From assembly GCA_963169585.1 (NCBI GenBank), contig CAUJDU010000036.1, positions 1 through 57,271 of the forward strand: 57,271 bases of DNA, in the 5' to 3' direction. Both the position numbers and the translations under genes were made by a program. Source of the DNA: Actinomycetota bacterium (GTDB lineage: Bacteria > Actinomycetota > Acidimicrobiia > IMCC26256 > JAGPDB01). The notes below the pieces were generated by a model, which worked only from the letters and a program-made list of their open reading frames with translations, searched no databases and was not told the origin of the DNA. Position 1 is the first letter of the stretch. Each line of letters begins with the position of its first letter. This document shows positions 1-57,271 of this stretch, one piece after another.

Positions 1-43
1 GAAATCTACCGTGTCGTTGAAGGCGATGTTATTCATGCCCGAA

Positions 44-1864
44 TCAATTCGTAATACTTTTGAATTGTGACTCAAAAGAATTTTTGGCTAGTTCAAATAG
101 TTGAAATTGTTTAGTGTCAAACTTTTTTTGTTTTTCAAGCAAGATGCTAGAAACTTCTTGTACCTGCTGTGGGCCTCTGACCGAATTTATAGTTATTATT
201 TCGTCGGCTTCTAGTATTTTTGAAAGAGTAAGTTTGGTTTCAATTATTTCTATATCATTGCACTTTAAATAATTAATAAATGTTGAACGCCCAACTCCCG
301 ATAGCATTGGATTATCTAATGCAGGAGTGACTAACTGTCCATCTATCTTTACAAAGATATTTGCTCTAGTTGTCTCACTAACATGTCCATTAACAATTAT
401 TAAGGCATCATCAATAGTACTGGTTGTTAGTGAATGCGCTAAGCCGAGTGCGTAGTCGTAATGATCTCTATTTAAAGATTTTATTATTTCTGTTTCAAAA
501 AAGTCGGGTAGGAATCCGATACCTAAATTTATGAACTTCTTTGTTTCTGGGATATCCAAATGTTCTACTTGCAAATTTGAATCAAGATCGATTGAAATTT
601 TTATATACTGATTTTGTGTATTGGATTTTTTATTTAAACTATGTGAGATTAAGTTGTTTAGTTCGTCGAGTTCAAGATGTAGGCCCTCTAATTGTGAATG
701 TAAAAGTAGTCTATTTATGTGGGAGTTAAGCGCAAATATTTCCTTTTGCTGATTTAGTGCAGTTGAAGTAAATACACCATTGGATTCAGGCTTTAAACAA
801 GTTTCAACCAGTGCTTTAAGTCGAGAAGCTTTTAGATCAGTTTCGGCGAATTCGGCTTGTGGCTTAGAGCTTAATATTATGCCAGCACCAACCCCAATTT
901 TTGTTTGTGAATCATCTGAAATGATACAGCGAATAGAAACTGCCAAGTCACAACTTTGATTGCGCGTGTCTACCCATCCATAAACTCCACAATATTGGTT
1001 TCTTTCGACTGGCTCGTATTGTTCAATGCATCGTAAAACTCTTGGTTTAGGAGTACCAGTAACCGATGCTACGGGAAGCACAAGTTCAATTGCTTGGCGG
1101 ATATCGTCGACATTTAAAGTGCCAGAAATCTTGTTTGACATCTGTGCTAGTCCAGGATGACTGGAGATTACATTTCTTTCAATTAGTGAAATTGAACTCG
1201 GTTCGCAAATCTTTGATAGGTCTGACCTTAAAAGATCAATCATCATTGTATTTTCGTTAAATTCTTTCTCGTTTTCTAATAAATCTTGTGGATTAGATGA
1301 TGTACCTTTCATGGGTTCACAAGTCACTTGATTATCTTCTATATGCATAAACCGTTCAGGAGACAACCCAAGGAAACTTGACATTTTTTCTTTGTTGAAG
1401 AAACGAAAAGGTGAGTCGTGATATAAGCAGCTCATTATAGCTACGTAGAAAGAGTCGATTTTGGAATTTATAGAAATAGTTCTAGTTAGGTTGGCGAGAA
1501 AATATTCCCCAGTTGCCATTTCTTTTTGAATTTGTTTGACTGCATCTACATAATCTAATTTTGAAAATTCACTTTCCCAGGTGGCTAAATTGTTTTGATG
1601 CTTTGGCATTTGGTCTTGAAGGTCGATATTGTCTGTTTTGCCATCAGGTATTACCCTAATGGCATCCCATGATTTCCACTGTCCAGTTTTACCGTCATAA
1701 TTTTGCCAACCGGTCACAAAGGTATTCTTAGGCACCTGCGATATTTTTGAATAAGACGCTTTAGGTGATGAGCAAAATAGTAGTTGATCATCTTTTCTTA
1801 AAATGCAGTACTCTTGTGCGCCTCCTGTGAAAAGACTGAGCGCTCTAAGGAAATGGATATCCAC
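44..1864 (-). CDS. pabB: Aminodeoxychorismate synthase component I (chorismate-binding domain) fused to a fold-type IV aminotransferase / aminodeoxychorismate lyase-like domain (PabB-PabC fusion)
   Basis: 606-aa ORF. The first ~360 aa carry chorismate-utilising enzyme signatures (SVTGTPKPRV, YCGVYGW, GAGIILSS). The last ~200 aa (ALIIVNGHVSETTRANIF, LSGVGR) resemble class IV PLP enzymes. Confidence 0.75.
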   Translation of the reverse strand: MDIHFLRALSLFTGGAQEYCILRKDDQLLFCSSPKASYSKISQVPKNTFVTGWQNYDGKTGQWKSWDAIRVIPDGKTDNIDLQDQMPKHQNNLATWESEFSKLDYVDAVKQIQKEMATGEYFLANLTRTISINSKIDSFYVAIMSCLYHDSPFRFFNKEKMSSFLGLSPERFMHIEDNQVTCEPMKGTSSNPQDLLENEKEFNENTMMIDLLRSDLSKICEPSSISLIERNVISSHPGLAQMSNKISGTLNVDDIRQAIELVLPVASVTGTPKPRVLRCIEQYEPVERNQYCGVYGWVDTRNQSCDLAVSIRCIISDDSQTKIGVGAGIILSSKPQAEFAETDLKASRLKALVETCLKPESNGVFTSTALNQQKEIFALNSHINRLLLHSQLEGLHLELDELNNLISHSLNKKSNTQNQYIKISIDLDSNLQVEHLDIPETKKFINLGIGFLPDFFETEIIKSLNRDHYDYALGLAHSLTTSTIDDALIIVNGHVSETTRANIFVKIDGQLVTPALDNPMLSGVGRSTFINYLKCNDIEIIETKLTLSKILEADEIITINSVRGPQQVQEVSSILLEKQKKFDTKQFQLFELAKNSFESQFKSITN

Positions 1865-1921
1865 AGGTATAGGTTACATTGTATTCTGTGTTTTCAGCCA
1901 AGAACTAATAGAATATTATTT

Positions 1922-3358
1922 GTGGATACACTTGTATTGTTTGCAAAGACCTTCTTCTCCAGAATGTTGATTGCCGTTGTTGTTATAACTTTGCTTTCTG
2001 GATTTGGTATAGGCGCTGTAAATCGAATGATCGATTCAAGAATCACAAACTTAAACAGAACTAATGTCAATGTTGCTAAAGATACCGGGGCTACAGAACC
2101 TGCTAACTTTCTTTTGATCGGTTCTGATACCCGTTCTTTTGTTGCTAATGAAAAGGATAAACAATCTTTTACTGATGATCAAGGCGAGAGTGGTCAACGA
2201 TCTGACACAATGATGATTATTCGGGTTGATCCGAAGGCAAAACGTACCTTAGTAATGGCTATCCCTAGAGATTTACGGGTTGAAATACCTGGAGTTGGTA
2301 CGCAGAAAATTAATGCAAGTTTCAATAAGGATTTGGGTGGAGGACCAGATAAAGTCATAGAAACAATCAAATATAATTTTGATATCGAAATCCAACATTA
2401 TGTTGAACTTGATTTTGATACATTCCGTAATGTCGTAGGTGCTCTTGGTACGGTCAATGTTTATTTTCCAGCACCAGCACGAGACCTCAAATCGGGGTTA
2501 GATACCAACATGCAAAAAGGTTGCATCGCACTCGATGGAGAGTCTGCATTGGCATATGTCCGTTCTCGTTATTATCAACAATACATTGATGGCAAATGGC
2601 AATCTGACCCAACTGGTAATTATGGGAGAATAGCAAGACAACAGGAATTCATGAAACGAGTTGCTGGTGTTGCGGTAAAAAAATCTCTAACAGATCCACT
2701 AAAAGGTAGAGATGTTTCTGATTCAATCATTAAAAACCTTCAAGTCGATCAGGAATTATCTAAAGGGGATATATATAAGCTGATGAACGCTTTTAATGGT
2801 GTTGACCCAAATGATCCAAGGCATGTTTCATTTTTGACACTCCCGGTGCAGCCAAAAACTATTAATGGAATTTCGTATGACATACTTCAAGTTGATGAAG
2901 CTGAACCTCTATTAGCTGAATTCCGAAATTTGCAGTCTGGTAGCACGAATGAAGATTCCACCGAACTGCCACGTGCAAGTACTGTAAAAGTCCAAGTACT
3001 AAATTCGACAGGTACGAAAGGTCTTGCGGCGAGTGTAATGCAATCACTCCAAGATTTAGATTTTGCTACTGCAGGAACTGGAAATGCTACCTATAGGCAA
3101 ACTACGGAAATCCGTTTTTCGTCGAACAATAGGAATAAGGCACTTGCGGTAGCGCAATATATAAACGGGCAGCTTGTCTTAGATGATTCAATTACTGGGG
3201 CAGATGTGACTGTAATTATTGGTAGTGATTTTGATGGGGTTAGCCAAAAGCCTATTACGACTACGAGCATTGCGCAGTCGAATGCCCCAACTACTACGGT
3301 CTCAAAGACCCAAGCTAATAAGTCTGGCATAGACGATAGTGTTAACTGTCCTGCTTGA
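1922..3358 (+). CDS. LytR-CpsA-Psr (LCP) family cell-wall glycopolymer ligase with C-terminal LytR_C-like domain
   Basis: N-terminal TM helix, then FLLIGSDTR...SDTMMIIRVDP...SIPRDL-like LCP core. The ORF is open from 1814; GTG 1922 or ATG 1964 are more plausible starts. Confidence 0.8.
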   Translation: MDTLVLFAKTFFSRMLIAVVVITLLSGFGIGAVNRMIDSRITNLNRTNVNVAKDTGATEPANFLLIGSDTRSFVANEKDKQSFTDDQGESGQRSDTMMIIRVDPKAKRTLVMAIPRDLRVEIPGVGTQKINASFNKDLGGGPDKVIETIKYNFDIEIQHYVELDFDTFRNVVGALGTVNVYFPAPARDLKSGLDTNMQKGCIALDGESALAYVRSRYYQQYIDGKWQSDPTGNYGRIARQQEFMKRVAGVAVKKSLTDPLKGRDVSDSIIKNLQVDQELSKGDIYKLMNAFNGVDPNDPRHVSFLTLPVQPKTINGISYDILQVDEAEPLLAEFRNLQSGSTNEDSTELPRASTVKVQVLNSTGTKGLAASVMQSLQDLDFATAGTGNATYRQTTEIRFSSNNRNKALAVAQYINGQLVLDDSITGADVTVIIGSDFDGVSQKPITTTSIAQSNAPTTTVSKTQANKSGIDDSVNCPA

Positions 3359-3443
3359 TTAGTGAGATTCGCCTAGAGTTATGGGAGCTGTTTTAGTGGG
3401 GTAATCATTGGATTAACACCTATCGTACATAAAAAAGGAAAAA

Positions 3444-4289
3444 ATGAAGATCTTGATTGTTGGAGCAAATGGGCAAGTTGGAAGTGCAGCAAATCAGGTG
3501 TTGTCTGAAAACAAGCACAACGAAATTTTTGCATTGACACATAAAGATTTAGATATTTCTAACCGTAATGATGTCTTTAACTTATTGACTACAATTGCCC
3601 CTGATGTGGTGTTGAATGCAGCCGCTATGACTAATGTTGATCTTTGCGAATCGCAAGTCGATGAGGCGTTTTCAATTAATGCGTTTGGTGTACGTAATCT
3701 TGCTCAGTGCTGCGAACATCTTGATGCGCACTTAATCCATTTATCTACAGATTTTGTTTTTGATGGAAAAATAACGAGGAAATATAGCGAATATGACAAA
3801 ACTAATCCGCTCAGTGTTTATGCATTAAGCAAACTTGGTGGCGACCAAGAGGCACTTGCATATTCTAAATCTACTGTACTCCGAGTTGCTTGGGTTTTTG
3901 GGAACGAGAAGGGAGATTTCTTTTCTTGGGTGTTAGATGGCTTGAATTCTGGTTCATTAGATTCGTTGATAGACAATCAAATTAGTACTCCAACTTATAA
4001 CTTTGATATTGCTGAAGTGTTATCTAGATGTATAACCAGTCGTCTTTTTGGATTAATTAATGTTGCTAATGAAGGTGAAACAACTCGGCTAGAAATGGGC
4101 CAGATCCTTGCTGAAAAACTAGGAATAAAAGAGAGCCTCAAAGGTATAACTTCTGAATCTTTAGCAAGGCCAGCACAAAGGCCGAATTACAGCTCTCTTT
4201 CGACGGGATTATTGACGGAGCTTACAGGAATACAAATGAGATCTTGGCAAGATGCTTTAGATGATCATATAAAAAGGATTGCTAAATAA
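3444..4289 (+). CDS. rmlD: dTDP-4-dehydrorhamnose reductase
   Basis: MKILIVGANGQVG Rossmann start, YALSK catalytic YxxxK, ~280 aa. Sits in the LCP-rmlD-wbbL-manB context. Confidence 0.85.
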   Translation: MKILIVGANGQVGSAANQVLSENKHNEIFALTHKDLDISNRNDVFNLLTTIAPDVVLNAAAMTNVDLCESQVDEAFSINAFGVRNLAQCCEHLDAHLIHLSTDFVFDGKITRKYSEYDKTNPLSVYALSKLGGDQEALAYSKSTVLRVAWVFGNEKGDFFSWVLDGLNSGSLDSLIDNQISTPTYNFDIAEVLSRCITSRLFGLINVANEGETTRLEMGQILAEKLGIKESLKGITSESLARPAQRPNYSSLSTGLLTELTGIQMRSWQDALDDHIKRIAK

Positions 4290-4291
4290 CA

Positions 4292-5170
4292 GTGGTAAAA
4301 AACGATAAGCCCAAAACTACCTTGGAATACTCAGTTGTATTGGTTGAATATTTTTCTTCCGATCATATCGTACGGTGTTTAGAGTCCATTTATCTACAAA
4401 CCAAGCTGCCGGAAAAGATTGTTGTTGTAGTGAACGGAATAGAAGACTCCTTTAGAAAAAAAATTTCTAACAATTTTAAAGATGTTGTTCTTATCGATCC
4501 TGGAAATAATTTAGGTTATTCCAAAGCAGCGAATTTGGGGATAGCAAATACGGATTCGCCAATAGTTCTGACATTAAATCCAGACACAGAATTGAAAAGT
4601 GATGCTGCAGAACTGAGCTGCTTATATTTAGCTGAGCATGATCTTGTTGGTGCTTTAGGGCCACAAATTTTAGATTGTGATTTCAACATTTATCCATCTG
4701 CTAGAACTGAACCATCTCTTTTAGACTCTGTAGGCCATGGGTTGTTAGGGGCATTTTTTCCCAATAATAGATATACGCGCAGGTATAAAAATCTAGATAC
4801 AGATGAAAACCAAACAAGGCGAACAGATTGGTTGAGTGGTGCAGCTTTATTTCTTCGTCGACAAGCATTAGACGAAATAGGCGGATGGGATGAAGACTAT
4901 TTTATGTACTGCGAAGATATTGATTTGGGAAATAAACTTAGAAACAATAGATGGGAAAATATATATTTTCCTAAAGCACAGATCACCCATATTCAAGGTG
5001 TATCAACTTCGAGAACTCCTGTTAAACTTCTTGTTGAACACCATAAAAGCTTGTATATATATTCGAATAAGAAGTACAACAATAATTTAATGATGAAGAT
5101 ATTTGTTGCAGTATTTATCTCGATAAGATTTCCTTTGGCTCTAATTGCTCATAAACTTCGATTAAACTAG
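4292..5170 (+). CDS. GT2 family rhamnosyltransferase (WbbL-like)
   Basis: GT-A N-terminus (YSVVLVEY...), DxD-type WDEDYFMYCEDIDL motif. Lies directly downstream of rmlD, as wbbL1 does in mycobacteria. Confidence 0.7.
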   Translation: MVKNDKPKTTLEYSVVLVEYFSSDHIVRCLESIYLQTKLPEKIVVVVNGIEDSFRKKISNNFKDVVLIDPGNNLGYSKAANLGIANTDSPIVLTLNPDTELKSDAAELSCLYLAEHDLVGALGPQILDCDFNIYPSARTEPSLLDSVGHGLLGAFFPNNRYTRRYKNLDTDENQTRRTDWLSGAALFLRRQALDEIGGWDEDYFMYCEDIDLGNKLRNNRWENIYFPKAQITHIQGVSTSRTPVKLLVEHHKSLYIYSNKKYNNNLMMKIFVAVFISIRFPLALIAHKLRLN

Positions 5171-5175
5171 GTGTT

Positions 5176-6258
5176 ATGAAAGCAGTAATTCTCGTTGGTG
5201 GACAAGGCACCAGAATGAGACCATTAACTCTCAAAACACCAAAACCCTTGCTGCCTATTGCAAATGTCGCATTTATCGTAAGACAAATTCAATGGTTAGC
5301 AAAATATGGGGTTGATGAAGTCACGTTATCTCTTGGTTATCTGCCTGATGAGTTTGAAACTTATTTTAAGTCGAATCCAATACCTGGAGTAAATATCGAT
5401 TATGCGATAGAAAAAGAGGCGCTTGGAACAGCAGGGGCAATTAAATTTGCACTTGGATCGACAGATGAGGACATATTGGTTTGCAATGGAGATGTTTTTA
5501 CTGATTTAGATATCGGATATCTTCTTGACTTTCATCATTCAAGAGACTCGATAGCGACCATCGCTTTAACATACGTTGAAGATCCTTCAGCGTTTGGGGT
5601 AGTGCCAACTCATGAAGATGGGAAAGTAATTGCTTTCGTTGAGAAACCTCCCCTTGAAACTGCACCTAGCCACTGGATCAATGCGGGGATTTATGTTTTG
5701 ACCCCTGAATTTATTGATCTTATCCCTGCTGGTGTTAACTCTTCAATCGAAAGAGAAATCTTTCCTAGAGCTTTAGAAGCTAGTTCTATGTATGCTTTAG
5801 AATCTGACAGCTACTGGCTAGACATTGGTACACCTATCCAATACTTGCGGGCGCATAGTGATTTTCTCGATAAGGTAAATGGCTACCTAGACACTGAAAA
5901 CCTTAAAGAGGTCATTCCTGGTCTATATTCTAACGGCAATGTCCAAATTGGAAATTCAGTGATCGTAAAATCTGCCTCAATAGTTGGAGCTGGTTCAATT
6001 ATTGGTGATGGGTGTGTATTAGAGGCGTGTTCTTTAGGCGAACGTTGTATTGTAGAAGACAATGTCGAAATCATAAATTCAGTCGTGTTTTCAGGTACAA
6101 AATTGGGCCATAGCTCGAGAATAGAATCGAGTATCATAGGCAATTCCTGTGATCTGGGGAACAATGTTACCCTTTGCGAGTTGTCGCTGGTTGGAGATCA
6201 TAAAAAAATTGATCCTCAAACATCGTTAAAGGGCGAACGTTTAAGTTCAGTCGTATAG
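5176..6258 (+). CDS. Mannose-1-phosphate guanylyltransferase / NDP-sugar pyrophosphorylase with C-terminal left-handed beta-helix
   Basis: MKAVILVGGQGTRMRPLT...KPLLPI signature; hexapeptide-repeat C-terminus. Confidence 0.8.
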   Translation: MKAVILVGGQGTRMRPLTLKTPKPLLPIANVAFIVRQIQWLAKYGVDEVTLSLGYLPDEFETYFKSNPIPGVNIDYAIEKEALGTAGAIKFALGSTDEDILVCNGDVFTDLDIGYLLDFHHSRDSIATIALTYVEDPSAFGVVPTHEDGKVIAFVEKPPLETAPSHWINAGIYVLTPEFIDLIPAGVNSSIEREIFPRALEASSMYALESDSYWLDIGTPIQYLRAHSDFLDKVNGYLDTENLKEVIPGLYSNGNVQIGNSVIVKSASIVGAGSIIGDGCVLEACSLGERCIVEDNVEIINSVVFSGTKLGHSSRIESSIIGNSCDLGNNVTLCELSLVGDHKKIDPQTSLKGERLSSVV

Positions 6259-6270
6259 AATATTTTCCTT

Positions 6271-7212
6271 ATGCGTATTTTGGTTACTGGTGGAGCTGGG
6301 TTTATTGGATCTCATTTAGTAGATCGTTTGTTGGCCGAAGGTCATGATGTTGACGTTATTGATGATTTATCAACCGGTTCATTATCGAATCTTTCAGGAG
6401 CAAGACAGAATTCCAACAGAAAGTTTTCATTTCATCGTATGGATATTCGTTCTTCTGGTGTGATTGATGCGATAGCAAAAATAAAGCCCAATGTAGTAAT
6501 GCATTTGGCAGCTCAAACTGATGTGTCAAGTAGCATGGGAAAACCTGCTTTTGATGCCGAAACAAATGTGATTGGGTCTATAAATGTTTTGGAAGGGTGT
6601 GTTAAGGCCGGGGTAGAGAAGATAATTTTTGCATGTACCGCCGGGGTATATGGAGATCCTCAAAACCTTCCATTACGTGAAGGACATCCGATGGAACCAA
6701 TGTCCCCGTATGCAGTTTCTAAGCGTGCAGTGTTGGATTATCTTCAAACATATAGGAGCAGTCACGGTCTTGAATATGTTGCATTAATACTCGCTAATGT
6801 TTACGGACCAAGACAAAATGCCCAACAAGAAGGTGGGGCAGTTTCAATTTTTGCAACCAAAATGATGAGAAGAGAGCGCCCCATGATATATGGGGATGGT
6901 ACTCAAACACGTGATTTTATTTATGTTGATGATGTGGTAGATGCTTTTGTGCGAAGTATCGATCGAGGTTCTGGATTAGCAATGAATATATCTACAGGAG
7001 TTTCGACTTCCGTACAAAAACTGTTTGATACCATTGCTGCTAGGACTTCTTATAAAGACCCTGCTCGATACGGTGAGCGAAGAGCTGGCGAAATTCAAGA
7101 CTCTTTACTCGACTATAAGCGTGCCGAACTTCATTTAGGTTACACTCCATTTACATCTTTGGAAGATGGAATCGGGCGAACAATCGAATGGTATCGTGCT
7201 CAAAATAGGTGA
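6271..7212 (+). CDS. NAD-dependent epimerase/dehydratase (GalE-like UDP-hexose 4-epimerase)
   Basis: GGAGFIGSHL dinucleotide motif, YAVSK catalytic motif, 313 aa. Confidence 0.75.
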   Translation: MRILVTGGAGFIGSHLVDRLLAEGHDVDVIDDLSTGSLSNLSGARQNSNRKFSFHRMDIRSSGVIDAIAKIKPNVVMHLAAQTDVSSSMGKPAFDAETNVIGSINVLEGCVKAGVEKIIFACTAGVYGDPQNLPLREGHPMEPMSPYAVSKRAVLDYLQTYRSSHGLEYVALILANVYGPRQNAQQEGGAVSIFATKMMRRERPMIYGDGTQTRDFIYVDDVVDAFVRSIDRGSGLAMNISTGVSTSVQKLFDTIAARTSYKDPARYGERRAGEIQDSLLDYKRAELHLGYTPFTSLEDGIGRTIEWYRAQNR

Positions 7213-7222
7213 ATCGAAAGAA

Positions 7223-7918
7223 TTAGCGAAATAAGTCTTCGTTTGCTTGACGAATAATTTCGCGCCCTTTTCCGTTACCTCTATAGCTCTGGGGTAGTCC
7301 TCGTATTAGTGCTAAACAAATACCGTCTGCTTTGTGCATAACAAGTTCTGCTGCTCCTGCTATTTCGTCAGCTATAGCTATTAATGTTGATTTTAATTCT
7401 CTGCCGTAAAAATCTTGTTTACCTTTTAAGTCTGCAAAAGGTTTTAGGCCTGCAATACCTAGCGCAACATTAGTTTCTCCTTTTCTAAAAGGCCTACCGA
7501 AGGTGTCAGATATTATGACGCTGACATCGATCTTGTGTTCAGCTAATAATGCTTGGCGTAAAGCATTAGCGGCGCTATCAATATCTTTTGGTAGCAAAAC
7601 TAAAGTATTATCATCTACATTGGACTCATCAATAGCTGCGTTTGCACAAATAAAGCCATGGTGGGTTTGGCTAATAATTAGATTGCCTCTTCGTCTTAAA
7701 ATTCTTGAGGATTCTTGTTCTATTATCTTTTGTTTTTCCTCGATCGAAGAATAATGTTGAATTCTTCCTCTTGCTTTAGAGACTACTTTTGAGGCTACGA
7801 CAATACAATCTGAACCATCAAATGGTTGATAGCTTTGTAGGCGTTCAGCGAATATTTTTGCTAAATCATCTCCTGCAACAATCTTCTTGATGTTAGTAAT
7901 GGGAATAATCGAAATCAT
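7223..7918 (-). CDS. cofE: Coenzyme F420-0:L-glutamate ligase, single-domain CofE
   Basis: 231-aa CofE-like sequence. Overlaps cofD by 4 nt (operon). Confidence 0.8.
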   Translation of the reverse strand: MISIIPITNIKKIVAGDDLAKIFAERLQSYQPFDGSDCIVVASKVVSKARGRIQHYSSIEEKQKIIEQESSRILRRRGNLIISQTHHGFICANAAIDESNVDDNTLVLLPKDIDSAANALRQALLAEHKIDVSVIISDTFGRPFRKGETNVALGIAGLKPFADLKGKQDFYGRELKSTLIAIADEIAGAAELVMHKADGICLALIRGLPQSYRGNGKGREIIRQANEDLFR

Positions 7919-8859
7919 CGCAGGACCTCGATGTCTGTAACGAATGAAGCCAAGTTGAGCCGCCTATTTTCACTATCCATTAATGTTGGGCATATCCTAG
8001 TTTTTATTCCAAGTGCATTTATTTTATCTTCAAGCTCAGAATCGGATTCATCGATAACGATATTACATATGAAATCTTTATATAGTCTCGCTATTCCTAT
8101 TGAATTAATCTCGTAGCCAAGTGTTTTCATGTTATAGGCCAATGGTCCTTTAATCGCAGAATTCCCGATCAAAGGTGAAATTGCCGTTGTAATATGTCTT
8201 TTTGTTTTGAGTAGATCTGTAATTTCATTAATCGACAAGATTGGAAAGATGGAAAGAAAGGGATTGGATGGTGCGATGATAATTCTGTCTGCATTTTTGA
8301 TTGATTTTATTGCGGTTTTGTTTGCGGTTAAATGCTCGCCTTCGTAGCTGACATGTGCAATGTTTGGTTGGCTTTGTTCTCGAACAAAGTATTCCTGCAT
8401 TTTTAGCTTTTGATTATCATCGGTTGTTATTACTGTTGTAACTCGTTCATTGGACATTGGAATGATATTTACATTATCTATTTTTAGTTTCTTAGAAAGG
8501 GTAGTGGTTACCTCATCTAAGGTGCTTCCTCTAGAGAGCAAATCTGTTCGTACTTGGTTTAAAGCAAGGTCTTTATCTCCTAAATTGAACCATGCATCTT
8601 GCCCCAACTGCCTAAGTGTTTCAACGAAATGAAAAGTATCATTTTTTCTACCCCAACCACGCTGTTCATCATGTAGTTGGGATAAATGATAGAGGATTGT
8701 ATCTATGTCTGGACATACATATTGTCCATAGAATATATCGTCATCTCCTGTATTTACAATCGCTGAGATGTTAATTTCAGGATGTAGAACTTTTAAAGAT
8801 TGTAAACCTAAAAGGAAACGGGCAGCTCCGACGCCGCCACAAAGAACGACGATATTCAT
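7915..8859 (-). CDS. cofD: 2-phospho-L-lactate (or EPPG) transferase, F420 biosynthesis (CofD/FbiA)
   Basis: MNIVVLCGGVGAARFLLGL N-terminus and overall CofD-like length (314 aa). Confidence 0.85.
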   Translation of the reverse strand: MNIVVLCGGVGAARFLLGLQSLKVLHPEINISAIVNTGDDDIFYGQYVCPDIDTILYHLSQLHDEQRGWGRKNDTFHFVETLRQLGQDAWFNLGDKDLALNQVRTDLLSRGSTLDEVTTTLSKKLKIDNVNIIPMSNERVTTVITTDDNQKLKMQEYFVREQSQPNIAHVSYEGEHLTANKTAIKSIKNADRIIIAPSNPFLSIFPILSINEITDLLKTKRHITTAISPLIGNSAIKGPLAYNMKTLGYEINSIGIARLYKDFICNIVIDESDSELEDKINALGIKTRICPTLMDSENRRLNLASFVTDIEVLR

Positions 8860-8873
8860 ATGATTTTTATCGA

Positions 8874-9266
8874 CTAGGAAACTCGACGTTTAGCTTCGTC
8901 AGCTATTTTTTTTGTAGAACTAATCGCTGCATTAGAAGTTAATTTGACTTGGCTAATAACAGAAGAGGTAACTGGACCTAAGTTTGTTGACATTTTTTCT
9001 GCCACCGAACTAGCAGCAGGAACCACATGTGTAGAGACTGATTCATAAATGTTTTCTGCGACTGGTGTAATTCTTGTTTTTATTGGGGTCATTGACTCAG
9101 TCACTCGAACGGTAGCATTTTTAAATGCAGGCTCAAAGCGAGATGAAACACCTTCGAACTTTGCTTTAACTTGGTCTTTCTTTTTAGAAAGATGTTGAAC
9201 TCCTAATGCAGCTGCCCCAATCGCAACATAGGCGCCGTCTCGAATATTTGTTTTGATATCTGTCAT
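8874..9266 (-). CDS. Hypothetical low-complexity Ser/Thr/Val/Ala-rich protein
   Basis: 130-aa ORF downstream of cofD on the same strand. I recognise no motif. Confidence 0.45.
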   Translation of the reverse strand: MTDIKTNIRDGAYVAIGAAALGVQHLSKKKDQVKAKFEGVSSRFEPAFKNATVRVTESMTPIKTRITPVAENIYESVSTHVVPAASSVAEKMSTNLGPVTSSVISQVKLTSNAAISSTKKIADEAKRRVS

Positions 9267-9271
9267 GGTTG

Positions 9272-9322
9272 CATTCTACTCGGAGCTGCTTGCTGAAGCA
9301 AGCAGGGCGTTTGGTGTAGAAT
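9272..9322. promoter_or_regulatory. Nested palindrome in a 65-bp divergent promoter region
   Basis: cattctac (9272-9279) pairs with gtagaatg (9315-9322). Inside it, ctgcttgc-tgaa-gcaagcag (9286-9305) forms a second stem. Confidence 0.3.
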
Positions 9323-9331
9323 GTTCACCTT

Positions 9332-12300
9332 ATGGCAAATGTAAATAATACTGATGAGTCAAAAGTTTCAGCTAGTAAACAGGATGGTTCATTTGAGCGC
9401 GGAATTGCTGATTTTGCTTGGCCAACTGTTGTCGCTGTAATCGTTACTCATAACCCCGGCGAGTGGCTTGAGCAATGTTTGAGCTCTGTTGCAGCTCAAA
9501 ATTATCCAGATCTTACAACGCTCGTTGTCGATGTGGCATCTAAAGAAGATGTTACTGAGCGTGTAGCTAAAGCAATGCCTTCGGCATTCGTACGTAAAAT
9601 TGAAGAGGATATTAATTTTGCAGAGGCAGTCAACCTTTCTGTCCAATCTATTGAGGGTGCTACTTATGTTCTGATTTGTCACGATGACGTAGTTCTCGGA
9701 GCAAATGCGATTGAAGAAATGATTCAAGAAGCCTTCCTTTCCAATGCTTCTATAGTTGGTCCAAAAATTATTGATACTGAAAATAGAACTCAGCTTCTAG
9801 AAGTTGGTGGGATGATTGACCGATTTGGTGTTCCATTTAGTGGCATTGAGCCAGATGAAGTTGACCAAGGACAACACGATGGGGTTCGTGATGTATTTTA
9901 TGTTTCAAGTGCAGCGATGTTAGTGAGAGCAGATCTTTTCCGTGCATTAGGTGGATTTGATCCCGCTTGTTTCCCAGGCGCAGAAGATATAGATATTGCT
10001 TGGCGTGCGCATCTTGTAGGTGCACGTGTACTAGTCCAACCAGATGCGGTTGTCATGCACCATGAAACTTCTGATCGTCAGAAGAGGTTTCGTACCTCTA
10101 AAGCAGCAATCGTTGCTCGTCACCGAATGCGAGCAGTGTTAAAAAACTCTTCAAAGAGGTCGTTACTTTGGATACTTCCATTGGCATTTGTTTTACATAC
10201 GCTTGAAGGAATTGTGTGGTTAGTTCGGCTTAACCCTAAACGATCATGGCTTTTATTTTCTGGCTGGATCTGGAACCTCAGAAACATTCGAGATACGGTC
10301 AAAGAACGAAAACAAATCCAGAAAACAAGAGAAGTTTCTGACCGAGTTATTGCATCTCACCAAGTAGGAGGATCAGCAAGATTCCGGCGATTTGTTACCT
10401 CTGTGATTCAAAATCGTCAATTAAAGAAGTTTGCTTACATGTCAAAATCGATAGCAGCCACAAGCTATTCGAAGAGAACAAGGGAAACTCCAATATATTT
10501 AACTGCTTTAGCTGTCTATCTCGTTGCTGTGCGCTCACTATTTATTAATGGAATAACAAGCGTTGGTGAGTTTGTTACTTGGCCATCGTTTTCTGAACAA
10601 ATATCTTCTCTATTTACAGGTGGATTGCCAGCAGGAGAATATCCTATGTTGGCGTCAACATTCGGAAGAATTATTGCCCTGTTTGTAACTTTAATATTCG
10701 GTATGAGTGAAGGATTAGCTCAGACAGTATTTACTGTGTCGTTAATTCCAATAGGTTGTTTTGGTGTCCGATTACTATTGAAAGAACGTGCCGTAGGAAC
10801 TAGATCAGTTGCAATTGGGGCAGTTACCTATGGGATGCTCGCTTTTGGTTTGCAATCTTTTTACAATGGTGATTTTGGATCAATTGTGATGCTAGCTGGG
10901 TTACCTTACTTCTTAAGGGCTCTATCAAATCGGAAGGGAAGGCAAGCTGGTTTTGCGGCTGCAGTAATCATCGCCTTCTGTCCAGCGTCAATACCGGTAT
11001 TGGCACTTGTAGGAATAGCCTTCTTGATTTTGGCTGATCATAGCGAAAATGGTATTAGCTCTAACCTTCGCTCCAAAGTTAGAGTTTTGGCGTTAGCTTT
11101 GAGTTTAGCTCTGACTCTAAATATAGGACTTATATTTGATTTGGTAAGGAATTTTGATCGTAGCGCATTTGGAATTTCAGATACTACGTCAGAATTTTCT
11201 CAGTATCTTTTTGTGAACCTCAAGGTCACTATAGTCCTTTACTTGTCTTTAACGCTGATTGCTGTTGCTTTAATTGTCGCTAGGAGAGAACGTACTCATG
11301 AACTTAGGTTACTTGTACTTTCGGCGATATTACTTTTTGCATTGGTATCTGTCGCAATTCATTTTGCTCAACCAGTTTTCGAAGCTAGTGTACTTTTTGT
11401 TTTGCTTCAGCTTTGTGTTGCTATTTCCATAGGAGTTGTAATAAATGCGTTTGACGATGAATTGAAATTGAGATCATTTGGAATCCTTCACTTGCTTTCA
11501 GGGTTGAGCGCTTCGCTGGTTATAGTCAGTGTTGTTCTAGGAATAAGCGTCCTTCCAGATGGCAGATTCGGATTGCCAAGTCGAAGCTGGGAGAATCAGA
11601 TCGAAATAAGGGATAACGAACGAGTACTCTATCTTGGAGATTCTAGAAATATCCCTGGTCGAAGTATATTGGCACCTTTAAATAGAAGCTTTTCTGTTGG
11701 AGATAGTGCTTCTGTCACATTATCAAGGTCATTTGCGGGACCCGCATCTTCTCTGGATGAACAAATTCGTTCTATTTATTCGGCGATGATGTCCAGCGAA
11801 ACTTCGCATGCCGGCTATCTATTAGCAAGGTTAAGCATTGGAACTGTTGTAGTACCAAGCTCGAGAGCACCAGGGACAAGAACATTACCAGAAGACCAAC
11901 AGTTACTTAATGCGTTAGATCGCCAAACTGATCTTGTGAGGTTACGAGATCGTGAAGGACTAGCTGTATACAAAAGTACATCATTTGACAAAGGTTATCC
12001 GACAAATAAATACGTAGAAAATCTCGAACCAGCTCAAGTTTTTGAAAACCGATTTAATGAGACCAACGAAATTAAACTTTTTAAAGCTAATGAATTTCCA
12101 GCCTCTTCTATCTTGATAATCGCCATAACATCAGCAGGCCTAGTATTTTTACTGTTGTGGCCAAGGCGACAACAGCTATTGAGTACACGTTCCCTAGGTA
12201 TTTCAAGGAAATCATCACAGGCTTTGAATATGGCCGACGAACAAACACAAGCAATTTTGGATTTAAGTGATGAGATTCACGCTGAAGAAAACTCAAGTGA

Positions 12301-12343
12301 CAAAATTAACGAAGAAAATATTAATCGCAAGGTAAAATCATGA
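9332..12343 (+). CDS. GT2 glycosyltransferase fused to a large polytopic membrane domain
   Basis: N-terminal GT-A domain (VVAVIVTHNP..., GAEDIDIAWR DxD-type region) followed by more than 10 predicted TM helices; 1003 aa. Confidence 0.8.
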   Translation: MANVNNTDESKVSASKQDGSFERGIADFAWPTVVAVIVTHNPGEWLEQCLSSVAAQNYPDLTTLVVDVASKEDVTERVAKAMPSAFVRKIEEDINFAEAVNLSVQSIEGATYVLICHDDVVLGANAIEEMIQEAFLSNASIVGPKIIDTENRTQLLEVGGMIDRFGVPFSGIEPDEVDQGQHDGVRDVFYVSSAAMLVRADLFRALGGFDPACFPGAEDIDIAWRAHLVGARVLVQPDAVVMHHETSDRQKRFRTSKAAIVARHRMRAVLKNSSKRSLLWILPLAFVLHTLEGIVWLVRLNPKRSWLLFSGWIWNLRNIRDTVKERKQIQKTREVSDRVIASHQVGGSARFRRFVTSVIQNRQLKKFAYMSKSIAATSYSKRTRETPIYLTALAVYLVAVRSLFINGITSVGEFVTWPSFSEQISSLFTGGLPAGEYPMLASTFGRIIALFVTLIFGMSEGLAQTVFTVSLIPIGCFGVRLLLKERAVGTRSVAIGAVTYGMLAFGLQSFYNGDFGSIVMLAGLPYFLRALSNRKGRQAGFAAAVIIAFCPASIPVLALVGIAFLILADHSENGISSNLRSKVRVLALALSLALTLNIGLIFDLVRNFDRSAFGISDTTSEFSQYLFVNLKVTIVLYLSLTLIAVALIVARRERTHELRLLVLSAILLFALVSVAIHFAQPVFEASVLFVLLQLCVAISIGVVINAFDDELKLRSFGILHLLSGLSASLVIVSVVLGISVLPDGRFGLPSRSWENQIEIRDNERVLYLGDSRNIPGRSILAPLNRSFSVGDSASVTLSRSFAGPASSLDEQIRSIYSAMMSSETSHAGYLLARLSIGTVVVPSSRAPGTRTLPEDQQLLNALDRQTDLVRLRDREGLAVYKSTSFDKGYPTNKYVENLEPAQVFENRFNETNEIKLFKANEFPASSILIIAITSAGLVFLLLWPRRQQLLSTRSLGISRKSSQALNMADEQTQAILDLSDEIHAEENSSDKINEENINRKVKS

Positions 12344-13788
12344 AAGATAAGGCTTTTAACTCTAATCGATTGACTAAAAAGCAACGCCAGGAAAAAGCAA
12401 ATGTTGAACAGAATCTTAAAATTTCATCTAAGTTAGGAATAATAACTATCTTTGTTTGTGCAGCTATAGCTTTATCTGCATTTTTTATTACCTCTAGCTT
12501 TGACTCAACCGAAAGGCCTCAGCCGAAGTTCGTCCCGGCTGATGCAGTGAAAGTATCCTCACTCTCGACCTCTTGGGCTTGCCCTATAACTCGTGGTGGA
12601 TCTGGTAGTGATTCAATTATCATCTCCAATCCGGATGAGTCGAGAAGTGCAAATGTAGAAATCTCCATTTTTGATCAACAAGGCACAAAAGCTAAATCTC
12701 ACACATTAACTATCGAGCCGAAGTCATTTATTGTTAAGGATGCGAGTGCATTAGGTATAGCTGAAAAGTCTTCCGTTTTTGTTGAAAGTTTTTCAGCACC
12801 GATCGCAGTATCAAGGAGCCTTAATTTAAGTGACGGTGAGGAACTTATTGGTTGTATTAATGATTTGAGATCTATAGCAAGCTTTCCAAACTTGATTACA
12901 GTTAGAAACACTAATTCAGTTTTGGCCCTATCTAATCCTTATGAAGAAGCAGTGGTGGTAGATGTACAAGCTTCGTTATTGAATAGTACACAAGAGGGAA
13001 GTGTTCCTGTTTTAGACGATGTGAAAGGTCAAATTATTCCAGCAAAAGGTCGCCTCGACCTTGATCTTCAAACATTGTTTGGAAGGTTCGATGTGGTGAG
13101 TGTTGATGTTGTATCCAGGAGTGGTTTTTTTGCGGCAGAAGCACTTATTACTTATACACAAGCGCACGAGTTCACAGGACAAACTCTAATTCCTGCCGCA
13201 CGTAATTTATCCGTGTCAAGCCAACTGCATTGGGTAGGGATTGATCCCACCAGAATCGTAGCAACAAATGGGTCCGATAACACCCACTCAATAAACTTTA
13301 CGGTATTAGCGGAAGATAAGAGATCGTTGAGCCCATCACCGAAATTGATAGCTCCAGGAACTGCTGCAGTATTAGAAAATCTTGGCTTAGATTTTGGGCC
13401 TCGAACAGCAACTTTGAGTATAGAAGCCGGCCCAAACAAGCCAAAAAATATCTATGCAGCATGGATCCATGCGAGTGTAAATGCAGTTTCGTCAGGTTCA
13501 CAAGAAGGCCAGAACTCTAAAACACATTTGCTTGGCGTTACTATAGATTCGAGGCTAAACATCTTTAATAGCTCAAAGAAGGATGCAACTGTTAGGTATT
13601 CTATTTTAGGATCGAAAGAAATCAAGAGTAAAACAGTAAAAGCTGGAACATTCGTTATTATAGATTTAGTCGATCTAACAATAAATTCAACATCTATGCT
13701 TTATGTCGAATCAACCCAAGATGTGGTTGTAGCCTCTTCAAATTCGAATTCGTCATACTATGTTCCTTCAATAGAAATACTGCCATGA
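12340..13788 (+). CDS. Membrane-anchored extracytoplasmic protein, probably the DUF5719-type partner of the upstream GT2
   Basis: ATGA overlap with the GT2 gene; N-terminal TM helix then a beta-rich domain. The family assignment comes from remembered gene context only. Confidence 0.55.
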   Translation: MKDKAFNSNRLTKKQRQEKANVEQNLKISSKLGIITIFVCAAIALSAFFITSSFDSTERPQPKFVPADAVKVSSLSTSWACPITRGGSGSDSIIISNPDESRSANVEISIFDQQGTKAKSHTLTIEPKSFIVKDASALGIAEKSSVFVESFSAPIAVSRSLNLSDGEELIGCINDLRSIASFPNLITVRNTNSVLALSNPYEEAVVVDVQASLLNSTQEGSVPVLDDVKGQIIPAKGRLDLDLQTLFGRFDVVSVDVVSRSGFFAAEALITYTQAHEFTGQTLIPAARNLSVSSQLHWVGIDPTRIVATNGSDNTHSINFTVLAEDKRSLSPSPKLIAPGTAAVLENLGLDFGPRTATLSIEAGPNKPKNIYAAWIHASVNAVSSGSQEGQNSKTHLLGVTIDSRLNIFNSSKKDATVRYSILGSKEIKSKTVKAGTFVIIDLVDLTINSTSMLYVESTQDVVVASSNSNSSYYVPSIEILP

Positions 13789-14228
13789 TTTGGGTTGGAT
13801 ATTTTATTACTTTGATCGTAATATCTGCCGTTGCCATTATCGTGCAGCGGAGGAAAAAACACGATATTTCAGTAACTAATTTTGAGGCACCTATAAAATT
13901 AGATCGGAATGACTTCAAAGATTATGCATCAGCTTACATCGTTGTTGTTTTTTCGTCACAGGCTTGCAACTCTTGTGAGGGCGTTGTTGCTAAAGCAAAT
14001 GTTTTGCAAAGCGATGTTGTGGATGTCGTGAATGTCGACTATACAACAACTAAAGGGAAAGCACTTCATAAGAAATATGAAATAGAAGCCGTACCAACAA
14101 CTGTTATCTGTGATGTTAACGGAGTAGTGCAAGAATCATTTATTGGATCAGTAACAGCGGCTGATCTTTGGGCAGCATTAGCCAAAGTTCGCGGAGCTGA
14201 TATTCAAAGTTGCGACAGCCATACTTAA
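13785..14228 (+). CDS. Membrane-anchored thioredoxin-fold protein (CxxC)
   Basis: ATGA overlap with the upstream gene; N-terminal TM helix; VVVFSSQACNSCEG CxxC motif in a Trx-like setting. Confidence 0.6.
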   Translation: MIWVGYFITLIVISAVAIIVQRRKKHDISVTNFEAPIKLDRNDFKDYASAYIVVVFSSQACNSCEGVVAKANVLQSDVVDVVNVDYTTTKGKALHKKYEIEAVPTTVICDVNGVVQESFIGSVTAADLWAALAKVRGADIQSCDSHT

Positions 14229-14489
14229 GCAAACCCTGTTTTAAACGTTAGATATTGTTCACGTTTCGCGCCCGTCACTATCGCTCGGTACGCTCGGAGC
14301 CTGTAGTCTCCTCGCTCGCTGCAAATGTTCACAATATCTAACGTCTAAACCAGATTTGTTAATAGTGGATCTTGCTTGAATAGAAACTCAGGTTTTGCTC
14401 GAAGTGACATTTGGACTGAGCGCAGCGAAGGAAACGGAGCGTGAGTAAAGACAGGGTTACCATTATTAGGTAGACCAATTAATTAATGT
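14229..14489. other. GC-rich, multiply palindromic intergenic region between convergent genes (candidate structured RNA, MITE or bidirectional terminator)
   Basis: acgttagatattgt (14245-14258) pairs with acaatatctaacgt (14331-14344). aaccctgt (14232-14239) pairs with acagggtt (14451-14458). A GC-rich core at 14262-14322 is imperfectly complementary to 14405-14445. Confidence 0.4.
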
Positions 14490-16433
14490 TCAAACTGTTA
14501 TGTCGATTGCAGAAACGCTGTTAGCACATTCTCTACCCATAGCCTCGTCAACTAGACGGGCAACGTCTTCTCCGGAGATTTCTTCTTTCTCTACGAGTTC
14601 GTTTCCTATAGCTTCTAGACCTTTAGCAAATTCATTTAGAATTTTTGTGACTCGTGACTCAGCCTTAACAAGAATGCCTTGAGCTTCTACATCTAGAGTC
14701 CTTGCAGTGTCATCAGAATAGGCTTTCGATTGCATCATGTCGTCGCCAAGGAACACCATATTGGAATCGCCCCAAGCCATTGGCCCAACCGTATCAGACA
14801 TGCCCCATTCTTTAACCATTGAATGAGCAATTTCTGTTGCACGTACTAAATCGTTATGTGCGCCAGTTGAAACATTATCAAAAACGACTCGTTCTGCACC
14901 ACGGCCGCCAAGCAAAACCATTAGCTGGTCTTCTAAGTAATTTCGATTATATGAATGTCTTTCTTCTAGAGGAAGTTGTTGTGTCATACCAAGTGCCATT
15001 CCTGTAGGCAAAATAGTCACTTTGTGTACCGGGTCTGCATTTTTGCAAAGATAAGCCAGTATTGCATGTCCACCCTCATGGTAGGCAGTAAGTTTTTTCT
15101 CGTGATCATTCATCATGATGCTAGGTCGACGTAATCCCATTAACACTCGATCAATAGCAGTATTGAAATCTTGTTTTTCTATACTAGATTTTCCTCTGCG
15201 CACTGCATGAAGGGCAGCTTCATTCACAAGGTTGGAAAGTTCTGCTCCGCTCATACCAGGAGTCGCGCGCGACAAGGTCTCGAGAGATACTTCAGGAAGA
15301 ATTTTTTTGCCTTCAAAATGTACTTTCAGGATTTGGGCACGTTCTTCTTGAGTGGGGAGAGGAACAACAATTTGTCGGTCGAATCGTCCCGGACGTAACA
15401 ACGCAGAGTCTAAAATGTCAGGGCGGTTAGTTGCAGCCATCATGACAATTCCTTCAGTAGGCTCAAACCCGTCCATTTCGCTGAGCATCTGGTTTAAAGT
15501 CTGTTCGCGCTCATCGTGTCCGCCACCCATACCTGCGCCACGTTTTCTACCGATTGAATCGATCTCGTCGATGAAAATGATTGCTGGTGCACTTTTCTTT
15601 GCAGTTGCAAATAGGTCTCGAACTCTTGAAGCTCCAACACCAACAAACATTTCCATAAAGTCAGAGCCAGTTACGGAAATGAAAGGTACACCTGCTTCTC
15701 CGGCTACGGCACGTGCAATAAGAGTTTTACCAGTCCCTGGAGGCCCAACAAGTAGTACACCTCTTGGAATTCTGGCTCCAATATCGCGGAATTTGGCCGG
15801 GTTTTTCAAAAAGTCAACAACTTCAGATATCTCTTGTTTTACTGCACTATATCCGGCAACATCTTCAAACGTGGTTTGAGGGTTTTCAGTTGAATAAATT
15901 TTTGCTTTTGATCGTCCTATATTCATAACAGAACCCATTTGACCTTGGGCCCTTCTCGAAAGATAGGTAAATACTCCTACCAATAACAAGATAGGTAATA
16001 GGAAAGGTAGAAAATTTAAGAAAAAATTAGATTGTGCTTTTTTATAGCTAAAAGTAACGTTATGTTTTTCGAATAATTTAAGTTCTCGTTCTGGAAGGTT
16101 ATTAAGTGGTCCATCAGTTCTAAAAAGTTTTGTTCCCTTAAATTCTTCTGTTAATTTTCCAGAGATATTTCCAGATGTTGGTTCATAAATTGCGCTAGCA
16201 ACTTGGTCGTTTTGGACTTTTGAAATAAAACTATTTTCAGATCCAGAATATTTTAGTGACGTAGTTTTCTGTTCTGGCAGAAATTGGTTTGAACCGAAAA
16301 GCAGAACAGCAGTAATGACGGCTATGGCTCCCCAAGCCCAGATGTTTGAGCGTTTAAAGGTCGGTTGTTTTGGTGTTTTCGAGTCTCCATCTTTTTTATT
16401 TGGTAGTTTTGGAGTTGGTTTAGGATTATTCAT
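14490..16433 (-). CDS. ftsH: ATP-dependent zinc metalloprotease FtsH
   Basis: Walker A GPPGTGKT, second region of homology, HEGGHA zinc motif, two N-terminal TM helices. Confidence 0.95.
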
Positions 16434-16590
16434 TTAACAACCTTGTTCGATAATTGTGGGAGATATTATTTTGGTTTAAATATGTTAGGGGTTCTGTACC
16501 CTTCTAGCAGATTTTAGAGCTCAAATTCATGTAACAATATGAAAAAATTGCACACAAAACTTCGCGCCCGAATCTATTAAACGCTTCTAA

Positions 16591-17385
16591 ATGTATAAAA
16601 CTTCCCTTATGGAGAATAAAACTACTCAAATCACAAAAATCCCGAGATTTTCATGGTTTGCCGGATTGGGAGCCATTGTTGTTTATCTTTTGAGTTCACT
16701 CCCTTTAGTGTTAGCTGTCGCAATTTTTAAGCTCACAAGTGAAGGTGTGAGTATAGAAACGTCTGATACAAGGCTACAAGAAGTCCTAAAAGAGATCGCT
16801 AACGATTCGTGGGTTTTAGTTGGTGCATTATTAGTTCAATGTATCTCTCTGTTTATATATGCATATGTGGTAAGTCTTTTGCGAGGTAGCAAAAACCCAT
16901 TTAATGATTTTGGTTTACGGTTTAAGGCTTCTAGTTTGTGGTTTATATTGGTAGGAGTTGGCTTACAGTTTGTAGCTGTGGTGATATCAATTCCACTTCA
17001 GATAATCAAAGGTACTTCTTCTGAACAAGGTGTTGTTACTACATTTAAATCTTCTTCAGGGATAGCTTTTACGGTTTTATTACTCTTGATTGCATTCGTT
17101 GTCCCAGTGGCAGAAGAACTTGCATTTAGAGGGATATTTCAGCGTGGCCTATCAAGATATATGCAGCCAATCTTTTCTGTTGTGATTTCTGGCTCATTGT
17201 TTGCTTTAATTCATTTGTCAGACCCCGGAGCTACAATGGGCATCACATCACTATTCATTGTTGGGCTTGGCTGTGCAGCGTTGGCGGCTTATAGAGGACG
17301 AATCGACGGATCTATATGTCTTCATATTGGATTTAATATGGCAACAGCATTTTTTCTACTTTTAACAAGAGTCCTCAACCTTTAG
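16591..17385 (+). CDS. CPBP family intramembrane glutamic endopeptidase (CAAX protease-like)
   Basis: Polytopic protein with EELAFRG and FALIH motifs. Confidence 0.8.
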   Translation: MYKTSLMENKTTQITKIPRFSWFAGLGAIVVYLLSSLPLVLAVAIFKLTSEGVSIETSDTRLQEVLKEIANDSWVLVGALLVQCISLFIYAYVVSLLRGSKNPFNDFGLRFKASSLWFILVGVGLQFVAVVISIPLQIIKGTSSEQGVVTTFKSSSGIAFTVLLLLIAFVVPVAEELAFRGIFQRGLSRYMQPIFSVVISGSLFALIHLSDPGATMGITSLFIVGLGCAALAAYRGRIDGSICLHIGFNMATAFFLLLTRVLNL

Positions 17386-17479
17386 GAGACCTAGCCTTCC
17401 AAATCGGACAAATTGCATAACAAATCATCTAGATAAGCCGTAAATGCGCGTTTTGTCGTTTTTGGAAGGCCAGGCCTCC
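17385..17479. repeat. 95-nt element with 19-nt terminal inverted repeats
   Basis: ggagacctagccttccaaa (17385-17403) versus tttggaaggccaggcctcc (17461-17479). The two mismatches are A-C on the plus strand but G-U on the minus strand. Confidence 0.5.
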
Positions 17480-17602
17480 TGTGTATGGTAGTAAACCGCT
17501 AGATTCCCGACCAAAATCCGCCCAACGCGCTTACATTAAAGCTTTTCGCTGTTTATGCCGAATATTCGTATAACAAAACCAATTGAAGCCAGGAGCACAA
17601 GT

Positions 17603-17776
17603 ATGCGTTGTCCAAATTGTAAAAGCGATACGTTCGTAGAAATTAACATGACTCTGGGAGAAAAAGAAGTAGCTTTCCGTAGATGTGGGCGCTGTGAAAC
17701 CCAAAAATGGGAAAGCGAAGACAAAGATGTAGATTTAAGTTCGGTATTGAAATTCGCAAAAAACCTAGCAGTATAA
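17603..17776 (+). CDS. Small zinc-ribbon protein (CxxC...CxxC)
   Basis: MRCPNCKS...RRCGRCETQ. AGGAG lies 7 nt upstream of ATG 17603. The ORF is open from 17555. Confidence 0.55.
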   Translation: MRCPNCKSDTFVEINMTLGEKEVAFRRCGRCETQKWESEDKDVDLSSVLKFAKNLAV

Positions 17777-17843
17777 ATAGTGAAATTTTATTCGAATTTC
17801 TTTATAGCCTATATGGAGAACGTTTTTCTGTAACAATGTATCC

Positions 17844-20597
17844 ATGGCAATTCCAGAATCACTGACTTCAAAGACGATGGATAAGTGTAAAAACTACTTC
17901 CAAAAGACATCACATAAAGTTATTGAAAATCCTTTAGGTTCTTTACGAAACATTATTACATTTATTGGCGTCACATTTAGTGCGACCATTGTTTGGCTTA
18001 CGCTTCAACCAAGCCTAATTTTTTCTAGTACAACAGCTACGGGTGGAGACATGGGTGCGCATGTCTGGTGGCCAGCATTCATGCGAGACTACCTCTTGCC
18101 TAGCGGGCGAATATTCGGTTGGACAATGGATTTTTATTCAGGATTTCCAGTAGGACAATACTATTTCCCTGTGCCAGCTTTAATGGTGGTGATATTAGAC
18201 CTGATTTTGCCATATAACATAGCTTTTAAGATTGTTACTGTCCTTGGTTCTGTATTCTTTCCAGTTTCTGCATATTATCTTGGAAGGTGTATCAAAGCTG
18301 TTAAACCAATTCCGTTGATAATGGCTTTTGCAGCAACTGCATTCTTATTTTTCAATGGGGATCCTAGAGGTGGTTTAACCGGAACAACCCTTGCCAACTA
18401 CCAGAATGCGCAATTCAACCATAGGATAATGGGTGGGCCTTTGCTTAGCGCAATGGCTGGAGAGTTTTCATTTTCGATAGCACTAACATTTTCTCTCCTT
18501 TTCTTAGGGACATTTTTTGTTATGTTGCGAGAAGGCAAGTGGAGAGTTTGGGTAGCGGTGTTGTTAGCACTAACCATTATGAGCCACTTGGTTGTAGCTA
18601 TTTTTGCTGGATTTGCAGCATTAATTTTTTGGGGCGTTAGCTATGTCGTACGTAATGGTATATATCAAAAATTGGGTGGTCTATTAATCGTATGGGTATT
18701 AGCTTTAGCTTTTGGGATAGGGGTTGTTGCTAGATATTTTTTCGACAATAAACTTTCTGGTTCAACGTCTGAGATGGCTGCAGCCGTAATTTTGATTGGT
18801 GCTTCGATAGCTATTGCTGTAGTCCTGGCATTTGGGTATAGGAATAAAAGACTTCATGTTATTAATATTTTTAAAGATTCATTACCATTGATTTTTGGTT
18901 TAATGATTTCAAGTATTTGGCTCGTCCCTTTGCTTATGCGATTTGGGTATACCTCTAATATGCGATACGACAAACTCGTCGATTTGCCAGAAACAATTGG
19001 CGTCAACGAGGTGTTTCACCTATATATTGCACCTACATATTTTTGGTGGACAGTATTTTTACCCGCTGCGATAGGTTTTATTCTGTCGGCAACCTTTTTA
19101 CGCAAATCTATACTTCCAATATTGTTAACTGCTGTTGCAATGGCAATGGTTTTCATACAATGGCCAGAAGGTCATGCTTGGAACTTACGATTCTTGCCGT
19201 TTTGGTATATCTTTATTTTCTTTGTTGCAGCCTTTGGCTATGGTGAAGTACTCCGGCTCCCAACAGCATTTACCTCAAAGTTGGCGTATACAACTAAGAA
19301 CAGAGAGCTGTTGAGATTTAGTAGGTTGATTTCTGTAGGAATAAGCGTAATCCTTGTTGTAGGTTTCATAGTTGCTTTAATTGGTTTAGGCAAAGCACCT
19401 ATTGATTCTGCAACTGACTGCGCATCTTCGAATGACAATAGATTATTCCCAGATAGAAGAGGATTAGCCGGTGGCTGGGCAAGATATAACTTTGAAGGGA
19501 TAGAGCGTAAACCTCAAGATAATACCTGTAAAACTGAGAGATCTGATAAAGAAAATTATACATCTTCGCTCGAATTTAAATCTTTGATGGAAACAATGGA
19601 CTCTCTTGAATCTGGACGTGCACTTTGGGAACCGCACGATGGATCTTATGGTACAACCATTGCTTTGACTTTGTTGCCATATTTTACCAATCATAGAATT
19701 GCTTCTCAAGAAGGTCTCTATTATGAAGCAGCGGGTTCTACGGGCTATCACTTCTTAAATGTTGCTGAGTTATCTTTAACTCCATCTAACCCTATGCGCT
19801 GGCCAAAATGTAAAGCCGGTCCTGATGGAAATCTGATAGAAACAGATGATTGTTTTATAACTGATTATTCGAATATGTCAGAGTTCGATAGGGGAGTAAA
19901 GCATCTACAAATGATGGGTGTACGATACTTTATGGCACATTCCAAGGAAGCCAAAGAAGCAGCCGCGAATCATCCAGATCTTGAACTTGTTGCTAGCGTC
20001 GCCGATCGGGATGGATTCAATCCTGTAGGTTGGGAAATCTTCGAGGTTAAAAACCATGACTTGGTTGAAGCATTAGATATTGAACCTGTTGTCATCAAAG
20101 ACAAAATAGATTCACATTATTGGACCCAAAGTGGAAACAAATGGTTACACACCTGGTTTAATGCTCCAGGCCAATATCCAGTGTTTACCAATGGTGGTCC
20201 TAGCCAATGGGAAAGAAAAACTGCAAAGCAAGCTTTAGCTAATCCAATAGGTGCTGATAAAGAAATCACAAAATCTAATGTGAAAGTTTCTGACATAGAA
20301 CTCAGCCAAGACAAGATTTCTTTTCATGTCGACAAAATCGGTGAACCTGTGCTGGTAAAAGTTTCCTATTACCCAACATTTAAAGCTTCAGGTGCTGGTG
20401 AAATATATCGTGCGAGTCCTAACTTTATGGTTGTGATACCGAATTCAAACGATGTAACTCTTGAAATTAAGAGAGATAACGTCGAATGGCTGTCGATATT
20501 GCTATTTTTGCTGGGTATTGCAGGTTGTGTCGGTATGAAAGTTGCTGAGAAAAGGAAAATTCGCCACCTATCGGATTTGCTCGGCCCGAAACGTTAG
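17844..20597 (+). CDS. Large polytopic membrane protein with a C-terminal extracytoplasmic domain, possibly a GT-C-type glycosyltransferase
   Basis: 917 aa, more than 12 predicted TM helices, GGDMGAHVWW motif in the first loop, soluble ~350-aa domain, terminal TM anchor. Confidence 0.7.
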   Translation: MAIPESLTSKTMDKCKNYFQKTSHKVIENPLGSLRNIITFIGVTFSATIVWLTLQPSLIFSSTTATGGDMGAHVWWPAFMRDYLLPSGRIFGWTMDFYSGFPVGQYYFPVPALMVVILDLILPYNIAFKIVTVLGSVFFPVSAYYLGRCIKAVKPIPLIMAFAATAFLFFNGDPRGGLTGTTLANYQNAQFNHRIMGGPLLSAMAGEFSFSIALTFSLLFLGTFFVMLREGKWRVWVAVLLALTIMSHLVVAIFAGFAALIFWGVSYVVRNGIYQKLGGLLIVWVLALAFGIGVVARYFFDNKLSGSTSEMAAAVILIGASIAIAVVLAFGYRNKRLHVINIFKDSLPLIFGLMISSIWLVPLLMRFGYTSNMRYDKLVDLPETIGVNEVFHLYIAPTYFWWTVFLPAAIGFILSATFLRKSILPILLTAVAMAMVFIQWPEGHAWNLRFLPFWYIFIFFVAAFGYGEVLRLPTAFTSKLAYTTKNRELLRFSRLISVGISVILVVGFIVALIGLGKAPIDSATDCASSNDNRLFPDRRGLAGGWARYNFEGIERKPQDNTCKTERSDKENYTSSLEFKSLMETMDSLESGRALWEPHDGSYGTTIALTLLPYFTNHRIASQEGLYYEAAGSTGYHFLNVAELSLTPSNPMRWPKCKAGPDGNLIETDDCFITDYSNMSEFDRGVKHLQMMGVRYFMAHSKEAKEAAANHPDLELVASVADRDGFNPVGWEIFEVKNHDLVEALDIEPVVIKDKIDSHYWTQSGNKWLHTWFNAPGQYPVFTNGGPSQWERKTAKQALANPIGADKEITKSNVKVSDIELSQDKISFHVDKIGEPVLVKVSYYPTFKASGAGEIYRASPNFMVVIPNSNDVTLEIKRDNVEWLSILLFLLGIAGCVGMKVAEKRKIRHLSDLLGPKR

Positions 20598-20608
20598 ACT
20601 TTATTATC

Positions 20609-21961
20609 ATGACACAATCTAGTTATGACATCGATGCTGTTTTCAAGGCCTATGACGTTCGGGGTCTGTATCCTGGCCAATGGGACGAAACCTTAGCTCG
20701 GCTTATCGGAAACTCGTTTGCTCTCTATCTGAACGCAGATTCAATAGTTGTTGGCTACGATATGCGTGTAACATCACCTTCTTTAGCGCAGGCTTTTATT
20801 GAGGGGGCTACTCTTGCGGGTGTTGATGTAGTCAATATTGGGCTTGCTTCAACAGATATGCTCTATTTTGCTAGTGGGAAACTTTCGATGGCAGGAGCAA
20901 TGATTACTGCTTCACATAATCCGTCAGAATACAACGGATTGAAAATGTGTAGGGCTTCTGCTGCTCCAATAGGACAAGATACTGGATTAAACCAGATCAA
21001 AGCTGCTGCTGCTAATGGTCTTATTGAACGTGCTGAAGAAAGCGGTACTGTCACAGAGCAAAATTTGCTAGATGATTTTCGTGAACATTGTTTGTCTTTT
21101 ATCGATCCAAAATCTCTTTCAAATTTAAAGGTGGTAGCTGATACTGCAAATGGAATGGGTGGTCTTGTAGTCCCACATGTTTTTAAATCTCTTGACTGTG
21201 AGCTGGAGGTTATTTTTGAAGAGCTCGATGGAACTTTTCCTAATCATCCAGCTGATCCGATACAACCCGAAAACTTGAAAGACCTCCAACAGCGAGTTGT
21301 TGAAACTGGTGCAGATATTGGCTTGGCTTTTGATGGGGATGCCGATCGAGTTTTCCTTGTTGACGATTTGGGACAAACATTGGGAGGCTTTTTAACTGTT
21401 GCTATGGTAGCGCAATCGCTTCTTAAAAAATTTCCAGGTGAATCTATTGTTTATAACCTGATTTGTTCAAAAGCAGTACCTGAAACCATTGAAGCAAATG
21501 GTGGAAAAGCTATACGTACTCGAGTTGGTCACAGTTACATTAAACAAGTAATGGCAGATGAGAAAGCGATATTTGGAGGAGAACATTCAGGCCATTATTA
21601 TTTTAGAGATAATTTCAAAGCAGATTCTGGTTTGATAGCAGCTTTAGTAGTTCTTGAACTACTCGCAAAGTCTGGTCAAAAATTGTCACAATTGCGTAAA
21701 CAATTTGAAACGTATTTCCAAAGTGGGGAAATTAATTCCAAGGTTGATGATGTTGCTCAAGCAATGCAAAGAGCTGTTTCGCAGTTTGATCCTAGTGAGG
21801 TTGATGATTTGGATGGTTTTACTGTCCAAGGTGAGAATTGGTGGTTTAATGTGCGACCAAGTAATACAGAGCCATTGGTAAGACTTAATGTAGAAGCCAC
21901 AACTAAAGAATTATGTGACACGAAAACTAGAGAGATTCTTGATTTGATACGGAACAACTAG
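20609..21961 (+). CDS. Phosphomannomutase/phosphoglucomutase
   Basis: TASHNPSEYNG phosphoserine loop, DGDADR metal loop, GEHSGH sugar loop. Confidence 0.9.
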   Translation: MTQSSYDIDAVFKAYDVRGLYPGQWDETLARLIGNSFALYLNADSIVVGYDMRVTSPSLAQAFIEGATLAGVDVVNIGLASTDMLYFASGKLSMAGAMITASHNPSEYNGLKMCRASAAPIGQDTGLNQIKAAAANGLIERAEESGTVTEQNLLDDFREHCLSFIDPKSLSNLKVVADTANGMGGLVVPHVFKSLDCELEVIFEELDGTFPNHPADPIQPENLKDLQQRVVETGADIGLAFDGDADRVFLVDDLGQTLGGFLTVAMVAQSLLKKFPGESIVYNLICSKAVPETIEANGGKAIRTRVGHSYIKQVMADEKAIFGGEHSGHYYFRDNFKADSGLIAALVVLELLAKSGQKLSQLRKQFETYFQSGEINSKVDDVAQAMQRAVSQFDPSEVDDLDGFTVQGENWWFNVRPSNTEPLVRLNVEATTKELCDTKTREILDLIRNN

Positions 21962-22194
21962 TGGATAGCGCATCTTGTCTTAGTAGCGAGCTGTTAGATT
22001 TGCTAGTTTGTCCAATAGATCATCAGGCATTGATATATGTCGAATCAGAAAATATTTTATATAACGAACGATTAAAAAAGAAATACGAAATAAAAAACAC
22101 TATTCCAATAATGCTGGTCGAAAAAGCACTGGATGTCTCGCAAGAAGAACATGAAAGATATATTGCGAAGCTAACTCGCAAAACCAAATCATAA
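21961..22194 (+). CDS. Trm112 family small zinc-finger-like protein
   Basis: LLDLLVCPIDHQ...IPIMLVEKA pattern, 77 aa. The GTG start shares 1 nt with the pmm stop. Confidence 0.7.
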   Translation: MDSASCLSSELLDLLVCPIDHQALIYVESENILYNERLKKKYEIKNTIPIMLVEKALDVSQEEHERYIAKLTRKTKS

Positions 22195-22208
22195 AGGAAA
22201 GAGAGAAA

Positions 22209-23237
22209 ATGGATTCAATTAACTTTACTGGAATGACACTAGGATTACCTGAACAGTTCAGCACTGCCATTGAGCAAGCAAAAGCTGTTGACCTTGCTTC
22301 ATTTGCTGATATCGAGTTTTCCTCAATTCTTGTTTTAGGGATGGGCGGTTCAGGGGTTAGCGGCGACATCGTTTCAGCAACACTTGCACCTGAATGCGCT
22401 ATTCCTGTGGTCGTAACAAAAAATTACGAACTTCCAGCATTTGTTAATTCAACAACTCTTGTTATTGCCGTTAGCTATTCGGGTAAGACAGAAGAAACTT
22501 TAAGTGCGGTTAAAAGTGCTCAAGAGAAATCAGCACCGATGATTGTTGTTTGTTCCGGTGGAGATTTGGCTGACATTGCACAAAATTCAGTATCGCCATG
22601 TGTGCGTTATAGTGCGCCAGATGCACTTCAACCTAGAGCTGGTATGGGTGCATTGATTGCTCCAATTATGGTTGCTCTCGACAAGCTTGGGCTTTATGGA
22701 AAGGGCATTTCAGATTGTGAGTCAGCAATAAAGCAATTAACGAAACGACGAGATGAATGCAAAGATCCAAATGCAGAAAATACTGCGAGTGAACTAGTCA
22801 CCAAAATTGGCAATACTATTCCTTTGATTTATGGTGGTGGGCAATTAGGCGCCGTTGCAGCATACCGTTTTAAATGTGATATTAATGAAAATGCAAAAAC
22901 ACCTGCCTATTGGAATGTCTATCCTGAACTTAATCACAATGAGATTGTTGGTTTTGGTCAGAACGGTGATTTGACAAGACAAGTTCTAACTCTTATTGAA
23001 TTTCGTCACGACTACGAACACAAACAAGTTCAACGTAGATTTGAGATATCAAGAGAGCTTATTCGCGAAACTTTGCACGATGTAGTTGAAGTACGAGCGA
23101 GTGGAGATACTCCGTTTGCTCAACTGTGTGACCTTATGTACATTGGGTCTCTAACAAGCGTGTTCATGGCATTAAAAGCAAGTGTTGATCCAGGTCCAGT
23201 CGATGTGATCTGGGAATTAAAAAATGCTCTTGCTTAA
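22209..23237 (+). CDS. SIS-domain bifunctional phosphoglucose/phosphomannose isomerase
   Basis: LGMGGSGVSGD SIS motif, ~340 aa, directly downstream of pmm. Confidence 0.8.
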   Translation: MDSINFTGMTLGLPEQFSTAIEQAKAVDLASFADIEFSSILVLGMGGSGVSGDIVSATLAPECAIPVVVTKNYELPAFVNSTTLVIAVSYSGKTEETLSAVKSAQEKSAPMIVVCSGGDLADIAQNSVSPCVRYSAPDALQPRAGMGALIAPIMVALDKLGLYGKGISDCESAIKQLTKRRDECKDPNAENTASELVTKIGNTIPLIYGGGQLGAVAAYRFKCDINENAKTPAYWNVYPELNHNEIVGFGQNGDLTRQVLTLIEFRHDYEHKQVQRRFEISRELIRETLHDVVEVRASGDTPFAQLCDLMYIGSLTSVFMALKASVDPGPVDVIWELKNALA

Positions 23238-23265
23238 GAAATTGATTTTAAGATAGGTTTTTGAG

Positions 23266-23838
23266 TTGGAAACAAAAAAAATTCCTTCCAATTACGATTG
23301 GAATCTTCTAAATAATGGAGATCCAAGAAACGTTATTGATAAGTACAAAACCTGGACCGAAGAAGCGATTGTTGCTGATCTGCAAAAATCGAGAGCTCCA
23401 ATGCATGTGGCGGTTGAAAATTGGGAGAAGGATCTAAACCTAGGGACCATTACTCGTAGCGCGAATGCTTTTAATGTTTCTGGCTTCCACGTTGTTGGAG
23501 AAAAAAAATGGAATCGTCGTGGTGCAATGGCGACCTACAGGTATATTTCTGTATATCATCATGAAAGTATTGAAGCTTTAATTGATTATTGCAAAACTCA
23601 TGATTTAGATTTGATAGGAATAGATTGCTGTGAGGGGTCGGTACCAATAGAAGGGGAGACCTTACCTGCTAACTCTATGCTTTTGTTTGGTAATGAAGGT
23701 GTCGGTTTAACAAAAGAGGCTGTAGCTGCTTGTAGCAAAGTTCTAGAAATCACAATGTCAGGTTCAACTCGATCGTTAAATTCTTCCGTTGCGGCCGGTA
23801 TTGCTATGTATCATTGGCAGAATAATCACGAAATATAA
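23266..23838 (+). CDS. SpoU/TrmH family RNA 2'-O-methyltransferase
   Basis: LFGNEGVGL and SLNSSVAAGIAMY SPOUT motifs; TTG start. Confidence 0.75.
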   Translation: METKKIPSNYDWNLLNNGDPRNVIDKYKTWTEEAIVADLQKSRAPMHVAVENWEKDLNLGTITRSANAFNVSGFHVVGEKKWNRRGAMATYRYISVYHHESIEALIDYCKTHDLDLIGIDCCEGSVPIEGETLPANSMLLFGNEGVGLTKEAVAACSKVLEITMSGSTRSLNSSVAAGIAMYHWQNNHEI

Positions 23839-23847
23839 ATACTCTAG

Positions 23848-25299
<1,452 letters not shown>

Positions 25300-25331
25300 T
25301 TGTTGTCGTAGGCCTACGCTATCTTGGGGCT

Positions 25332-25889
25332 ATGGAATGTAAAATCTGTACACCGTTAATTGAGTCGAAAAATAATTATAGTATTGAGTTTTTTAATTCA
25401 GACATTCTTAAAGCCCATGCTTGGCTATTCTCATTTTTAGATGCTCGAGAACTAGTTTCTGTATCAAAATTTAAGGGCGAATTTAGCCACTATTATCATC
25501 AAGCAAAGCTTTTGGCTGGCGTGGTTGCAGATATCGAGAATGCTAGTCAAGAATCTTTTGATATTACGTTTGTCCCAACTATTGCTCGACATAAGAAACA
25601 AAGGGGGTTTGACCATGCCGAGATCTTGGCTAAGAATACTGCAATATATCTGGATAGAAAGTCTATAAGCCTACTTACGCCATTACATCACCAGTCACAA
25701 GTTGGAAAATCTAAAAATGAACGAATAGCTAATCCAAAATTCTTTTGCCATTCACGGTTAGATGATAGAAACGTGATACTTATTGATGATGTCGCAACAA
25801 CCAGATCAACAGTTTTTCAAGCAGCGCAGGCTTTAAAAAAGTTAGGCGTACGTAATATTATTGCCATAACATTAAGTTTTAATTTTTAG
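25332..25889 (+). CDS. ComF family phosphoribosyltransferase-domain protein
   Basis: VILIDDVATTRST PRT motif; sits upstream of hpf-secA as in other actinobacteria. Confidence 0.75.
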   Translation: MECKICTPLIESKNNYSIEFFNSDILKAHAWLFSFLDARELVSVSKFKGEFSHYYHQAKLLAGVVADIENASQESFDITFVPTIARHKKQRGFDHAEILAKNTAIYLDRKSISLLTPLHHQSQVGKSKNERIANPKFFCHSRLDDRNVILIDDVATTRSTVFQAAQALKKLGVRNIIAITLSFNF

Positions 25890-26013
25890 TAAAAAATTCT
25901 TTTTGTCTCCGCGCGCATCAAGCGTAATTTCGGTATTTTTTGAGACATGTGTTAAAAATTCTCTTCAAGGTTTTTTGCTTCCTATCCGATTTGAACATAA
26001 GAGATAAATCTAG

Positions 26014-26256
26014 GTGAAAGGGTGCAACATGCAAGGTAATTCACAGCATCCAGAACAAAGTGAGTGGTCAAATGAATCGGATACAATAATGAGTGCAGCT
26101 GAGTCTTTAGTAGCAGATCTTTTTGAGCAAGCTGATAATGACTCTATGTATCACCATAGTGTTCCTTATGTCTTAAGTGCTTACCGTGATGGTCTAGTGC
26201 CATATGATAGTGAGGAATTAGCTCTACGTATTCTTGCGTGGTCACAAGCTCTGTAG
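26014..26256 (+). CDS. Hypothetical small acidic protein
   Basis: 80-aa ORF (ATG at 26029 also possible). No recognisable motif. Confidence 0.3.
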   Translation: MKGCNMQGNSQHPEQSEWSNESDTIMSAAESLVADLFEQADNDSMYHHSVPYVLSAYRDGLVPYDSEELALRILAWSQAL

Positions 26257-26297
26257 AACGACTATCATGTAGTAAAGATTACGGGCTAGGAGGCCAA

Positions 26298-26870
26298 GTG
26301 GAGATTACAGTTCACGAAAAACACACTCAAGTAAGCCAAGACATTAAAGATCTAGCAGTTGAAAAATTAGAGAAAATTACCAGGTTCGTAAGTGATGCTC
26401 ATTTGGTAGAGGTTGATTTTATTGAGCAGCCATCAAAAAATCCTGAGCAACGATTTGTCTGTGAAGTTACAGTTCACTGTAAAAGGAATGTCATCAAAGG
26501 CCATGGAGAAGGTATTGAAGCAGGTATCGCCCTTGACCTGGTTATAGATAAGGTGGAGCGTCAAGCTCAAAAGCTTAAATCTAAACGGGTTTCTAGATTT
26601 CACCCACGGAAGCGTGATCCTAAAACACATGCTTTGGTTCCAGATATTGATTTGGCTGCACTCATTTTTGAAGGAGAGGACCAGGACGAAGAGGCAAAAG
26701 TTGTAAGAACAAAAGAGATCGACTTAAAGCCAATGGATGCGGAAGAGGCTGCATTGCAAATGGACCTTCTTGGCCATGATTTCTTTGTGTTTCATAATTC
26801 TGAAGATGATAAATTTTCGGTTATGTACCGACGAAAAGATGGACATCTCGGCCTGATTTCACCTTCATAA
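26298..26870 (+). CDS. hpf: Ribosome hibernation promoting factor, long form
   Basis: VEITVHEKH... sigma-54-modulation/YfiA fold sequence plus a C-terminal dimerisation domain (DFFVFHN). AGGAGG lies 4 nt before GTG 26298. The ORF is open from 26238. Confidence 0.88.
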   Translation: MEITVHEKHTQVSQDIKDLAVEKLEKITRFVSDAHLVEVDFIEQPSKNPEQRFVCEVTVHCKRNVIKGHGEGIEAGIALDLVIDKVERQAQKLKSKRVSRFHPRKRDPKTHALVPDIDLAALIFEGEDQDEEAKVVRTKEIDLKPMDAEEAALQMDLLGHDFFVFHNSEDDKFSVMYRRKDGHLGLISPS

Positions 26871-26938
26871 CAAATTCATAGCGGTTTAGCTAAGAAGAAT
26901 CCTTTTAGTAAACACTTTTCCTAGTAACGTTATATGCC

Positions 26939-29641
26939 GTGGCTGTATTAAAAAAAGTATTAAGTGTTGGCGAAGGACGAAAGGTTAAAACTCTTGCAAA
27001 CCTAGTCCCAAAAGTAAACACCTTCGAAAACGAGTTAAAACTAAAAACCGATGAACAATTACGTGCACAAACTGATAAGTTCAAAAAGCGCCTAGAAAAT
27101 GGTGAAGATTTAGACGACCTATTGCCTGAAGCTTTTGCTACAGTTCGTGAAGCTGCAGGCAGAGTGCTGGGACAACGCCATTATGATGTCCAAATAATGG
27201 GTGGTGCTGCACTTCACTACGGTTGGGTTGCAGAAATGAAGACTGGCGAAGGAAAAACCCTTGTTTCAACATTGCCTGCATATTTAAATGCGCTTGCCGG
27301 TAAAGGTGTACATATAGTTACGGTGAATGATTACCTAGCTAGTCGTGACGCTATGTGGATGGGGCAAGTCCATCAATTTTTAGGTCTCACTGTCGGAATG
27401 GTTCTTCCCGATATCGATGACCCAGAGGAAAAAATTAAAGCCTACGCTTGTGATATTACTTATGGGACAAATAACGAATTTGGTTTTGACTATTTGCGTG
27501 ACAATATGGCTGTTCGTAAAGAACATCAGGCTCAGCGGGGACACTTTTTTGCGATTGTCGATGAAGTTGACTCTATTTTAATTGATGAAGCTCGGACACC
27601 TTTGATTATTTCTGGTCCTGCAAGCGAGAAAAGTGATTTATATAAACAGTTCTCAGGAATTGTTAAAGGTCTTGAGATAGATCGAGACTATGAGGTTGAC
27701 GAAGCAAAATTTACGGTTTCTCCTACTGAAGAAGGGATTGATCGGGTTGAACAAGCTTTAGGAATTGAGAACCTATATGAAAATGTTCACCAAAATTATG
27801 TGCACCAGTTAAATACTGCGATCAAAGCAAAAGAGTTATATAAAAAAGGTGTCGATTATATTATCCAAGATGGGGAAGTGCGGATAGTTGACGAGTTTAC
27901 TGGTCGAATACTTGAAGGTCGACGTTGGAGCGACGGAATTCACCAGGCAGTTGAGGCGAAAGAAAATGTTCGTATCCAAGAGGAAAACCAAACGTTAGCT
28001 ACGGTGACCCTTCAGAATTATTTCAAACTTTATGAAAAGATTTCTGGTATGACCGGTACTGGTTTGACTGAAGCTGGGGAATTCATGCATACATACGGCT
28101 TGGAAGTCGTTTCTATACCAACCAATAGGCCAGCAGCGCGTATAGATAATGCAGATTATATTTATAAAACTGAAGCTGGAAAATACAATGCGGTAGTTAA
28201 TGATTTGATTGAGCGACACAGATTGGGCCAACCAGTTCTAGTCGGAACAGTTTCTGTTGAAAAGTCAGAGAGACTGTCTAGAATGCTGACAAAATCTGGT
28301 GTTAAGCACAACGTATTGAATGCTAAAGAACACACGCGTGAAGGTCCAGTTATTGCTCAAGCTGGACGTATTGGTTCAGTTACGGTTGCTACAAACATGG
28401 CTGGTCGTGGTGTTGACATATTGCTGGGCGGAAATCCAGAAGGTCTTGCAGAGCAAGAATTCCTTGCAGCGAATAAAGATATCGAAGAGTTCTCTGAAGA
28501 GTTCAATACTCTCAAAGGAGAAATAGCAAAGGCATGTACCCAAGAAGGTGATAAAGTCCGAGAACTTGGTGGTCTCTATGTACTCGGTACCGAGAGACAC
28601 GAATCGCGAAGAATTGATAATCAGCTGCGTGGTCGTGCCGGACGTCAGGGAGATCCTGGCGAAAGCCGTTTCTATCTAAGCCTTGAAGATGATTTGATGA
28701 GACTATTCGCAAATAATGCAATGGGTTGGGTAATGGATAGAGCCTTCCCTGAAGATGTTCCTCTAGAAGCAAAAATGGTTAGTAAAGCTATCGAGCGCGC
28801 ACAACAAACTGTTGAAAGTCGCAACTTTGAAATTCGTAAAGATGTTCTTAAATATGACGAAGTGATGAATCAACAAAGAAAAATCATCTATGAGCGAAGG
28901 CAACAAATCTTAGATGGTGAAGACCTCGGAGAAGAAGCACAAAGAATAATTCAAGATGTAATAGTTCGCTTAACAAAGATTTATTGTGATGGGAATTATC
29001 CAGAAACTTGGAATATTGAATCTCTGATGAAAGATGCCGGAAATTACTATCCGATATCGCTTTCTGTTGAAAAAATTGCTTCTTTGTCTTCAACTTCAGA
29101 ACTTCAAGAAGTGATGGTTCAAGATGCACTGGATAGCTATTTGACTAAAGAATCTGTTCTCGGTTCAGAACGGCTTCGAGAGATAGAACGCCGAGTTATG
29201 TTAGACGTTATAGACCAGCATTGGCGAGAGCACCTTTATGAGATGGACTATTTACGCGAAGGAATCAACTTGCGCGCAATGGGACAACGAGATCCTGTAA
29301 CTGAATGGCAGCGAGAAGGTTTCGATATGTTCCAATCCATGATGGAAGTTGTTGAGAATGATTTTGTACAGTTCGTAATGAAACTCGAAATAGTTAAGGA
29401 ACAGCCAAAAGAAATAAGACAAGATCAATTTATTTATCAAGCACCAGAGAACCCTGTCCAAGGATCAAGTGCATATAACAATCTAAATGTTGACCCTGCA
29501 ATTGTTGGGGCAGCGCAAGGTGCTGTACAAAATTCTGAAAATGTTGTTCAAACGCCCGTACATGTAGAACAAACTCCAGGACGTAACGAACTATGTTCTT
29601 GTGGGAGCGGAAAGAAATATAAACACTGTCACGGAAAATGA
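26939..29641 (+). CDS. secA: Preprotein translocase ATPase SecA
   Basis: MKTGEGKT Walker A, DEVDSILIDEARTPLIISG, C-terminal CSCGSGKKYKHCHG zinc motif. Confidence 0.97.
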   Translation: MAVLKKVLSVGEGRKVKTLANLVPKVNTFENELKLKTDEQLRAQTDKFKKRLENGEDLDDLLPEAFATVREAAGRVLGQRHYDVQIMGGAALHYGWVAEMKTGEGKTLVSTLPAYLNALAGKGVHIVTVNDYLASRDAMWMGQVHQFLGLTVGMVLPDIDDPEEKIKAYACDITYGTNNEFGFDYLRDNMAVRKEHQAQRGHFFAIVDEVDSILIDEARTPLIISGPASEKSDLYKQFSGIVKGLEIDRDYEVDEAKFTVSPTEEGIDRVEQALGIENLYENVHQNYVHQLNTAIKAKELYKKGVDYIIQDGEVRIVDEFTGRILEGRRWSDGIHQAVEAKENVRIQEENQTLATVTLQNYFKLYEKISGMTGTGLTEAGEFMHTYGLEVVSIPTNRPAARIDNADYIYKTEAGKYNAVVNDLIERHRLGQPVLVGTVSVEKSERLSRMLTKSGVKHNVLNAKEHTREGPVIAQAGRIGSVTVATNMAGRGVDILLGGNPEGLAEQEFLAANKDIEEFSEEFNTLKGEIAKACTQEGDKVRELGGLYVLGTERHESRRIDNQLRGRAGRQGDPGESRFYLSLEDDLMRLFANNAMGWVMDRAFPEDVPLEAKMVSKAIERAQQTVESRNFEIRKDVLKYDEVMNQQRKIIYERRQQILDGEDLGEEAQRIIQDVIVRLTKIYCDGNYPETWNIESLMKDAGNYYPISLSVEKIASLSSTSELQEVMVQDALDSYLTKESVLGSERLREIERRVMLDVIDQHWREHLYEMDYLREGINLRAMGQRDPVTEWQREGFDMFQSMMEVVENDFVQFVMKLEIVKEQPKEIRQDQFIYQAPENPVQGSSAYNNLNVDPAIVGAAQGAVQNSENVVQTPVHVEQTPGRNELCSCGSGKKYKHCHGK

Positions 29642-29672
29642 ACTTTCTAAATCATTAGTGTCTGGATAACTT

Positions 29673-30800
29673 ATGCGTGACTTTTCTCAAAATATCTCCG
29701 AACTAGAAGTTCGTGTTGAACAAGCCAGTGTGTATCTAAAAGTTGACCAAGCCAGGATGAATTTGGAAGATCTGCAGGCTCAAGCTGGAGATCCAAAACT
29801 TTGGGATGATCAAGATCGAGCAAGGCAAATAACTAGCCAGCTTTCTTCATGTAAATCAGATATTGAGACCTTAGATAGCTTGAACGAAAAAGTTAGTGAC
29901 ATAAAAACACTTTCTGAATTAATGCGAGAGGCACAAGATGAAAGCCTGGAAGATGAAATAGATTCATTGGTATCTGCATTGTCTTTAGAGCTTGACCAGC
30001 TTGAATTACGATCACTTTTTATCGGCGATAATGATGAGCGAGATGCGATTTGTTCAATAAATTCAGGGGCAGGTGGTACAGAAGCATGTGATTGGGCAGA
30101 TATGCTTTTCCGTATGTATTCAAGATGGTGTGAACGAAATGGTTATGAATTGATTATCACGGATTTATCACCCGGTGAAGAGACAGGGATATCTTCAGTC
30201 GGTTTTACGGTTAAAGGTAGACATGCTTACGGCATGTTGACTGGGGAGAAAGGCGTCCATCGTCTAGTAAGAATTTCACCATTTGATTCGCAGAATCGAA
30301 GGCATACTTCTTTTGCTTCTATGGAAGTCGTACCAGCACTTGAAGCTCAAGAAATACCTGAGATAGATGAAAGCGAATTAAGAATCGATACATATAGAGC
30401 TTCTGGGGCAGGTGGACAACATGTGAACAAAACAGATTCAGCTATACGTATAACTCATATACCAACTGGAATTGTTGTCCAATGTCAAAATGAGAGAAGC
30501 CAAGTTCAAAACCGTGCTCAAGCTTTTGCGATTTTGAGTGCGAAGCTAGCCGAGAAACAACGATTAGACAGAGAAGCTGAAATAGCAAAAATATCTGGAG
30601 AGAAAATGGAAGTCGGCTGGGGGAGCCAAATAAGAAGTTATGTTCTTGCCCCATACCAATTAATTAGAGATGAACGAACAAAAGTTATTGATGGGAAAGA
30701 AACACCTATATATGAGACTGGAAATGTCGATTCGGTTTTAGATGGCGATATCGATGGATTTCTATCAGCATTCCTCCAGTGGCGAAGGACAAAATCATAG
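29673..30800 (+). CDS. prfB: Peptide chain release factor 2 (single uninterrupted ORF)
   Basis: SPF and GGQ motifs. The N-terminus is continuous in one frame. Confidence 0.95.
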   Translation: MRDFSQNISELEVRVEQASVYLKVDQARMNLEDLQAQAGDPKLWDDQDRARQITSQLSSCKSDIETLDSLNEKVSDIKTLSELMREAQDESLEDEIDSLVSALSLELDQLELRSLFIGDNDERDAICSINSGAGGTEACDWADMLFRMYSRWCERNGYELIITDLSPGEETGISSVGFTVKGRHAYGMLTGEKGVHRLVRISPFDSQNRRHTSFASMEVVPALEAQEIPEIDESELRIDTYRASGAGGQHVNKTDSAIRITHIPTGIVVQCQNERSQVQNRAQAFAILSAKLAEKQRLDREAEIAKISGEKMEVGWGSQIRSYVLAPYQLIRDERTKVIDGKETPIYETGNVDSVLDGDIDGFLSAFLQWRRTKS

Positions 30801-30899
30801 ATATCTAAAATAGAGATAGGTTAACGAAATAAAGAGTTTTAGCCTGTTTTATGGAATAAGTACCAAAGTATAGGGCGACTTTGATAGCCTGGAGACCTC

Positions 30900-31622
30900 A
30901 TGATTCGTTTTGAAAATGTTACAAAACACTACGGTTCAAACGTGGTGGCAATTAGAGATCTAAATATCGAGATCCAAAAGGGCGAGTTCTGCTTCCTCGT
31001 TGGACCGTCGGGGTCGGGAAAGTCTTCCTTTTTGCGATTATTGTTACGAGAAGAAGTCGCAAGCGCTGGAAGAGTGCTTGTAGCTGGCAGAGATATCGGT
31101 CGCTTAAGTCAATGGAGAGTTCCTCAGCTTCGCAGAAATATTGGCTGTATTTTTCAAGACTTCAAATTGTTGCCTAATCGCACAGTTTACGAAAATGTAG
31201 CATTTGCTCAAGAAGTAATTGGTAGGCCCAGAGATGTCATTCGTGCACAGGTTCCACAAATTCTCGAGCTTGTTGGCTTGGCAGAAAAACATAATCGTTT
31301 CCCAAATGAGTTATCCGGTGGGGAACAACAGCGTGTTTCTATAGCGCGTGCGTTTGTTAACCGTCCCCTTATCCTTTTGGCTGATGAACCAACAGGAAAC
31401 CTTGACCCTGCTACAACGGTTGGAATCATGCGTCTGCTGGATCGAATCAACAAAACAGGAACAACAGTTGTTATGGCCACGCATGATGTGCGAATTGTTA
31501 ATGAGATGAGAAGAAGAGTTATTGAACTTGAGCATGGTGTACTTGTTCGTGACCAACAACGTGGAGTATATGGTTCAGCACAACAAATTGAAGCAGATGA
31601 GAATGATGGGAGCGTGAAATAA
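30900..31622 (+). CDS. ftsE: Cell division ATP-binding protein FtsE
   Basis: GPSGSGKSS Walker A, LSGGEQQR signature, [11 protein letters not shown]. Confidence 0.95.
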
Positions 31623-32512
31623 TGCTTTCCAGATTTCTTTATTTCTTAAGAGAGACATTTATTTCGCTATTTAGAAATTTCTCAATGACGATAGCTGCAA
31701 TTCTTACAATATTTGTGACTCTTTCTCTTGTAGGCGTATCTACTTTGGTGTATTTCTGGAACTTAGAAGGAACTAAGACGGTAGAAAAGTCTGTTCGTTT
31801 TGAAATATTTATGGTTCCAAATGCTCAGGAAGATCAAATTAAGGCCGTAAAGCAAGCATTGGAAAAAGATAAGAAGGATGGAAATGTTTCTAAGATAACT
31901 TTCATTTCCAAAGAAGAGGCTTTTGAATTTTTCAAAAAATCATTTGAAGATGATAAAGATATCGTTAAGTCAATCACAGCTGAAGATTTACCAGTAAGTT
32001 TTTTAGTAGCCCCATCTAAACCTGATGATGTTTTCGTTAAAGATTTAATTGCGAAGTATCAAGCAAGACCTGGAGTAGATGATGTTACTTTTGCAAACTT
32101 TGCAGATGAGATTAGGCGTGCTCAAACGATCAATAGGACCTTGGCTGTTTTTGCTATGGTCTTGCTGGCTGCCAGTTGTGTTTTAGTTTTCAATACAGTT
32201 CGACTAGCTGTGTATGCAAGACGGCGTGAAATTGAGATTATGAAATTGGTAGGTGCATCAAACTGGTTTGTTCAAGTTCCATTTATGGCTGAAGGAGCAA
32301 CACAAGGCTTGGTTGGTGGCCTAGTAGCTTCTTTGAGCGTAATTACGTTTAAAAGTTTGATTCTTGAAGAGCAATTTGGCCCTCCAAGTTTTAGAGGATT
32401 TGCTGTTACGAATGTACAATTGTGGATAACGCTTATCATGGTCGTATCGTTAGGTATTGCAATTGGTGTTGTCTCTTCCTATGTAGGACTCAAACGTTAC
32501 CTAGATGTTTAA
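31622..32512 (+). CDS. ftsX: Cell division permease-like protein FtsX
   Basis: Start shares 1 nt with the ftsE stop codon (31620-31622, TAATG). One TM helix, a periplasmic loop domain, then three C-terminal TM helices. Confidence 0.9.
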   Translation: MLSRFLYFLRETFISLFRNFSMTIAAILTIFVTLSLVGVSTLVYFWNLEGTKTVEKSVRFEIFMVPNAQEDQIKAVKQALEKDKKDGNVSKITFISKEEAFEFFKKSFEDDKDIVKSITAEDLPVSFLVAPSKPDDVFVKDLIAKYQARPGVDDVTFANFADEIRRAQTINRTLAVFAMVLLAASCVLVFNTVRLAVYARRREIEIMKLVGASNWFVQVPFMAEGATQGLVGGLVASLSVITFKSLILEEQFGPPSFRGFAVTNVQLWITLIMVVSLGIAIGVVSSYVGLKRYLDV

Positions 32513-32662
32513 TAAATATTTTTAATGCATCCATAGCCTTTTGCTAGCGAATTTCGTGAGGTTTTTCGCTATATTCGCCCATGTGCTAAATATACCATTT
32601 TTCAGGCTCTTTACTTTTCTGTACAAAGTGTCGAATAATACACGGGTTGGGAAAGGTGTAAA

Positions 32663-33865
32663 GTGCAAAAAAAACTATTTGGGAGAATTATTATCGCAAC
32701 ATTTTGTGTTGTGTTAACGATGCCAATCTTAGGTGCACCAGCATCTTCTAAACCGGCTAATTCAAATTCAGAAATAACGAAACTTAAGAACGAACTGGAA
32801 TACGTATCCAAACAAGAAGCAGAAGAGATTAAAAAGTATTTAGTTTTAAAATCTGAAAGCCAAAAGGCAAATGCCAACCTCGCAGTTATTGATAAAAAAA
32901 TCCGTGATGTGGAAGCAAGTAAACTTGCTGCACAACAAGCAGCTGAAATTGCACGTGCTGAGTTTGCTCACGCAGAGCAAAAGTATTTAGATGCTCAACA
33001 AGAATCAAAAGATGCAAAAGAGCGTAAGAAAAAAGCAGTCGTGAGACTTTATAAAGAGTCAACCGATTCAGATGAAGAACTTTCTATATTGAGTGCTACC
33101 CCAGACGATCGACAAGAAGTAGTACGAAAATCTTTATTATTGAAAAAATATAATTCAAACCAACTTGGTGTTGTTAACGAAGCAAAAATAAAAGCCATTA
33201 AAGCATCTGCAGAAAAATTACTTTTTGAAGATGCACGTATACGAGCGGAAGAGGCTGAAAAAGTTGCAAAGGAACAAGAAGAGGCATTAGTGCCCTTAAG
33301 GCTTGAATCCGCTGAAGCACAGAAAAAGGCAAAACAAAGTGAAGCAGCTGCATCAGTAATTGTAAACTCATTGAAATCTAAGAAATCCAGTTATAATGCT
33401 CAAATAGCACAGCTTGTTGCAGAATCAAATGCATTGGCTGAACAGATCAGAAAGAACCAGAATACAACAGTTGTTGTTGCGCCTGGGAAAATGATTAAGC
33501 CAGTAGGAGCTGGTATTTCGTCACCGTTTGGATATAGGACACACCCAATATATGGTGATGCAAGATTGCATGCAGGAATCGATTTCGACGCTAGTTATGG
33601 CACTGGAATAAAGGCCGCGCAAAATGGAAAAGTGATATTTTCAGGATCGATGAGTGGATATGGCAATGTCGTTATTGTCGATCATGGTGGCGGACTATCA
33701 ACACTGTATGCTCACCAAAGCTCGATTGCTGTCGGGCTTAATGCAACTGTTATTCAAGGTCAGATTATTGGCTATGTCGGTGCAACTGGGCAAGTCACAG
33801 GGCCACATCTCCATTTTGAAGTACGATCTAACGGTACTCCTGTTGACCCAATGGGGTACTTATAG
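32663..33865 (+). CDS. Secreted coiled-coil M23 (LytM-domain) peptidoglycan endopeptidase
   Basis: Signal peptide, long coiled coil, HAGIDF...HLHFEV M23 motifs. Lies next to ftsEX. Confidence 0.85.
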   Translation: MQKKLFGRIIIATFCVVLTMPILGAPASSKPANSNSEITKLKNELEYVSKQEAEEIKKYLVLKSESQKANANLAVIDKKIRDVEASKLAAQQAAEIARAEFAHAEQKYLDAQQESKDAKERKKKAVVRLYKESTDSDEELSILSATPDDRQEVVRKSLLLKKYNSNQLGVVNEAKIKAIKASAEKLLFEDARIRAEEAEKVAKEQEEALVPLRLESAEAQKKAKQSEAAASVIVNSLKSKKSSYNAQIAQLVAESNALAEQIRKNQNTTVVVAPGKMIKPVGAGISSPFGYRTHPIYGDARLHAGIDFDASYGTGIKAAQNGKVIFSGSMSGYGNVVIVDHGGGLSTLYAHQSSIAVGLNATVIQGQIIGYVGATGQVTGPHLHFEVRSNGTPVDPMGYL

Positions 33866-33923
33866 CCACATTTCGAAGCATAAGTAGTCCACTGGCAGTG
33901 GTCATAGGAATCTCGCATTTGAC

Positions 33924-34382
33924 TTGAACCTAGTTTATCGAGCAGATTATTCAGTCGTGGGTGGGGTGTTTGCACAAGATTTAGAGCGAAAGCTAGGCAT
34001 TAAAGACGGCCAGCGTATTGCGCTTATTGGTTCTACGACAGATGTATTCGAATATTTTTCGCAGCAATTTCCTAATCACGAGTTCGCAACGACGCTTAGA
34101 GGCAATTTTGATATAGTTCTATATTTCACTACAAGAAATTCTGATCTAACAAAAAAGGTGGCTGTACTAACTCGTTCGTTGCGAGAAAAAGGTGCTTTGT
34201 GGATTGCCTGGCCGAAAAGAACTTCACGGATTGTAACTGATCTCACATTCGATATTGTTCAAGAAGCTGGTATTTCTCAGTCGCTTATAGATACGAAGGT
34301 CTGTTCAATTTCAGAAGTTTGGTCCGCACTTCGGTTCGCACAGAGACAATCTCAACAAGTTCAAATCCCTGCTAACGCTTAG
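33924..34382 (+). CDS. DUF3052-like protein
   Basis: LGIKDGQRIALIG...ALWIAWPKR pattern; start codon uncertain. Confidence 0.55.
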   Translation: MNLVYRADYSVVGGVFAQDLERKLGIKDGQRIALIGSTTDVFEYFSQQFPNHEFATTLRGNFDIVLYFTTRNSDLTKKVAVLTRSLREKGALWIAWPKRTSRIVTDLTFDIVQEAGISQSLIDTKVCSISEVWSALRFAQRQSQQVQIPANA

Positions 34383-34398
34383 AACGCTATACAACCAA

Positions 34399-35007
34399 TT
34401 AATTTGGAGCTACAGCTTCTTTCAAGATGGCTATGACATGTTCTCTGCGAGTTTCTAGCGCGGCTTTGCTTAGAGGATCGCCGTCGATTACTGCACGCAC
34501 TAAGGAAGCATCAGACAAATAAGAGAGTGAAGCTCCGTAGCCAGTTATTAAGAGCTGTCTTGGATCATATGTTTTTAAACGACCTTGTTCCATTTCTGAT
34601 TGTAGATAAGCAGATCCTTGATCAACTAGTGGTCCAAGTGCAGTGCCAAGTTCACTAGAAAAGAGAGATTCTGGGTCTAGTGCTTCACGACGGGCTATCC
34701 GAACAAAGTACGGGTGCTGTTCGAAGAAAGTGAATGCTGCACGTAACAGTTTTTCTACTTGATCCCAACCGTTAATGTTGTCTCCGATAGCGTCAGTCAT
34801 CAAAAACACCCAGTCTGAAAACTCATCTAGAATCACTGCACGATATAGGGCCTCTTTTGAAGAAAAATGATGGAGTATGGAAGGTTTTTTTATCCCAACG
34901 TCTTCAGCAATTTCAGAAAGACTGACTCCAGCATATCCATGGTCGGCGAAGCGTTTTAAGGCGGCCTTTAGTATTAATGCTTTCGTATCATTTGGTGTCC
35001 TGGTCAC
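34399..35007 (-). CDS. TetR family transcriptional regulator
   Basis: N-terminal HTH (VSLSEIAEDVGIKKPSILHHFSSKEAL). Confidence 0.85.
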   Translation of the reverse strand: MTRTPNDTKALILKAALKRFADHGYAGVSLSEIAEDVGIKKPSILHHFSSKEALYRAVILDEFSDWVFLMTDAIGDNINGWDQVEKLLRAAFTFFEQHPYFVRIARREALDPESLFSSELGTALGPLVDQGSAYLQSEMEQGRLKTYDPRQLLITGYGASLSYLSDASLVRAVIDGDPLSKAALETRREHVIAILKEAVAPN

Positions 35008-35021
35008 GCATACATGTTAGT

Positions 35022-35100
35022 GGGGGTTGAACCCTACAAAAGGGATAAAAACACACATGGGTTACAAGTCAGGTTTGTTCCTTTTGTAAGGTTCAACCTC
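35022..35100. repeat. Palindromic ~80-nt repeat element, copy A (degenerate right arm)
   Basis: GGGGGTTGAACCCTACAAAAGG...CCTTTTGTAAGGTTCAACCTC. The first 34 nt are identical to the reverse complement of copy B. Confidence 0.8.
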
Positions 35101-35112
35101 TAGTAGTTCGTA

Positions 35113-37197
35113 CTATTTGAGTATTGAGAGAATATCCGTATATTCGTCTGTCCAAGGTTTAACCTTGCGAAAATCGTGGTTTCGTTTAACACTGCTAAAA
35201 GGCTTTTGATTAAGTAAATTCTTATCTCTAGTAAGTATTGCCCATTTCGCAGGTTCAGAGTTACCAATTATATTTACGTCATCCACAATATATACGAGGT
35301 ATGAATAGCCTTCTTTTTCTGCAATAGAAGCTATCACCGAGCGTAATTCCAGTCGATTACTTGAGATGTGCAGGAGGATAATTCCATTCGGATCTTTCAA
35401 ATTCTTTTCGTAGATTTTTAATGCTTCAGCAGTTAATAAATGTGTAGGTGCAGAGTCTCCATTAAATGCATCCAAAATAATGAGGTCGTATTTTTTAGCT
35501 TTCGGGTCTTTTAGCCTTTCTTGCATAAGAAGCCGACCATCACCGATGTTCACATGTGTATCTTCACACTTGTCTAAATATGTAAAGTATTTCTTTGCCG
35601 ACTTAGCAACGGTTTCACTAATTTCGTAATAATCATATGAATCTTTACCCTTGCACATACTAGATAGTTCACCAGCTCCCAGACCTAAAACAGCAACATC
35701 AATTTTTTCATTTTTTGCTCGTTCTCTTACATGCTCAAAAGAAGAGCTCAACGCTGAATTATCTAATGAAAAGTAAGGGCTAAGTTCATACTGGCGATCA
35801 GGATCTAGATGCTGGTTTCCTTGGACGACATGATTGTTGATCATTGATCTATAGTTATTTTGTTCTTTTACTTTTGTAACAACATAGAAATCTCTTTCTT
35901 GGAAAATTATGCCTTTATTGTCAGCGAATAAAAGAGTAAAAGATAGAAGTGCGATGAATGATATTGATGCACTTAGCATGGAAATATTTTTAACCTTAGT
36001 CGTCTTGTCTGATAAATAATTTTGGAATATGTAGAAAAGTAGGAATATCAGTGTAATTAAAATCCCAATTCGAAATTCGTAGATATCATTGAAAATAATC
36101 GGAGGGATAAGACTGGCAAAAAGTGTACCTAGTGCGCCACCCAATGAAGTAAACAAATAGAAAAAGGAGGACTTTTCCTTTGCTGGCCGAGAGGCATAAA
36201 GTTGGGAATGAAAGAAAAAGCCGAGCATAAAGAGTAAGAATACATATGAAGTTATTGTAAAAACTGCGCCTTGGTTGTTGAGCAACGACGAGATAGAGGC
36301 AGCAATAGCACAGGCTAAGAGTAATAATGAAGTATTATTAATTTTAATTCCGGTAAATGCGATGATGTAAGAAAGTAGATAAGCGCAAAGTGGGATTACC
36401 CAGAGCAATGGTATGGCCGTAATCTTCTGTGTAATTTCAGCTGTAGTTGCTACAAGCATAAATGTTGGTATCGATGAAAAGAGTAACCATTTTGTTATGG
36501 GGTAGTCCTTTATCTTTATTTTCAGAGGATGTTCTTCTTTAGCTTCATTAACTTTTGTAAGGATCGATAGTCGATAGCTAATGATAAGTGAAATGATTGT
36601 GAAAACAACGAAAAATACTGACCAAATTAGCTCTTGATTTTTTAATGTTGTCATTCTTTCGAATATGAAAGGGTAACTTAACAGTGCGAGTAGCGAGCCA
36701 ACATTTGAAATAGCGTAGAGCTTGTAGGGTTCTTTAGAGTTTGTTTTGGTAAACCAATGTTGAAACAAAGGTGATGTTGAACAAAGTAGCGTATATGGCA
36801 ACCCTACGCTTAGGAGTAATGTGGAAAGTACTGCAACTGAAGGATTCAGAGTCGTAGTTGATGTCCATTCGAGCGGGATCGATAGTGAATCGCGTTGGTA
36901 TATTGAGTAGATAACAAATATCAGACTAAGAACTGTTAAGGATGAGTGGATATAGATCTGTTTTATTGTAGAGATCTTGCCTAGGAAATATACGTAAGCA
37001 TAACCAACAAATAGCAGTGTGGAATAAAACATTAAGCTGGTTGTCCATACAGAAGAAGTCCCTCCAAACCAGGGCAGGAGATTTTTTGAGATAATAGGCT
37101 GGATTTGAAAGACCAAAAAAGCGCTCAGAAAAATTGCTAAAGCATAGAAATTTAGAAATATTGATTTATTAGATCTTTTTTGTAGGGAGGTCTTCAT
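35113..37197 (-). CDS. Polytopic membrane protein fused to a spermidine synthase-like (SpeE-fold) methyltransferase-type domain
   Basis: ~430 aa with many TM helices, then VAVLGLGAGE...DLIILDAFNGDSAPTHL. Lower GC than its neighbours by my hand counts. Confidence 0.75.
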   Translation of the reverse strand: MKTSLQKRSNKSIFLNFYALAIFLSAFLVFQIQPIISKNLLPWFGGTSSVWTTSLMFYSTLLFVGYAYVYFLGKISTIKQIYIHSSLTVLSLIFVIYSIYQRDSLSIPLEWTSTTTLNPSVAVLSTLLLSVGLPYTLLCSTSPLFQHWFTKTNSKEPYKLYAISNVGSLLALLSYPFIFERMTTLKNQELIWSVFFVVFTIISLIISYRLSILTKVNEAKEEHPLKIKIKDYPITKWLLFSSIPTFMLVATTAEITQKITAIPLLWVIPLCAYLLSYIIAFTGIKINNTSLLLLACAIAASISSLLNNQGAVFTITSYVFLLFMLGFFFHSQLYASRPAKEKSSFFYLFTSLGGALGTLFASLIPPIIFNDIYEFRIGILITLIFLLFYIFQNYLSDKTTKVKNISMLSASISFIALLSFTLLFADNKGIIFQERDFYVVTKVKEQNNYRSMINNHVVQGNQHLDPDRQYELSPYFSLDNSALSSSFEHVRERAKNEKIDVAVLGLGAGELSSMCKGKDSYDYYEISETVAKSAKKYFTYLDKCEDTHVNIGDGRLLMQERLKDPKAKKYDLIILDAFNGDSAPTHLLTAEALKIYEKNLKDPNGIILLHISSNRLELRSVIASIAEKEGYSYLVYIVDDVNIIGNSEPAKWAILTRDKNLLNQKPFSSVKRNHDFRKVKPWTDEYTDILSILK

Positions 37198-37325
37198 TAG
37201 GACTAACGTAACATTTTTAAGGTAATTTTGTAAGGACTATTTCGGTCTCATTCTTACATTTTTAGCTGCGTATGGTCGAAAATACTCAAAAAACCGACCA
37301 TTTTCGGCCCAACGTGAATAGAAAG

Positions 37326-37690
37326 TGGTGGAGGTGGGGGGTATCGAAACCCCCGTCCCTTGAGCCCTTTCATGAGCCTTCTCCGAGCGCAGTGTCTGGA
37401 AAGTTTTCGAATATCTGGGCGCCAGTCACACGCATCCAAATACCTAGTTAACTAAATATGTCCTCGTAAGTAGCTAACGCCTTACGGAGCAAGCACCGTA
37501 GTTGAACCCAGTGCGGCGACGGTGCCTGCCGCTTTGGGCACTGCTTAAAACTAATTAAGCAGCTAGTGCGTAGTTGGAGCTTTCGCTCTCATCTGTTGCA
37601 TTTATTATGTTTACAGACTCTTTAACGACAGTCTGCAACGTCGGCTCGCTTCTCTCACGGCTAAGTACAAGGTCGAAACCAAGCACCCCC
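37326..37690 (-). ncRNA. ssrA: tmRNA (SsrA)
   Basis: 5' GGGGGTGCTTGGTTTCGACC and 3' GGGGGTTTCGATACCCCCCACCTCCACCA on the minus strand. Tag ORF GCA...GCT GCT TAA (37599-37555) encodes ATDESESSNYALAA. Lies adjacent to smpB. Confidence 0.9.
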
Positions 37691-37730
37691 GCAGGTATAT
37701 TGTACCTCGACGTGTCAAGTTATTTTTACT

Positions 37731-37811
37731 GGGGGTTGAACCCTACAAAAGGAACAAAACGCGACATGGGAATCATATGTGTTTTTATCCCTTTTGTAGG
37801 GTTCAACCCCC
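37731..37811. repeat. Palindromic ~80-nt repeat element, copy B (perfect 22-bp arms)
   Basis: GGGGGTTGAACCCTACAAAAGG (37731-37752) is perfectly complementary to 37790-37811. Lies between the smpB stop and the ssrA 5' end. Confidence 0.85.
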
Positions 37812-37819
37812 AGTGGTGT

Positions 37820-38311
37820 TTAGCGGTTTCGCTGTTTAAGCGCACGTGCGATATCGCGGTTTGCATCACGTTTTTTAATATCGTCGCGCTTATCGTATTG
37901 TTTCTTTCCTCGGCCAACACCAATTGTCACTTTTACCATTCCTCGTACAAAATCGAGTCGAATAGGAATCAGTGTTACTCCACGTTCTTCTAGATGTTTA
38001 GACATCTCAAGGATTTCTTTTTTATGAGCTAATAAAACCCTGCTTCGATCTGGATCTACTTCTCCACGAGAAAATTCATAAGGTTTGATATGCATTCCAT
38101 ATAAAGTCAATTGATCACCGTCGGTTCTAGCAAAAGCTTCATCTATGGAAACATGTTTTAACCGCAAAGATTTTACTTCTGGTCCAAGTAAACTAATTCC
38201 ACATTGGTAAGTTTCTAGAATATGGAAATCGCGTTTCGCTTTCCTATTAGTTGCAATTAGGCCATCACCTCGACGTTGCTCAGGTGTTTGTTCTTTAGTC
38301 ATAGCCAACAC
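37820..38311 (-). CDS. smpB: SsrA-binding protein SmpB
   Basis: Typical SmpB sequence (IATNRKAKRDF...GISLLGPEVKSLR...) with a basic C-terminal tail. Confidence 0.95.
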   Translation of the reverse strand: MLAMTKEQTPEQRRGDGLIATNRKAKRDFHILETYQCGISLLGPEVKSLRLKHVSIDEAFARTDGDQLTLYGMHIKPYEFSRGEVDPDRSRVLLAHKKEILEMSKHLEERGVTLIPIRLDFVRGMVKVTIGVGRGKKQYDKRDDIKKRDANRDIARALKQRNR

Positions 38312-38361
38312 ATTCTAGTGATTGACGCTTATTGCTATGTAAGTAAGGGTATAGTGGCTTT

Positions 38362-38787
38362 ATGGCATGGACAATCTCCCAAGAATCCCATAAAAAAATG
38401 GTGCATGCTTGTATAGATGGATTTCCTCTTGAGGCTTGTGGGCTTTTCTTAGGATCTTTGGATCATGATGGTAAACCAACAGGTGAAATAAGTTTCGTAT
38501 ATCCGGCTAATAACTCAGAACAGTCAGCTCGAATTTATTCGATTAATACCAGAGATATGTTTGAGGCAACTAGGTTTGCTGATGAGAATGGTTGGGAAAT
38601 AATTGGTGCATACCATTCTCATACGCACACACAAGCTTATCCATCGCCTACAGATATAGAAAAAGCTGTTGATCCAAATTGGTGTTATGCGATCGTTTCG
38701 CTTAGTAAAGAAAAAGTTGAATCAAATTTTTTTCAAATTATTAATGGTGAAGTAAAAGAGTTGGATGTCGAATTAGTCATCCCTTGA
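38362..38787 (+). CDS. mec: JAMM/MPN+ metalloprotease (Mec-like CysO-processing hydrolase)
   Basis: E...HSHTHTQAYPSPTD JAMM motif; cysO-cysM context. Confidence 0.85.
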   Translation: MAWTISQESHKKMVHACIDGFPLEACGLFLGSLDHDGKPTGEISFVYPANNSEQSARIYSINTRDMFEATRFADENGWEIIGAYHSHTHTQAYPSPTDIEKAVDPNWCYAIVSLSKEKVESNFFQIINGEVKELDVELVIP

Positions 38788-39486
38788 AACAGAGATTCCT
38801 TCTCCAATAACTACTTCACCAGGTCCAACATCTTCTATATTGCCCTGTGTAGATGTACTTTGTATCTCTGGTGTACTAGGTGTAGATTCACCCGCAACAA
38901 AGACTCGTTGCACTTGTATAGCATCGCCAACATCAACCAAGACCTCTTTAGTCGTAACTGGAGCTGTTGTTGGAACTGGTAGGGTAGTTGTAACAATTTC
39001 AACATTGGCTCGAGATTTTGTATCAACCTTTGGATTTTGTACTTGTGCTGTACTGGCAACGGTTAGTGTTGCTGCTAATAACGTTCCAGCAGCAACCATA
39101 GATGCTGGAACAAGTACTCGTCCTTTTTTGATCATTTGGATGAATCGATGAGTTTGTAGATCGTCGCAGTGCATTAACCTAGCTAGCCGCTCGGCGATAG
39201 CTGTTTCATCCATTTCGAATGCATTAGCTAAGGCAAGTACATCTTCTTTACGAAGTGGAATGACACCGGTCGGTTGAGAACGGAGTTCGTAGACCATAGA
39301 CAGATATGTTGATAATACGAGTGAAACATCTCCACTGACGTCAATTGGACGTGTTGTTTCTCCCGCGCTCATTACACCAGTAGCGACGTCAACAGTTACA
39401 GGGATTCTTGGTCCCCATGGAGATTCGCTATCCTGCCCGTTTCCCTTATCGATATCCATTACGTTCTTTTTCGACCGTTTTTTCAT
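38773..39486 (-). CDS. Hypothetical single-pass membrane protein with a Thr/Pro/Val-rich extracytoplasmic tail
   Basis: 237-aa ORF with one TM helix (VLVPASMVAAGTLLAATLTVAS). Its 3' end overlaps mec by 15 nt. Confidence 0.45.
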   Translation of the reverse strand: MKKRSKKNVMDIDKGNGQDSESPWGPRIPVTVDVATGVMSAGETTRPIDVSGDVSLVLSTYLSMVYELRSQPTGVIPLRKEDVLALANAFEMDETAIAERLARLMHCDDLQTHRFIQMIKKGRVLVPASMVAAGTLLAATLTVASTAQVQNPKVDTKSRANVEIVTTTLPVPTTAPVTTKEVLVDVGDAIQVQRVFVAGESTPSTPEIQSTSTQGNIEDVGPGEVVIGEGISVSRDD

Positions 39487-39576
39487 GTGACTAAAGCCGA
39501 TTTAGGAGATTTATTAGGATTTTCGTCCTTCGCTTGGGGTATAGATGTGAGAAATAGATGATCTAAACTAAAAAAC

Positions 39577-39858
39577 ATGCCAATAACAGTAAGAATTCCC
39601 TCTGTAATGCGAGCAAATACAGCCACTAAGGCAACTGTCGAATGTGAAGGCAATACCGTTGGAGAGGTAATTGCGGACCTTGTAAGACAACATAAAGACA
39701 TTGGCGATGTGCTATTTGATGGGGATAATAACCTCCATAAGTACGTAAATATGTATTTAGAGTCTGATGATATCCGTTATATTGGCGGACTTGAAGCTCC
39801 GATCGGCACAGCTAAAGAATTGACGATCTTACCTGCTGTTGCTGGTGGCTTCGTTTAA
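39577..39858 (+). CDS. cysO: ThiS/MoaD-fold sulfur carrier protein CysO, with a GG-FV C-terminus
   Basis: 93-aa beta-grasp-like sequence ending ...LPAVAGGFV*; immediately upstream of cysM. Confidence 0.8.
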   Translation: MPITVRIPSVMRANTATKATVECEGNTVGEVIADLVRQHKDIGDVLFDGDNNLHKYVNMYLESDDIRYIGGLEAPIGTAKELTILPAVAGGFV

Positions 39859-39875
39859 GTTCTTCAAGGAAAATC

Positions 39876-40811
39876 ATGAAAGTCGAATCGGTTTTAGATC
39901 TAATTGGTAATACGCCAATGGTAGGAATCCATTCGATTTCTCCAAACAAAAACGTCAAAATATATTTGAAACTTGAAGGACAAAATCCTGTCGGTAGTTC
40001 TAAAGATCGAGTTGCACTTTCTATGATTTTGGATGCAGAAAATAAAGGTATCTTGAAACCTGGAAACACGATTGTTGAACCATCAAGTGGGAACACCGGA
40101 GTTGGTCTAGCACTAGTTTCGATTTTGAAAGGCTACAAACTCGTAGTTGTGTGTGCAGAAAATGTAACGCAAGAGAGAAAAGATTTATTAAGATCTTTTG
40201 GAGCAAAAATAGAATTTTCGCCCGGTAATCTTGGCAGTAATGGTGCTATTGCTAGGGCAAAGGAATTAGCAGAACAAAACCCTGATTGGGTAATGCTCTA
40301 TCAATATGGGAATGAATCTAATCCTGTAACCCATGTGAATGCTACTGCACCGGAAATTCTTAGAGACTGCCCAGAAATAGATGTTTTTGTTGCAGGACTT
40401 GGTACTTCAGGCACACTAATGGGATGCTCTAGATATTTTAAAGAACATAATCCAGATGTGAAAATTGTTGCGGTTGAACCTCCTGCAGGGGAAAGTGTTT
40501 CTGGACTACGATCTTTAGAAGACGGTTTCGTGCCCGAAATATTTCAAGCAGATCTAATCGATCGAAAATTTATGATAAAAAATGATGAATCAATCGAAGT
40601 TACGCGTTGTCTTTTAAGCGAATGTGGTCTTTTTGTTGGTGTATCAACTGGCGCTATCGTGGCAGGAGCAATAAAACAAGCGCAGTCGATGGAACAGGGT
40701 ACTATCGTTGCGATTTCTCCTGATTCGGGTTGGAAGTATTTATCCGCTGGAATTTGGGCTAACAGAATTGAAGAAGTAATTGAAGAATCCAAATCAACTA
40801 ACTTTTGGTAA
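39876..40811 (+). CDS. cysM: Cysteine synthase B-type (CysO-thiocarboxylate-dependent, CysM)
   Basis: NPVGSSKDR PLP-lysine motif, GNTG, 311 aa. Confidence 0.9.
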   Translation: MKVESVLDLIGNTPMVGIHSISPNKNVKIYLKLEGQNPVGSSKDRVALSMILDAENKGILKPGNTIVEPSSGNTGVGLALVSILKGYKLVVVCAENVTQERKDLLRSFGAKIEFSPGNLGSNGAIARAKELAEQNPDWVMLYQYGNESNPVTHVNATAPEILRDCPEIDVFVAGLGTSGTLMGCSRYFKEHNPDVKIVAVEPPAGESVSGLRSLEDGFVPEIFQADLIDRKFMIKNDESIEVTRCLLSECGLFVGVSTGAIVAGAIKQAQSMEQGTIVAISPDSGWKYLSAGIWANRIEEVIEESKSTNFW

Positions 40812-40815
40812 ACCC

Positions 40816-41781
40816 ATGATCACAGATGATATCGAGATGTGTATTAACGCATTAACACAAGGTGAATTAGTAGCTTTTCCTACAGAAACTGTTTATGGGT
40901 TGGGTGCAAGAGCTGATTTTCCTAGTGCAATCGCAAAAATTTTTAAGCTAAAGGGTAGGCCAACAGACCATCCGCTTATTATGCATTGTGCAAGCATTGA
41001 TGTCGCACTTGCTATTTCACCTTATGTGCCAGATTATGCAAAAAAGCTTGCTAGCGAATTTTGGCCAGGGCCGATGACTTTGATTTTTAAACGTGGAGCA
41101 AATGATGCAATCTGTGATGAAGCAGTCGGAGGTAACGATAGCGTGGCTATTCGTGTTCCATCTAATGAGATTGCTCGTGAACTTCTTTCCAGTTGTACTT
41201 TTTTCGTGGCAGCACCTTCGGCTAATAAATTTTCAAAAGTTTCATCTACAACATCTGCACATGTTCAAGAGCAATTTGATGATGAACTAATTATTCTTGA
41301 TGGCGAGCAATCAAGCTATGGTTTAGAATCGACGATTATCTCTTGTATCGATGAAACTCCGGCAATCTTACGCACAGGTGCGATTACAAAAAATGAGATA
41401 CAAAATATACTTGGGGTAGAGGTTGAAGATAAAAGCACAAGTTCAGAGATTAAAGTCTCAGGTAATAAACAAATCCATTATTCTCCAAATATTCCACTCT
41501 TCCTTGTTGATAATGATGAACAAATTTCTAGTTTTACTAATTTTGACACACAAGAATGTGCTTATATCGGAGGCCGTGAAACACAACTGGAATTCAAGTT
41601 CCCCTTAGTGGTTTTAAACTATGAACTTTATGCCCATGAACTCTATGATTTCTTCCATAGAGCACAAGACCAAGGCTGTAAGGCGATATTTGCGGTTCCT
41701 CCAGAAGCGCAAGGAATTGGTATTGCAATTAATGACCGATTAAAAAAAGCATCAAGCCAGTGGGAGAAGAACGGTGGATAG
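40816..41781 (+). CDS. L-threonylcarbamoyladenylate synthase, Sua5/YwlC type with C-terminal Sua5 domain
   Basis: VAFPTETVYGLGA, HPLIMH, SANKFS motifs. ATG lies 5 nt after the cysM stop (ORF open from TTG 40780). Confidence 0.85.
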   Translation: MITDDIEMCINALTQGELVAFPTETVYGLGARADFPSAIAKIFKLKGRPTDHPLIMHCASIDVALAISPYVPDYAKKLASEFWPGPMTLIFKRGANDAICDEAVGGNDSVAIRVPSNEIARELLSSCTFFVAAPSANKFSKVSSTTSAHVQEQFDDELIILDGEQSSYGLESTIISCIDETPAILRTGAITKNEIQNILGVEVEDKSTSSEIKVSGNKQIHYSPNIPLFLVDNDEQISSFTNFDTQECAYIGGRETQLEFKFPLVVLNYELYAHELYDFFHRAQDQGCKAIFAVPPEAQGIGIAINDRLKKASSQWEKNGG

Positions 41782-44425
41782 TTTTTCAACTAGAGAAACA
41801 TTTACAATACTCACACCTCAAATTAGTTGGGGAGAAGATTCACTACTTCTCAAAGTTAGCTATAGCTGTGAAGAATTTCAATTTGAAGAGACATTTAAAT
41901 ACTCTTTCCCTGCGTTCGTTCGGAAGTTTGATGAGCGTGAAGTTAACCTTGCCGCTCAATTCGTGAGCTTGGCAGCTGCGCCAAGCTATTACAAAGCAAT
42001 GTTGGCAAAAAATATAGAATGTGAGTTCGACTTAACTCAAGAACAAATAGATTTTATGCGAGGATTGCTAGGCCCAGGTCTTGGAGAGTTTAGATTTCAA
42101 AACAATATTGAGCTAACTAGCCAACCAAACCTAGAGTCGTTAGTACGTGGTGAAATACAAGAAATTCCAGGATCTTTAGATAGCAATTTTGCCGTAGTTC
42201 CAATTGGTGGAGGTAAAGATTCAGCAACTTCACTAGAAATCGTTAAACGAACTGGTATGGATGTTGTTGGTTTCAGTGTCGGCAATTTTGAAGCTATAAA
42301 CAGATGTGCGAAAATTGCCCAAGTTGAAATGATTCATGTTGAAAGAAAAATAGATCGGGAGCTTATTGAGCTAAATAATCAAGGTTTTCCTAACGGGCAT
42401 GTTCCAGTTACTGCACTTACGTCTGCGTTGGCGATACTTGCTGGTGTAGTTGTGAATGCTGGAAAAGTCGTTATGTCAAACGAATCTTCAGCTAATGAAG
42501 AAACAAGAACTGTTAATGGTTATGAGGTGAATCACCAGTGGTCGAAATCTAGCCAAGCAGAAATGCTTATTAGAGATGCTATTTTTTCTTTAGGAATAAG
42601 AGTCGATTATTTTTCTGCATTAAGAAATTTAAGTGAGTACGAAATATTTTCACTTTTCGCAAATTTCAATGCTTATCACTCTGTATTTACAAGCTGCAAT
42701 CGCGTTTTCAAAATTGATACGACAAAGAGGTCGAAAACCTGGTGTTGCGATTGTGATAAATGTCGATTTGTATTTCTCGGTCTAAGCGCATATTTAGGAA
42801 TAGATCACGTTGCAAAACTTATCGGTGCGAACTTGTTTGACGACTTATCTCAATTACAAGGGTTCAAAGACCTGATAGGAATAGATGATTTAAAACCTTT
42901 TGAATGTGTGGGAACTGTACGAGAATCAAGAATGCTTGCACGAAACTGTTTGGAACTCGATGACGCACGCAGTACCCCAGTAGGTATAGAACTTGCAAAT
43001 ATATTGGATTCTCTTAGCGAGTTAGAAGAAACAATTCCTGTTCCAAAACCGATAAGTTTTGTCGATGAGGGTATCGTCGAGTCCATTTCAGATTTACAAA
43101 CTCAGGCTTATAGGTCGAGGCTCAGCGCTGAGCTAAAAGATAAAAGTATTGCAATTGTAGGTTTGGGCAGAGATACAAGTTCGATAATTAGGTTTTTAAA
43201 AACTAATGCAGCAAAAACAGATTTCAAAGTATTTCTCCCAAATAATCCAGATCTCACCAAGCCAGAATTTGGAGCTATTTTAAAAGACAACGCTCTAGAA
43301 GCCGATGAAAGCCAGGTTACTCTTGTAGAAAAAATCGAAGATTTAGATTCAGATATTATTTTCGTCAGTCCAGGTATATCTAAATATAGCGAACTTGTTA
43401 GGTCTTTGGGTTCGCGTGCAACCACACCGTTAGCTTGGTGGCTTGAATATAATAAAAAAGCCTTACGTAATAAATGTTTTATAGGTGTAACTGGTACGAA
43501 AGGTAAAAGTACAACAGCTTCACTTTTGGCACATATTTTGCCTAATTCGATTGTTGCAGGAAACCTAGGTTTTGCAGTTGGGAATATCTCTATTCGGGAT
43601 TTGTTTGAATGTGATTTTTGTATCTTGGAGGTCTCTAGCTTCCAGGCTAGCTATGTGCAAAAATCTCCAGATGTTGTTGCTATTACTTCTTTGTTTGATT
43701 GTCATATCGATTGGCATCGTACAAGTGAAAATTATAGATCCGATAAATTGAACTTGGCTCTACATGGGGCTAGCGAATTAGTTGTTTCAGACACTATTGA
43801 CGACTTCGCTCCGATGCTTGCAGACTTACGAAAAGTTCAGATTAATAATAATCGGACTGATGTGATTACGCTTGTTCCAAGTTCAGGTAGATCATTGTTG
43901 CAAAGAAATCAAGAAGTTGTTCGAGCTATCGCTGCATTGGTGTCACCATCACTTTCGAGTACGGATATAGATGAGAGCTTCGATTCTTTTGCCGAGTTGA
44001 AACATCGCCAAGAAATAATTTCTAGGAAGAACGAAATTATCTATGTCTCTGATGTGTTAAGTACTGCACCTGGTGCTGTTTTAACAGCGGTAGATGATTT
44101 TATTTTGCGATATCCAAATGTTCATATTTTTTTGTTGCTAGGTGGGGCAGATAGGCAAGTGGATCAAAGCGAATTGATTCACGGGCTTAATGCTCGTAAA
44201 GACAAAGTTTTATCGATTTGTTTACCCGAAACTGGGCATATGGTTGAAAGCCGCTTGGAAAATAAAGTTCATTGTGATGAGCTGGTAGATGGGGTTAAAT
44301 ACACGCTTGGTAAAGCCCAGCCTGGAGATATTGTGCTGCTTGCCCCTGGCGCACCGAGCTTTCATCGTTATGGGAATTATGAAGAGCTGGCTAATCATTT
44401 TGCGAGGATTGTAGATTCTCTCTAA
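41774..44425 (+). CDS. Fusion protein: N-terminal PP-loop ATPase-like domain (putative MurL-type UDP-MurNAc-L-Ala-L-Glu epimerase) plus C-terminal MurD-type ligase (putative MurD2)
   Basis: Residues 145-150 GGGKDS. Cys cluster WCCDCDKC at 323-330. The Mur ligase half starts at ~455 (IAIVGLGRDTSS) with GVTGTKGKST at 571-580. The GTG start overlaps the Sua5 gene by 8 nt. Confidence 0.65.
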   Translation: MDSFSTRETFTILTPQISWGEDSLLLKVSYSCEEFQFEETFKYSFPAFVRKFDEREVNLAAQFVSLAAAPSYYKAMLAKNIECEFDLTQEQIDFMRGLLGPGLGEFRFQNNIELTSQPNLESLVRGEIQEIPGSLDSNFAVVPIGGGKDSATSLEIVKRTGMDVVGFSVGNFEAINRCAKIAQVEMIHVERKIDRELIELNNQGFPNGHVPVTALTSALAILAGVVVNAGKVVMSNESSANEETRTVNGYEVNHQWSKSSQAEMLIRDAIFSLGIRVDYFSALRNLSEYEIFSLFANFNAYHSVFTSCNRVFKIDTTKRSKTWCCDCDKCRFVFLGLSAYLGIDHVAKLIGANLFDDLSQLQGFKDLIGIDDLKPFECVGTVRESRMLARNCLELDDARSTPVGIELANILDSLSELEETIPVPKPISFVDEGIVESISDLQTQAYRSRLSAELKDKSIAIVGLGRDTSSIIRFLKTNAAKTDFKVFLPNNPDLTKPEFGAILKDNALEADESQVTLVEKIEDLDSDIIFVSPGISKYSELVRSLGSRATTPLAWWLEYNKKALRNKCFIGVTGTKGKSTTASLLAHILPNSIVAGNLGFAVGNISIRDLFECDFCILEVSSFQASYVQKSPDVVAITSLFDCHIDWHRTSENYRSDKLNLALHGASELVVSDTIDDFAPMLADLRKVQINNNRTDVITLVPSSGRSLLQRNQEVVRAIAALVSPSLSSTDIDESFDSFAELKHRQEIISRKNEIIYVSDVLSTAPGAVLTAVDDFILRYPNVHIFLLLGGADRQVDQSELIHGLNARKDKVLSICLPETGHMVESRLENKVHCDELVDGVKYTLGKAQPGDIVLLAPGAPSFHRYGNYEELANHFARIVDSL

Positions 44426-44439
44426 TACAAACATTAGAG

Positions 44440-44468
44440 TTGACAGAGTATTATACATGCTGTATAGT
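44440..44468 (+). promoter_or_regulatory. Near-consensus sigma-70-type promoter with embedded palindrome (likely PadR autoregulation site)
   Basis: TTGACA (44440-44445), 17 nt, TATAGT (44463-44468). TATACA-tgc-TGTATA palindrome at 44452-44466. The padR ATG is at 44479. Confidence 0.5.
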
Positions 44469-44478
44469 ACAGGGTGTT

Positions 44479-44865
44479 ATGAAGAAGTCTTATGAAGAAA
44501 AAGTGCTATCTAACTGGGAAAGCGTCTACCAGCAAGGGTTGCTAACCTTTTGGGTTTTCGTTGCCCTGAATGAAAAACAACTTGTTGTCTCCGAGATAAA
44601 GCAACGAGTAAGTGAGCTAACTAATGGGACATATAACACTTCCGAGCAAGCCTTATACCGAAGTCTGAGAAAGTTTTATGAACTTGAGCTAGTCGATTAC
44701 AAAGAAGTAGATAATGATCTAGGTCCGAAAAAGAAATTGTATTCATTATCTAAAACTGGCTTAGAAATCCTGAAGGAATTTTCTGAAAGGAACATAAGGC
44801 TATTTTCACAGCCAGAAGTCCAACAACTTATCAATAACGAAAAGGAATATGATGAAACTAACTAG
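44479..44865 (+). CDS. PadR family transcriptional regulator
   Basis: Winged-helix PadR pattern (LLTFWVFVAL...YNTSEQALYRSLRKFYELELV); ORF open from 44440. Confidence 0.85.
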   Translation: MKKSYEEKVLSNWESVYQQGLLTFWVFVALNEKQLVVSEIKQRVSELTNGTYNTSEQALYRSLRKFYELELVDYKEVDNDLGPKKKLYSLSKTGLEILKEFSERNIRLFSQPEVQQLINNEKEYDETN

Positions 44866-45277
44866 AAACCTAAAGGTATATACCGCATTTATCATACTGG
44901 TGAGTACTATTTTCTACGTGATGACCATGCTCGATGTAGGCACAAATACAACCGAAAATTCCGATGGTACTACTACTATTACTTCGTCGATCCCACTCTA
45001 TTGGTTTGCAACGGTGTTTATTGCCTTTTTACTTTTCTATTTTACTGACAAGAAACGTGACAGTAGATCGAACCTAGGGCTTGCGTATCACATCGTAACA
45101 ACAGCAGTTGTCCTGTTGCCGTTAGCAATATTCTCTATTTACAGCATAATTAGCAAAGGAATGCTTGACTATTTCGTATTAGTGCCAATGGGGGCATTGA
45201 TCATTAGCCTATTAATCCATTGGATAGCTACTCGCCGCGACTTAAAAGGTTTTGAAAGTAAAAAAGTTTTTAAATAG
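44849..45277 (+). CDS. Hypothetical 4-TM membrane protein, PadR-associated
   Basis: Overlaps padR by 17 nt; hydrophobic 142-aa ORF. Confidence 0.55.
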   Translation: MMKLTRNLKVYTAFIILVSTIFYVMTMLDVGTNTTENSDGTTTITSSIPLYWFATVFIAFLLFYFTDKKRDSRSNLGLAYHIVTTAVVLLPLAIFSIYSIISKGMLDYFVLVPMGALIISLLIHWIATRRDLKGFESKKVFK

Positions 45278-45337
45278 ATCTTGATGAATCTGTTATAAAA
45301 AGTGCAATTTTATTACATGTCCGCATAATATGGACGT

Positions 45338-46087
45338 ATGACAAGACATGATAATAGGACCCCAGAACAACTTCGAGTGATAAGTTTTGAGCGTGACTAT
45401 ACAAAATACGCTCTAGGTTCTGTTCTCGTAACATTTGGGAATACAAAAGTATTATGTACAGCTTCAATGGAGCCAGATGTTCCTAGGTGGCTTAAAGATT
45501 CAGATAAAGGTTGGGTAACAGCGGAATATTCTATGCTCCCAGGCTCGTCGCCTCAAAGAGTGAATCGTGAAGCAACAAAAGGAAAACAATCTGGTCGTAC
45601 GCAAGAAATTCAAAGGTTAATAGGTAGATCGTTGCGAGGGGTGACAGATCTAACTCTTATGCCTGGTATTTCAATTACTCTAGATTGTGATGTTCTTCAA
45701 GCTGATGGTGGTACTCGAACAGCTTCGATATGTGGAAGCTATGTGGCTCTCCATGATGCATTTACCCGATTGGTTCAAGCAAATGTACTTAGTCTTAATC
45801 CTCTAACTGCGCAATGTGCTGCACTTTCTGTCGGAATTGTCGATGGGGTTCCTGTTGCAGACCTTGATTATCCAGAAGATTCAACTGCACAAGTAGATAT
45901 GAATGTTGTAATGTCAGATTCCAGACTTATTGAAGTTCAAGGTACGGCAGAAGGAATGGCATTTTCTCGTACGGAACTAGATGTTCTTTTAGAGTTGGCT
46001 GAAAATGGTATTAAACAAATCATGGAATTGCAAAATGAAATTCTTAGTGTTGCTCCTGCTCCTAGAAAAATAAATACTAATGCCTAA
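45338..46087 (+). CDS. rph: Ribonuclease PH
   Basis: Typical RNase PH sequence ([17 protein letters not shown]...[15 protein letters not shown]...). Confidence 0.95.
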
Positions 46088-46679
46088 GTTTTTACTCGCA
46101 ACTCATAATCTAGACAAAGTTAAAGAAATTGAAGCTATATTTAAAGATGCACTTGGTGAAGATATTGAATTTGTATCTGGTATCGACCCTGGAGAAGTAA
46201 TTGAAGATGGCGATACCATAGAAGAAAATTCGATGATCAAAGCCAATGCTTGGTTAGATATAAATCCCGATTGCATAGTTCTAAGCGATGACACCGGATT
46301 GTTTATCGATGCGCTGGATGGGGCTCCAGGAAAAGATGCATCAATTTATGCCGGGCAAAATGCTACCTATCAAGAGAATTGCATCAAGTTATTAAACGAA
46401 ATGAAGGGTAAAGAAAACCGCAAAGCACGTTTTTCTACTTGTGCAACAGCTGTTCGAGTTAATTCGCTCTCGATTGTTAGCGTAGGCAGTATAGAAGGCC
46501 ATATTTCTCATGAACTAGATGGTGCGGATGGTTTTGGCTATGACCCAGTTTTCATCCCCGGTCCAGATATCGCTGGCGCTAGCTTTGCCCAAATGACCCC
46601 AGCTCAAAAAAATATGGTTTCACACCGTGCTAAGGCATTCCGTTCACTCGCACGTGGAGTGAAAGAAGCCGGCTGGTAA
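46080..46679 (+). CDS. rdgB: Non-canonical purine NTP pyrophosphatase (RdgB/Ham1)
   Basis: DDTGL..., [14 protein letters not shown] motifs; overlaps rph by 8 nt. Confidence 0.9.
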
Positions 46680-46694
46680 GGGTAGAATTTATTC

Positions 46695-47057
46695 ATGGCA
46701 ATGCGGTATGACTGTAAAAACTTTGATTCGCGTAGTTATGCGACCGGTGAAGTTGTCCGAAAATGTAGGCTTGATTTAGCTCCAAACGCTCCATGGGAAT
46801 GTCCAGAGGATTGTTTGGGATTTGAGAAGCGTACAGTTGATGTTGGTTGGGATTATGGTTCTTTAGCCACTCCGATTGTAACTCCTGTTGATGGAGTGCA
46901 AGGAGTAGATAAAAATAGTGCAGCGAAAGCTTTAGATGAAGCTGAAGATATTGTTAATGCAATTACGCCAGAACTTTTAGCTGAATTTAAAGCTTTAGAT
47001 CAAGCCGCTAAGAAAAAGAAGAAAAAACGTTTTGGTAAGAAAAAGAAAAGAGATTAA
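46695..47057 (+). CDS. Hypothetical four-Cys protein with a poly-lysine C-terminal tail
   Basis: Cys at residues 7, 24, 36 and 40. C-terminus AAKKKKKKRFGKKKKRD. Abuts rpiA with no gap. Confidence 0.5.
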   Translation: MAMRYDCKNFDSRSYATGEVVRKCRLDLAPNAPWECPEDCLGFEKRTVDVGWDYGSLATPIVTPVDGVQGVDKNSAAKALDEAEDIVNAITPELLAEFKALDQAAKKKKKKRFGKKKKRD

Positions 47058-47762
47058 ATGAACGGAATAAATCTAGGTACTTTTCCAATCGATACAAATT
47101 CGCTATGGGCCAGCGTTTCTAATCGTGAAGCCAAGGAATTAATTGCAAAAGAAATAGTTTCACGTGCGAAAGATGGTCAGGTTATTGGTTTTGGTAGCGG
47201 AACGACTTCTATGGTTTGTGCGCTTGAATTCGGTAGAAAAGTAAAAGAAGGACTCTCCATAAGTGCTGTAGTTACAAGTTTTGAATTGGAATGGCTTTGC
47301 ATAAAACTAGGAATCGATGTTTTAGATCTAGAAAGTACAGAAATTGATTGGTGTTTTGATGGTGCTGACGAGGTTGACCCACAAAATAATTTGTTAAAAG
47401 GTCGAGGTGGAGCTATGCATCGAGAGCGTCAAGTTTTTACGAAAGCTAAACAGCGATTAATTGTGGCAGATAATTCCAAAGATGTTTCGGTATTAGGAGA
47501 AAAGTTCCCTGCACCAATTGAAATCAAACCTGAAAATGCAATTGAATCTATTACTGAATTACAACAATTCGGTTTTGATTCTGTGGGTATTCGCACAGGT
47601 CAAGGTAAGGATGGCCCAGTAATTACTGAATCAGGAAACATAATTGCTGATGTAATTTTTAGAGAAGGTTTTAATGCCGATGTTGCTGAGAAAATTATTG
47701 AGATTCCTGGGGTATTCGATACAGGTCTTTTTGTAGGATACGAATTCGAGCGGCTTAGCTGA
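47058..47762 (+). CDS. rpiA: Ribose-5-phosphate isomerase A
   Basis: GFGSGTTS, DGADEVD, KGRGGA motifs. Confidence 0.85.
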   Translation: MNGINLGTFPIDTNSLWASVSNREAKELIAKEIVSRAKDGQVIGFGSGTTSMVCALEFGRKVKEGLSISAVVTSFELEWLCIKLGIDVLDLESTEIDWCFDGADEVDPQNNLLKGRGGAMHRERQVFTKAKQRLIVADNSKDVSVLGEKFPAPIEIKPENAIESITELQQFGFDSVGIRTGQGKDGPVITESGNIIADVIFREGFNADVAEKIIEIPGVFDTGLFVGYEFERLS

Positions 47763-47765
47763 TCA

Positions 47766-48782
47766 ATGTCAGATTTTCACCGACAACAAATGCAAGAGGC
47801 GATTTCCATCGCACAAAGTGTTCGTTGTATAACTTCACCAAATCCTTGGGTGGGCTGTGTGATCGTTAGCTTGACTGGTGAAGTGTTTACAGGAGCAACT
47901 TATGAGGATGGTATAAACCATGCAGAAATTGTGGCCCTGGCTAAAGCTGGCACTAAAGCGACTGGTGCAGATGTATATGTAACTTTAGAACCTTGTAATC
48001 ATAGGGGGAAAACTGGCCCATGCGTAAAAGCTTTAATTGATGCGGGAGTAAAAAAAGTTTTTGTTGGAATTATTGATCCAGATAAAAAAGTAAGTGGTGC
48101 TGGAATTGCAGAATTAGAAAACAATGGTATTGAGGTTGAGCTTGGACTTAAAAGTGGAACAATTTCTAAACAACTTGCTCCTTATATTAAACATAGAAAA
48201 TTGTCGAAACCCTATATAGTTTTAAAAATGGCGGTAACTATTGATGGGAATATTGCAGACGGTCGAGGAAATTCAAAATGGATAACTGGATATTTTGCAC
48301 GGGGAGATTCTCACCAGTTGCGTGCTCAATCTGATGTAATTATGGTTGGTGCGAATACTGTTCGCCTCGATAATCCGAGCTTGACTGTTAGAGATTGGAA
48401 GCCAGAAATTAATCCTAATAACGTTGACATTAATCCTCGACGGGTTGTCGTTGGTAAAGCAAGCCCAATATCAAAAATACAACCTTGTCTTGAGCTATCT
48501 GGAGATATAAAAGACATAATTGAACAATTGACTGACGATAATACTTTACAGATCTTGGTCGAAGGTGGGGGTACTTTAGCTCGAGCTTTTCATGAAGCGA
48601 ATCTGATTGACAAGTATGTTATTTATTTAGCGCCAGCGATTTTGGGCGGAGTTGGTACTAATATTTTTGGTGGTCCAACGGACAAAGTATTTAATGACCT
48701 GTGGAGAGGTGAAATTGAATCTATAAGTCAGATAGGATCAGATATTCGAATTGATATCGTGAATGGACATAATGACTATTAG
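47766..48782 (+). CDS. ribD: Bifunctional riboflavin biosynthesis deaminase/reductase RibD
   Basis: HAEIVAL and TLEPCNHRGKTGPC zinc-deaminase motifs plus a C-terminal reductase domain. Confidence 0.9.
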   Translation: MSDFHRQQMQEAISIAQSVRCITSPNPWVGCVIVSLTGEVFTGATYEDGINHAEIVALAKAGTKATGADVYVTLEPCNHRGKTGPCVKALIDAGVKKVFVGIIDPDKKVSGAGIAELENNGIEVELGLKSGTISKQLAPYIKHRKLSKPYIVLKMAVTIDGNIADGRGNSKWITGYFARGDSHQLRAQSDVIMVGANTVRLDNPSLTVRDWKPEINPNNVDINPRRVVVGKASPISKIQPCLELSGDIKDIIEQLTDDNTLQILVEGGGTLARAFHEANLIDKYVIYLAPAILGGVGTNIFGGPTDKVFNDLWRGEIESISQIGSDIRIDIVNGHNDY

Positions 48783-49392
48783 TAATAATCGAGAAGCGAT
48801 TTCTAAAATCTCGCAAGCGAAAGTTCCAACTTCTTGGGGGGATTTCATCTGCCATGTTTTCCAAAGCAAAATAGATGCAATAGAACACCTAGCTTTTGTT
48901 AAAGGTGATGTTGAAAATAATGAAAATGTTCTTGTTCGTATACATTCTGAATGTATTACTGGAGATATTTTTCATTCCAGAAAGTGTGACTGTGGAGACC
49001 AGTTGGGTAGAGCAATGGATGCAATCGCTAAAGATGGTGGCATATTTATATATTTGCGCGGACATGAAGGTCGTGGCATTGGGATTGGTGCAAAGATAAA
49101 AGCTTATAGTTTGCAAGAACAAGGCTTAGATACAGTCCAAGCCAACGAGGAACTCGGTTTCCCAGTTGACGACAGGAACTACGAAATCGCGGCATTGATT
49201 CTGCAAGAATTTAAGGTTGGCTCTATTGAGTTAATAACAAACAATATGAACAAGGTTGAAGAAGTCGAAAGTTTTGGAATAAAAGTAGCGAAAAGGATAT
49301 CTTTAATTCCTAACATCACAAATGAAAACCTTTCTTATCTAAAAACCAAAAATGCGAAACTTGGACATTTAATTGAAGGTGTTGACAGTTAA
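48763..49392 (+). CDS. ribA: GTP cyclohydrolase II, monofunctional (no RibB domain)
   Basis: RIHSECITGDIFHSRKCDCGDQL, 209 aa; overlaps ribD by 20 nt. Confidence 0.9.
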   Translation: MDIMTISNNREAISKISQAKVPTSWGDFICHVFQSKIDAIEHLAFVKGDVENNENVLVRIHSECITGDIFHSRKCDCGDQLGRAMDAIAKDGGIFIYLRGHEGRGIGIGAKIKAYSLQEQGLDTVQANEELGFPVDDRNYEIAALILQEFKVGSIELITNNMNKVEEVESFGIKVAKRISLIPNITNENLSYLKTKNAKLGHLIEGVDS

Positions 49393-50516
49393 TGTCAGAT
49401 GCTTTTATCACTGCTTTTGGAGAATATCTTCCTGGAGAGCCTGTTGATAACGATCACATTGAAGATTTTATAGGAATTATCGGTGATCAAATTTCTAAAT
49501 ATAAGAAGATGGTGTTACGACAAAACAAAATTGTATCCAGACATTATGCGTGTAATAAAGATGGGCAATTTGAGTTTACGGTTGCACAAATAGCAGCTAA
49601 AGCAATTGAAGATGCGATAGATAACTCGCAAGCAGATATTAGTGATCTTGAGTTCCTGGCAACAAGCTGTTCTATCCATGATTCAATTATTCCTGGGCTG
49701 GCATCTTTAGTACACGGACAACTTGGGGCTGATCGCATTGACATTTCAAGCCATCAAAGTGTTTGTGGTAGCTCAATTATGGCCATGCGAAGTGCAGTAA
49801 ATGCAATACGATTAGAAGAATTCAAGCTGGCGTGTGTATCAGGGTCAGAAATTGCCAGTAGACATTTTCGTCCGACATTTTACGAAGGAACGCAACACTT
49901 TAAACAAGAAAATGCATTACCTCTAGAACAAGAATTTTTACGATACACACTTTCTGATGGTGCAGGTGCAGCAATAATTGAGTCTCGTCCAAATGTAAAT
50001 GCTATTTCATTGAAAGTTAAATGGATCAAAGCCCGTTCGTTTGCCAATAGATTTTCCACCTGCATGATTGGTGGTGCGATAAAAGAAGAAGGAAGGGTTA
50101 TTTCTTGGGGAAACCAGGAAAGTCTACAAGCGGCTATTGAAAAAGGGTGCTTTGCTTTATCTCAAGATCTAAAACTCGTATATGAAATGATCCCTGTTTG
50201 GGTGGGTCATTATCTATCGTTAGTCGAAGACGGGCTAATTGATCCAGAGAAAATCGACCACGTAGTAAGCCATTATTCATCGGAAAGTTTAAAGGCAGAA
50301 GTTGTTAAACTGTTAACGAAAGCTGGCGTAATGATCGATGAAGAAAAATGGTTTTCTAATTTAACTTATAAAGGAAATACTGGGTCTGCTTCAATTTTTA
50401 TTTTACTTAACGAATTATTCTATTCGGGCAAATTAAAAGTGGGCGATAGTGTTCTTTGTCATGTCCCCGAAAGTGGACAGGCTTATAATTCATTTATGCT
50501 TTTGGAAGTTGTGTGA
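49392..50516 (+). CDS. KAS III (FabH)-like thiolase-fold condensing enzyme of unknown specificity
   Basis: Cys-His-Asn candidates in SVCGSS, VSHYSS and KGNTGSAS. TAATG overlap with ribA. Confidence 0.8.
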   Translation: MSDAFITAFGEYLPGEPVDNDHIEDFIGIIGDQISKYKKMVLRQNKIVSRHYACNKDGQFEFTVAQIAAKAIEDAIDNSQADISDLEFLATSCSIHDSIIPGLASLVHGQLGADRIDISSHQSVCGSSIMAMRSAVNAIRLEEFKLACVSGSEIASRHFRPTFYEGTQHFKQENALPLEQEFLRYTLSDGAGAAIIESRPNVNAISLKVKWIKARSFANRFSTCMIGGAIKEEGRVISWGNQESLQAAIEKGCFALSQDLKLVYEMIPVWVGHYLSLVEDGLIDPEKIDHVVSHYSSESLKAEVVKLLTKAGVMIDEEKWFSNLTYKGNTGSASIFILLNELFYSGKLKVGDSVLCHVPESGQAYNSFMLLEVV

Positions 50517-51184
50517 AAATGTCTAGCGAATCTGTAATGCGTAATTTATTGATTGTCTGGACAGATTTTGAATCACGTTTAAACACTGTTCCTATAATGA
50601 AAAAATTAAATAATGGTCGATTTAGCATTGAAGATTATAAAGAGCTATTAGTCAATCACCGCCAGCAAGTTGTTGAAGGGTCTAGATGGATTGCACGTGC
50701 TGCTTCAAGCATTACGTCGGATTATCTTGAACAACGTTCGACCTTTTTAAAACACAGTGTAACTGAACATAGAGACTACGAAATGTTAGAGAACCAATTT
50801 TGTGCAATTGGTGGAACACTCGAGGAAATCCGAAATGCTCCTAAAAACATTGGTACTGAAATATTTCATTCTTATATGTACGAACAATCAAGCCAGCAAA
50901 ACCCGTTTCATCTGCTTGGATCAATGTTTATAATTGAAGGTTTAGGACAAAGGAAGGCTAAACGCTGGGGTTTAGCTATTAAGGATCAACTTGATTTAGA
51001 CGACAAAGCAGTTGAGTTCTACATCTATCATGGAGACAACGATCCAGAGCATATGGAAGAATTCGAACATAGCTTGAATTCAGGAATTTTAGAAATAGAG
51101 TCAATGGGCGAAAAGATAGTTAAGACGGCAAAGATCACTGCTTTACTTTATGAGCTGCAGTTGCGTGAGATTGGAAACTATTGA
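50513..51184 (+). CDS. Heme-oxygenase-like fold protein (iron-containing redox enzyme family), candidate diiron oxidase
   Basis: All-helical 223-aa ORF with Glu/His candidates on separate segments (E55, E85-H86, E142, H173, D177/E179-H180). Overlaps the KAS III gene by 4 nt. Confidence 0.55.
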   Translation: MKMSSESVMRNLLIVWTDFESRLNTVPIMKKLNNGRFSIEDYKELLVNHRQQVVEGSRWIARAASSITSDYLEQRSTFLKHSVTEHRDYEMLENQFCAIGGTLEEIRNAPKNIGTEIFHSYMYEQSSQQNPFHLLGSMFIIEGLGQRKAKRWGLAIKDQLDLDDKAVEFYIYHGDNDPEHMEEFEHSLNSGILEIESMGEKIVKTAKITALLYELQLREIGNY

Positions 51185-51768
51185 TGGATAATAGACTTGA
51201 GATGCTAGTTCTCAATCTAATTCTGTTTGTTATTTTACCACTTTGGGGTTTTTCTGGTTTGTGGGATTGGTGGTGTCACAAAAAATCTAACATCGAGAAA
51301 ACATCTGGTCTTAAAGAATCATTGATCCATGCATTAATGGGTATACAAATTGCTATTCCTATGCTTATCGGAATATTTTTTCAATTTTCGGTTTTAACAT
51401 ATTTGATAATGCTTGCATGTTTAGTTTCTCACGAAGTGGTTGCACATTGGGATGTTCATTATTCGGCACCTAAACGAGAGATAACTATCTGGGAAATGCA
51501 CGCACATAATTATTTGGCAACTATCCCTTTGTATCTGATCGCGTTGATAAGTGTTTTGGGTTGGGAAACGGTAAAGGATACTTTTACTTTGCAATGGTCA
51601 GGATCAATGTATTTTCGACTACGAGATGTTCCAATAGGTGGAGATAAATATTATGTAATATATGGTGTTTTTATTGCATTGGTTTGTGGCTTCCCTTATG
51701 TAGCTGAAATACTACGTTGCTTAAGACATAGGAAAAAGGTAGGAAAAGATGGCAGTGTCACAACGTGA
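51181..51768 (+). CDS. Small polytopic membrane protein with clustered histidines
   Basis: ~4-5 TM helices. His motifs WWCHKK, LIHAL, SHEVVAHWDVHY, EMHAHNY. Overlaps the upstream gene. Confidence 0.55.
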   Translation: MMDNRLEMLVLNLILFVILPLWGFSGLWDWWCHKKSNIEKTSGLKESLIHALMGIQIAIPMLIGIFFQFSVLTYLIMLACLVSHEVVAHWDVHYSAPKREITIWEMHAHNYLATIPLYLIALISVLGWETVKDTFTLQWSGSMYFRLRDVPIGGDKYYVIYGVFIALVCGFPYVAEILRCLRHRKKVGKDGSVTT

Positions 51769-52600
51769 TTTTGAAAGCCCATATATAAAAGCAATACTTA
51801 AAGATAGATCTTTACCGATCGCTGATATTGCTGTTGGGATGTGGGTCAAGGATTTGAAAGGTCCATTACGTTTGGTTGTTATGCCTGTATTGCGGGTGAT
51901 GCTATCGGGATTACTAATTTTGATATGGACTATTAAGAGGGCGTGCCCGATACAATTTAGTTCTCATAACAACTTACAAAAATTAATTTGTTGGTTTTGT
52001 GAGAATTTTGTGACTCCAGAAGCTAATTATTTAATTTTGCGACACTTCTGGGCAGAGTCAAATATCATCAATTTTTTGATTGATAACGAAGATCCACAAG
52101 CACCAGATTCTGTTGATGAGATTGCTCCGCTTGAACTATATCCGGATACGATAGCACAGATGATGCAAGCAAGTTTTGTTGATCACGATCAAGAACTTTT
52201 CCGATACTTTAAAGAATCTAGTTCTACGCCAGTTAAGAAGCCGCTAAAGAAGGCAGATTTGAAATGGGATAATTGGAGAGAGATTGATATTGATGAAAAT
52301 GTTTTGAAAGGAAAACCTACACAACGAATCGATTTTGAAACAGCACACGTGTTGTTCATGTGTATATTCTGTTTATTTTTAACAGCTGATGAATATCGTG
52401 CAGCAATTAACGGTTTTAATTTAGATCAGTCAATGGCAATTCGTATAGGAGCGATTATTGGCGATAGTTCAGTTGAAACTTATGCTTACAATAAACATCC
52501 ACTGTATTTATTAGGTCCGATCGATTTAACACGTAGATTTATTTTGCATGGATTTTTTACGGAGTATATGCACGAGCGACTTTTGCAGGAGAAGAAATAA
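51749..52600 (+). CDS. Hypothetical protein (orphan) with one or two hydrophobic segments
   Basis: 283-aa ORF overlapping the upstream gene by 20 nt. I recognise no motif. Confidence 0.5.
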   Translation: MAVSQRDFESPYIKAILKDRSLPIADIAVGMWVKDLKGPLRLVVMPVLRVMLSGLLILIWTIKRACPIQFSSHNNLQKLICWFCENFVTPEANYLILRHFWAESNIINFLIDNEDPQAPDSVDEIAPLELYPDTIAQMMQASFVDHDQELFRYFKESSSTPVKKPLKKADLKWDNWREIDIDENVLKGKPTQRIDFETAHVLFMCIFCLFLTADEYRAAINGFNLDQSMAIRIGAIIGDSSVETYAYNKHPLYLLGPIDLTRRFILHGFFTEYMHERLLQEKK

Positions 52601-52659
52601 CGTCCCTATTCTTGAGTTCTGTGATGGGCCGATTAAGCACCTAACAGCGACGATTCCTG

Positions 52660-52728
52660 CACTCACTTGTATTTAATTCCGCGTTGGCGGGAGTTTCATG
52701 ACATATACGCACGGAATTAAATAGAGTG
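52660..52728. other. Long-stem hairpin between the cassette end and tRNA-Leu
   Basis: atttaattccg (52671-52681) pairs with cggaattaaat (52712-52722). An outer cactc (52660-52664)/gagtg (52724-52728) pair extends the stem. Confidence 0.4.
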
Positions 52729-52737
52729 CGAGCGGAG
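52721..52737. repeat. Direct repeat of the tRNA-Leu 3' end plus flank
   Basis: atagagtGcgagcggag (52721-52737) versus atagagtAcgagcggag (52785-52801), 16 of 17 nt identical. Confidence 0.6.
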
Positions 52738-52790
52738 ACCTGAATTGTTGCAGTCCCTGAGGGTTGGAGTCCCTCTTAGTCTTTATAGAG

Positions 52791-52873
52791 TACGAGCGGA
52801 GGGACTTGAACCCTCACGTCCAATGGACACTAGGACCTAAACCTAGCGCGTCTGCCAATTCCGCCACGCTCGC
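52791..52873 (-). tRNA. tRNA-Leu, anticodon UAG
   Basis: Hand-folded cloverleaf. Acceptor GCGAGCG/CGCTCGT, anticodon arm CTAGG-TTTAGGT-CCTAG, long variable arm GTCC-ATT-GGAC, T arm GAGGG-TTCAAGT-CCCTC, discriminator A. CCA is not encoded. Confidence 0.9.
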
Positions 52874-52956
52874 GAGAAAACACAGTTTAGACCCATCGGC
52901 ACCATAAAGACACAATTGCGGATAGAATCAGATAGATTATTTTTTAATATTAGGAC

Positions 52957-54330
52957 TTGACCCTGGAAAGAGGAGAGATGGCTCGCGATTTAAATGCAAA
53001 AGCACGTGAAATTACTGAGAGGGAAAAAGAACTCTATGCGAAACGCACTCAAGAGTCCAAGAGACATACTGAGCGGGCAGCCAAAGTTATGCCATTGGGA
53101 GTTCCGAGTTCGTTGCAATATTATGATCCGAACCCGGTAGTAGCTAAATCTGCTCAAGGGTCATGGCTTGAAGATGTGGACGGAAATCATTACATCGATT
53201 TCAATATGGGATTTGGCGCGTTACTTGCCGGGCACTGTCATCCGGCCCTTAAAACTGCAGTTACTGATCAGCTAGAACATGGAACCCTTTTTGTTACACC
53301 TTGTGATACCAACGCCCAGGTTGCTGAATTGCTATGCGAACGTTTTGGTTTCGATATGTTTCGTTTCACAAACTGCGGTAACGAATCAACGCTTGATGCG
53401 ATTCGTTTAGCAAGAGGCTATACCGGTCGCGATAAAATCGTAAAACTTGAAGGCGGATATCATGGTCATCACGATGATGCAATGATATCTGTTAAACCTT
53501 CTTTGGATGTAGCAGGGCCAGAAGATAGCCCTGTTTCTATTCCGTGGAGTAAAGGTATTACGCAAGCAGTTTTAAACGATGTAACGGTCGTTCCTTACAA
53601 CAATCCTGTTGCTCTCGAAAAAGTATTAGCAAACGGAGAATATGCAGCATTTTTCTTAGAACCTGTAATGGAAAATATTGGGATCTGTTTGCCTGACGAC
53701 GACTATTTGAAACAGGTACGCGAAATTACACAAAGGTATGGAACCCTTTTGATTTTCGACGAAGTCAAAACAGGTTTAACTTCTGGAAATGGCACTACCC
53801 AAGAACGTTTCGGTGTTCAACCAGACCTTATTTGTTTAGCTAAAGCCATTGGTGGCGGTTTACCTATTGGTGCTTATGGCGGTTCAAAAGAAATTATGGA
53901 CGTGATAACTAGAGGAGAAGTTCTACATATGGGAACTTACGTGGGTAATCCTTTAGTGATGGCTGCGAGTTATGCTGTTTTATCAGAGATTTGTACTCCT
54001 GAAGCTATTGATAAAGCAACCGCTTTGAATACTTCGATGATTCATAAAATTAACGAAGTAATCTCAGAATATGATTTACCTGCACACACTATCAATAGAG
54101 GCGTTAAGGGATGTATTACTTGGGCTAAAGAACCGATACGTAACTACAGGCAATATAAAGAAACCGATTTTGAAATAGCTTATGCGCAGTGGATTTATGG
54201 CATCAATCGTGGAATTTTACTTCCGCCGGGTCTAGATGAGCAATGGCTAGTTAGCGTGCAACACAGCGAAGAGGACTGCCAAACTCATGTGGATATGTTG
54301 GAAGCTTTCGCAGTTGAGCTGACCTCGTAG
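52957..54330 (+). CDS. Class III aminotransferase, glutamate-1-semialdehyde aminomutase-like paralogue
   Basis: LEGGYHGHHD and DLICLAKAIGGGLPIGAYGG (PLP Lys) motifs. Start uncertain (TTG 52957 or ATG 52978). Confidence 0.85.
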   Translation: MTLERGEMARDLNAKAREITEREKELYAKRTQESKRHTERAAKVMPLGVPSSLQYYDPNPVVAKSAQGSWLEDVDGNHYIDFNMGFGALLAGHCHPALKTAVTDQLEHGTLFVTPCDTNAQVAELLCERFGFDMFRFTNCGNESTLDAIRLARGYTGRDKIVKLEGGYHGHHDDAMISVKPSLDVAGPEDSPVSIPWSKGITQAVLNDVTVVPYNNPVALEKVLANGEYAAFFLEPVMENIGICLPDDDYLKQVREITQRYGTLLIFDEVKTGLTSGNGTTQERFGVQPDLICLAKAIGGGLPIGAYGGSKEIMDVITRGEVLHMGTYVGNPLVMAASYAVLSEICTPEAIDKATALNTSMIHKINEVISEYDLPAHTINRGVKGCITWAKEPIRNYRQYKETDFEIAYAQWIYGINRGILLPPGLDEQWLVSVQHSEEDCQTHVDMLEAFAVELTS

Positions 54331-54439
54331 CACTCTTTTTTCGTAAGAATAAACTAAGAGATACGACAGCTTGGTAGGTATTGCGCTATGCTCACAAGTG
54401 GAGATTAAAAGAATCTTCACTTAGTGAATAGAGTATGTA

Positions 54440-54646
54440 GTGACTACAGGTACAGTAAAATTTTTTAATTCGGAAAAAGGTTTCGGCTTCATTTCCCGAG
54501 AAGATGGCGAAAAGGACGTATTCGTTCACTTTTCAAATATTGAAGGCGAAGGCCACAAATCTCTCGACGATGGTGCAAAGGTTGAATTCGAAGTTGTTGC
54601 CGGCGCAAAGGGTGACGAAGCTCATAACGTACGTGTAGTTCAATAA
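54440..54646 (+). CDS. cspA: Cold-shock protein (CspA family)
   Basis: [18 protein letters not shown]1 and VFVHFS RNP2 motifs. Confidence 0.95.
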
Positions 54647-54725
54647 CAACTATTGCGGGTCTTCCCATACAATAAAACTTGCCTTAAATCTTGCGCGATG
54701 TCCGTTTATACATTACTCTGTATAA

Positions 54726-55259
54726 ATGCCTTCTAAGCATGATCAAAGCGCACTAGATCAACTATCATTCATACCTCTTACTGATAAGTGGGTAAACCTA
54801 ATTTGGCCATTCATAGAACCAGAATCCCAAGAAATGCCTAAATCTTGGCCTAAAACCAAAGAAGAGCTTCTAAAATGGGCATTAGGTACAAAGAAAAAAC
54901 AGACCATTGCTGATCGTTCTCTGATTTTGCGTGTTGAAGATGGTGGCGATCATCTCAACCCTGTTGGCATTATTACTGGCGACTTGGTACGAGGGCTAAA
55001 TAAAGAGATATTTCCTGGTGCTAATTTTGGCGACGTAAATATCGCATATTTTATTTTCACAAAATATCGTGGGCAGGGGATAGCTCAACAAGCACTTAAT
55101 GAAGTCCGTCAGGCTTGGCAAGAGGATCGAAAAAATCCTCTATTAAGAATCGCACCCGATAATTTAGCTTCACAAGCGGTTGCAAAGGGTGCTGGTTTTA
55201 TTCATGTTGAGACCGTTACAGTTAAAGAACGTGAGTTCCTAATCTTTAAGCCTGCCTAA
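54726..55259 (+). CDS. GNAT family N-acetyltransferase
   Basis: YRGQGIAQQALNEV acetyl-CoA-binding motif; 177 aa. Confidence 0.7.
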   Translation: MPSKHDQSALDQLSFIPLTDKWVNLIWPFIEPESQEMPKSWPKTKEELLKWALGTKKKQTIADRSLILRVEDGGDHLNPVGIITGDLVRGLNKEIFPGANFGDVNIAYFIFTKYRGQGIAQQALNEVRQAWQEDRKNPLLRIAPDNLASQAVAKGAGFIHVETVTVKEREFLIFKPA

Positions 55260-55331
55260 TCATGTTTTGGTGAGGTTTTCTGCCTTATAGTGTATAAAAA
55301 TCGCACCAGAGCAAGACCATCGGTTGAACAA

Positions 55332-55360
55332 TTGACACAAAAACGGACAATATCTATAAT
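55332..55360 (+). promoter_or_regulatory. Perfect consensus sigma-70-type promoter
   Basis: TTGACA (55332-55337), exactly 17 nt, TATAAT (55355-55360). Confidence 0.6.
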
Positions 55361-55459
55361 CTATGTTCGTATATGAATACTTTGATGACAACCCCGATGA
55401 TGCGTATGGTAATGCTATGCCCGAGGCTGGTTTCTTAGTTCTATTCTGAGCAGTTTTTG

Positions 55460-55491
55460 AACCCACCAGCTTCGGGCTGGTGGGTTTTTTA
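55460..55491 (+). terminator. Rho-independent terminator
   Basis: ACCCACCAGC-ttcgg-GCTGGTGGGT stem followed by TTTTTT (55485-55490). Confidence 0.8.
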
Positions 55492-55535
55492 GTTTTCAGA
55501 TCTCCCAAACAAGATGGGAATGGTAAAGGGTAATC

Positions 55536-56657
55536 GTGTCACAAATTGATCAAAAAGAATTGGTAATTATCGGATATGGACCAGCAGGTTTAGGTGCTTC
55601 GCTGGCAGCATACGAATCAGGATTGCAGGGGATCCTCGCATTTGATCCGAGCAAAAGGATTGGTGCAGGTGGATTGCATGGTTTAGATATACTTTCTAAC
55701 TCCAAAGGTAGCGACTTTACAGAACTATTGCCACAATTGTTACCTGGCGCGGCTCGTCTTGAAATAGCAAGAGAGTTAAGTAAGATTACAGGTTTAGTTG
55801 AACTAACTAAGGCTGCAGAGCTTCTTGAATCTGTAGCACAAGAAGCTATTCGTGAAAAAGTGGTTGAAGTTGAACGCGCTCAAGTTAACCGTGTGACAAA
55901 ACTGCCAAATGGATATCATATTCATACTCCAGATCGGACTGTTGAAGCCGAATGGCTTGTGTTAGCTCCAGGTGGGGTAGAGGTTCTGTTAGACGAACTT
56001 GCAAAACGAAATGAATTGCATCCCCTCCAGCCAGCTTTTACTTCAGGAGAAATATTTCGTAACAAAAGACGAGAAGATCTTGACGAACTATTGCGTGGAG
56101 AACCTCGTGTTGTGATTGTCGGTGACTCTCATGGAGCATATTCGGTCGCTGATAAACTTTTGAAAACTTATCCAAATTTACGAGTTGATTTTCATAAGAA
56201 TTCTCGTACACGACCATTCTTTGAAAGTATCGATGAAGCTGGCCGATTAGGTTATGAAGTTAGTGAGTCTGATCTATTGTGTCCAGAGACAGGTTATCTA
56301 AATAGGTTTAACGGGATTAGGGGAGATGCTAGGCAGCTGTGGTTAAAAGAAAGAAACGGCTTGCTAGAAGACCAGGTTCGAACTTTTTATAATGTTGCAT
56401 TAAGTGAAATAGATCAAGATGTTGTGATTGTCCAAGCAACTGGTTATAGGCCTCGAAAAGTTGAGATTGTTGATAGTGATAATATACCGCTGGATTATGT
56501 AACAAAACCGACCAAGGAGGGATTTGCAAAAATTCAAGAAGGCGCTAATGGTCCTACATTTCCCAACGCATTCGCTATTGGGCTTGGGCACAGTTCAACC
56601 GATGCAACGACTTTCTATCAAAAGCAAGCAATCAGTGCATTCGAACTTTTAAGGTAA
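55536..56657 (+). CDS. FAD/NAD(P)-binding oxidoreductase with two dinucleotide-binding motifs
   Basis: VIIGYGPAGLGAS near the N-terminus and VVIVGDSHGAYS mid-protein; GTG start. Confidence 0.7.
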   Translation: MSQIDQKELVIIGYGPAGLGASLAAYESGLQGILAFDPSKRIGAGGLHGLDILSNSKGSDFTELLPQLLPGAARLEIARELSKITGLVELTKAAELLESVAQEAIREKVVEVERAQVNRVTKLPNGYHIHTPDRTVEAEWLVLAPGGVEVLLDELAKRNELHPLQPAFTSGEIFRNKRREDLDELLRGEPRVVIVGDSHGAYSVADKLLKTYPNLRVDFHKNSRTRPFFESIDEAGRLGYEVSESDLLCPETGYLNRFNGIRGDARQLWLKERNGLLEDQVRTFYNVALSEIDQDVVIVQATGYRPRKVEIVDSDNIPLDYVTKPTKEGFAKIQEGANGPTFPNAFAIGLGHSSTDATTFYQKQAISAFELLR

Positions 56658-56659
56658 AA

Positions 56660-57235
56660 ATGGCGAGTTCGCAAAGGCAAGCAGTTGTAGTTATCTCTGG
56701 GCCAACATGTTCAGGGAAATCTACACTTGCTAACGCATTAGCAGATTTAGCTGGGGCAGAACTTCTCAGTCAAGATGAGATTTTGACCGAAATTATTCCA
56801 GCGTCAGATCGTAATCTTGCAGACCGTTTGGTGTCGTACGATGAAATGTTTAAGCGTGCGACGAAGGCACACATAATGGGTAAGCCAATTGTCTTGGAAG
56901 GAACATTTTCTAGATTCGAACATCGGAGAGGTTTACTTTATGCTTTGCCTGATGCGCAAACTTTTATTTTTGAAATTCAAGTTCCTTTAGAAGTTGCGTT
57001 GGAAAGATTTGCAAAGCGTGAAGGTCATCCTGCTATTGATCAGACAGAGGAAACTGTACGTGATCGCAATATTGAGTTTCCTTTTTCAACTGTTGCAATA
57101 AAAGTGGATGGTACGGCTCTTCTGGATGCTCAATTGTTGAAAACTTTGAGGACAATTGAGCGCGGTATAGGTCAAGATGTTGTCGCATGGAAAGCTCTTG
57201 GCTTAACTCGAACACAATCCGAGCGAGCCCTTTAA
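56660..57235 (+). CDS. P-loop NTPase / small-molecule kinase-like protein (AAA_33-like)
   Basis: ISGPTCSGKSTLANAL Walker A; 191 aa; starts 3 nt after the flavoprotein stop. Confidence 0.65.
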   Translation: MASSQRQAVVVISGPTCSGKSTLANALADLAGAELLSQDEILTEIIPASDRNLADRLVSYDEMFKRATKAHIMGKPIVLEGTFSRFEHRRGLLYALPDAQTFIFEIQVPLEVALERFAKREGHPAIDQTEETVRDRNIEFPFSTVAIKVDGTALLDAQLLKTLRTIERGIGQDVVAWKALGLTRTQSERAL

Positions 57236-57238
57236 GAT

Positions 57239-57261
57239 TTAAGAGGGTCCGACCCTCTTAA
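57239..57261 (+). terminator. 10-bp perfect hairpin after the kinase-like gene (no U tract)
   Basis: ttaagagggt-ccg-accctcttaa. Confidence 0.3.
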
Positions 57262-57271
57262 AGTTCAAAAG

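Follow-up and report, generated by a model that had tools for sequence, protein, structure and literature searches.

Genes and repeats of the ssrA locus

The analyzed window is a 57,271-nt stretch of DNA from a 1.57-Mb Acidimicrobiia (Actinomycetota) MAG of 147 contigs, several of which carry REP units at their ends. The minus strand of the locus contains, in this order, smpB, a palindromic element (copy B), the tmRNA gene ssrA, a gene for a 694-aa protein, a second palindromic element (copy A), and tetR. The ORFs flanking the locus encode SmpB, TetR, JAB, DUF3052, and M23 proteins. Both flanks are conserved, smpB (37820..38302, minus strand; PF01668, 164 bits) on one side and a tetR-family regulator gene (34399..35007, minus strand; 82-88% identity among relatives) on the other. 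The 160-aa form of SmpB, with an ATG start, is recorded on other contigs as well; an exact look-up of the 163-aa ORF form gave no match. In every relative, a -10 hexamer (TANNNT) precedes the GTG start of tetR by 6 nt, and the tetR promoter, with the -10-like TAACAT, appears to drive a leaderless mRNA.

The ssrA gene (37326..37690, minus strand; ARAGORN; Rfam RF00023, 130 bits) encodes the tag ATDESESSNYALAA. Ten nucleotides after the tmRNA 3' end lies a copy of a dispersed 48-nt repeat (GCGTTGGGCCGA...ACGACCATACGC; 37268..37315, minus strand), which is unrelated to the REPINs described below and includes the only terminator-like hairpin with a T-run in the region. The family of this repeat is represented by 26 exact 12-mers in the genome itself versus none in six sister genomes. 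The 694-aa gene (35113..37197, minus strand; NF037959, 40.3 bits) encodes a fused MFS/spermidine-synthase-like membrane protein.

Structure of the two palindromes

Copy B (37728..37814) consists of two inverted REP units, with arms at 37731-37752 and 37790-37811 and a 37-nt centre. Its start follows the smpB stop codon by 6 nt, and 9 nt separate its end from a conserved TTGACA...TACAAT stretch upstream of ssrA. Copy A (35019..35104) has a decayed right arm with three mismatches; the 694-aa gene's stop codon precedes it by 11 nt, and the -10-like TAACAT follows 2 nt after its end. The pattern search located the 22-mer GGGGGTTGAACCCTACAAAAGG without mismatches at 35022-35043 (+), 37731-37752 (+), and 37790-37811 (-), and with three mismatches at 35080-35101 (-), while none of 100 dinucleotide shuffles gave a match. 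Thus, the perfect 22-nt arms of copy B and the decayed right arm of copy A, both noticed in an earlier note on this DNA, are real, as is the enclosure of ssrA and the 694-aa SpeE-like gene by the two copies; the stretch identical between A and the reverse complement of B, counted there as 34 nt, spans 35 nt (35021-35055 and 37778-37812, respectively).

When extended, the arms of copy B reach 32 nt with 94% complementarity and 23 nt between them, and the RNA fold has an energy of -59.4 kcal/mol (z = -11.8). The arms of copy A retain 81% complementarity, with a fold of -31.2 kcal/mol (z = -4.6).

A family of REP units in the genome

A genome-wide search with the arm gave 17 matches at 10 contig sites, compared with none for the reversed control pattern, and thus the palindrome belongs to a dispersed family. 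The earlier note had offered a REP/MITE-like family as an alternative; this was right, and can be sharpened to a REPIN family tied to a RAYT gene. The repeated unit is built of a GTAG foot, an 11-nt mini-palindromic head GGGTYSRACCC, and the tail CAAAAGGNAYAAAAC. Two such REP units facing each other over approximately 20 nt form a REPIN, with a hairpin of about 85 nt. We consider it likely, with a probability of about 0.8, that copies A and B represent such REPINs, with REP units folding back as a doublet into a long hairpin, and arose through the RAYT described below.

Three sub-families differ in their heads, GGGTTSAACCC in A and B (type 1) versus GGGTCSGACCC or GGAGGCCTGGCC in the sister sub-families, and have the tail in common. 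The stem of the mini-palindrome, 4-5 bp, falls in the lower range of stem lengths described for REPs. The A/B head type occurs at approximately 14 loci, and the two sister head types add more; the numbers of exact cores are 14, 30, and 38 for types 1, 2, and 3, respectively. These copy numbers are only lower bounds, because the MAG is fragmented and several of its contigs end in REP units, and a second RAYT gene could be unassembled. The fragmentation itself is explained by contigs breaking inside these repeats. The foot TTTGTAGGGTTCAACCC is present in A, B, and at least nine other units, some copies having GCAG or GGAG, and GGGTTGAACCCTACAA, with 11 copies, is among the commonest 16-mers of the genome.

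All 14 type-1 cores and 26 of the 30 type-2 cores lie outside genes, while ~91% of the genome is coding, both the coding fraction and the extragenic calls being based on the accepted ORFs of a crude ORF model. The majority of cores adjoin gene 3' ends, and eight of the 14 type-1 cores lie at most 15 nt from a stop codon. The consensus hairpin, obtained from an alignment of eight doublets, contains 29 pairs, nine of them with compensatory changes. Fold z-scores range from -4.6 to -11.8, and no target-site duplications are visible in the flanks of the seven complete doublets. The head types are connected by hybrid doublets, one combining type 1 with type 2 (C15) and another with a type-2 head and a type-1 tail (C50); the type-3 doublets have the inner scaffold in common with the other head types.

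At gathering thresholds, Rfam recognized only tmRNA in nine loci holding REPINs. A metagenome scan with the 21-nt arm gave no match. A 16-mer scan produced at least 120 single matches, which we attribute to chance because no doublet was present in any of the 80 loci retrieved.

The RAYT gene

The assembled genome contains a single RAYT gene, encoding 188 aa (C104:24973-25536). The protein scores above the PF01797 cut-off (25.2 bits versus 23) and below the NCBIfam equivalog cut-off for NF047646 REP_Tyr_transpos (36.7 bits versus 80). The H78-x-H80 and Y139-I-H-x-N-P motifs (H78, H80, Y139, I140, H141, and N143) show no or almost no variation among 19 sequences. A profile search of the PDB ranked TnpA-REP (4ER8) first, and a single-sequence phmmer search of the PDB returned only noise. 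The AlphaFold model (pLDDT 91.4) has 4ER8_A as the top fold match (E = 3e-6, TM 0.66, 175 columns), ahead of the best IS200/IS605 chain (E = 2e-4, TMq 0.43). This RAYT clade is divergent, and its nearest relatives outside the genus are mostly from Saccharibacteria/Patescibacteria MAGs.

The gene is bordered on both sides by inverted REPs, GAGGGTCSGACCCTC. The flanking units have the GGGTCSGACCC head, not the GGGTTSAACCC head of A and B, and AAGA or GGAG feet; because of this difference, the link of the RAYT gene to the A/B sub-family rests on the hybrid doublets C15 and C50 and the shared tail. The association itself recurs in relatives. The orthologue with 71% identity has the same synteny and its own inverted palindromes alongside, and all nine homologues from sister genomes are flanked by inverted palindromes of their own. 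Among distant relatives, an inverted repeat of 11 nt or more flanks the gene in 32 of 62 cases, versus 2 of 62 shuffled controls. G004, the sister genome lacking a RAYT gene, likewise lacks any match to the REP pattern.

By analogy with TnpA-REP of E. coli and the REPINs of Pseudomonas, the single domesticated transposase of this genome probably spreads the REPINs. As a Y1 HUH single-strand DNA transposase of the TnpA-REP type, it would bind the REP hairpin in single-stranded DNA, and cutting and rejoining at the hairpin would copy REPINs to new intergenic sites without target-site duplication.

Filled and empty sites

The closest relative found, R1, has an SmpB that is 89% identical. An alignment of the orthologous spacer shows that the copy B site is empty in R1, and the copy A site is also empty, with an orthologous spacer of 38 nt; flanks are conserved in both cases. 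Thus, A and B are recent insertions, and the filled and empty sites date them to after a recent split. Both sites are also empty in six sister genomes. Under the proposed mechanism, A and B would be two such RAYT-mediated insertions that occurred after the lineage separated from its closest sampled relative. Each would occupy a position where an insertion is tolerated, immediately after a stop codon and shortly before the promoter of the next gene, and the bracketing of ssrA and the SpeE-like gene would simply result from two permissive spacers lying next to each other.

Contigs assembled from short reads of the same population invariably end within REPIN B, which is the behavior expected for a dispersed repeat; copy B is present in every contig found, with no insertion polymorphism seen within the population. 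REPIN junctions fall at variable slots in four or five of five cases, too few loci to claim enrichment at synteny breaks. The baseline, some 55 junctions over 55 kb compared with G004 that contain approximately 10 indels of 450 bp or more, is crude, and the enrichment is suggestive.

Possible RNA function and alternative origins

The position of the elements points to a possible role in RNA. Transcribed hairpins of this kind may act as barriers at mRNA 3' ends, and one could suppose that A and B are kept mainly for a host function, either as a terminator or 3'-end stabiliser of smpB and the 694-aa gene or, for a hairpin at most 15 nt from the smpB stop codon, as a coupling between smpB translation and trans-translation. 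The short distances of B and A from the preceding stop codons (6 and 11 nt), the extreme stability of B (-59 kcal/mol), and the location of 8 of the 14 type-1 cores within 15 nt of a stop codon would all fit such a role. In E. coli, REPs stabilise the upstream mRNA, and those within approximately 15 nt of a stop codon reportedly lower translation via ribosome stalling and tmRNA. Yet no conserved function depends on A and B, because neither site is occupied in the closest relative or in any sister; moreover, copy A is decaying, and a U-tract is lacking after both hairpins. Hence we regard retention for an RNA function as unlikely.

Another scenario is that A and B are ordinary MITEs, formed by the terminal inverted repeats of a DDE-type IS whose transposase was lost, and unrelated to the RAYT. 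Like MITEs, these elements are short, palindromic, dispersed, lineage-specific, and intergenic, and the flanks of the RAYT gene itself have a head sequence unlike that of A and B. On the other hand, the target-site duplication is absent at all seven complete copies, and the entire element is a hairpin with compensatory changes deep in the stem. The tail and the GTAG foot were counted as common with the RAYT-flanking units, both here, where the feet read AAGA or GGAG, and in relatives, and matches to the REP pattern follow the presence of RAYT across sister genomes, G004 having neither. A MITE origin is therefore quite improbable.

The least plausible of these origins is the one suspected in the earlier note, that an old island at the 3' end of ssrA imported the low-GC SpeE-like gene and left A and B, as att-like or terminal repeats, for its decayed borders. 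Several observations could be read in its favor: tmRNA genes are classic integration sites; the SpeE-like gene is found in none of the six representative genomes of the same genus, and its GC content is at the 4th percentile; and the distance between ssrA and tetR in the sister genomes varies between approximately 75 bp and 4 kb, the cargo being different. Against this, the last 60 nt of ssrA are repeated downstream only as chance matches of at most 9 nt, and the 3' end of ssrA is not duplicated. The remark that no integrase is present holds for the contig, where a PF00589 search found no tyrosine-recombinase gene; all five matches in the genome are on other contigs. Copy B is on the 5' side of ssrA rather than at an island end, and the same palindrome occurs at approximately 12 other, unrelated loci. 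Finally, the same slot in R1, R2, and R3 contains a collinear SpeE-like homologue, 41-44% identical, and no REPIN; R1 has the gene although both its palindrome sites are empty. We consider an island origin highly improbable: A and B do not mark a foreign gene island or a mobile-element boundary, and a false lead, that of a tmRNA-targeted island, can be removed from this locus.

The base composition of the 694-aa gene leads to the same result. Its GC content is 35.9% compared with the genome mean of 39.9% (z = -1.76 among 797 ORFs of at least 250 aa), and thus the dip reported earlier is real, if modest. It stems from codon positions 1 and 2 (GC1 z = -2.3), whereas GC3, 32.9%, exceeds the genome mean (z = +1.6); the low GC is thus a consequence of amino-acid composition. 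The protein has more than 4000 homologues, the best at 44% identity. In R1, a gene for a 216-aa oxidoreductase lies between ssrA and the SpeE-like homologue, and the same arrangement is found in R2 and R3. The SpeE-like gene is a resident, fast-diverging gene of the ssrA-tetR slot. The suspicion of variable content at this junction stands in a weaker sense, as the gene is missing from the six same-genus genomes and the genes present in the two spacers beside ssrA vary among sister genomes; it fails as far as island cargo is concerned. The flanks of ssrA are a true gene-content hot spot.

Two further possibilities were rejected: that A and B recombined and inverted the segment enclosed by them, because gene order and strand are the same in all relatives, and a tRNA-derived origin, as the T-arm-like string noted in the arm is a mere 11-nt resemblance, in which the core forms a 3-5 bp stem with a 1-5 nt loop instead of a stem of 5 bp and a loop of 7 nt, and no tRNA is predicted at this place by ARAGORN.

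Comparison with known systems

The REPIN interpretation of A and B is consistent with the REPIN-RAYT system of P. fluorescens SBW25 (Bertels and Rainey 2011, PMC3116915; Bertels et al. 2017, PMC5581495). Common features are an inverted pair of REPs forming a hairpin of ~80-100 nt, the extragenic location, one REP-flanked RAYT per genome, vertical inheritance of RAYT at a fixed locus (as seen here in the syntenic 71% orthologue), and over-representation of flanking 16-mers. The differences are that the host here has a streamlined 1.57-Mb Acidimicrobiia genome with copies in tens, not hundreds, that three head types share one inner scaffold with one RAYT assembled, and that the RAYT belongs to a divergent clade whose relatives are mostly Saccharibacteria/Patescibacteria.

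With the REP/BIME elements and TnpA-REP of E. coli (PDB 4ER8; Messing et al. 2012, PMC3479197), the system shares the GTAG foot beside a hairpin and the HUH and Tyr core, 4ER8 also being the top structural match of the RAYT model, and as in the E. coli REPtron one enzyme would serve several REP sub-types (Y, Z1, and Z2 in E. coli; Quentin et al. 2018, PMC6006769). In contrast, sequence identity is only ~11% and the NCBIfam equivalog cut-off is missed, the stem is far shorter (4-8 bp), and the conserved A-rich tail between head and centre is without parallel in E. coli.

The GTAG-tagged REP super-family (Di Nocera et al. 2013, PMC3733652) is similar in the GTAG (or GYAG/GKAG) terminus, the stems of 5-13 bp, the prevalence of head-to-head dimers with occasional hybrids, the units that abut or supply stop codons, and the repeat-flanked RAYT genes. 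That survey covered Proteobacteria, Cyanobacteria, Chloroflexi, and the PVC group, and Actinomycetota are not among the named phyla; the present data add a REPIN-RAYT system for Acidimicrobiia, in a phylum outside those. Integrase-mediated islands targeted to the 3' end of tmRNA genes resemble the locus in having variable genes beside ssrA, and differ from it in that here there is no integrase and no ssrA-derived direct repeat, and the supposed cargo is not adjacent to ssrA in relatives.

Modular heads and several expanding repeat families in a streamlined freshwater-type genome provide material for studying substrate choice by RAYTs and the persistence of REPINs. One speculative, rather unlikely possibility is that only the inner tail and centre (CAAAAGGNAYAAAAC-GYACATG) are conserved, while at least three heads are interchangeable and one RAYT, of a clade shared with Saccharibacteria, serves all of them. 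If so, the RAYT specificity determinant or the unit of selection would lie inside the hairpin rather than in the GTAG foot, and a streamlined 1.57-Mb genome would tolerate at least five active repeat families. In a weaker addition to this reading, REPIN B, with its position 6 nt behind the smpB stop codon and closely ahead of ssrA, would exert a feedback on trans-translation. One further REP unit in the window, a single one with the head type of the RAYT flanks (AAGAGGGTCCGACCCTCTTA; 57245..57255), is located at the window end directly after a stop codon.

The palindromes around ssrA belong to a REPIN family

The ssrA locus reads on the minus strand from smpB (37820-38302) through copy B (37728-37814), ssrA (37326-37690), a 694-aa fused MFS/spermidine-synthase-like (SpeE-like) gene (35113-37197; NF037959) and copy A (35019-35104) to tetR (34399-35007). 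The claim of the earlier note that two palindromes bracket ssrA and the SpeE-like gene is borne out. In a pattern search, the 22-mer GGGGGTTGAACCCTACAAAAGG matched four times in the window, without mismatches at 35022-35043(+), 37731-37752(+) and 37790-37811(-) and with three at 35080-35101(-), and not once in 100 dinucleotide shuffles. The 22-nt arms of copy B are perfect, and its 32-nt arms are 94% complementary; its reverse complement is identical to copy A across 35 nt. The predicted RNA folds have energies of -59.4 kcal/mol (z = -11.8) for copy B and -31.2 kcal/mol (z = -4.6) for copy A.

NCBI assigns the SmpB of a same-genus genome to Acidimicrobiia. Throughout the host MAG (1.57 Mb, 147 contigs, 39.9% GC), the arm is matched 17 times, at 10 contig sites, and a reversed control pattern is never matched. 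This supports the suggested REP/MITE-like family and speaks against an element unique to the ssrA locus. The short palindromic (REP) unit consists of a GTAG foot (GCAG or GGAG in some units), an 11-nt mini-palindrome GGGTYSRACCC and an A-rich tail CAAAAGGNAYAAAAC. Paired units face each other with about 20 nt between them, forming one hairpin (a REPIN). We observed seven complete doublets (on contigs C10, C35, C36 (two), C50, C56 and C77), a hybrid doublet on C15, and single units, several of them at contig ends. Alignment of the eight doublets yields a consensus hairpin of 29 pairs, nine with compensatory changes. In anatomy, copies A and B and their kin thus match the REP/REPIN elements that Bertels and Rainey (2011; PMC3116915), Di Nocera et al. 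(2013; PMC3733652) and Quentin et al. (2018; PMC6006769) defined.

A k-mer census revealed several repeat families in the genome. Copies A and B carry the type-1 head (GGGTTSAACCC). Type 2 (AAGAGGGTCSGACCCTCTTA) has about 16-30 copies, mainly singlets fused to stop codons, and type 3 (GGAGGCCTGGCCCGGCAAAAGG) has 33 copies and shares its inner scaffold with type 1; head types are joined in hybrid copies. With about 91% of the genome coding, extragenic sequence holds every one of the 14 exact type-1 cores and 26 of the 30 type-2 cores, and most cores are at gene 3' ends. No target-site duplication was visible in the flanks of any doublet. The most abundant genome repeat (33 copies of its 16-mer) is a REPIN with the type-3 head GGAGGCCTGGCC and the type-1 inner scaffold, for example at C12:7897, C50:11003 and C88:17270; one unit lies at about 17468 in the window.

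A candidate RAYT gene

The only Pfam Y1_Tnp match in the genome is a 188-aa gene (C104:24973-25536; 25.2 bits against a cut-off of 23), and tblastn with nine sister homologues found no second copy in the assembly. It scores 36.7 bits on NCBIfam REP_Tyr_transpos, below the equivalog cut-off of 80. Across 19 aligned homologues, the motifs H78-x-H80 and Y139-I-H-x-N-P vary little or not at all. The top profile match in PDB is 4ER8, E. coli TnpA-REP, which is also the top fold match of the AlphaFold model (pLDDT 91.4; E = 3e-6, TM 0.66), with all IS200/IS605 transposases ranking behind. Both flanks carry GAGGGTCSGACCCTC in inverted orientation. Taken together, motifs, predicted fold, copy number and flanks identify the gene as a putative REP-associated tyrosine transposase (RAYT), sharpening the repeat-family proposal to a REPIN-RAYT system. 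The weak point of the link is a mismatch of heads, type 2 at the flanks of the gene but type 1 in copies A and B; no RAYT flanked by the type-3 head was found in this assembly.

All nine RAYT homologues in sister genomes (same-genus representatives) are flanked by their own inverted palindrome, and the sole sister genome without a RAYT, G004, has no REP-pattern match either. A 71%-identical orthologue in the same synteny is flanked by GAGGGTCTGACCCTC; a RAYT in sister G001 (C8) is flanked by GGAGGCCTGGCCTCC. Flanking inverted repeats of at least 11 nt occur at 32 of 62 distant relatives, mostly from Saccharibacteria/Patescibacteria MAGs, versus 2 of 62 shuffled controls. The GGGTCSGACCC core that flanks the RAYT here also flanks some distant relatives in other phyla (L058, L063 and L079; Saccharibacteria and other MAGs), a hint that RAYT and REPs may have spread horizontally as one unit. 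Most RAYT genes of the genus (L043-L052) are preceded, about 25-40 nt ahead of the start codon and whichever palindrome flanks them, by a TGTCGTACC motif, which could be a promoter, operator or cleavage site.

Judging by its counterparts in E. coli and Pseudomonas, the RAYT would bind REP hairpins in single-stranded DNA, then cut and rejoin them, thereby spreading REPINs. This is probably a REPIN-RAYT system in a new host lineage, with catalytic motifs, predicted fold and flanking REPs in its candidate transposase, and its modular-head architecture may deserve biochemical attention.

Variable gene content beside ssrA

The closest relative found, R1 (89% SmpB and 88% TetR identity, the same tmRNA tag; six contigs), has the order smpB, 50 nt, ssrA, an oppositely oriented 216-aa F420-type oxidoreductase gene, a 689-aa SpeE-like homologue, 38 nt, tetR. 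The TTGACA...TACAAT ahead of ssrA is conserved between the window and R1. The SpeE-like gene is absent from all six representative same-genus genomes. Among these, ssrA and tetR are between about 75 bp and 4 kb apart: the gap is empty in G002, contains a membrane protein in G005 and the 216-aa gene in four genomes, two of which also have two methyltransferase-like genes there. Between smpB and ssrA the distance varies from about 0 to 1.5 kb. The ssrA neighbourhood is therefore a gene-content hot spot, and the variable content proposed by the earlier note holds in this weaker sense.

An old island targeted to the tmRNA 3' end, with palindromes A and B as its borders, is not supported. Downstream of ssrA, no sequence longer than 9 nt repeats any part of the last 60 nt of the gene, and the contig has no tyrosine recombinase, as already noticed. 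In R1 both REPIN sites are empty within well-aligning flanks, although the SpeE-like homologue is present; R2 and R3, further relatives, share with R1 the order 216-aa gene, MFS/spermidine-synthase (SpdSyn) gene, tetR. Thus, the SpeE-like gene is older than both REPINs, and originally it did not abut ssrA. Its reported low GC is real (35.9%, 4th percentile) but is set by low GC1 and GC2, with GC3 above the genome mean. The palindromes are instead REPINs, lineage-specific insertions of a hairpin-forming repeat family that left no target duplications.

Among this genome, R1, R2 and R3, the MFS/SpdSyn proteins are 41-59% identical, versus 82-88% for the adjoining TetR, and their alignment is collinear over the full length, which suggests that the gene either evolves fast or has been replaced by other alleles in this slot. 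The 216-aa gene, at 44-77% identity among relatives with the same gene order (L146, L153, L154), also diverges much faster than TetR.

Placement of the insertions

REPIN A starts 11 nt past the preceding stop codon and ends 2 nt upstream of the tetR TANNNT hexamer; REPIN B lies between the smpB stop codon, 6 nt away, and the conserved TTGACA upstream of ssrA, 9 nt away. By these distances, both take up the only bases of their spacers that are dispensable. The hexamer lies exactly 6 nt before GTG in every relative (35005-35019; L037, L038, L040, L041, L146), and this fixed spacing suggests a leaderless tetR mRNA. A TACGTT lies 7 nt ahead of the ATG of the 694-aa gene. Logan short-read contigs from this population (L133-L137) all stop 37 nt past the smpB stop, within REPIN B; repeats are one cause of MAG fragmentation.

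Other repeats and rearrangements

A 48-nt dispersed repeat unrelated to REPINs, GCGTTGGGCCGATTAAGSTYGRRAATC...GTTTACRACCATACGC, lies at 37268-37315(-), 10 nt past the tmRNA 3' end, where relatives have the 216-aa gene. It has about 36-43 copies genome-wide, another of them at about 17470-17528 in the window; its 12-mers occur 26 times exactly in this genome and not in the six sister genomes. Its terminal inverted repeats are short and imperfect, and it shows no consensus RNA fold. The 16-mers of a further family, CCCGAAATTAGGGGTGAAAAAGGC, occur in 12-14 copies. Sister G004 lacks the spacer 14229-14489 in its collinear region, and segment 14285-14351 of this spacer is 80-92% identical to many sister-genome contigs; the spacer thus holds another genus-wide dispersed repeat. 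A four-gene ketosynthase/oxidase cassette (49390-52600) lies about 13 kb off its collinear position in G004 (C2:192002-195192).

Follow-up and report, generated by a model that had tools for sequence, protein, structure and literature searches.

An alternative route to the D-glutamate (D-Glu) of peptidoglycan, which uses the enzymes MurL and MurD2, was reportedly described by Feng et al. in 2017. This MurL/MurD2 route has been reviewed (PMC8788868, PMC5808125); reports so far concern Xanthomonadales, a few Alphaproteobacteria and Micromonosporaceae, with confirmation in vitro for the genus Micromonospora (PMC8788868). The two reactions, of which that of MurL is a one-way L-to-D epimerisation dependent on ATP and Mg with release of AMP, were published for the split enzymes, which in Xanthomonas oryzae are two proteins, MurL (XOO_1319) and MurD2 (XOO_1320). 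Members of the same two families, to which the Micromonospora and Salinispora orthologues also belong, are found in the window, i.e. the whole stretch of 57,271 nucleotides of Actinomycetota DNA analyzed here, but in this case they form one polypeptide of 883 amino acids with a joining helix. The gene is composed of two already known enzymes and represents a variant of a known pathway. Its host belongs to a low-GC lineage of the Acidimicrobiia, outside the taxa for which MurL/MurD2 has been published. The chlamydial MurC-Ddl is another fused peptidoglycan-precursor enzyme. Bifunctional MurE/MurF (NCBIfam NF008896) is likewise a one-pathway fusion. Both combine other partners, include no epimerase and leave the need for a racemase in place. 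We estimate a probability of roughly 80% that the single polypeptide performs the two successive MurD2 and MurL reactions leading to peptidoglycan D-Glu.

The fused gene occupies positions 41774-44425 on the plus strand, begins with a GTG start codon and encodes MurL (epimerase) followed by MurD2 (L-Glu ligase). It is the sole long frame at this site, the opposite strand being dense with stop codons. A Shine-Dalgarno-like GGGAGAAG run is situated shortly 5' of the GTG, and the preceding sua5/tsaC gene (40780-41781, plus strand; Pfam) shares its last 8 nt with the beginning of the fusion, an arrangement of translational coupling. The ORF is real, and the positions of all four motifs given in the initial annotation are correct: residues 145-150 for GGGKDS, 323-330 for WCCDCDKC, 459-467 for IAIVGLGRD and 571-580 for GVTGTKGKST. 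Conservation among homologues shows that these motifs exceed chance. The AlphaFold2 model of the full-length fusion reached a pLDDT of 92.4 and a pTM of 0.91, with lower confidence in the ligase region 671-700. The two halves are joined by a single confident helix at residues 432-454 (43067-43135, plus strand; pLDDT >90). It might be argued that the long ORF is an artefact, because split murL and murD2 genes mostly abut or overlap, so a single-base sequencing or assembly error could merge the two neighbours. There is hardly any probability of this, given that the same uninterrupted fusion including the conserved linker helix was found in 14 members of the clade that were assembled independently (ENA, JGI, NCBI and Logan), that other phyla contribute over 100 fused clusters, and that the junction lies inside a confidently modelled helix.

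The initial annotation had proposed a MurL-like N-terminal half, and the comparison with the MurL family gave a positive answer. Residues 1-445 (41774-43108, plus strand) are matched by the MurL profile NF041275 with E=1e-83 and 281 bits over residues 46-387, covering profile positions 46-388 of 447. This score is below the equivalog cut-off of 700, which is Xanthomonadales-specific; Micromonospora MurL (395 bits) and a fused protein located in the dcw cluster (458 bits) are likewise under this value. Among the proteins compared with NF041275 the window protein scored lowest, and it is distant from the Lysobacterales MurL with about 765 bits. The local Pfam-A scan gave no MurL family match for the N-terminal half; homologues carry the Pfam domains MurL_N and MurL_epimerase_C, and PF26299/PF26298 are recorded on homologues in precomputed Pfam annotations.

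Residue conservation was evaluated in an alignment of 76 full-length homologues of the fused family and in two comparison sets, one of 41 MurL proteins, most of them stand-alone, and one of 72 split MurD2 proteins encoded next to murL. All invariant residues of the MurL family are retained in the window protein. The conserved set comprises GGGKDS, R191, H209, H254/Q255/K258, C308/C324/C327/C330, C378 and E384, each invariant or present in at least 90% of the 41 MurL and 76 fused proteins. The PP-loop PIGGGKDS (residues 143-150; 42200-42223, plus strand) is predicted to form a nucleotide site of the ATP pyrophosphatase type; among the fused homologues G146-G147-K148-D149 do not vary and G145 and S150 hardly do, and the whole GGGKDS motif is invariant across the 41 MurL proteins. 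Moreover, a comparison of the MurL family profile with TtuA PH0300 gave a match at the PP-loop (E=0.0023). The four cysteines of the cluster C308...C324-x2-C327-x2-C330 (42695-42763, plus strand) are conserved in at least 90% of the 76 fused proteins and are invariant in the 41 MurL proteins, while C325 is variable; by analogy with QueC, the cluster probably represents a structural metal site. Finally, the segment KPFECVGTVRE (residues 374-384; 42893-42925, plus strand) contains P375, C378, V379 and E384, which are invariant in both alignments. C378 and E384 are candidates for the catalytic acid/base in the epimerisation.

The model of the MurL half alone showed a pLDDT of 95.3, and Foldseek identified QatC, QueC and Cap9, all of them PP-loop enzymes, as the closest folds of the MurL core, with probability 1.00 and E-values of 1e-5 to 7e-4 (target-length TM-scores: QueC 0.61-0.67, Cap9 0.63, QatC 0.38-0.44). 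Together with the PP-loop match and the conserved cysteines, this fold places the MurL core in the QueC-like branch of the PP-loop ATP pyrophosphatase superfamily, with a predicted metal site. QueC, QatC and Cap9 (PDB 3BL5, 9Y01/9Y02, 9NTO) share with the MurL core the fold, a PP-loop of the SGGxDS type and a cysteine cluster after the nucleotide-binding domain. However, they have no detectable sequence-family tie to MurL outside the PP-loop region, and MurL is extended by an N-terminal part (1-125) and a helical C-terminal part (340-445). The outcome differs as well, since these relatives yield an amide or nitrile, whereas MurL is presumed to perform epimerisation and hydrolysis on another substrate. 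The QueC-like, carboxylate-adenylating fold is consistent with the AMP-forming mechanism proposed for MurL. A sequence search among PDB entries found no solved MurL structure. The fusion offers a single-chain, confidently modelled subject for work on the MurL mechanism, in which the PP-loop fold, the four-cysteine site and Cys378 are targets for mutagenesis.

The C-terminal half (residues 457-883; 43142-44422, plus strand) contains the MurD N-domain, Mur_ligase_M and Mur_ligase_C according to Pfam, and it shares with canonical E. coli MurD (PDB 1UAG/2JFF), which operates together with MurI, the three-domain Mur ligase fold and the catalytic residues. It is matched by TIGR01087 with E=6e-56, by MurD entries of the PDB with E down to 5e-24, and in Foldseek by MurD with a target-length TM-score of up to 0.79. 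The ligase half is divergent, with a TIGR01087 score of 190.5 bits, which is below the equivalog cut-off of 211.95; genuine MurD2 proteins reached 290-339 bits, so the cut-off alone does not discriminate MurD2 from MurD. A profile built from the ligase half does not separate the two types either (E. coli MurD 272 bits, MurD2 proteins 225-472 bits), and hence the argument for MurD2 rests on the specificity residues. The kept catalytic residues K578, E619, H644, K658, R745 and D760 correspond to E. coli K115, E157, H183, K198, R302 and D317, following the literature numbering of E. coli MurD, which leaves out Met1. K578 is part of the Mur ligase P-loop VTGTKGKSTT (43487-43516, plus strand), which is invariant in the 76 fused and 72 split MurD2 proteins.

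In the substrate pocket the window protein departs from canonical MurD, in which D182, K319, K348, A414 and L416 are found at the positions of C, L, R, P and F. Residue alignment places L762 (44057-44059, plus strand) at the K319 position, which is never lysine in the fused (I 58, L 15, N 3 of 76) or the 72 split MurD2 proteins (I/L/F); the exchange K319T makes E. coli MurD accept L-Glu (PMC8788868). R794 (44153-44155, plus strand) is situated at the position of E. coli K348 and MurD2 R358, where arginine occurs in 72 of 76 fused and in all 70 of 70 split MurD2 proteins. P861-S862-F863 (44354-44362, plus strand) correspond to E. coli A414-S415-L416, with P433 and F435 as the MurD2 counterparts. 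The R, P and F residues and the absence of the K319 lysine are features of the X. oryzae type of MurD2, and the pattern L762, R794, P861 and F863 is also that of the 72 split MurD2 proteins. The fifth position is different. D642-C643-H644 (43697-43705, plus strand) carries Cys643 in place of E. coli D182 and of Glu197 in X. oryzae MurD2, a stereospecificity determinant at which the exchange E197D shifts the stereospecificity (PMC8788868). This cysteine is specific for the clade of the window, since it occurs in 14 of 14 members, all with D642 directly before it; elsewhere the position is taken by Glu in 53 and Asp in 8 of the 76 fused and by Glu in 66 of the 72 split MurD2 proteins. D642 may or may not compensate for the missing glutamate. 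The reading of this half in the initial annotation is supported, with a MurD fold and MurD2-type residues at all these positions bar one clade-specific cysteine. Of the five positions that govern the use of L-Glu or D-Glu, four are of the MurD2 type and the fifth is Cys643.

The cysteine in 14 of 14 clade members, together with the TIGR01087 score under the cut-off and the lower modelling confidence of region 671-700, leads to the question of whether the divergent pocket has altered the ligase specificity towards a non-standard residue at position 2 or a product outside peptidoglycan. We regard this as very unlikely, because T764, R794, S862, F863 and the catalytic residues agree with MurD2, the gene occupies the murI slot, and the MurL half is intact at all invariant positions, implying an unchanged substrate.

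The genomic position of the gene points in the same direction as a MurL-MurD2 function replacing the racemase. Upstream of sua5 the window carries mec (JAB, 38362-38787), cysO (ThiS, 39577-39858) and cysM (PALP, 39876-40811), all on the plus strand and assigned by Pfam; this block, spanning 38362-40811, is shared by the clade loci L001, L003 and L087 and by two sister lineages, L089 and L090. The conserved downstream block consists of rph (RNase PH, 45338-46087) and rdgB (Ham1, 46080-46679), together 45338-46679 on the plus strand (Pfam). For the gene order of Mycobacterium tuberculosis, to which the initial annotation had compared this region, the literature confirms cysO as Rv1335, cysM as Rv1336 and murI as Rv1338 (PMC3976341). 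In three sister Acidimicrobiales with 67-71% GC (L088, L089, L090), an Asp_Glu_race gene is located between cysM and rph; it is followed by a gene of the metallo-beta-lactamase fold (MBL) in two of the three, and none was called at L088. The low-GC clade, represented by the window, L001, L002, L003 and L087, has sua5 and the fusion in place of murI-MBL. Because the sisters carry murI exactly where the fused clade has sua5 and the fusion, the proposed murI slot holds. The earlier description of the interval between cysM and rph was right about Sua5, the fusion and the lack of murI, but its PadR pair consists of one PadR regulator (44440-44865, plus strand; Pfam) and a small protein (44849-45277, plus strand) without a PadR match in Pfam, which by eye has several hydrophobic stretches and is probably membrane-spanning. 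This insertion is limited to part of the clade, as it occurs in L001 and is absent from L003 and L087.

In this clade the fusion together with sua5 has taken the place of murI and the MBL gene; the racemase is probably replaced, and with it the need for a free D-Glu pool. We infer that the remainder of the genome likewise encodes neither murI nor a canonical murD. No Asp_Glu_race (murI) domain was found in the window ORFs scanned or matched by synteny, and no second Mur ligase is encoded within the 57 kb; canonical MurD is encoded in the dcw cluster, whereas the fusion resides in the murI slot with no racemase gene seen there. The visible genome amounts to these 57 kb, and its other parts might encode a canonical dcw murD along with either murI or a D-amino-acid aminotransferase, making the route redundant and the fusion accessory or conditional. 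The window has a single class IV aminotransferase domain (44-1864, minus strand), which could be taken as a hint in this direction; however, its fusion to a chorismate-binding PabB-like domain indicates a PabB-PabC protein rather than a D-amino-acid aminotransferase and rules it out as a D-Glu source. Moreover, murI is missing from its ancestral place in the window and in L001, L002, L003 and L087 while the three sisters retain it, the published MurL/MurD2 organisms are without D-Glu-forming genes, and two parallel routes would be unexpected in a small genome of low GC content (about 39%). Such redundancy appears unlikely. Replacement of the racemase by the fusion would be a clean case of one gene displacing a non-homologous equivalent gene at the same chromosomal site.

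By analogy with the published split enzymes, the fused enzyme most likely runs the same two reactions. The ligase half (457-883) would add L-Glu to UDP-MurNAc-L-Ala with conversion of ATP to ADP. The MurL half (1-445) would then use a second ATP at the PP-loop to adenylate the alpha-carboxylate of the terminal L-Glu, invert C-alpha and hydrolyse the adenylate, giving a product that MurE could use as normal. The L-Glu intermediate might be channelled. A fuller picture, in which a single fused protein has completely replaced the racemase and the dcw MurD, hands over its L-Glu intermediate directly from ligase to epimerase site, works with a rebuilt glutamate pocket where Cys643 and Asp642 substitute for the stereospecificity-setting glutamate of MurD2, and dispenses with free D-Glu in an abundant low-GC planktonic Acidimicrobiia clade, is doubtful. 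For drug research, racemase inhibitors would miss organisms with such a route, and inhibitors of MurL/MurD2 would reach more taxa than assumed.

The MurD2/MurL route is far more widespread than the reported taxa. At 50% identity it comprises about 2,100 clusters, including Acidimicrobiia, Thermoleophilia, some mycobacteria, Patescibacteria and Bacteroidales. Of the 80 best-matching GTDB loci, 72 have a MurD2-type ligase gene not more than 10 kb from murL, mostly directly adjoining; the usual split order is murL followed by murD2 on one strand, abutting or overlapping. The fusion has the same order, and presumably the same chemistry, as these split operons. A search of genome contigs with the MurL alignment gave, among the matches listed, split loci only, with up to 41% identity. 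Nor is the fused form itself rare: over 100 database clusters carry it, which belong to Acidimicrobiia, Proteobacteria, Patescibacteria and Bacteroidales and fall into several separate clades. A neighbour-joining tree on crude distances, with deep divergences, supports several independent fusions, but not the exact figure of 13. The fused proteins are named only "MurD ligase" in the sources, a systematic mis-annotation as D-glutamate ligases. In agreement with the initial annotation, which knew of no experimental work on such a fusion, no description of a MurL-MurD2 fusion was found in the literature searched, the original 2017 JACS paper and its supplement excepted.

Several lineages have the two enzymes in one protein, whose gene occupies either the murI or the murD slot. 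A general location of MurL/MurD2 in the murI slot is ruled out by pairs found elsewhere. A Saccharibacteria contig encodes MurL/MurD2 in neither the murI slot nor the dcw cluster, the murL/murD2 pair of Mycolicibacterium arenosum is situated between rib genes and uvrC, and the fused protein P0026 from a proteobacterial metagenome-assembled genome (MAG) is encoded between mraY and ftsW, the site of murD in the dcw cluster.

The gene at positions 41774-44425 of the forward strand fuses the two enzymes of a known pathway, the epimerase MurL and the L-Glu ligase MurD2, and does not represent a new system. The initial annotation regarded it as a probable one-protein replacement of the glutamate racemase MurI at this locus, an interpretation that is supported to the extent that sequence, fold and synteny allow, with the enzyme activity being predicted. 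Within the AT-rich window (about 39.5% G+C) the ORF begins with GTG, closely preceded by the run GGGAGAAG, and continues for 883 codons without interruption to the stop codon at 44423-44425; the opposite strand is crowded with stops. The stop of sua5 and the start of the fusion share 8 nt, and this overlap suggests translational coupling of the two genes. Inspection of the ORF translation recovered the previously quoted motifs at the residues assigned to them. The MurD layout proposed for the C-terminal half was likewise found in the Pfam domains (MurD_N, Mur_ligase_M and Mur_ligase_C), the match of residues 459-880 to TIGR01087 (murD; E=6e-56, 190.5 bits) and the top PDB sequence matches, which are MurD proteins. 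The MurL half scores below the 700-bit MurL equivalog cut-off, which is tuned to Xanthomonadales; on the same profile 765 bits were obtained for Lysobacterales MurL, 458 bits for a fused proteobacterial homologue and 395 bits for MurL of Micromonospora, a genus in which MurL/MurD2 have been confirmed in vitro (PMC8788868). Furthermore, precomputed Pfam assignments place MurL_N (PF26299) and MurL_epimerase_C (PF26298) beside Mur ligase domains in the whole-protein homologues.

The assignment of the ligase half to MurD2 or MurD has to be made at individual residues, and whole-profile scores gave no separation of the two enzymes. The MurD2 genes adjoining murL in Micromonospora and Lysobacterales reach 290-339 bits on TIGR01087 (cut-off 211.95), and since such split MurD2 proteins exceed the 'murD' equivalog cut-off, annotation pipelines give these presumed ligases for L-Glu the name 'D-glutamate ligase', a systematic mis-annotation. 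In X. oryzae MurD2 the residues E197, R358, P433 and F435 replace D182, K348, A414 and L416 of E. coli MurD, the exchange E197D/R358K switches MurD2 to D-Glu, and K319T permits E. coli MurD to accept L-Glu (PMC8788868). These positions were mapped on E. coli MurD from NC_000913 and compared among 76 fused proteins and 72 split MurD2 genes situated near murL, mostly as immediate neighbours, in GTDB genomes. The K319 position is never Lys, being I/L/F in the split proteins and I (58), L (15) or N (3) in the fused ones (L762 in the window protein). Arg occupies the K348 position in 70/70 split and 72/76 fused proteins (R794), Pro the A414 position in 66 split and 60 fused proteins (P861), and an aromatic residue, Y or F, the L416 position in both sets (F863). 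At the D182 position, 66 split proteins have E and 6 have D, and the fused proteins have E (53), C (14), D (8) or A (1). Hence, four of the five specificity markers in the aligned window protein are of the MurD2 type and the fifth is Cys643. Among all proteins compared, Cys at this position is restricted to the clade of the window, where it occurs in 14/14 members, each also with an Asp one residue earlier (D642). The four markers support the prediction of a MurD2-like ligase half, with Cys643 as the main reservation on its L-Glu specificity.

According to Pfam, the order in the window is mec, cysO, cysM, sua5, fusion, PadR, a small hydrophobic protein, rph and rdgB, and this order is common to relatives of 71% (L001/L002), 50% (L003) and 45% (L087) identity. 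The murI slot was examined by a search with the RNase PH of the window, whose matches fall into two groups, 80-88% identity in the fused clade (37-41% G+C) versus <=71% in others, among them three Acidimicrobiales loci of 67-71% G+C (L088, L089, L090). The order in L090 is smpB, mec, cysO, cysM, Asp_Glu_race (murI), a metallo-beta-lactamase-fold (MBL) gene, rph and rdgB, with near variants in L089 and L088. Comparison of both orders shows that in the fused clade sua5 and the fusion occupy the exact place that murI and the MBL gene have in these sister lineages, as had been claimed from the M. tuberculosis arrangement. In M. tuberculosis, rph is Rv1340. The cysO, cysM and murI genes of M. tuberculosis are Rv1335, Rv1336 and Rv1338 (PMC3976341). 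The 'PadR pair' described 3' of the fusion contains one PadR gene; its second gene encodes a small hydrophobic, probably membrane-spanning protein. This pair is inserted between fusion and rph in the window (44440-45277) and in L001/L002 (12704-13505 in L001), whereas L003 and L087 lack it. All fused-clade loci also carry a conserved ORF of 228-237 aa without family match between mec and cysO (38773-39486, reverse strand, in the window), which is absent from L090.

The actinobacterial murI position has been occupied a second time, independently, in Galbitalea sp. SE-J8 (Microbacteriaceae; L045, 9278-13845), where a split murL-murD2 pair lies directly 5' of rph-rdgB and 3' of a presumed pncB gene, which encodes a nicotinate phosphoribosyltransferase N-terminal domain. 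A universal MurL/MurD2 site in the murI slot is nevertheless ruled out by pairs and fusions at other loci. Mycolicibacterium arenosum has its pair between rib genes and uvrC, and a Saccharibacteria fusion is sited outside the murI slot. The proteobacterial fusion P0026 (L086, Logan SRR8075952 contig, 8001-10520) belongs to a complete dcw cluster (mraZ-rsmH-ftsI-murE/F-mraY-fusion-ftsW-murG-murC-murB), where mraY and ftsW flank it; it takes the murD position, indicating that a fused protein can serve as housekeeping ligase. Regarding the split genes, murL followed by murD2 is the arrangement almost everywhere outside two Saccharibacteria genomes (L007, L049), which have murD2 then murL, and the Micromonosporaceae (L026, L028, L037, L046, L051, L055-L060, L063, L064, L068, L072, L084), in which the pair is divergent with murD2 upstream of murL on the opposite strand.

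The full-length AlphaFold2 model is of high confidence (pLDDT 92.4, pTM 0.91) and joins the halves by a helix at residues 432-454, and Foldseek aligns the ligase half to MurD structures with TM-scores <=0.79 on target length. The MurL half modelled alone (pLDDT 95.3) comes nearest to QatC (E=1e-5) and to QueC from Bacillus subtilis, for which the E-value is 6e-4 and the TM-score on target length 0.61-0.67; Cap9 and then TtuA and MnmA follow, and all of these are PP-loop ATP pyrophosphatases. The MurL family profile matches the TtuA PP-loop with E=0.0023. QueC-type enzymes activate a carboxylate as acyl-adenylate, and their nucleotide-binding domain is followed by a Cys-rich metal site, to which the C308...C324-x2-C327-x2-C330 arrangement of MurL is predicted to be analogous. 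Fold and Cys arrangement fit the published consumption of ATP and release of AMP by MurL and the discoverers' proposal that the L-Glu alpha-carboxylate is adenylated before inversion (PMC8788868). A 2021 review described MurL as without recognisable domains. Conservation was assessed in the 76 full-length fused homologues and, separately, in 40 stand-alone MurL proteins aligned to the MurL half of the window protein, and all invariant MurL columns of both alignments are retained: the PP-loop GGGKDS (145-150), R191, H209, E237/S239, N253-H254-Q255, K258, R284, the four Cys residues C308, C324, C327 and C330, and P375, C378, V379 and E384. The invariant KPFEC378VG...E384 segment may provide acid/base groups for the inversion. 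In the ligase half, K578, E619, H644, K658, R745 and D760 are invariant and correspond to K115, E157, H183, K198, R302 and D317 of E. coli MurD.

Fused proteins are not uncommon in the databases. The whole-protein search returned 817 proteins at E<=1e-10, and the best 120 of these are nearly all 810-930 aa long with MurL and ligase domains, the named sources being Acidimicrobiia, Proteobacteria, Xanthomonadales, Saccharibacteria/Patescibacteria and Bacteroidales. The MurL half, searched exhaustively on its own, gave 2,145 clusters (50% identity level); among the best 150, about a dozen are fused and the others stand-alone (about 430-470 aa), and the best 80 GTDB loci are split without exception (80/80). 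In a rough neighbour-joining analysis of the MurL halves, the 14-member clade of the window is monophyletic and the fused proteins form about 13 separate groups, hence the fusion probably arose several times, which is easily pictured because murL and murD2 abut or overlap. Our literature search, the original 2017 paper being outside its reach, turned up only reviews by the discoverers, which mention neither the fusion nor Acidimicrobiia or Patescibacteria.

Among the other genes of the window, a 606-aa ORF (44-1864, reverse strand) was rejected as a candidate D-amino-acid aminotransferase, because its class IV aminotransferase domain is joined to a PabB-like chorismate-binding domain; a PabB-PabC fusion (aminodeoxychorismate synthase/lyase) is the probable identity. 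The cell-envelope glycopolymer cluster at 1814-12343 encodes LytR-CpsA-Psr, an RmlD-like reductase and GT2 glycosyltransferases (one of 1003 aa), also a nucleotidyl transferase and a member of the NAD-dependent epimerase/dehydratase family, and it is broken by the F420 genes cofE and cofD (7223-8859, reverse strand). A 917-aa ORF (17844-20597, forward strand), which was without match in Pfam and NCBIfam, adjoins phosphomannomutase and phosphoglucose isomerase-like genes. Between a TetR gene and the tmRNA (37326-37690, reverse strand) lies a 694-aa ORF (35113-37197, reverse strand) with a weak match to the 'fused MFS/spermidine synthase' family, which looks inserted next to ssrA-smpB because L001, L003 and L087 have no similar-sized gene there. 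The listed ORF at 37574-37993 (forward strand), which overlaps the tmRNA gene, is probably spurious.

Follow-up and report, generated by a model that had tools for sequence, protein, structure and literature searches.

A conserved four-gene cassette that joins an StlD/DarB-like ketosynthase to a candidate heme-oxygenase-like oxidase, a five-helix membrane protein and a DUF6999 protein

The ketosynthases DarB and StlD make carboxy-cyclohexanediones (carboxy-CHDs) from beta-keto- and enoyl-thioesters, and decarboxylation takes place during aromatisation (PMC6836626). Clusters of the brt type function without an ACP of their own, and 'DarA-less' DarB homologues also exist, the products of which are unknown and, according to the same review, may not be carboxy-CHDs (PMC6836626). 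The heme-oxygenase-like (HDO) oxidases activate O2 at a site of two Fe (or Fe/Mn). They bind these metals through a Glu and a His of core helix 1, a Glu of helix 2 and a His-x3-Asp/Glu-x2-His motif of helix 3, which in SznF consists of H311, D315 and H318; their cofactors are unstable and require external reduction, and the family includes fatty-acid decarboxylases that coordinate the carboxylate of the substrate (PMC7848743). Here we describe a cassette with relatives of both families. A literature search found no publication on it and, as an earlier note on this DNA had supposed, no described pathway of this composition.

The cassette lies in a 57,271-nucleotide contig of an actinomycetotal bacterium of the class Acidimicrobiia (CAUJDU010000036.1 of assembly GCA_963169585.1), the whole of which was analysed and is termed the window. 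Four plus-strand ORFs are chained as described earlier (49392-52600), and the ORF list confirmed both coordinates and overlaps: g1 (49392..50516, 374 aa), assigned by homology as an StlD/DarB-type head-to-head ketosynthase of KAS III fold; g2 (50513..51184, 223 aa), an HDO candidate dimetal oxidase assigned through Pfam PF14518; g3 (51181..51768, 195 aa), a 5-TM integral membrane protein of an unannotated superfamily, described from its AF2 model and conserved residues; and g4 (51749..52600, 283 aa), a DUF6999 protein (Pfam PF22523). The gene for GTP cyclohydrolase II, with ribD just upstream of it, overlaps g1 by 1 nt, and the overlaps that follow are 4, 4 (or 1) and 20 nt; g2 may start at GTG 50513 or ATG 50519, and g3 starts at TTG 51181, with an alternative ATG 3 nt downstream. 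On the minus strand, 189 nt past the g4 stop, is a tRNA-Leu(tag) gene (52790-52873), the 3' end of which is indeed duplicated: a 17-nt copy with one mismatch lies 64 nt apart (52721-52737 versus 52785-52801). The window is made up of densely packed same-strand housekeeping genes.

The four genes are a genuine unit. DUF6999 relatives are present in 234 GTDB species, and 75 of the 80 fetched loci have all four genes side by side, in one of two gene orders; three of the remaining loci are cut off by contig ends and two lack one gene. Co-occurrence thus extends well beyond this genome, which the earlier note had left as a check: the cassette is found in Gammaproteobacteria, Burkholderiales, Myxococcota and Acidimicrobiia, and a decayed ketosynthase-HDO-DUF6999 copy is carried on a plasmid of Nostoc flagelliforme. 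Given that each of the four ORFs has hundreds of homologues and that they co-occur so regularly, the arrangement is not due to chance. The Acidimicrobiia genomes that host the cassette are streamlined, low-GC and of planktonic type, and carry it amid housekeeping genes. Only the four families recur, with no fifth common gene in the flanks, and no ACP, thioesterase, reductase or transporter is conserved in the cassette loci, in agreement with what had been read from this window. Likewise, tblastn searches with the DarA-like proteins (36% identical to each other) and ACPs of loci L090 and L093 found neither a DarA-like aromatase nor an ACP in the window or across the cassette loci (1.38 Mb, more than 80 loci). 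Conservation is lowest in the ketosynthase, for which the Acidimicrobiia and proteobacterial versions share about 36% identity, versus 44-55% for the other three proteins. A rearranged locus, L007, has a fatty-acid desaturase and an acyl/acetyl-CoA synthetase as neighbours; in another, L010, the ketosynthase is missing and the HDO and DUF6999 genes remain, with an MMPL exporter gene adjacent. Because the four genes travel together in several phyla, the cassette probably makes an oxidised lipid-like molecule that has not yet been described.

An assignment of g1 as a condensing enzyme that keeps its Cys/His/Asn triad had been proposed from the letters of the sequence; this stands and can be refined to an StlD/DarB-like enzyme by comparison with PDB 5gk0 and NCBIfam NF005293. 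StlD (5gk0) aligns with g1 over its full length (230 bits, E = 3.6e-67) at 33-40% identity, which is similar to the identity between cassette ketosynthases of different phyla, and OleA structures match weakly (E of about 1e-4). C125, E153, H294 and N329 are at least 97% conserved among 78 cassette ketosynthases and identical in the aligned StlD, where E153 falls opposite what we take to be the additional active-site Glu. The scores of g1 lie below the curated cut-offs, with 346.9 bits on the 'StlD/DarB family' model NF005293 (cut-off 450) and 306.6 bits on the DarB model NF053539 (cut-off 550). On the former model, six further cassette ketosynthases reach 335-398 bits, all under 450, compared with 600 bits for the Burkholderia pseudomallei dar ketosynthase and 492 for that of Prevotella as controls; among the cassette ketosynthases scanned, that of the decayed Nostoc copy alone reaches the cut-off, at 450.3 bits. 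In Streptomyces, a ketosynthase linked to both a DarA-like gene and an ACP likewise stays under it at 382 bits, and in a neighbour-joining tree, which is star-like, the cassette ketosynthases are inseparable from DarA-linked ones. Judged by its sequence, g1 is an StlD/DarB-type ketosynthase despite scoring under the curated cut-off.

Turning to g2, the earlier suggestion of an HDO-like protein holds in that the Pfam PF14518 (Haem_oxygenas_2) threshold is passed (37.4 bits versus a gathering score of 28.9), as it also is by the relatives in L002 and L003, and in that a His/carboxylate set is conserved; of the residues then listed, E179 is not conserved and D177 is invariant instead. The invariant candidate ligands of the family are E55, H81, E85, H86, D88, E142, H173, D177 and H180. 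Searched against the PDB, the family profile matches 3dde (E = 6.8e-9) and, marginally, MboA (9ypi, E = 0.024), and this marginal match is its only similarity to a functionally characterised HDO there. E142, H173, D177 and H180 align with the E, H, D and H of 3dde, and the H173-x3-D177-x2-H180 spacing is that of SznF core helix 3. E85 aligns with the helix-1 Glu of 3dde; the ligand set is non-canonical, since the core-helix-1 His position of 3dde is occupied by the invariant D88, and the first ligand helix (H81-x3-E85-H86-x-D88) offers H81 and H86 as invariant alternatives to that His. E55 may or may not correspond to the extra 'N-oxygenase' carboxylate. A non-metal enzyme of the TenA/PqqC type was considered and rejected, at least three His and at least four carboxylates being kept at ligand positions, and g2 has no match to the TENA_THI-4 or PqqC Pfam families at E <= 1. 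We believe that g2 is probably an O2-activating dimetal oxidase, but as no functionally characterised HDO shows sequence similarity to it except, marginally, MboA, the type of reaction is a guess.

The remaining two proteins have no match in the PDB, by fold or by sequence for g3, and by sequence or at a significant level by fold for g4. The AF2 model of g3 (pLDDT 94) has five long helices; no Pfam or NCBIfam family matches it, and an exhaustive search of its unannotated superfamily returned 937 representative clusters (about 940). Across 123 divergent members, D29, H33, E46, H50, H84, D91, R99, E105 and H109 are at least 98% conserved, and the pairs D29/H33, E46/H50, H84/D91 and E105/H109 are placed at a common end of four successive TM helices, which brings four conserved His and four carboxylates to one membrane face. 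A dimetal or other metal-binding site at the cytoplasmic face of the membrane is therefore plausible. The His clusters pointed out earlier fared unequally: those of HEVVAH (H84, H89) and HAH (H107, H109) are invariant in the cassette family, whereas the 'HY' residue H93 is not conserved, and across the wider superfamily H33, H50, H84 and H109 are the only conserved His. Membership of the His-box desaturase/hydroxylase family, which these clusters had called to mind, finds no backing, as there is no Pfam hit and no HH box, four His are superfamily-wide and FA_hydroxylase was matched by just two of 50 relatives (E = 0.11). Distant homologues stand alone in unrelated contexts, twice beside metal transporter genes (Cation_efflux, Nramp), so that an accessory or metal-handling role fits as well as a catalytic one.

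Far from being an orphan, as it had been called, g4 is a typical full-length DUF6999 member (273.4 bits versus a gathering score of 27, over residues 10-282 of 283) with at least 616 homologues at 49-92% identity. Its AF2 model (pLDDT 89, pTM 0.88) is all-helical, with one strongly hydrophobic helix at residues 39-63. Positions at least 97% conserved in an alignment of 80 sequences include H73, E91, H99, E103, H146, D147, D195, E197, H200, D226, H267 and E272 as well as the cysteines C81, C84, C205 and C208; in a 60-sequence alignment, E91 and C205 are at 90-99%. Pfam assigns DUF6999 no function, and our literature search found no mention of the family.

We tentatively favour, with somewhat less than even confidence, a model in which the cassette would be a self-contained route to an oxidised, fatty-acid-derived, membrane-associated molecule, similar to the dialkylresorcinols and cyclohexanediones (DAR/CHD) but made without DarA or a dedicated ACP. 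By homology, g1 would draw two acyl thioesters, one beta-ketoacyl and one 2-enoyl, from primary lipid metabolism and, like StlD and DarB, join them head-to-head by Michael addition and Claisen condensation to a carboxy-dialkylcyclohexanedione. The HDO g2, as an O2-activating dimetal enzyme in place of DarA/StlC, may then oxidatively decarboxylate or desaturate this intermediate to an aromatic product, by chemistry of the kind used for oxidative decarboxylation by UndA. More speculatively, g3 and g4 might hydroxylate the lipophilic product, to give a hydroxyquinone-like lipid, or desaturate its chain; alternatively, they could link the oxidase to a membrane supply of electrons or metal. We lean to this model given the intactness of the cassette across phyla, the end-to-end alignment of g1 with StlD and its kept C125, H294, N329 and E153, the scores of 335-398 bits of all cassette ketosynthases tested and their inseparability from DarA-linked ones, the PF14518 match of g2 with its invariant E142 and H173/D177/H180, and the hydrophobic helices and invariant His, Asp and Glu of g3 and g4. 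The absence of DarA-like and ACP genes from the window and the cassette loci, the lipid-related neighbours in L007 and L010, and the published chemistry of DarB/StlD, the ACP-free brt-type clusters and the DarA-less homologues (PMC6836626) also count for it. Against it stand the non-canonical ligand set of g2 and its scant similarity to characterised HDOs, the low conservation of the ketosynthase and its absence from L010, and the distant g3 homologues that occur on their own. It is further weakened by the ketosynthases of the scanned genome loci falling below 450 bits and by the review's doubt that DarA-less homologues make carboxy-CHDs.

These same two points, together with a gene set without an aromatase and an HDO family that has carboxylate-coordinating fatty-acid decarboxylases (PMC7848743), would suit a g1 that forms a non-cyclised head-to-head product, either a 2-alkyl-3-keto acid or an alpha-pyrone (of the OleA, CorB/MxnB or PpyS type), which the HDO would decarboxylate oxidatively, in the manner of UndA, to a long-chain ketone or olefin that g3 and g4 would desaturate or hydroxylate. 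We regard this as unlikely, because g1, over its full length, resembles StlD as closely as one cassette ketosynthase resembles another from a different phylum, and OleA structures are matched so much more weakly. The residue aligned with the extra Glu of StlD is, moreover, invariant. Since the ketosynthase is the least conserved member and is missing from L010, where the HDO and DUF6999 genes sit beside an MMPL transporter gene, the core function may instead reside in the other three proteins, as a membrane-bound, multi-component, O2-dependent oxidase of a membrane lipid or quinone, with g3 and/or g4 as the partners for electron transfer or metal delivery that other HDOs do without and the ketosynthase as a replaceable supplier of acyl groups. 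A star-like ketosynthase tree is compatible with such exchange, the g3 superfamily far exceeds the cassette and sometimes adjoins Cation_efflux or Nramp genes, and HDO cofactors need external reduction (PMC7848743). However, 77 of 80 loci have the ketosynthase beside the other genes, and of the three that do not, two are contig ends; no fusion of the proteins was seen, and the conserved residues of g3 and g4 could just as well belong to catalytic sites, so this too seems improbable to a similar degree.

We think it less likely still that the cassette makes a diffusible CHD/dialkylresorcinol-class signal, of the kind known from Photorhabdus, and not a structural or redox lipid. DarB-type CHDs and DARs do act as signals in some bacteria (e.g. 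PMC7154725), and the cassette is small and self-contained; but no receptor gene, whether LuxR-type or other, recurs beside it, two of its four products are membrane-embedded oxidase-like proteins of a kind absent from known DAR signalling systems, and the genomes and surroundings in which Acidimicrobiia carry it speak against a signal. Finally, the earlier note coupled the cassette to ribDA and envisaged a pyrimidine/flavin-branch product. The 1-nt overlap of g1 with the GTP cyclohydrolase II stop codon and the nearby ribD would fit a cassette that uses or modifies a riboflavin or pyrimidine-branch intermediate, but neither ribD nor ribA lies beside the cassette in the 80 genome loci or in L001-L003; the adjacency is confined to this window, and in the close relative L006 (68-82% identical) the cassette follows aminotransferase-GNAT-csp genes instead. 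We read the overlap as compaction because it falls in a tightly packed same-strand housekeeping run. With no ribDA link elsewhere the idea is unsupported; comparative context already contradicts it, and we give it almost no credence.

How, then, does the preferred DAR/CHD-like model sit among known systems? The His and Asp/Glu pairs of g3 may be laid out much as in membrane diiron enzymes, whether His-box desaturases and hydroxylases or the diiron-carboxylate AOX, PTOX and Coq7. However, the His-box family has eight His in boxes HX3-4H, HX2-3HH and HX2-3HH against four universal His and no HH in g3; the spacing in g3 is i/i+4 and not ExxH, and no fold match was found. Like the HDOs UndA, BesC, SznF, CADD, FlcD/E, AetD, PolF and MboA, g2 belongs with PF14518, and it shares with SznF and CADD the middle-helix Glu and the last-helix H-x3-D-x2-H; it differs in that its PDB relatives are the uncharacterised 3dde and, marginally, MboA, and in having Asp where 3dde has His. 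The bartoloside (brt) and other cyanobacterial DarB-type clusters offer a precedent for a DarB-type ketosynthase that works on acyl-ACPs of primary metabolism without a dedicated ACP, as proposed here, but DarA, glycosyltransferases, a CylC halogenase and an exporter, all present in brt, are missing from the cassette. Also close are the dialkylresorcinol, cyclohexanedione and bacterial stilbene pathways of the dar/stl systems (darABC, stlCD): g1 is a full-length StlD homologue with the same catalytic residues that, like DarB, stands alone without elongation partners. In those systems the ketosynthase adjoins a DarA/StlC aromatase and usually an ACP, both of which are present in the true dar loci L090 and L093 and neither of which is in the cassette, where the partners of the ketosynthase are instead an HDO, a 5-TM protein and a DUF6999 protein.

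The four genes form a unit that is conserved well beyond the genome in which it was noticed. All are on the plus strand, and successive genes overlap by 4, 4 (or 1) and 20 nt: g1 (49392-50516, 374 aa) encodes a ketosynthase of the StlD/DarB type; g2 (50513-51184, 223 aa) a Haem_oxygenas_2 protein by Pfam threshold and a candidate heme-oxygenase-like dimetal oxidase (HDO); g3 (51181-51768, 195 aa) a protein with five transmembrane helices (5-TM) and no match in Pfam or NCBIfam; and g4 (51749-52600, 283 aa) a full-length DUF6999 protein. Relatives of DUF6999 were found in 234 GTDB species genomes, and when the four window proteins were compared by tblastn with loci fetched from 80 of these, the complete set was adjacent in 75, so that the outcome named in the earlier note as refuting, a gene set confined to this genome, is clearly contradicted. 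Three of the five exceptions are cut by contig ends, one (L010) has no ketosynthase and one (L030) has no g3 immediately upstream. The order is g3, ketosynthase, HDO, DUF6999 in Myxococcota, a Burkholderiales metagenome-assembled genome (MAG) and Gammaproteobacteria (Rheinheimera, Arsukibacterium, Colwellia, some Shewanella, Nitrincola, Reinekea, Salinispirillum, Woeseiaceae, Steroidobacteraceae and others), and ketosynthase, HDO, g3, DUF6999 in the Acidimicrobiia group. When flanking ORFs of at least 90 aa were clustered, only the four cassette families proved common to the loci. An intact cassette is also carried on an 801-kb replicon of Pseudoalteromonas sp. THAF3, where its genes are annotated as hypothetical, KAS III, iron-containing redox enzyme and hypothetical.

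Several loci depart from the common arrangement. In the THAF3 locus, DUF6999 is followed after 27 nt, in the same orientation, by the gene for a 634-aa hypothetical protein (L089, 6861-8765) that is not conserved elsewhere. A decayed copy without g3, unannotated in the PLSDB gene table, lies on the Nostoc flagelliforme plasmid pNFSY08 (L088, 6795-9507), with a cytochrome P450 gene 580 bp upstream; here the ketosynthase ORF runs into the HDO start, the HDO changes frame and is frameshifted again near residue 187, and in the truncated DUF6999 gene only about 150 residues from the start can be recognised. L010 (3041-7436), the only fetched locus whose missing ketosynthase is not explained by a contig end, retains HDO and DUF6999 genes, with a short g3-like remnant on the opposite strand and an adjacent MMPL/RND-type transporter gene. 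In the Myxococcota MAG locus L007 the cassette is split into divergent units (3601-5535 and 8738-9709), with g3, ketosynthase and HDO followed by an acetyl/acyl-CoA-synthetase-like gene on one strand and DUF6999 followed by a fatty-acid desaturase gene on the other. As lipid-related neighbours, the desaturase and acyl-CoA-synthetase-like genes of L007 and the MMPL gene of L010 are weakly supportive of the pathway proposed below. Two further MAG loci, L004 (CAZLQP010000003.1) and L006 (CAYMMG010000005.1), are titled 'uncultured Burkholderiales bacterium', yet their cassette proteins are 68-82% identical to those of the window. Their G+C content is 41-44%, L006 has the rpiA, aminotransferase, GNAT and csp neighbours of the window, and the RNase PH of the window clusters at 90% identity or more with a protein named 'Acidimicrobiia bacterium'. 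We consider the taxonomic labels of both MAGs doubtful.

Two explanations of the place of the cassette in this genome are rejected. The cassette belongs to a series of densely packed housekeeping genes on the same strand (rph, rdgB, rpiA, ribD and ribA), and g1 overlaps by 1 nt the stop codon of the GTP-cyclohydrolase-II gene, an arrangement that had been taken as coupling to ribDA. This claim falls on comparative context: ribD and ribA adjoin the cassette in this window only, L001-L003 have other neighbours, and even in L006, a close relative, the cassette comes after the aminotransferase-GNAT-csp genes, which in the window are found on its opposite side. A tRNA-Leu(tag) gene lies on the minus strand, 189 nt downstream of the cassette, and its 3' end is duplicated as a 17-nt direct repeat with one mismatch (52721-52737 and 52785-52801). 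Arrival as a horizontal island is rejected, since the duplicate is no more than 64 nt away from the tRNA and leaves the cassette outside the repeat pair, and since the G+C content of the cassette (0.36-0.39) is that of its surroundings. From its RNase PH, the host is a low-GC (39.5%) Acidimicrobiia lineage. An 18-nt inverted repeat (52758-52775 and 52799-52816) pairs the spacer with the T-arm region of the tRNA, and the repeats may be the remnant of an integration or rearrangement event. Rfam detected no riboswitch or other RNA close to the cassette, and a promoter and terminator scan gave counts at or below shuffled expectation. Elsewhere in the window, a 120-aa ORF between rdgB and rpiA (46695-47057) has several early cysteines and a lysine-rich tail (KKKKKKRFGKKKKRD), and a tmRNA gene on the minus strand (37326-37690; tag peptide ATDESESSNYALAA) is unrelated to the cassette.

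The identification of g1 as a condensing enzyme was correct. It scores 347 bits against the StlD/DarB model NF005293 of NCBIfam and 307 bits against DarB, compared with at most 76 bits against FabH models, and its alignment with 5gk0, the crystal structure of StlD, covers the whole protein (230 bits). Across 78 cassette ketosynthases, conservation is 97% or higher at the putative catalytic residues C125, H294 and N329 and at E153, which aligns with a glutamate of StlD. The curated cut-off of NF005293 is 450 bits; g1 and the six further cassette ketosynthases that were scored (335-398 bits) all fall below it. In the tblastn comparison of the 80 loci, g1 was also the least conserved member of the cassette, with 36% identity between lineages against 44-55% for g2-g4. 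A neighbour-joining tree of 85 ketosynthase sequences had internal branches near zero and resolved no cassette clade separate from DarA-linked enzymes.

The HDO assignment of g2 likewise holds, at 37.4 bits against a Haem_oxygenas_2 threshold of 28.9 and with most of the ligand motif present. Its invariant residues are E55, H81, E85, H86, D88, E142, H173, D177 and H180; E179, earlier named as a ligand, is not conserved. In SznF the ligands of core helix 3 are H311/D315/H318 (PMC7848743), and E142 with H173-x3-D177-x2-H180 of g2 matches the core-helix-2 and -3 pattern of SznF and other HDOs. The first ligand helix is atypical, with an invariant aspartate at the position of a histidine in 3dde, an uncharacterised structural-genomics entry. 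A 27-member g2 profile matched only 3dde (E = 6.8e-9) and, marginally, MboA (E = 0.024) in the PDB. Judged by its sequence, g2 is a member of the HDO superfamily that fits no characterised subfamily.

The membrane protein g3 had been likened to His-box desaturases and hydroxylases, a membership for which Pfam scans give no support: 50 relatives and 10 distant ones returned noise and two marginal FA_hydroxylase matches. Its AlphaFold model (pLDDT 94) has five long helices and no Foldseek match in the PDB with E < 1; the family profile found nothing meaningful there, and hhalign found no relation between g3 and g4. An exhaustive profile search recovered 937 representative clusters, 579 of them at E <= 1e-10, a superfamily far larger than the cassette alone would explain. 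Among 123 divergent members, down to 23% identity, P20, W22, G26, D29, H33, I38, G43, E46, H50, H84, D91, R99, E105, H109 and P116 are at least 90% conserved. In the predicted model these residues gather at the same ends of TM1-TM4, one or two turns away at most; the spacing is i/i+4 for D29/H33, E46/H50 and E105/H109 and i/i+7 for H84/D91, which puts each pair on a single helical face. The loops on that side hold 13 lysines and arginines against 5 on the opposite side, which places the site, we infer, at the cytoplasmic face. This is the layout expected for a putative dimetal or metal-binding site. The four distant homologues examined are stand-alone genes in unrelated neighbourhoods, so no function can be transferred from them. 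Two directly adjoin metal-ion transporter genes of the Cation_efflux/CDF and Nramp families (L085, 4007-4915; L086, 5694-7004), a hint that the superfamily has a metal-related role. Family proteins are 190-260 aa long, and many (P0128, P0134, P0141, P0157, P0235, P0411 and others) carry the NCBI name 'diguanylate cyclase'; with no GGDEF or other Pfam domain detectable in them, the name is probably a propagated misannotation.

The g4 protein matches DUF6999 with 273 bits, and the protein collection contains 616 or more homologues. Its model is confident and all-helical (pLDDT 89, pTM 0.88), with one strongly hydrophobic helix at residues 39-63. H73, E91, H99, E103, H146, D147, D195, E197, H200, D226, H267 and E272 are invariant or nearly so, as are the cysteines C81/C84 and C205/C208. 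Foldseek gave no PDB match with E < 1, and searches of the PDB with the sequence and family profile returned nothing meaningful. The HDOs AetD and PolF recur among the insignificant Foldseek matches (E 2-5, TM about 0.13), which is a lead only; hhalign found no relation to g2.

How these proteins might act together is suggested by published chemistry. DarB and StlD build a carboxy-cyclohexanedione by fusing a beta-ketoacyl thioester with a 2-enoyl thioester, the aromatisation by DarA or StlC comes with decarboxylation, and DarA-less DarB homologues of unknown product exist (PMC6836626); oxidative decarboxylation is an established HDO reaction, that of UndA (PMC7848743). On this basis we propose that g1 would make a carboxy-cyclohexanedione, that g2 could replace DarA by decarboxylative oxidation to a resorcinol, and that the membrane proteins g3 and g4 might further oxidise the lipophilic product or supply electrons or metal to g2. 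The first is the only step with real support, from homology. Counting against the proposal are the sub-threshold scores of the cassette ketosynthases, the non-canonical first ligand helix of g2 and its lack of similarity to any characterised HDO beyond the marginal match to MboA, and the ketosynthase being both the least conserved member and absent from L010. The HDO/5-TM/DUF6999 trio has a real chance of being categorically new. A bolder reading, which we think unlikely, is that the trio would be an unrecognised membrane-bound, multi-component, O2-dependent oxidase. Its g3 superfamily (~940 clusters at 50% identity, with no Pfam model and no solved structure) would be a new dimetal class of integral-membrane 4-His/4-carboxylate proteins and DUF6999 a new metalloenzyme fold; with the ketosynthase, the trio would make a new class of redox-active lipid, such as a dialkyl-hydroxyquinone or resorcinol, in marine and freshwater Gammaproteobacteria, Myxococcota and streamlined Acidimicrobiia.

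We regard the cassette as real, widespread, uncharacterised and experimentally tractable, and the proposed three-step chemistry as putative. If that chemistry is true, the cassette represents a widespread aromatase-free route to alkylresorcinol- or cyclohexanedione-derived lipids, with DUF6999 as marker gene in at least 234 species of four or more phyla. It would provide the first biological context for Pfam DUF6999 and for a large unannotated 5-TM family, extend the HDOs by a new subfamily and perhaps also by a new reaction, and may reveal membrane partners for electron or metal supply that HDOs are not known to have. As the carriers include cultured, tractable Shewanella, Colwellia, Rheinheimera, Pseudoalteromonas and Halomonas-group bacteria, the hypothesis is directly testable.

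No description of the cassette was found in the full-text literature, a search that left most subscription journals outside its scope and so could have missed a publication; in the literature covered, the term 'DUF6999' was absent. The nearest known systems are the dar and stl pathways. In a dar-type plasmid locus of Burkholderia pseudomallei, a ketosynthase (600 bits) is encoded together with a 318-aa protein and an acyl carrier protein (ACP); one of Streptomyces encodes an ACP, a ketosynthase and a 321-aa homologue of the 318-aa protein. DarA-like and ACP probes from both loci, run by tblastn over the 1.38 Mb that the window and all cassette loci make up, gave no match, from which we take the cassette to be free of both DarA and ACP; some DarB-type clusters use acyl-ACPs from primary metabolism (PMC6836626). 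The cassette thus resembles the dar/stl pathway in its first step, the ketosynthase, but having neither aromatase nor ACP it is not a cluster of that type, and two of its four proteins, g3 and g4, have no characterised relative and no fold match in the PDB. We rate it as a putative DarB-type lipid-condensation pathway with unprecedented partner proteins.
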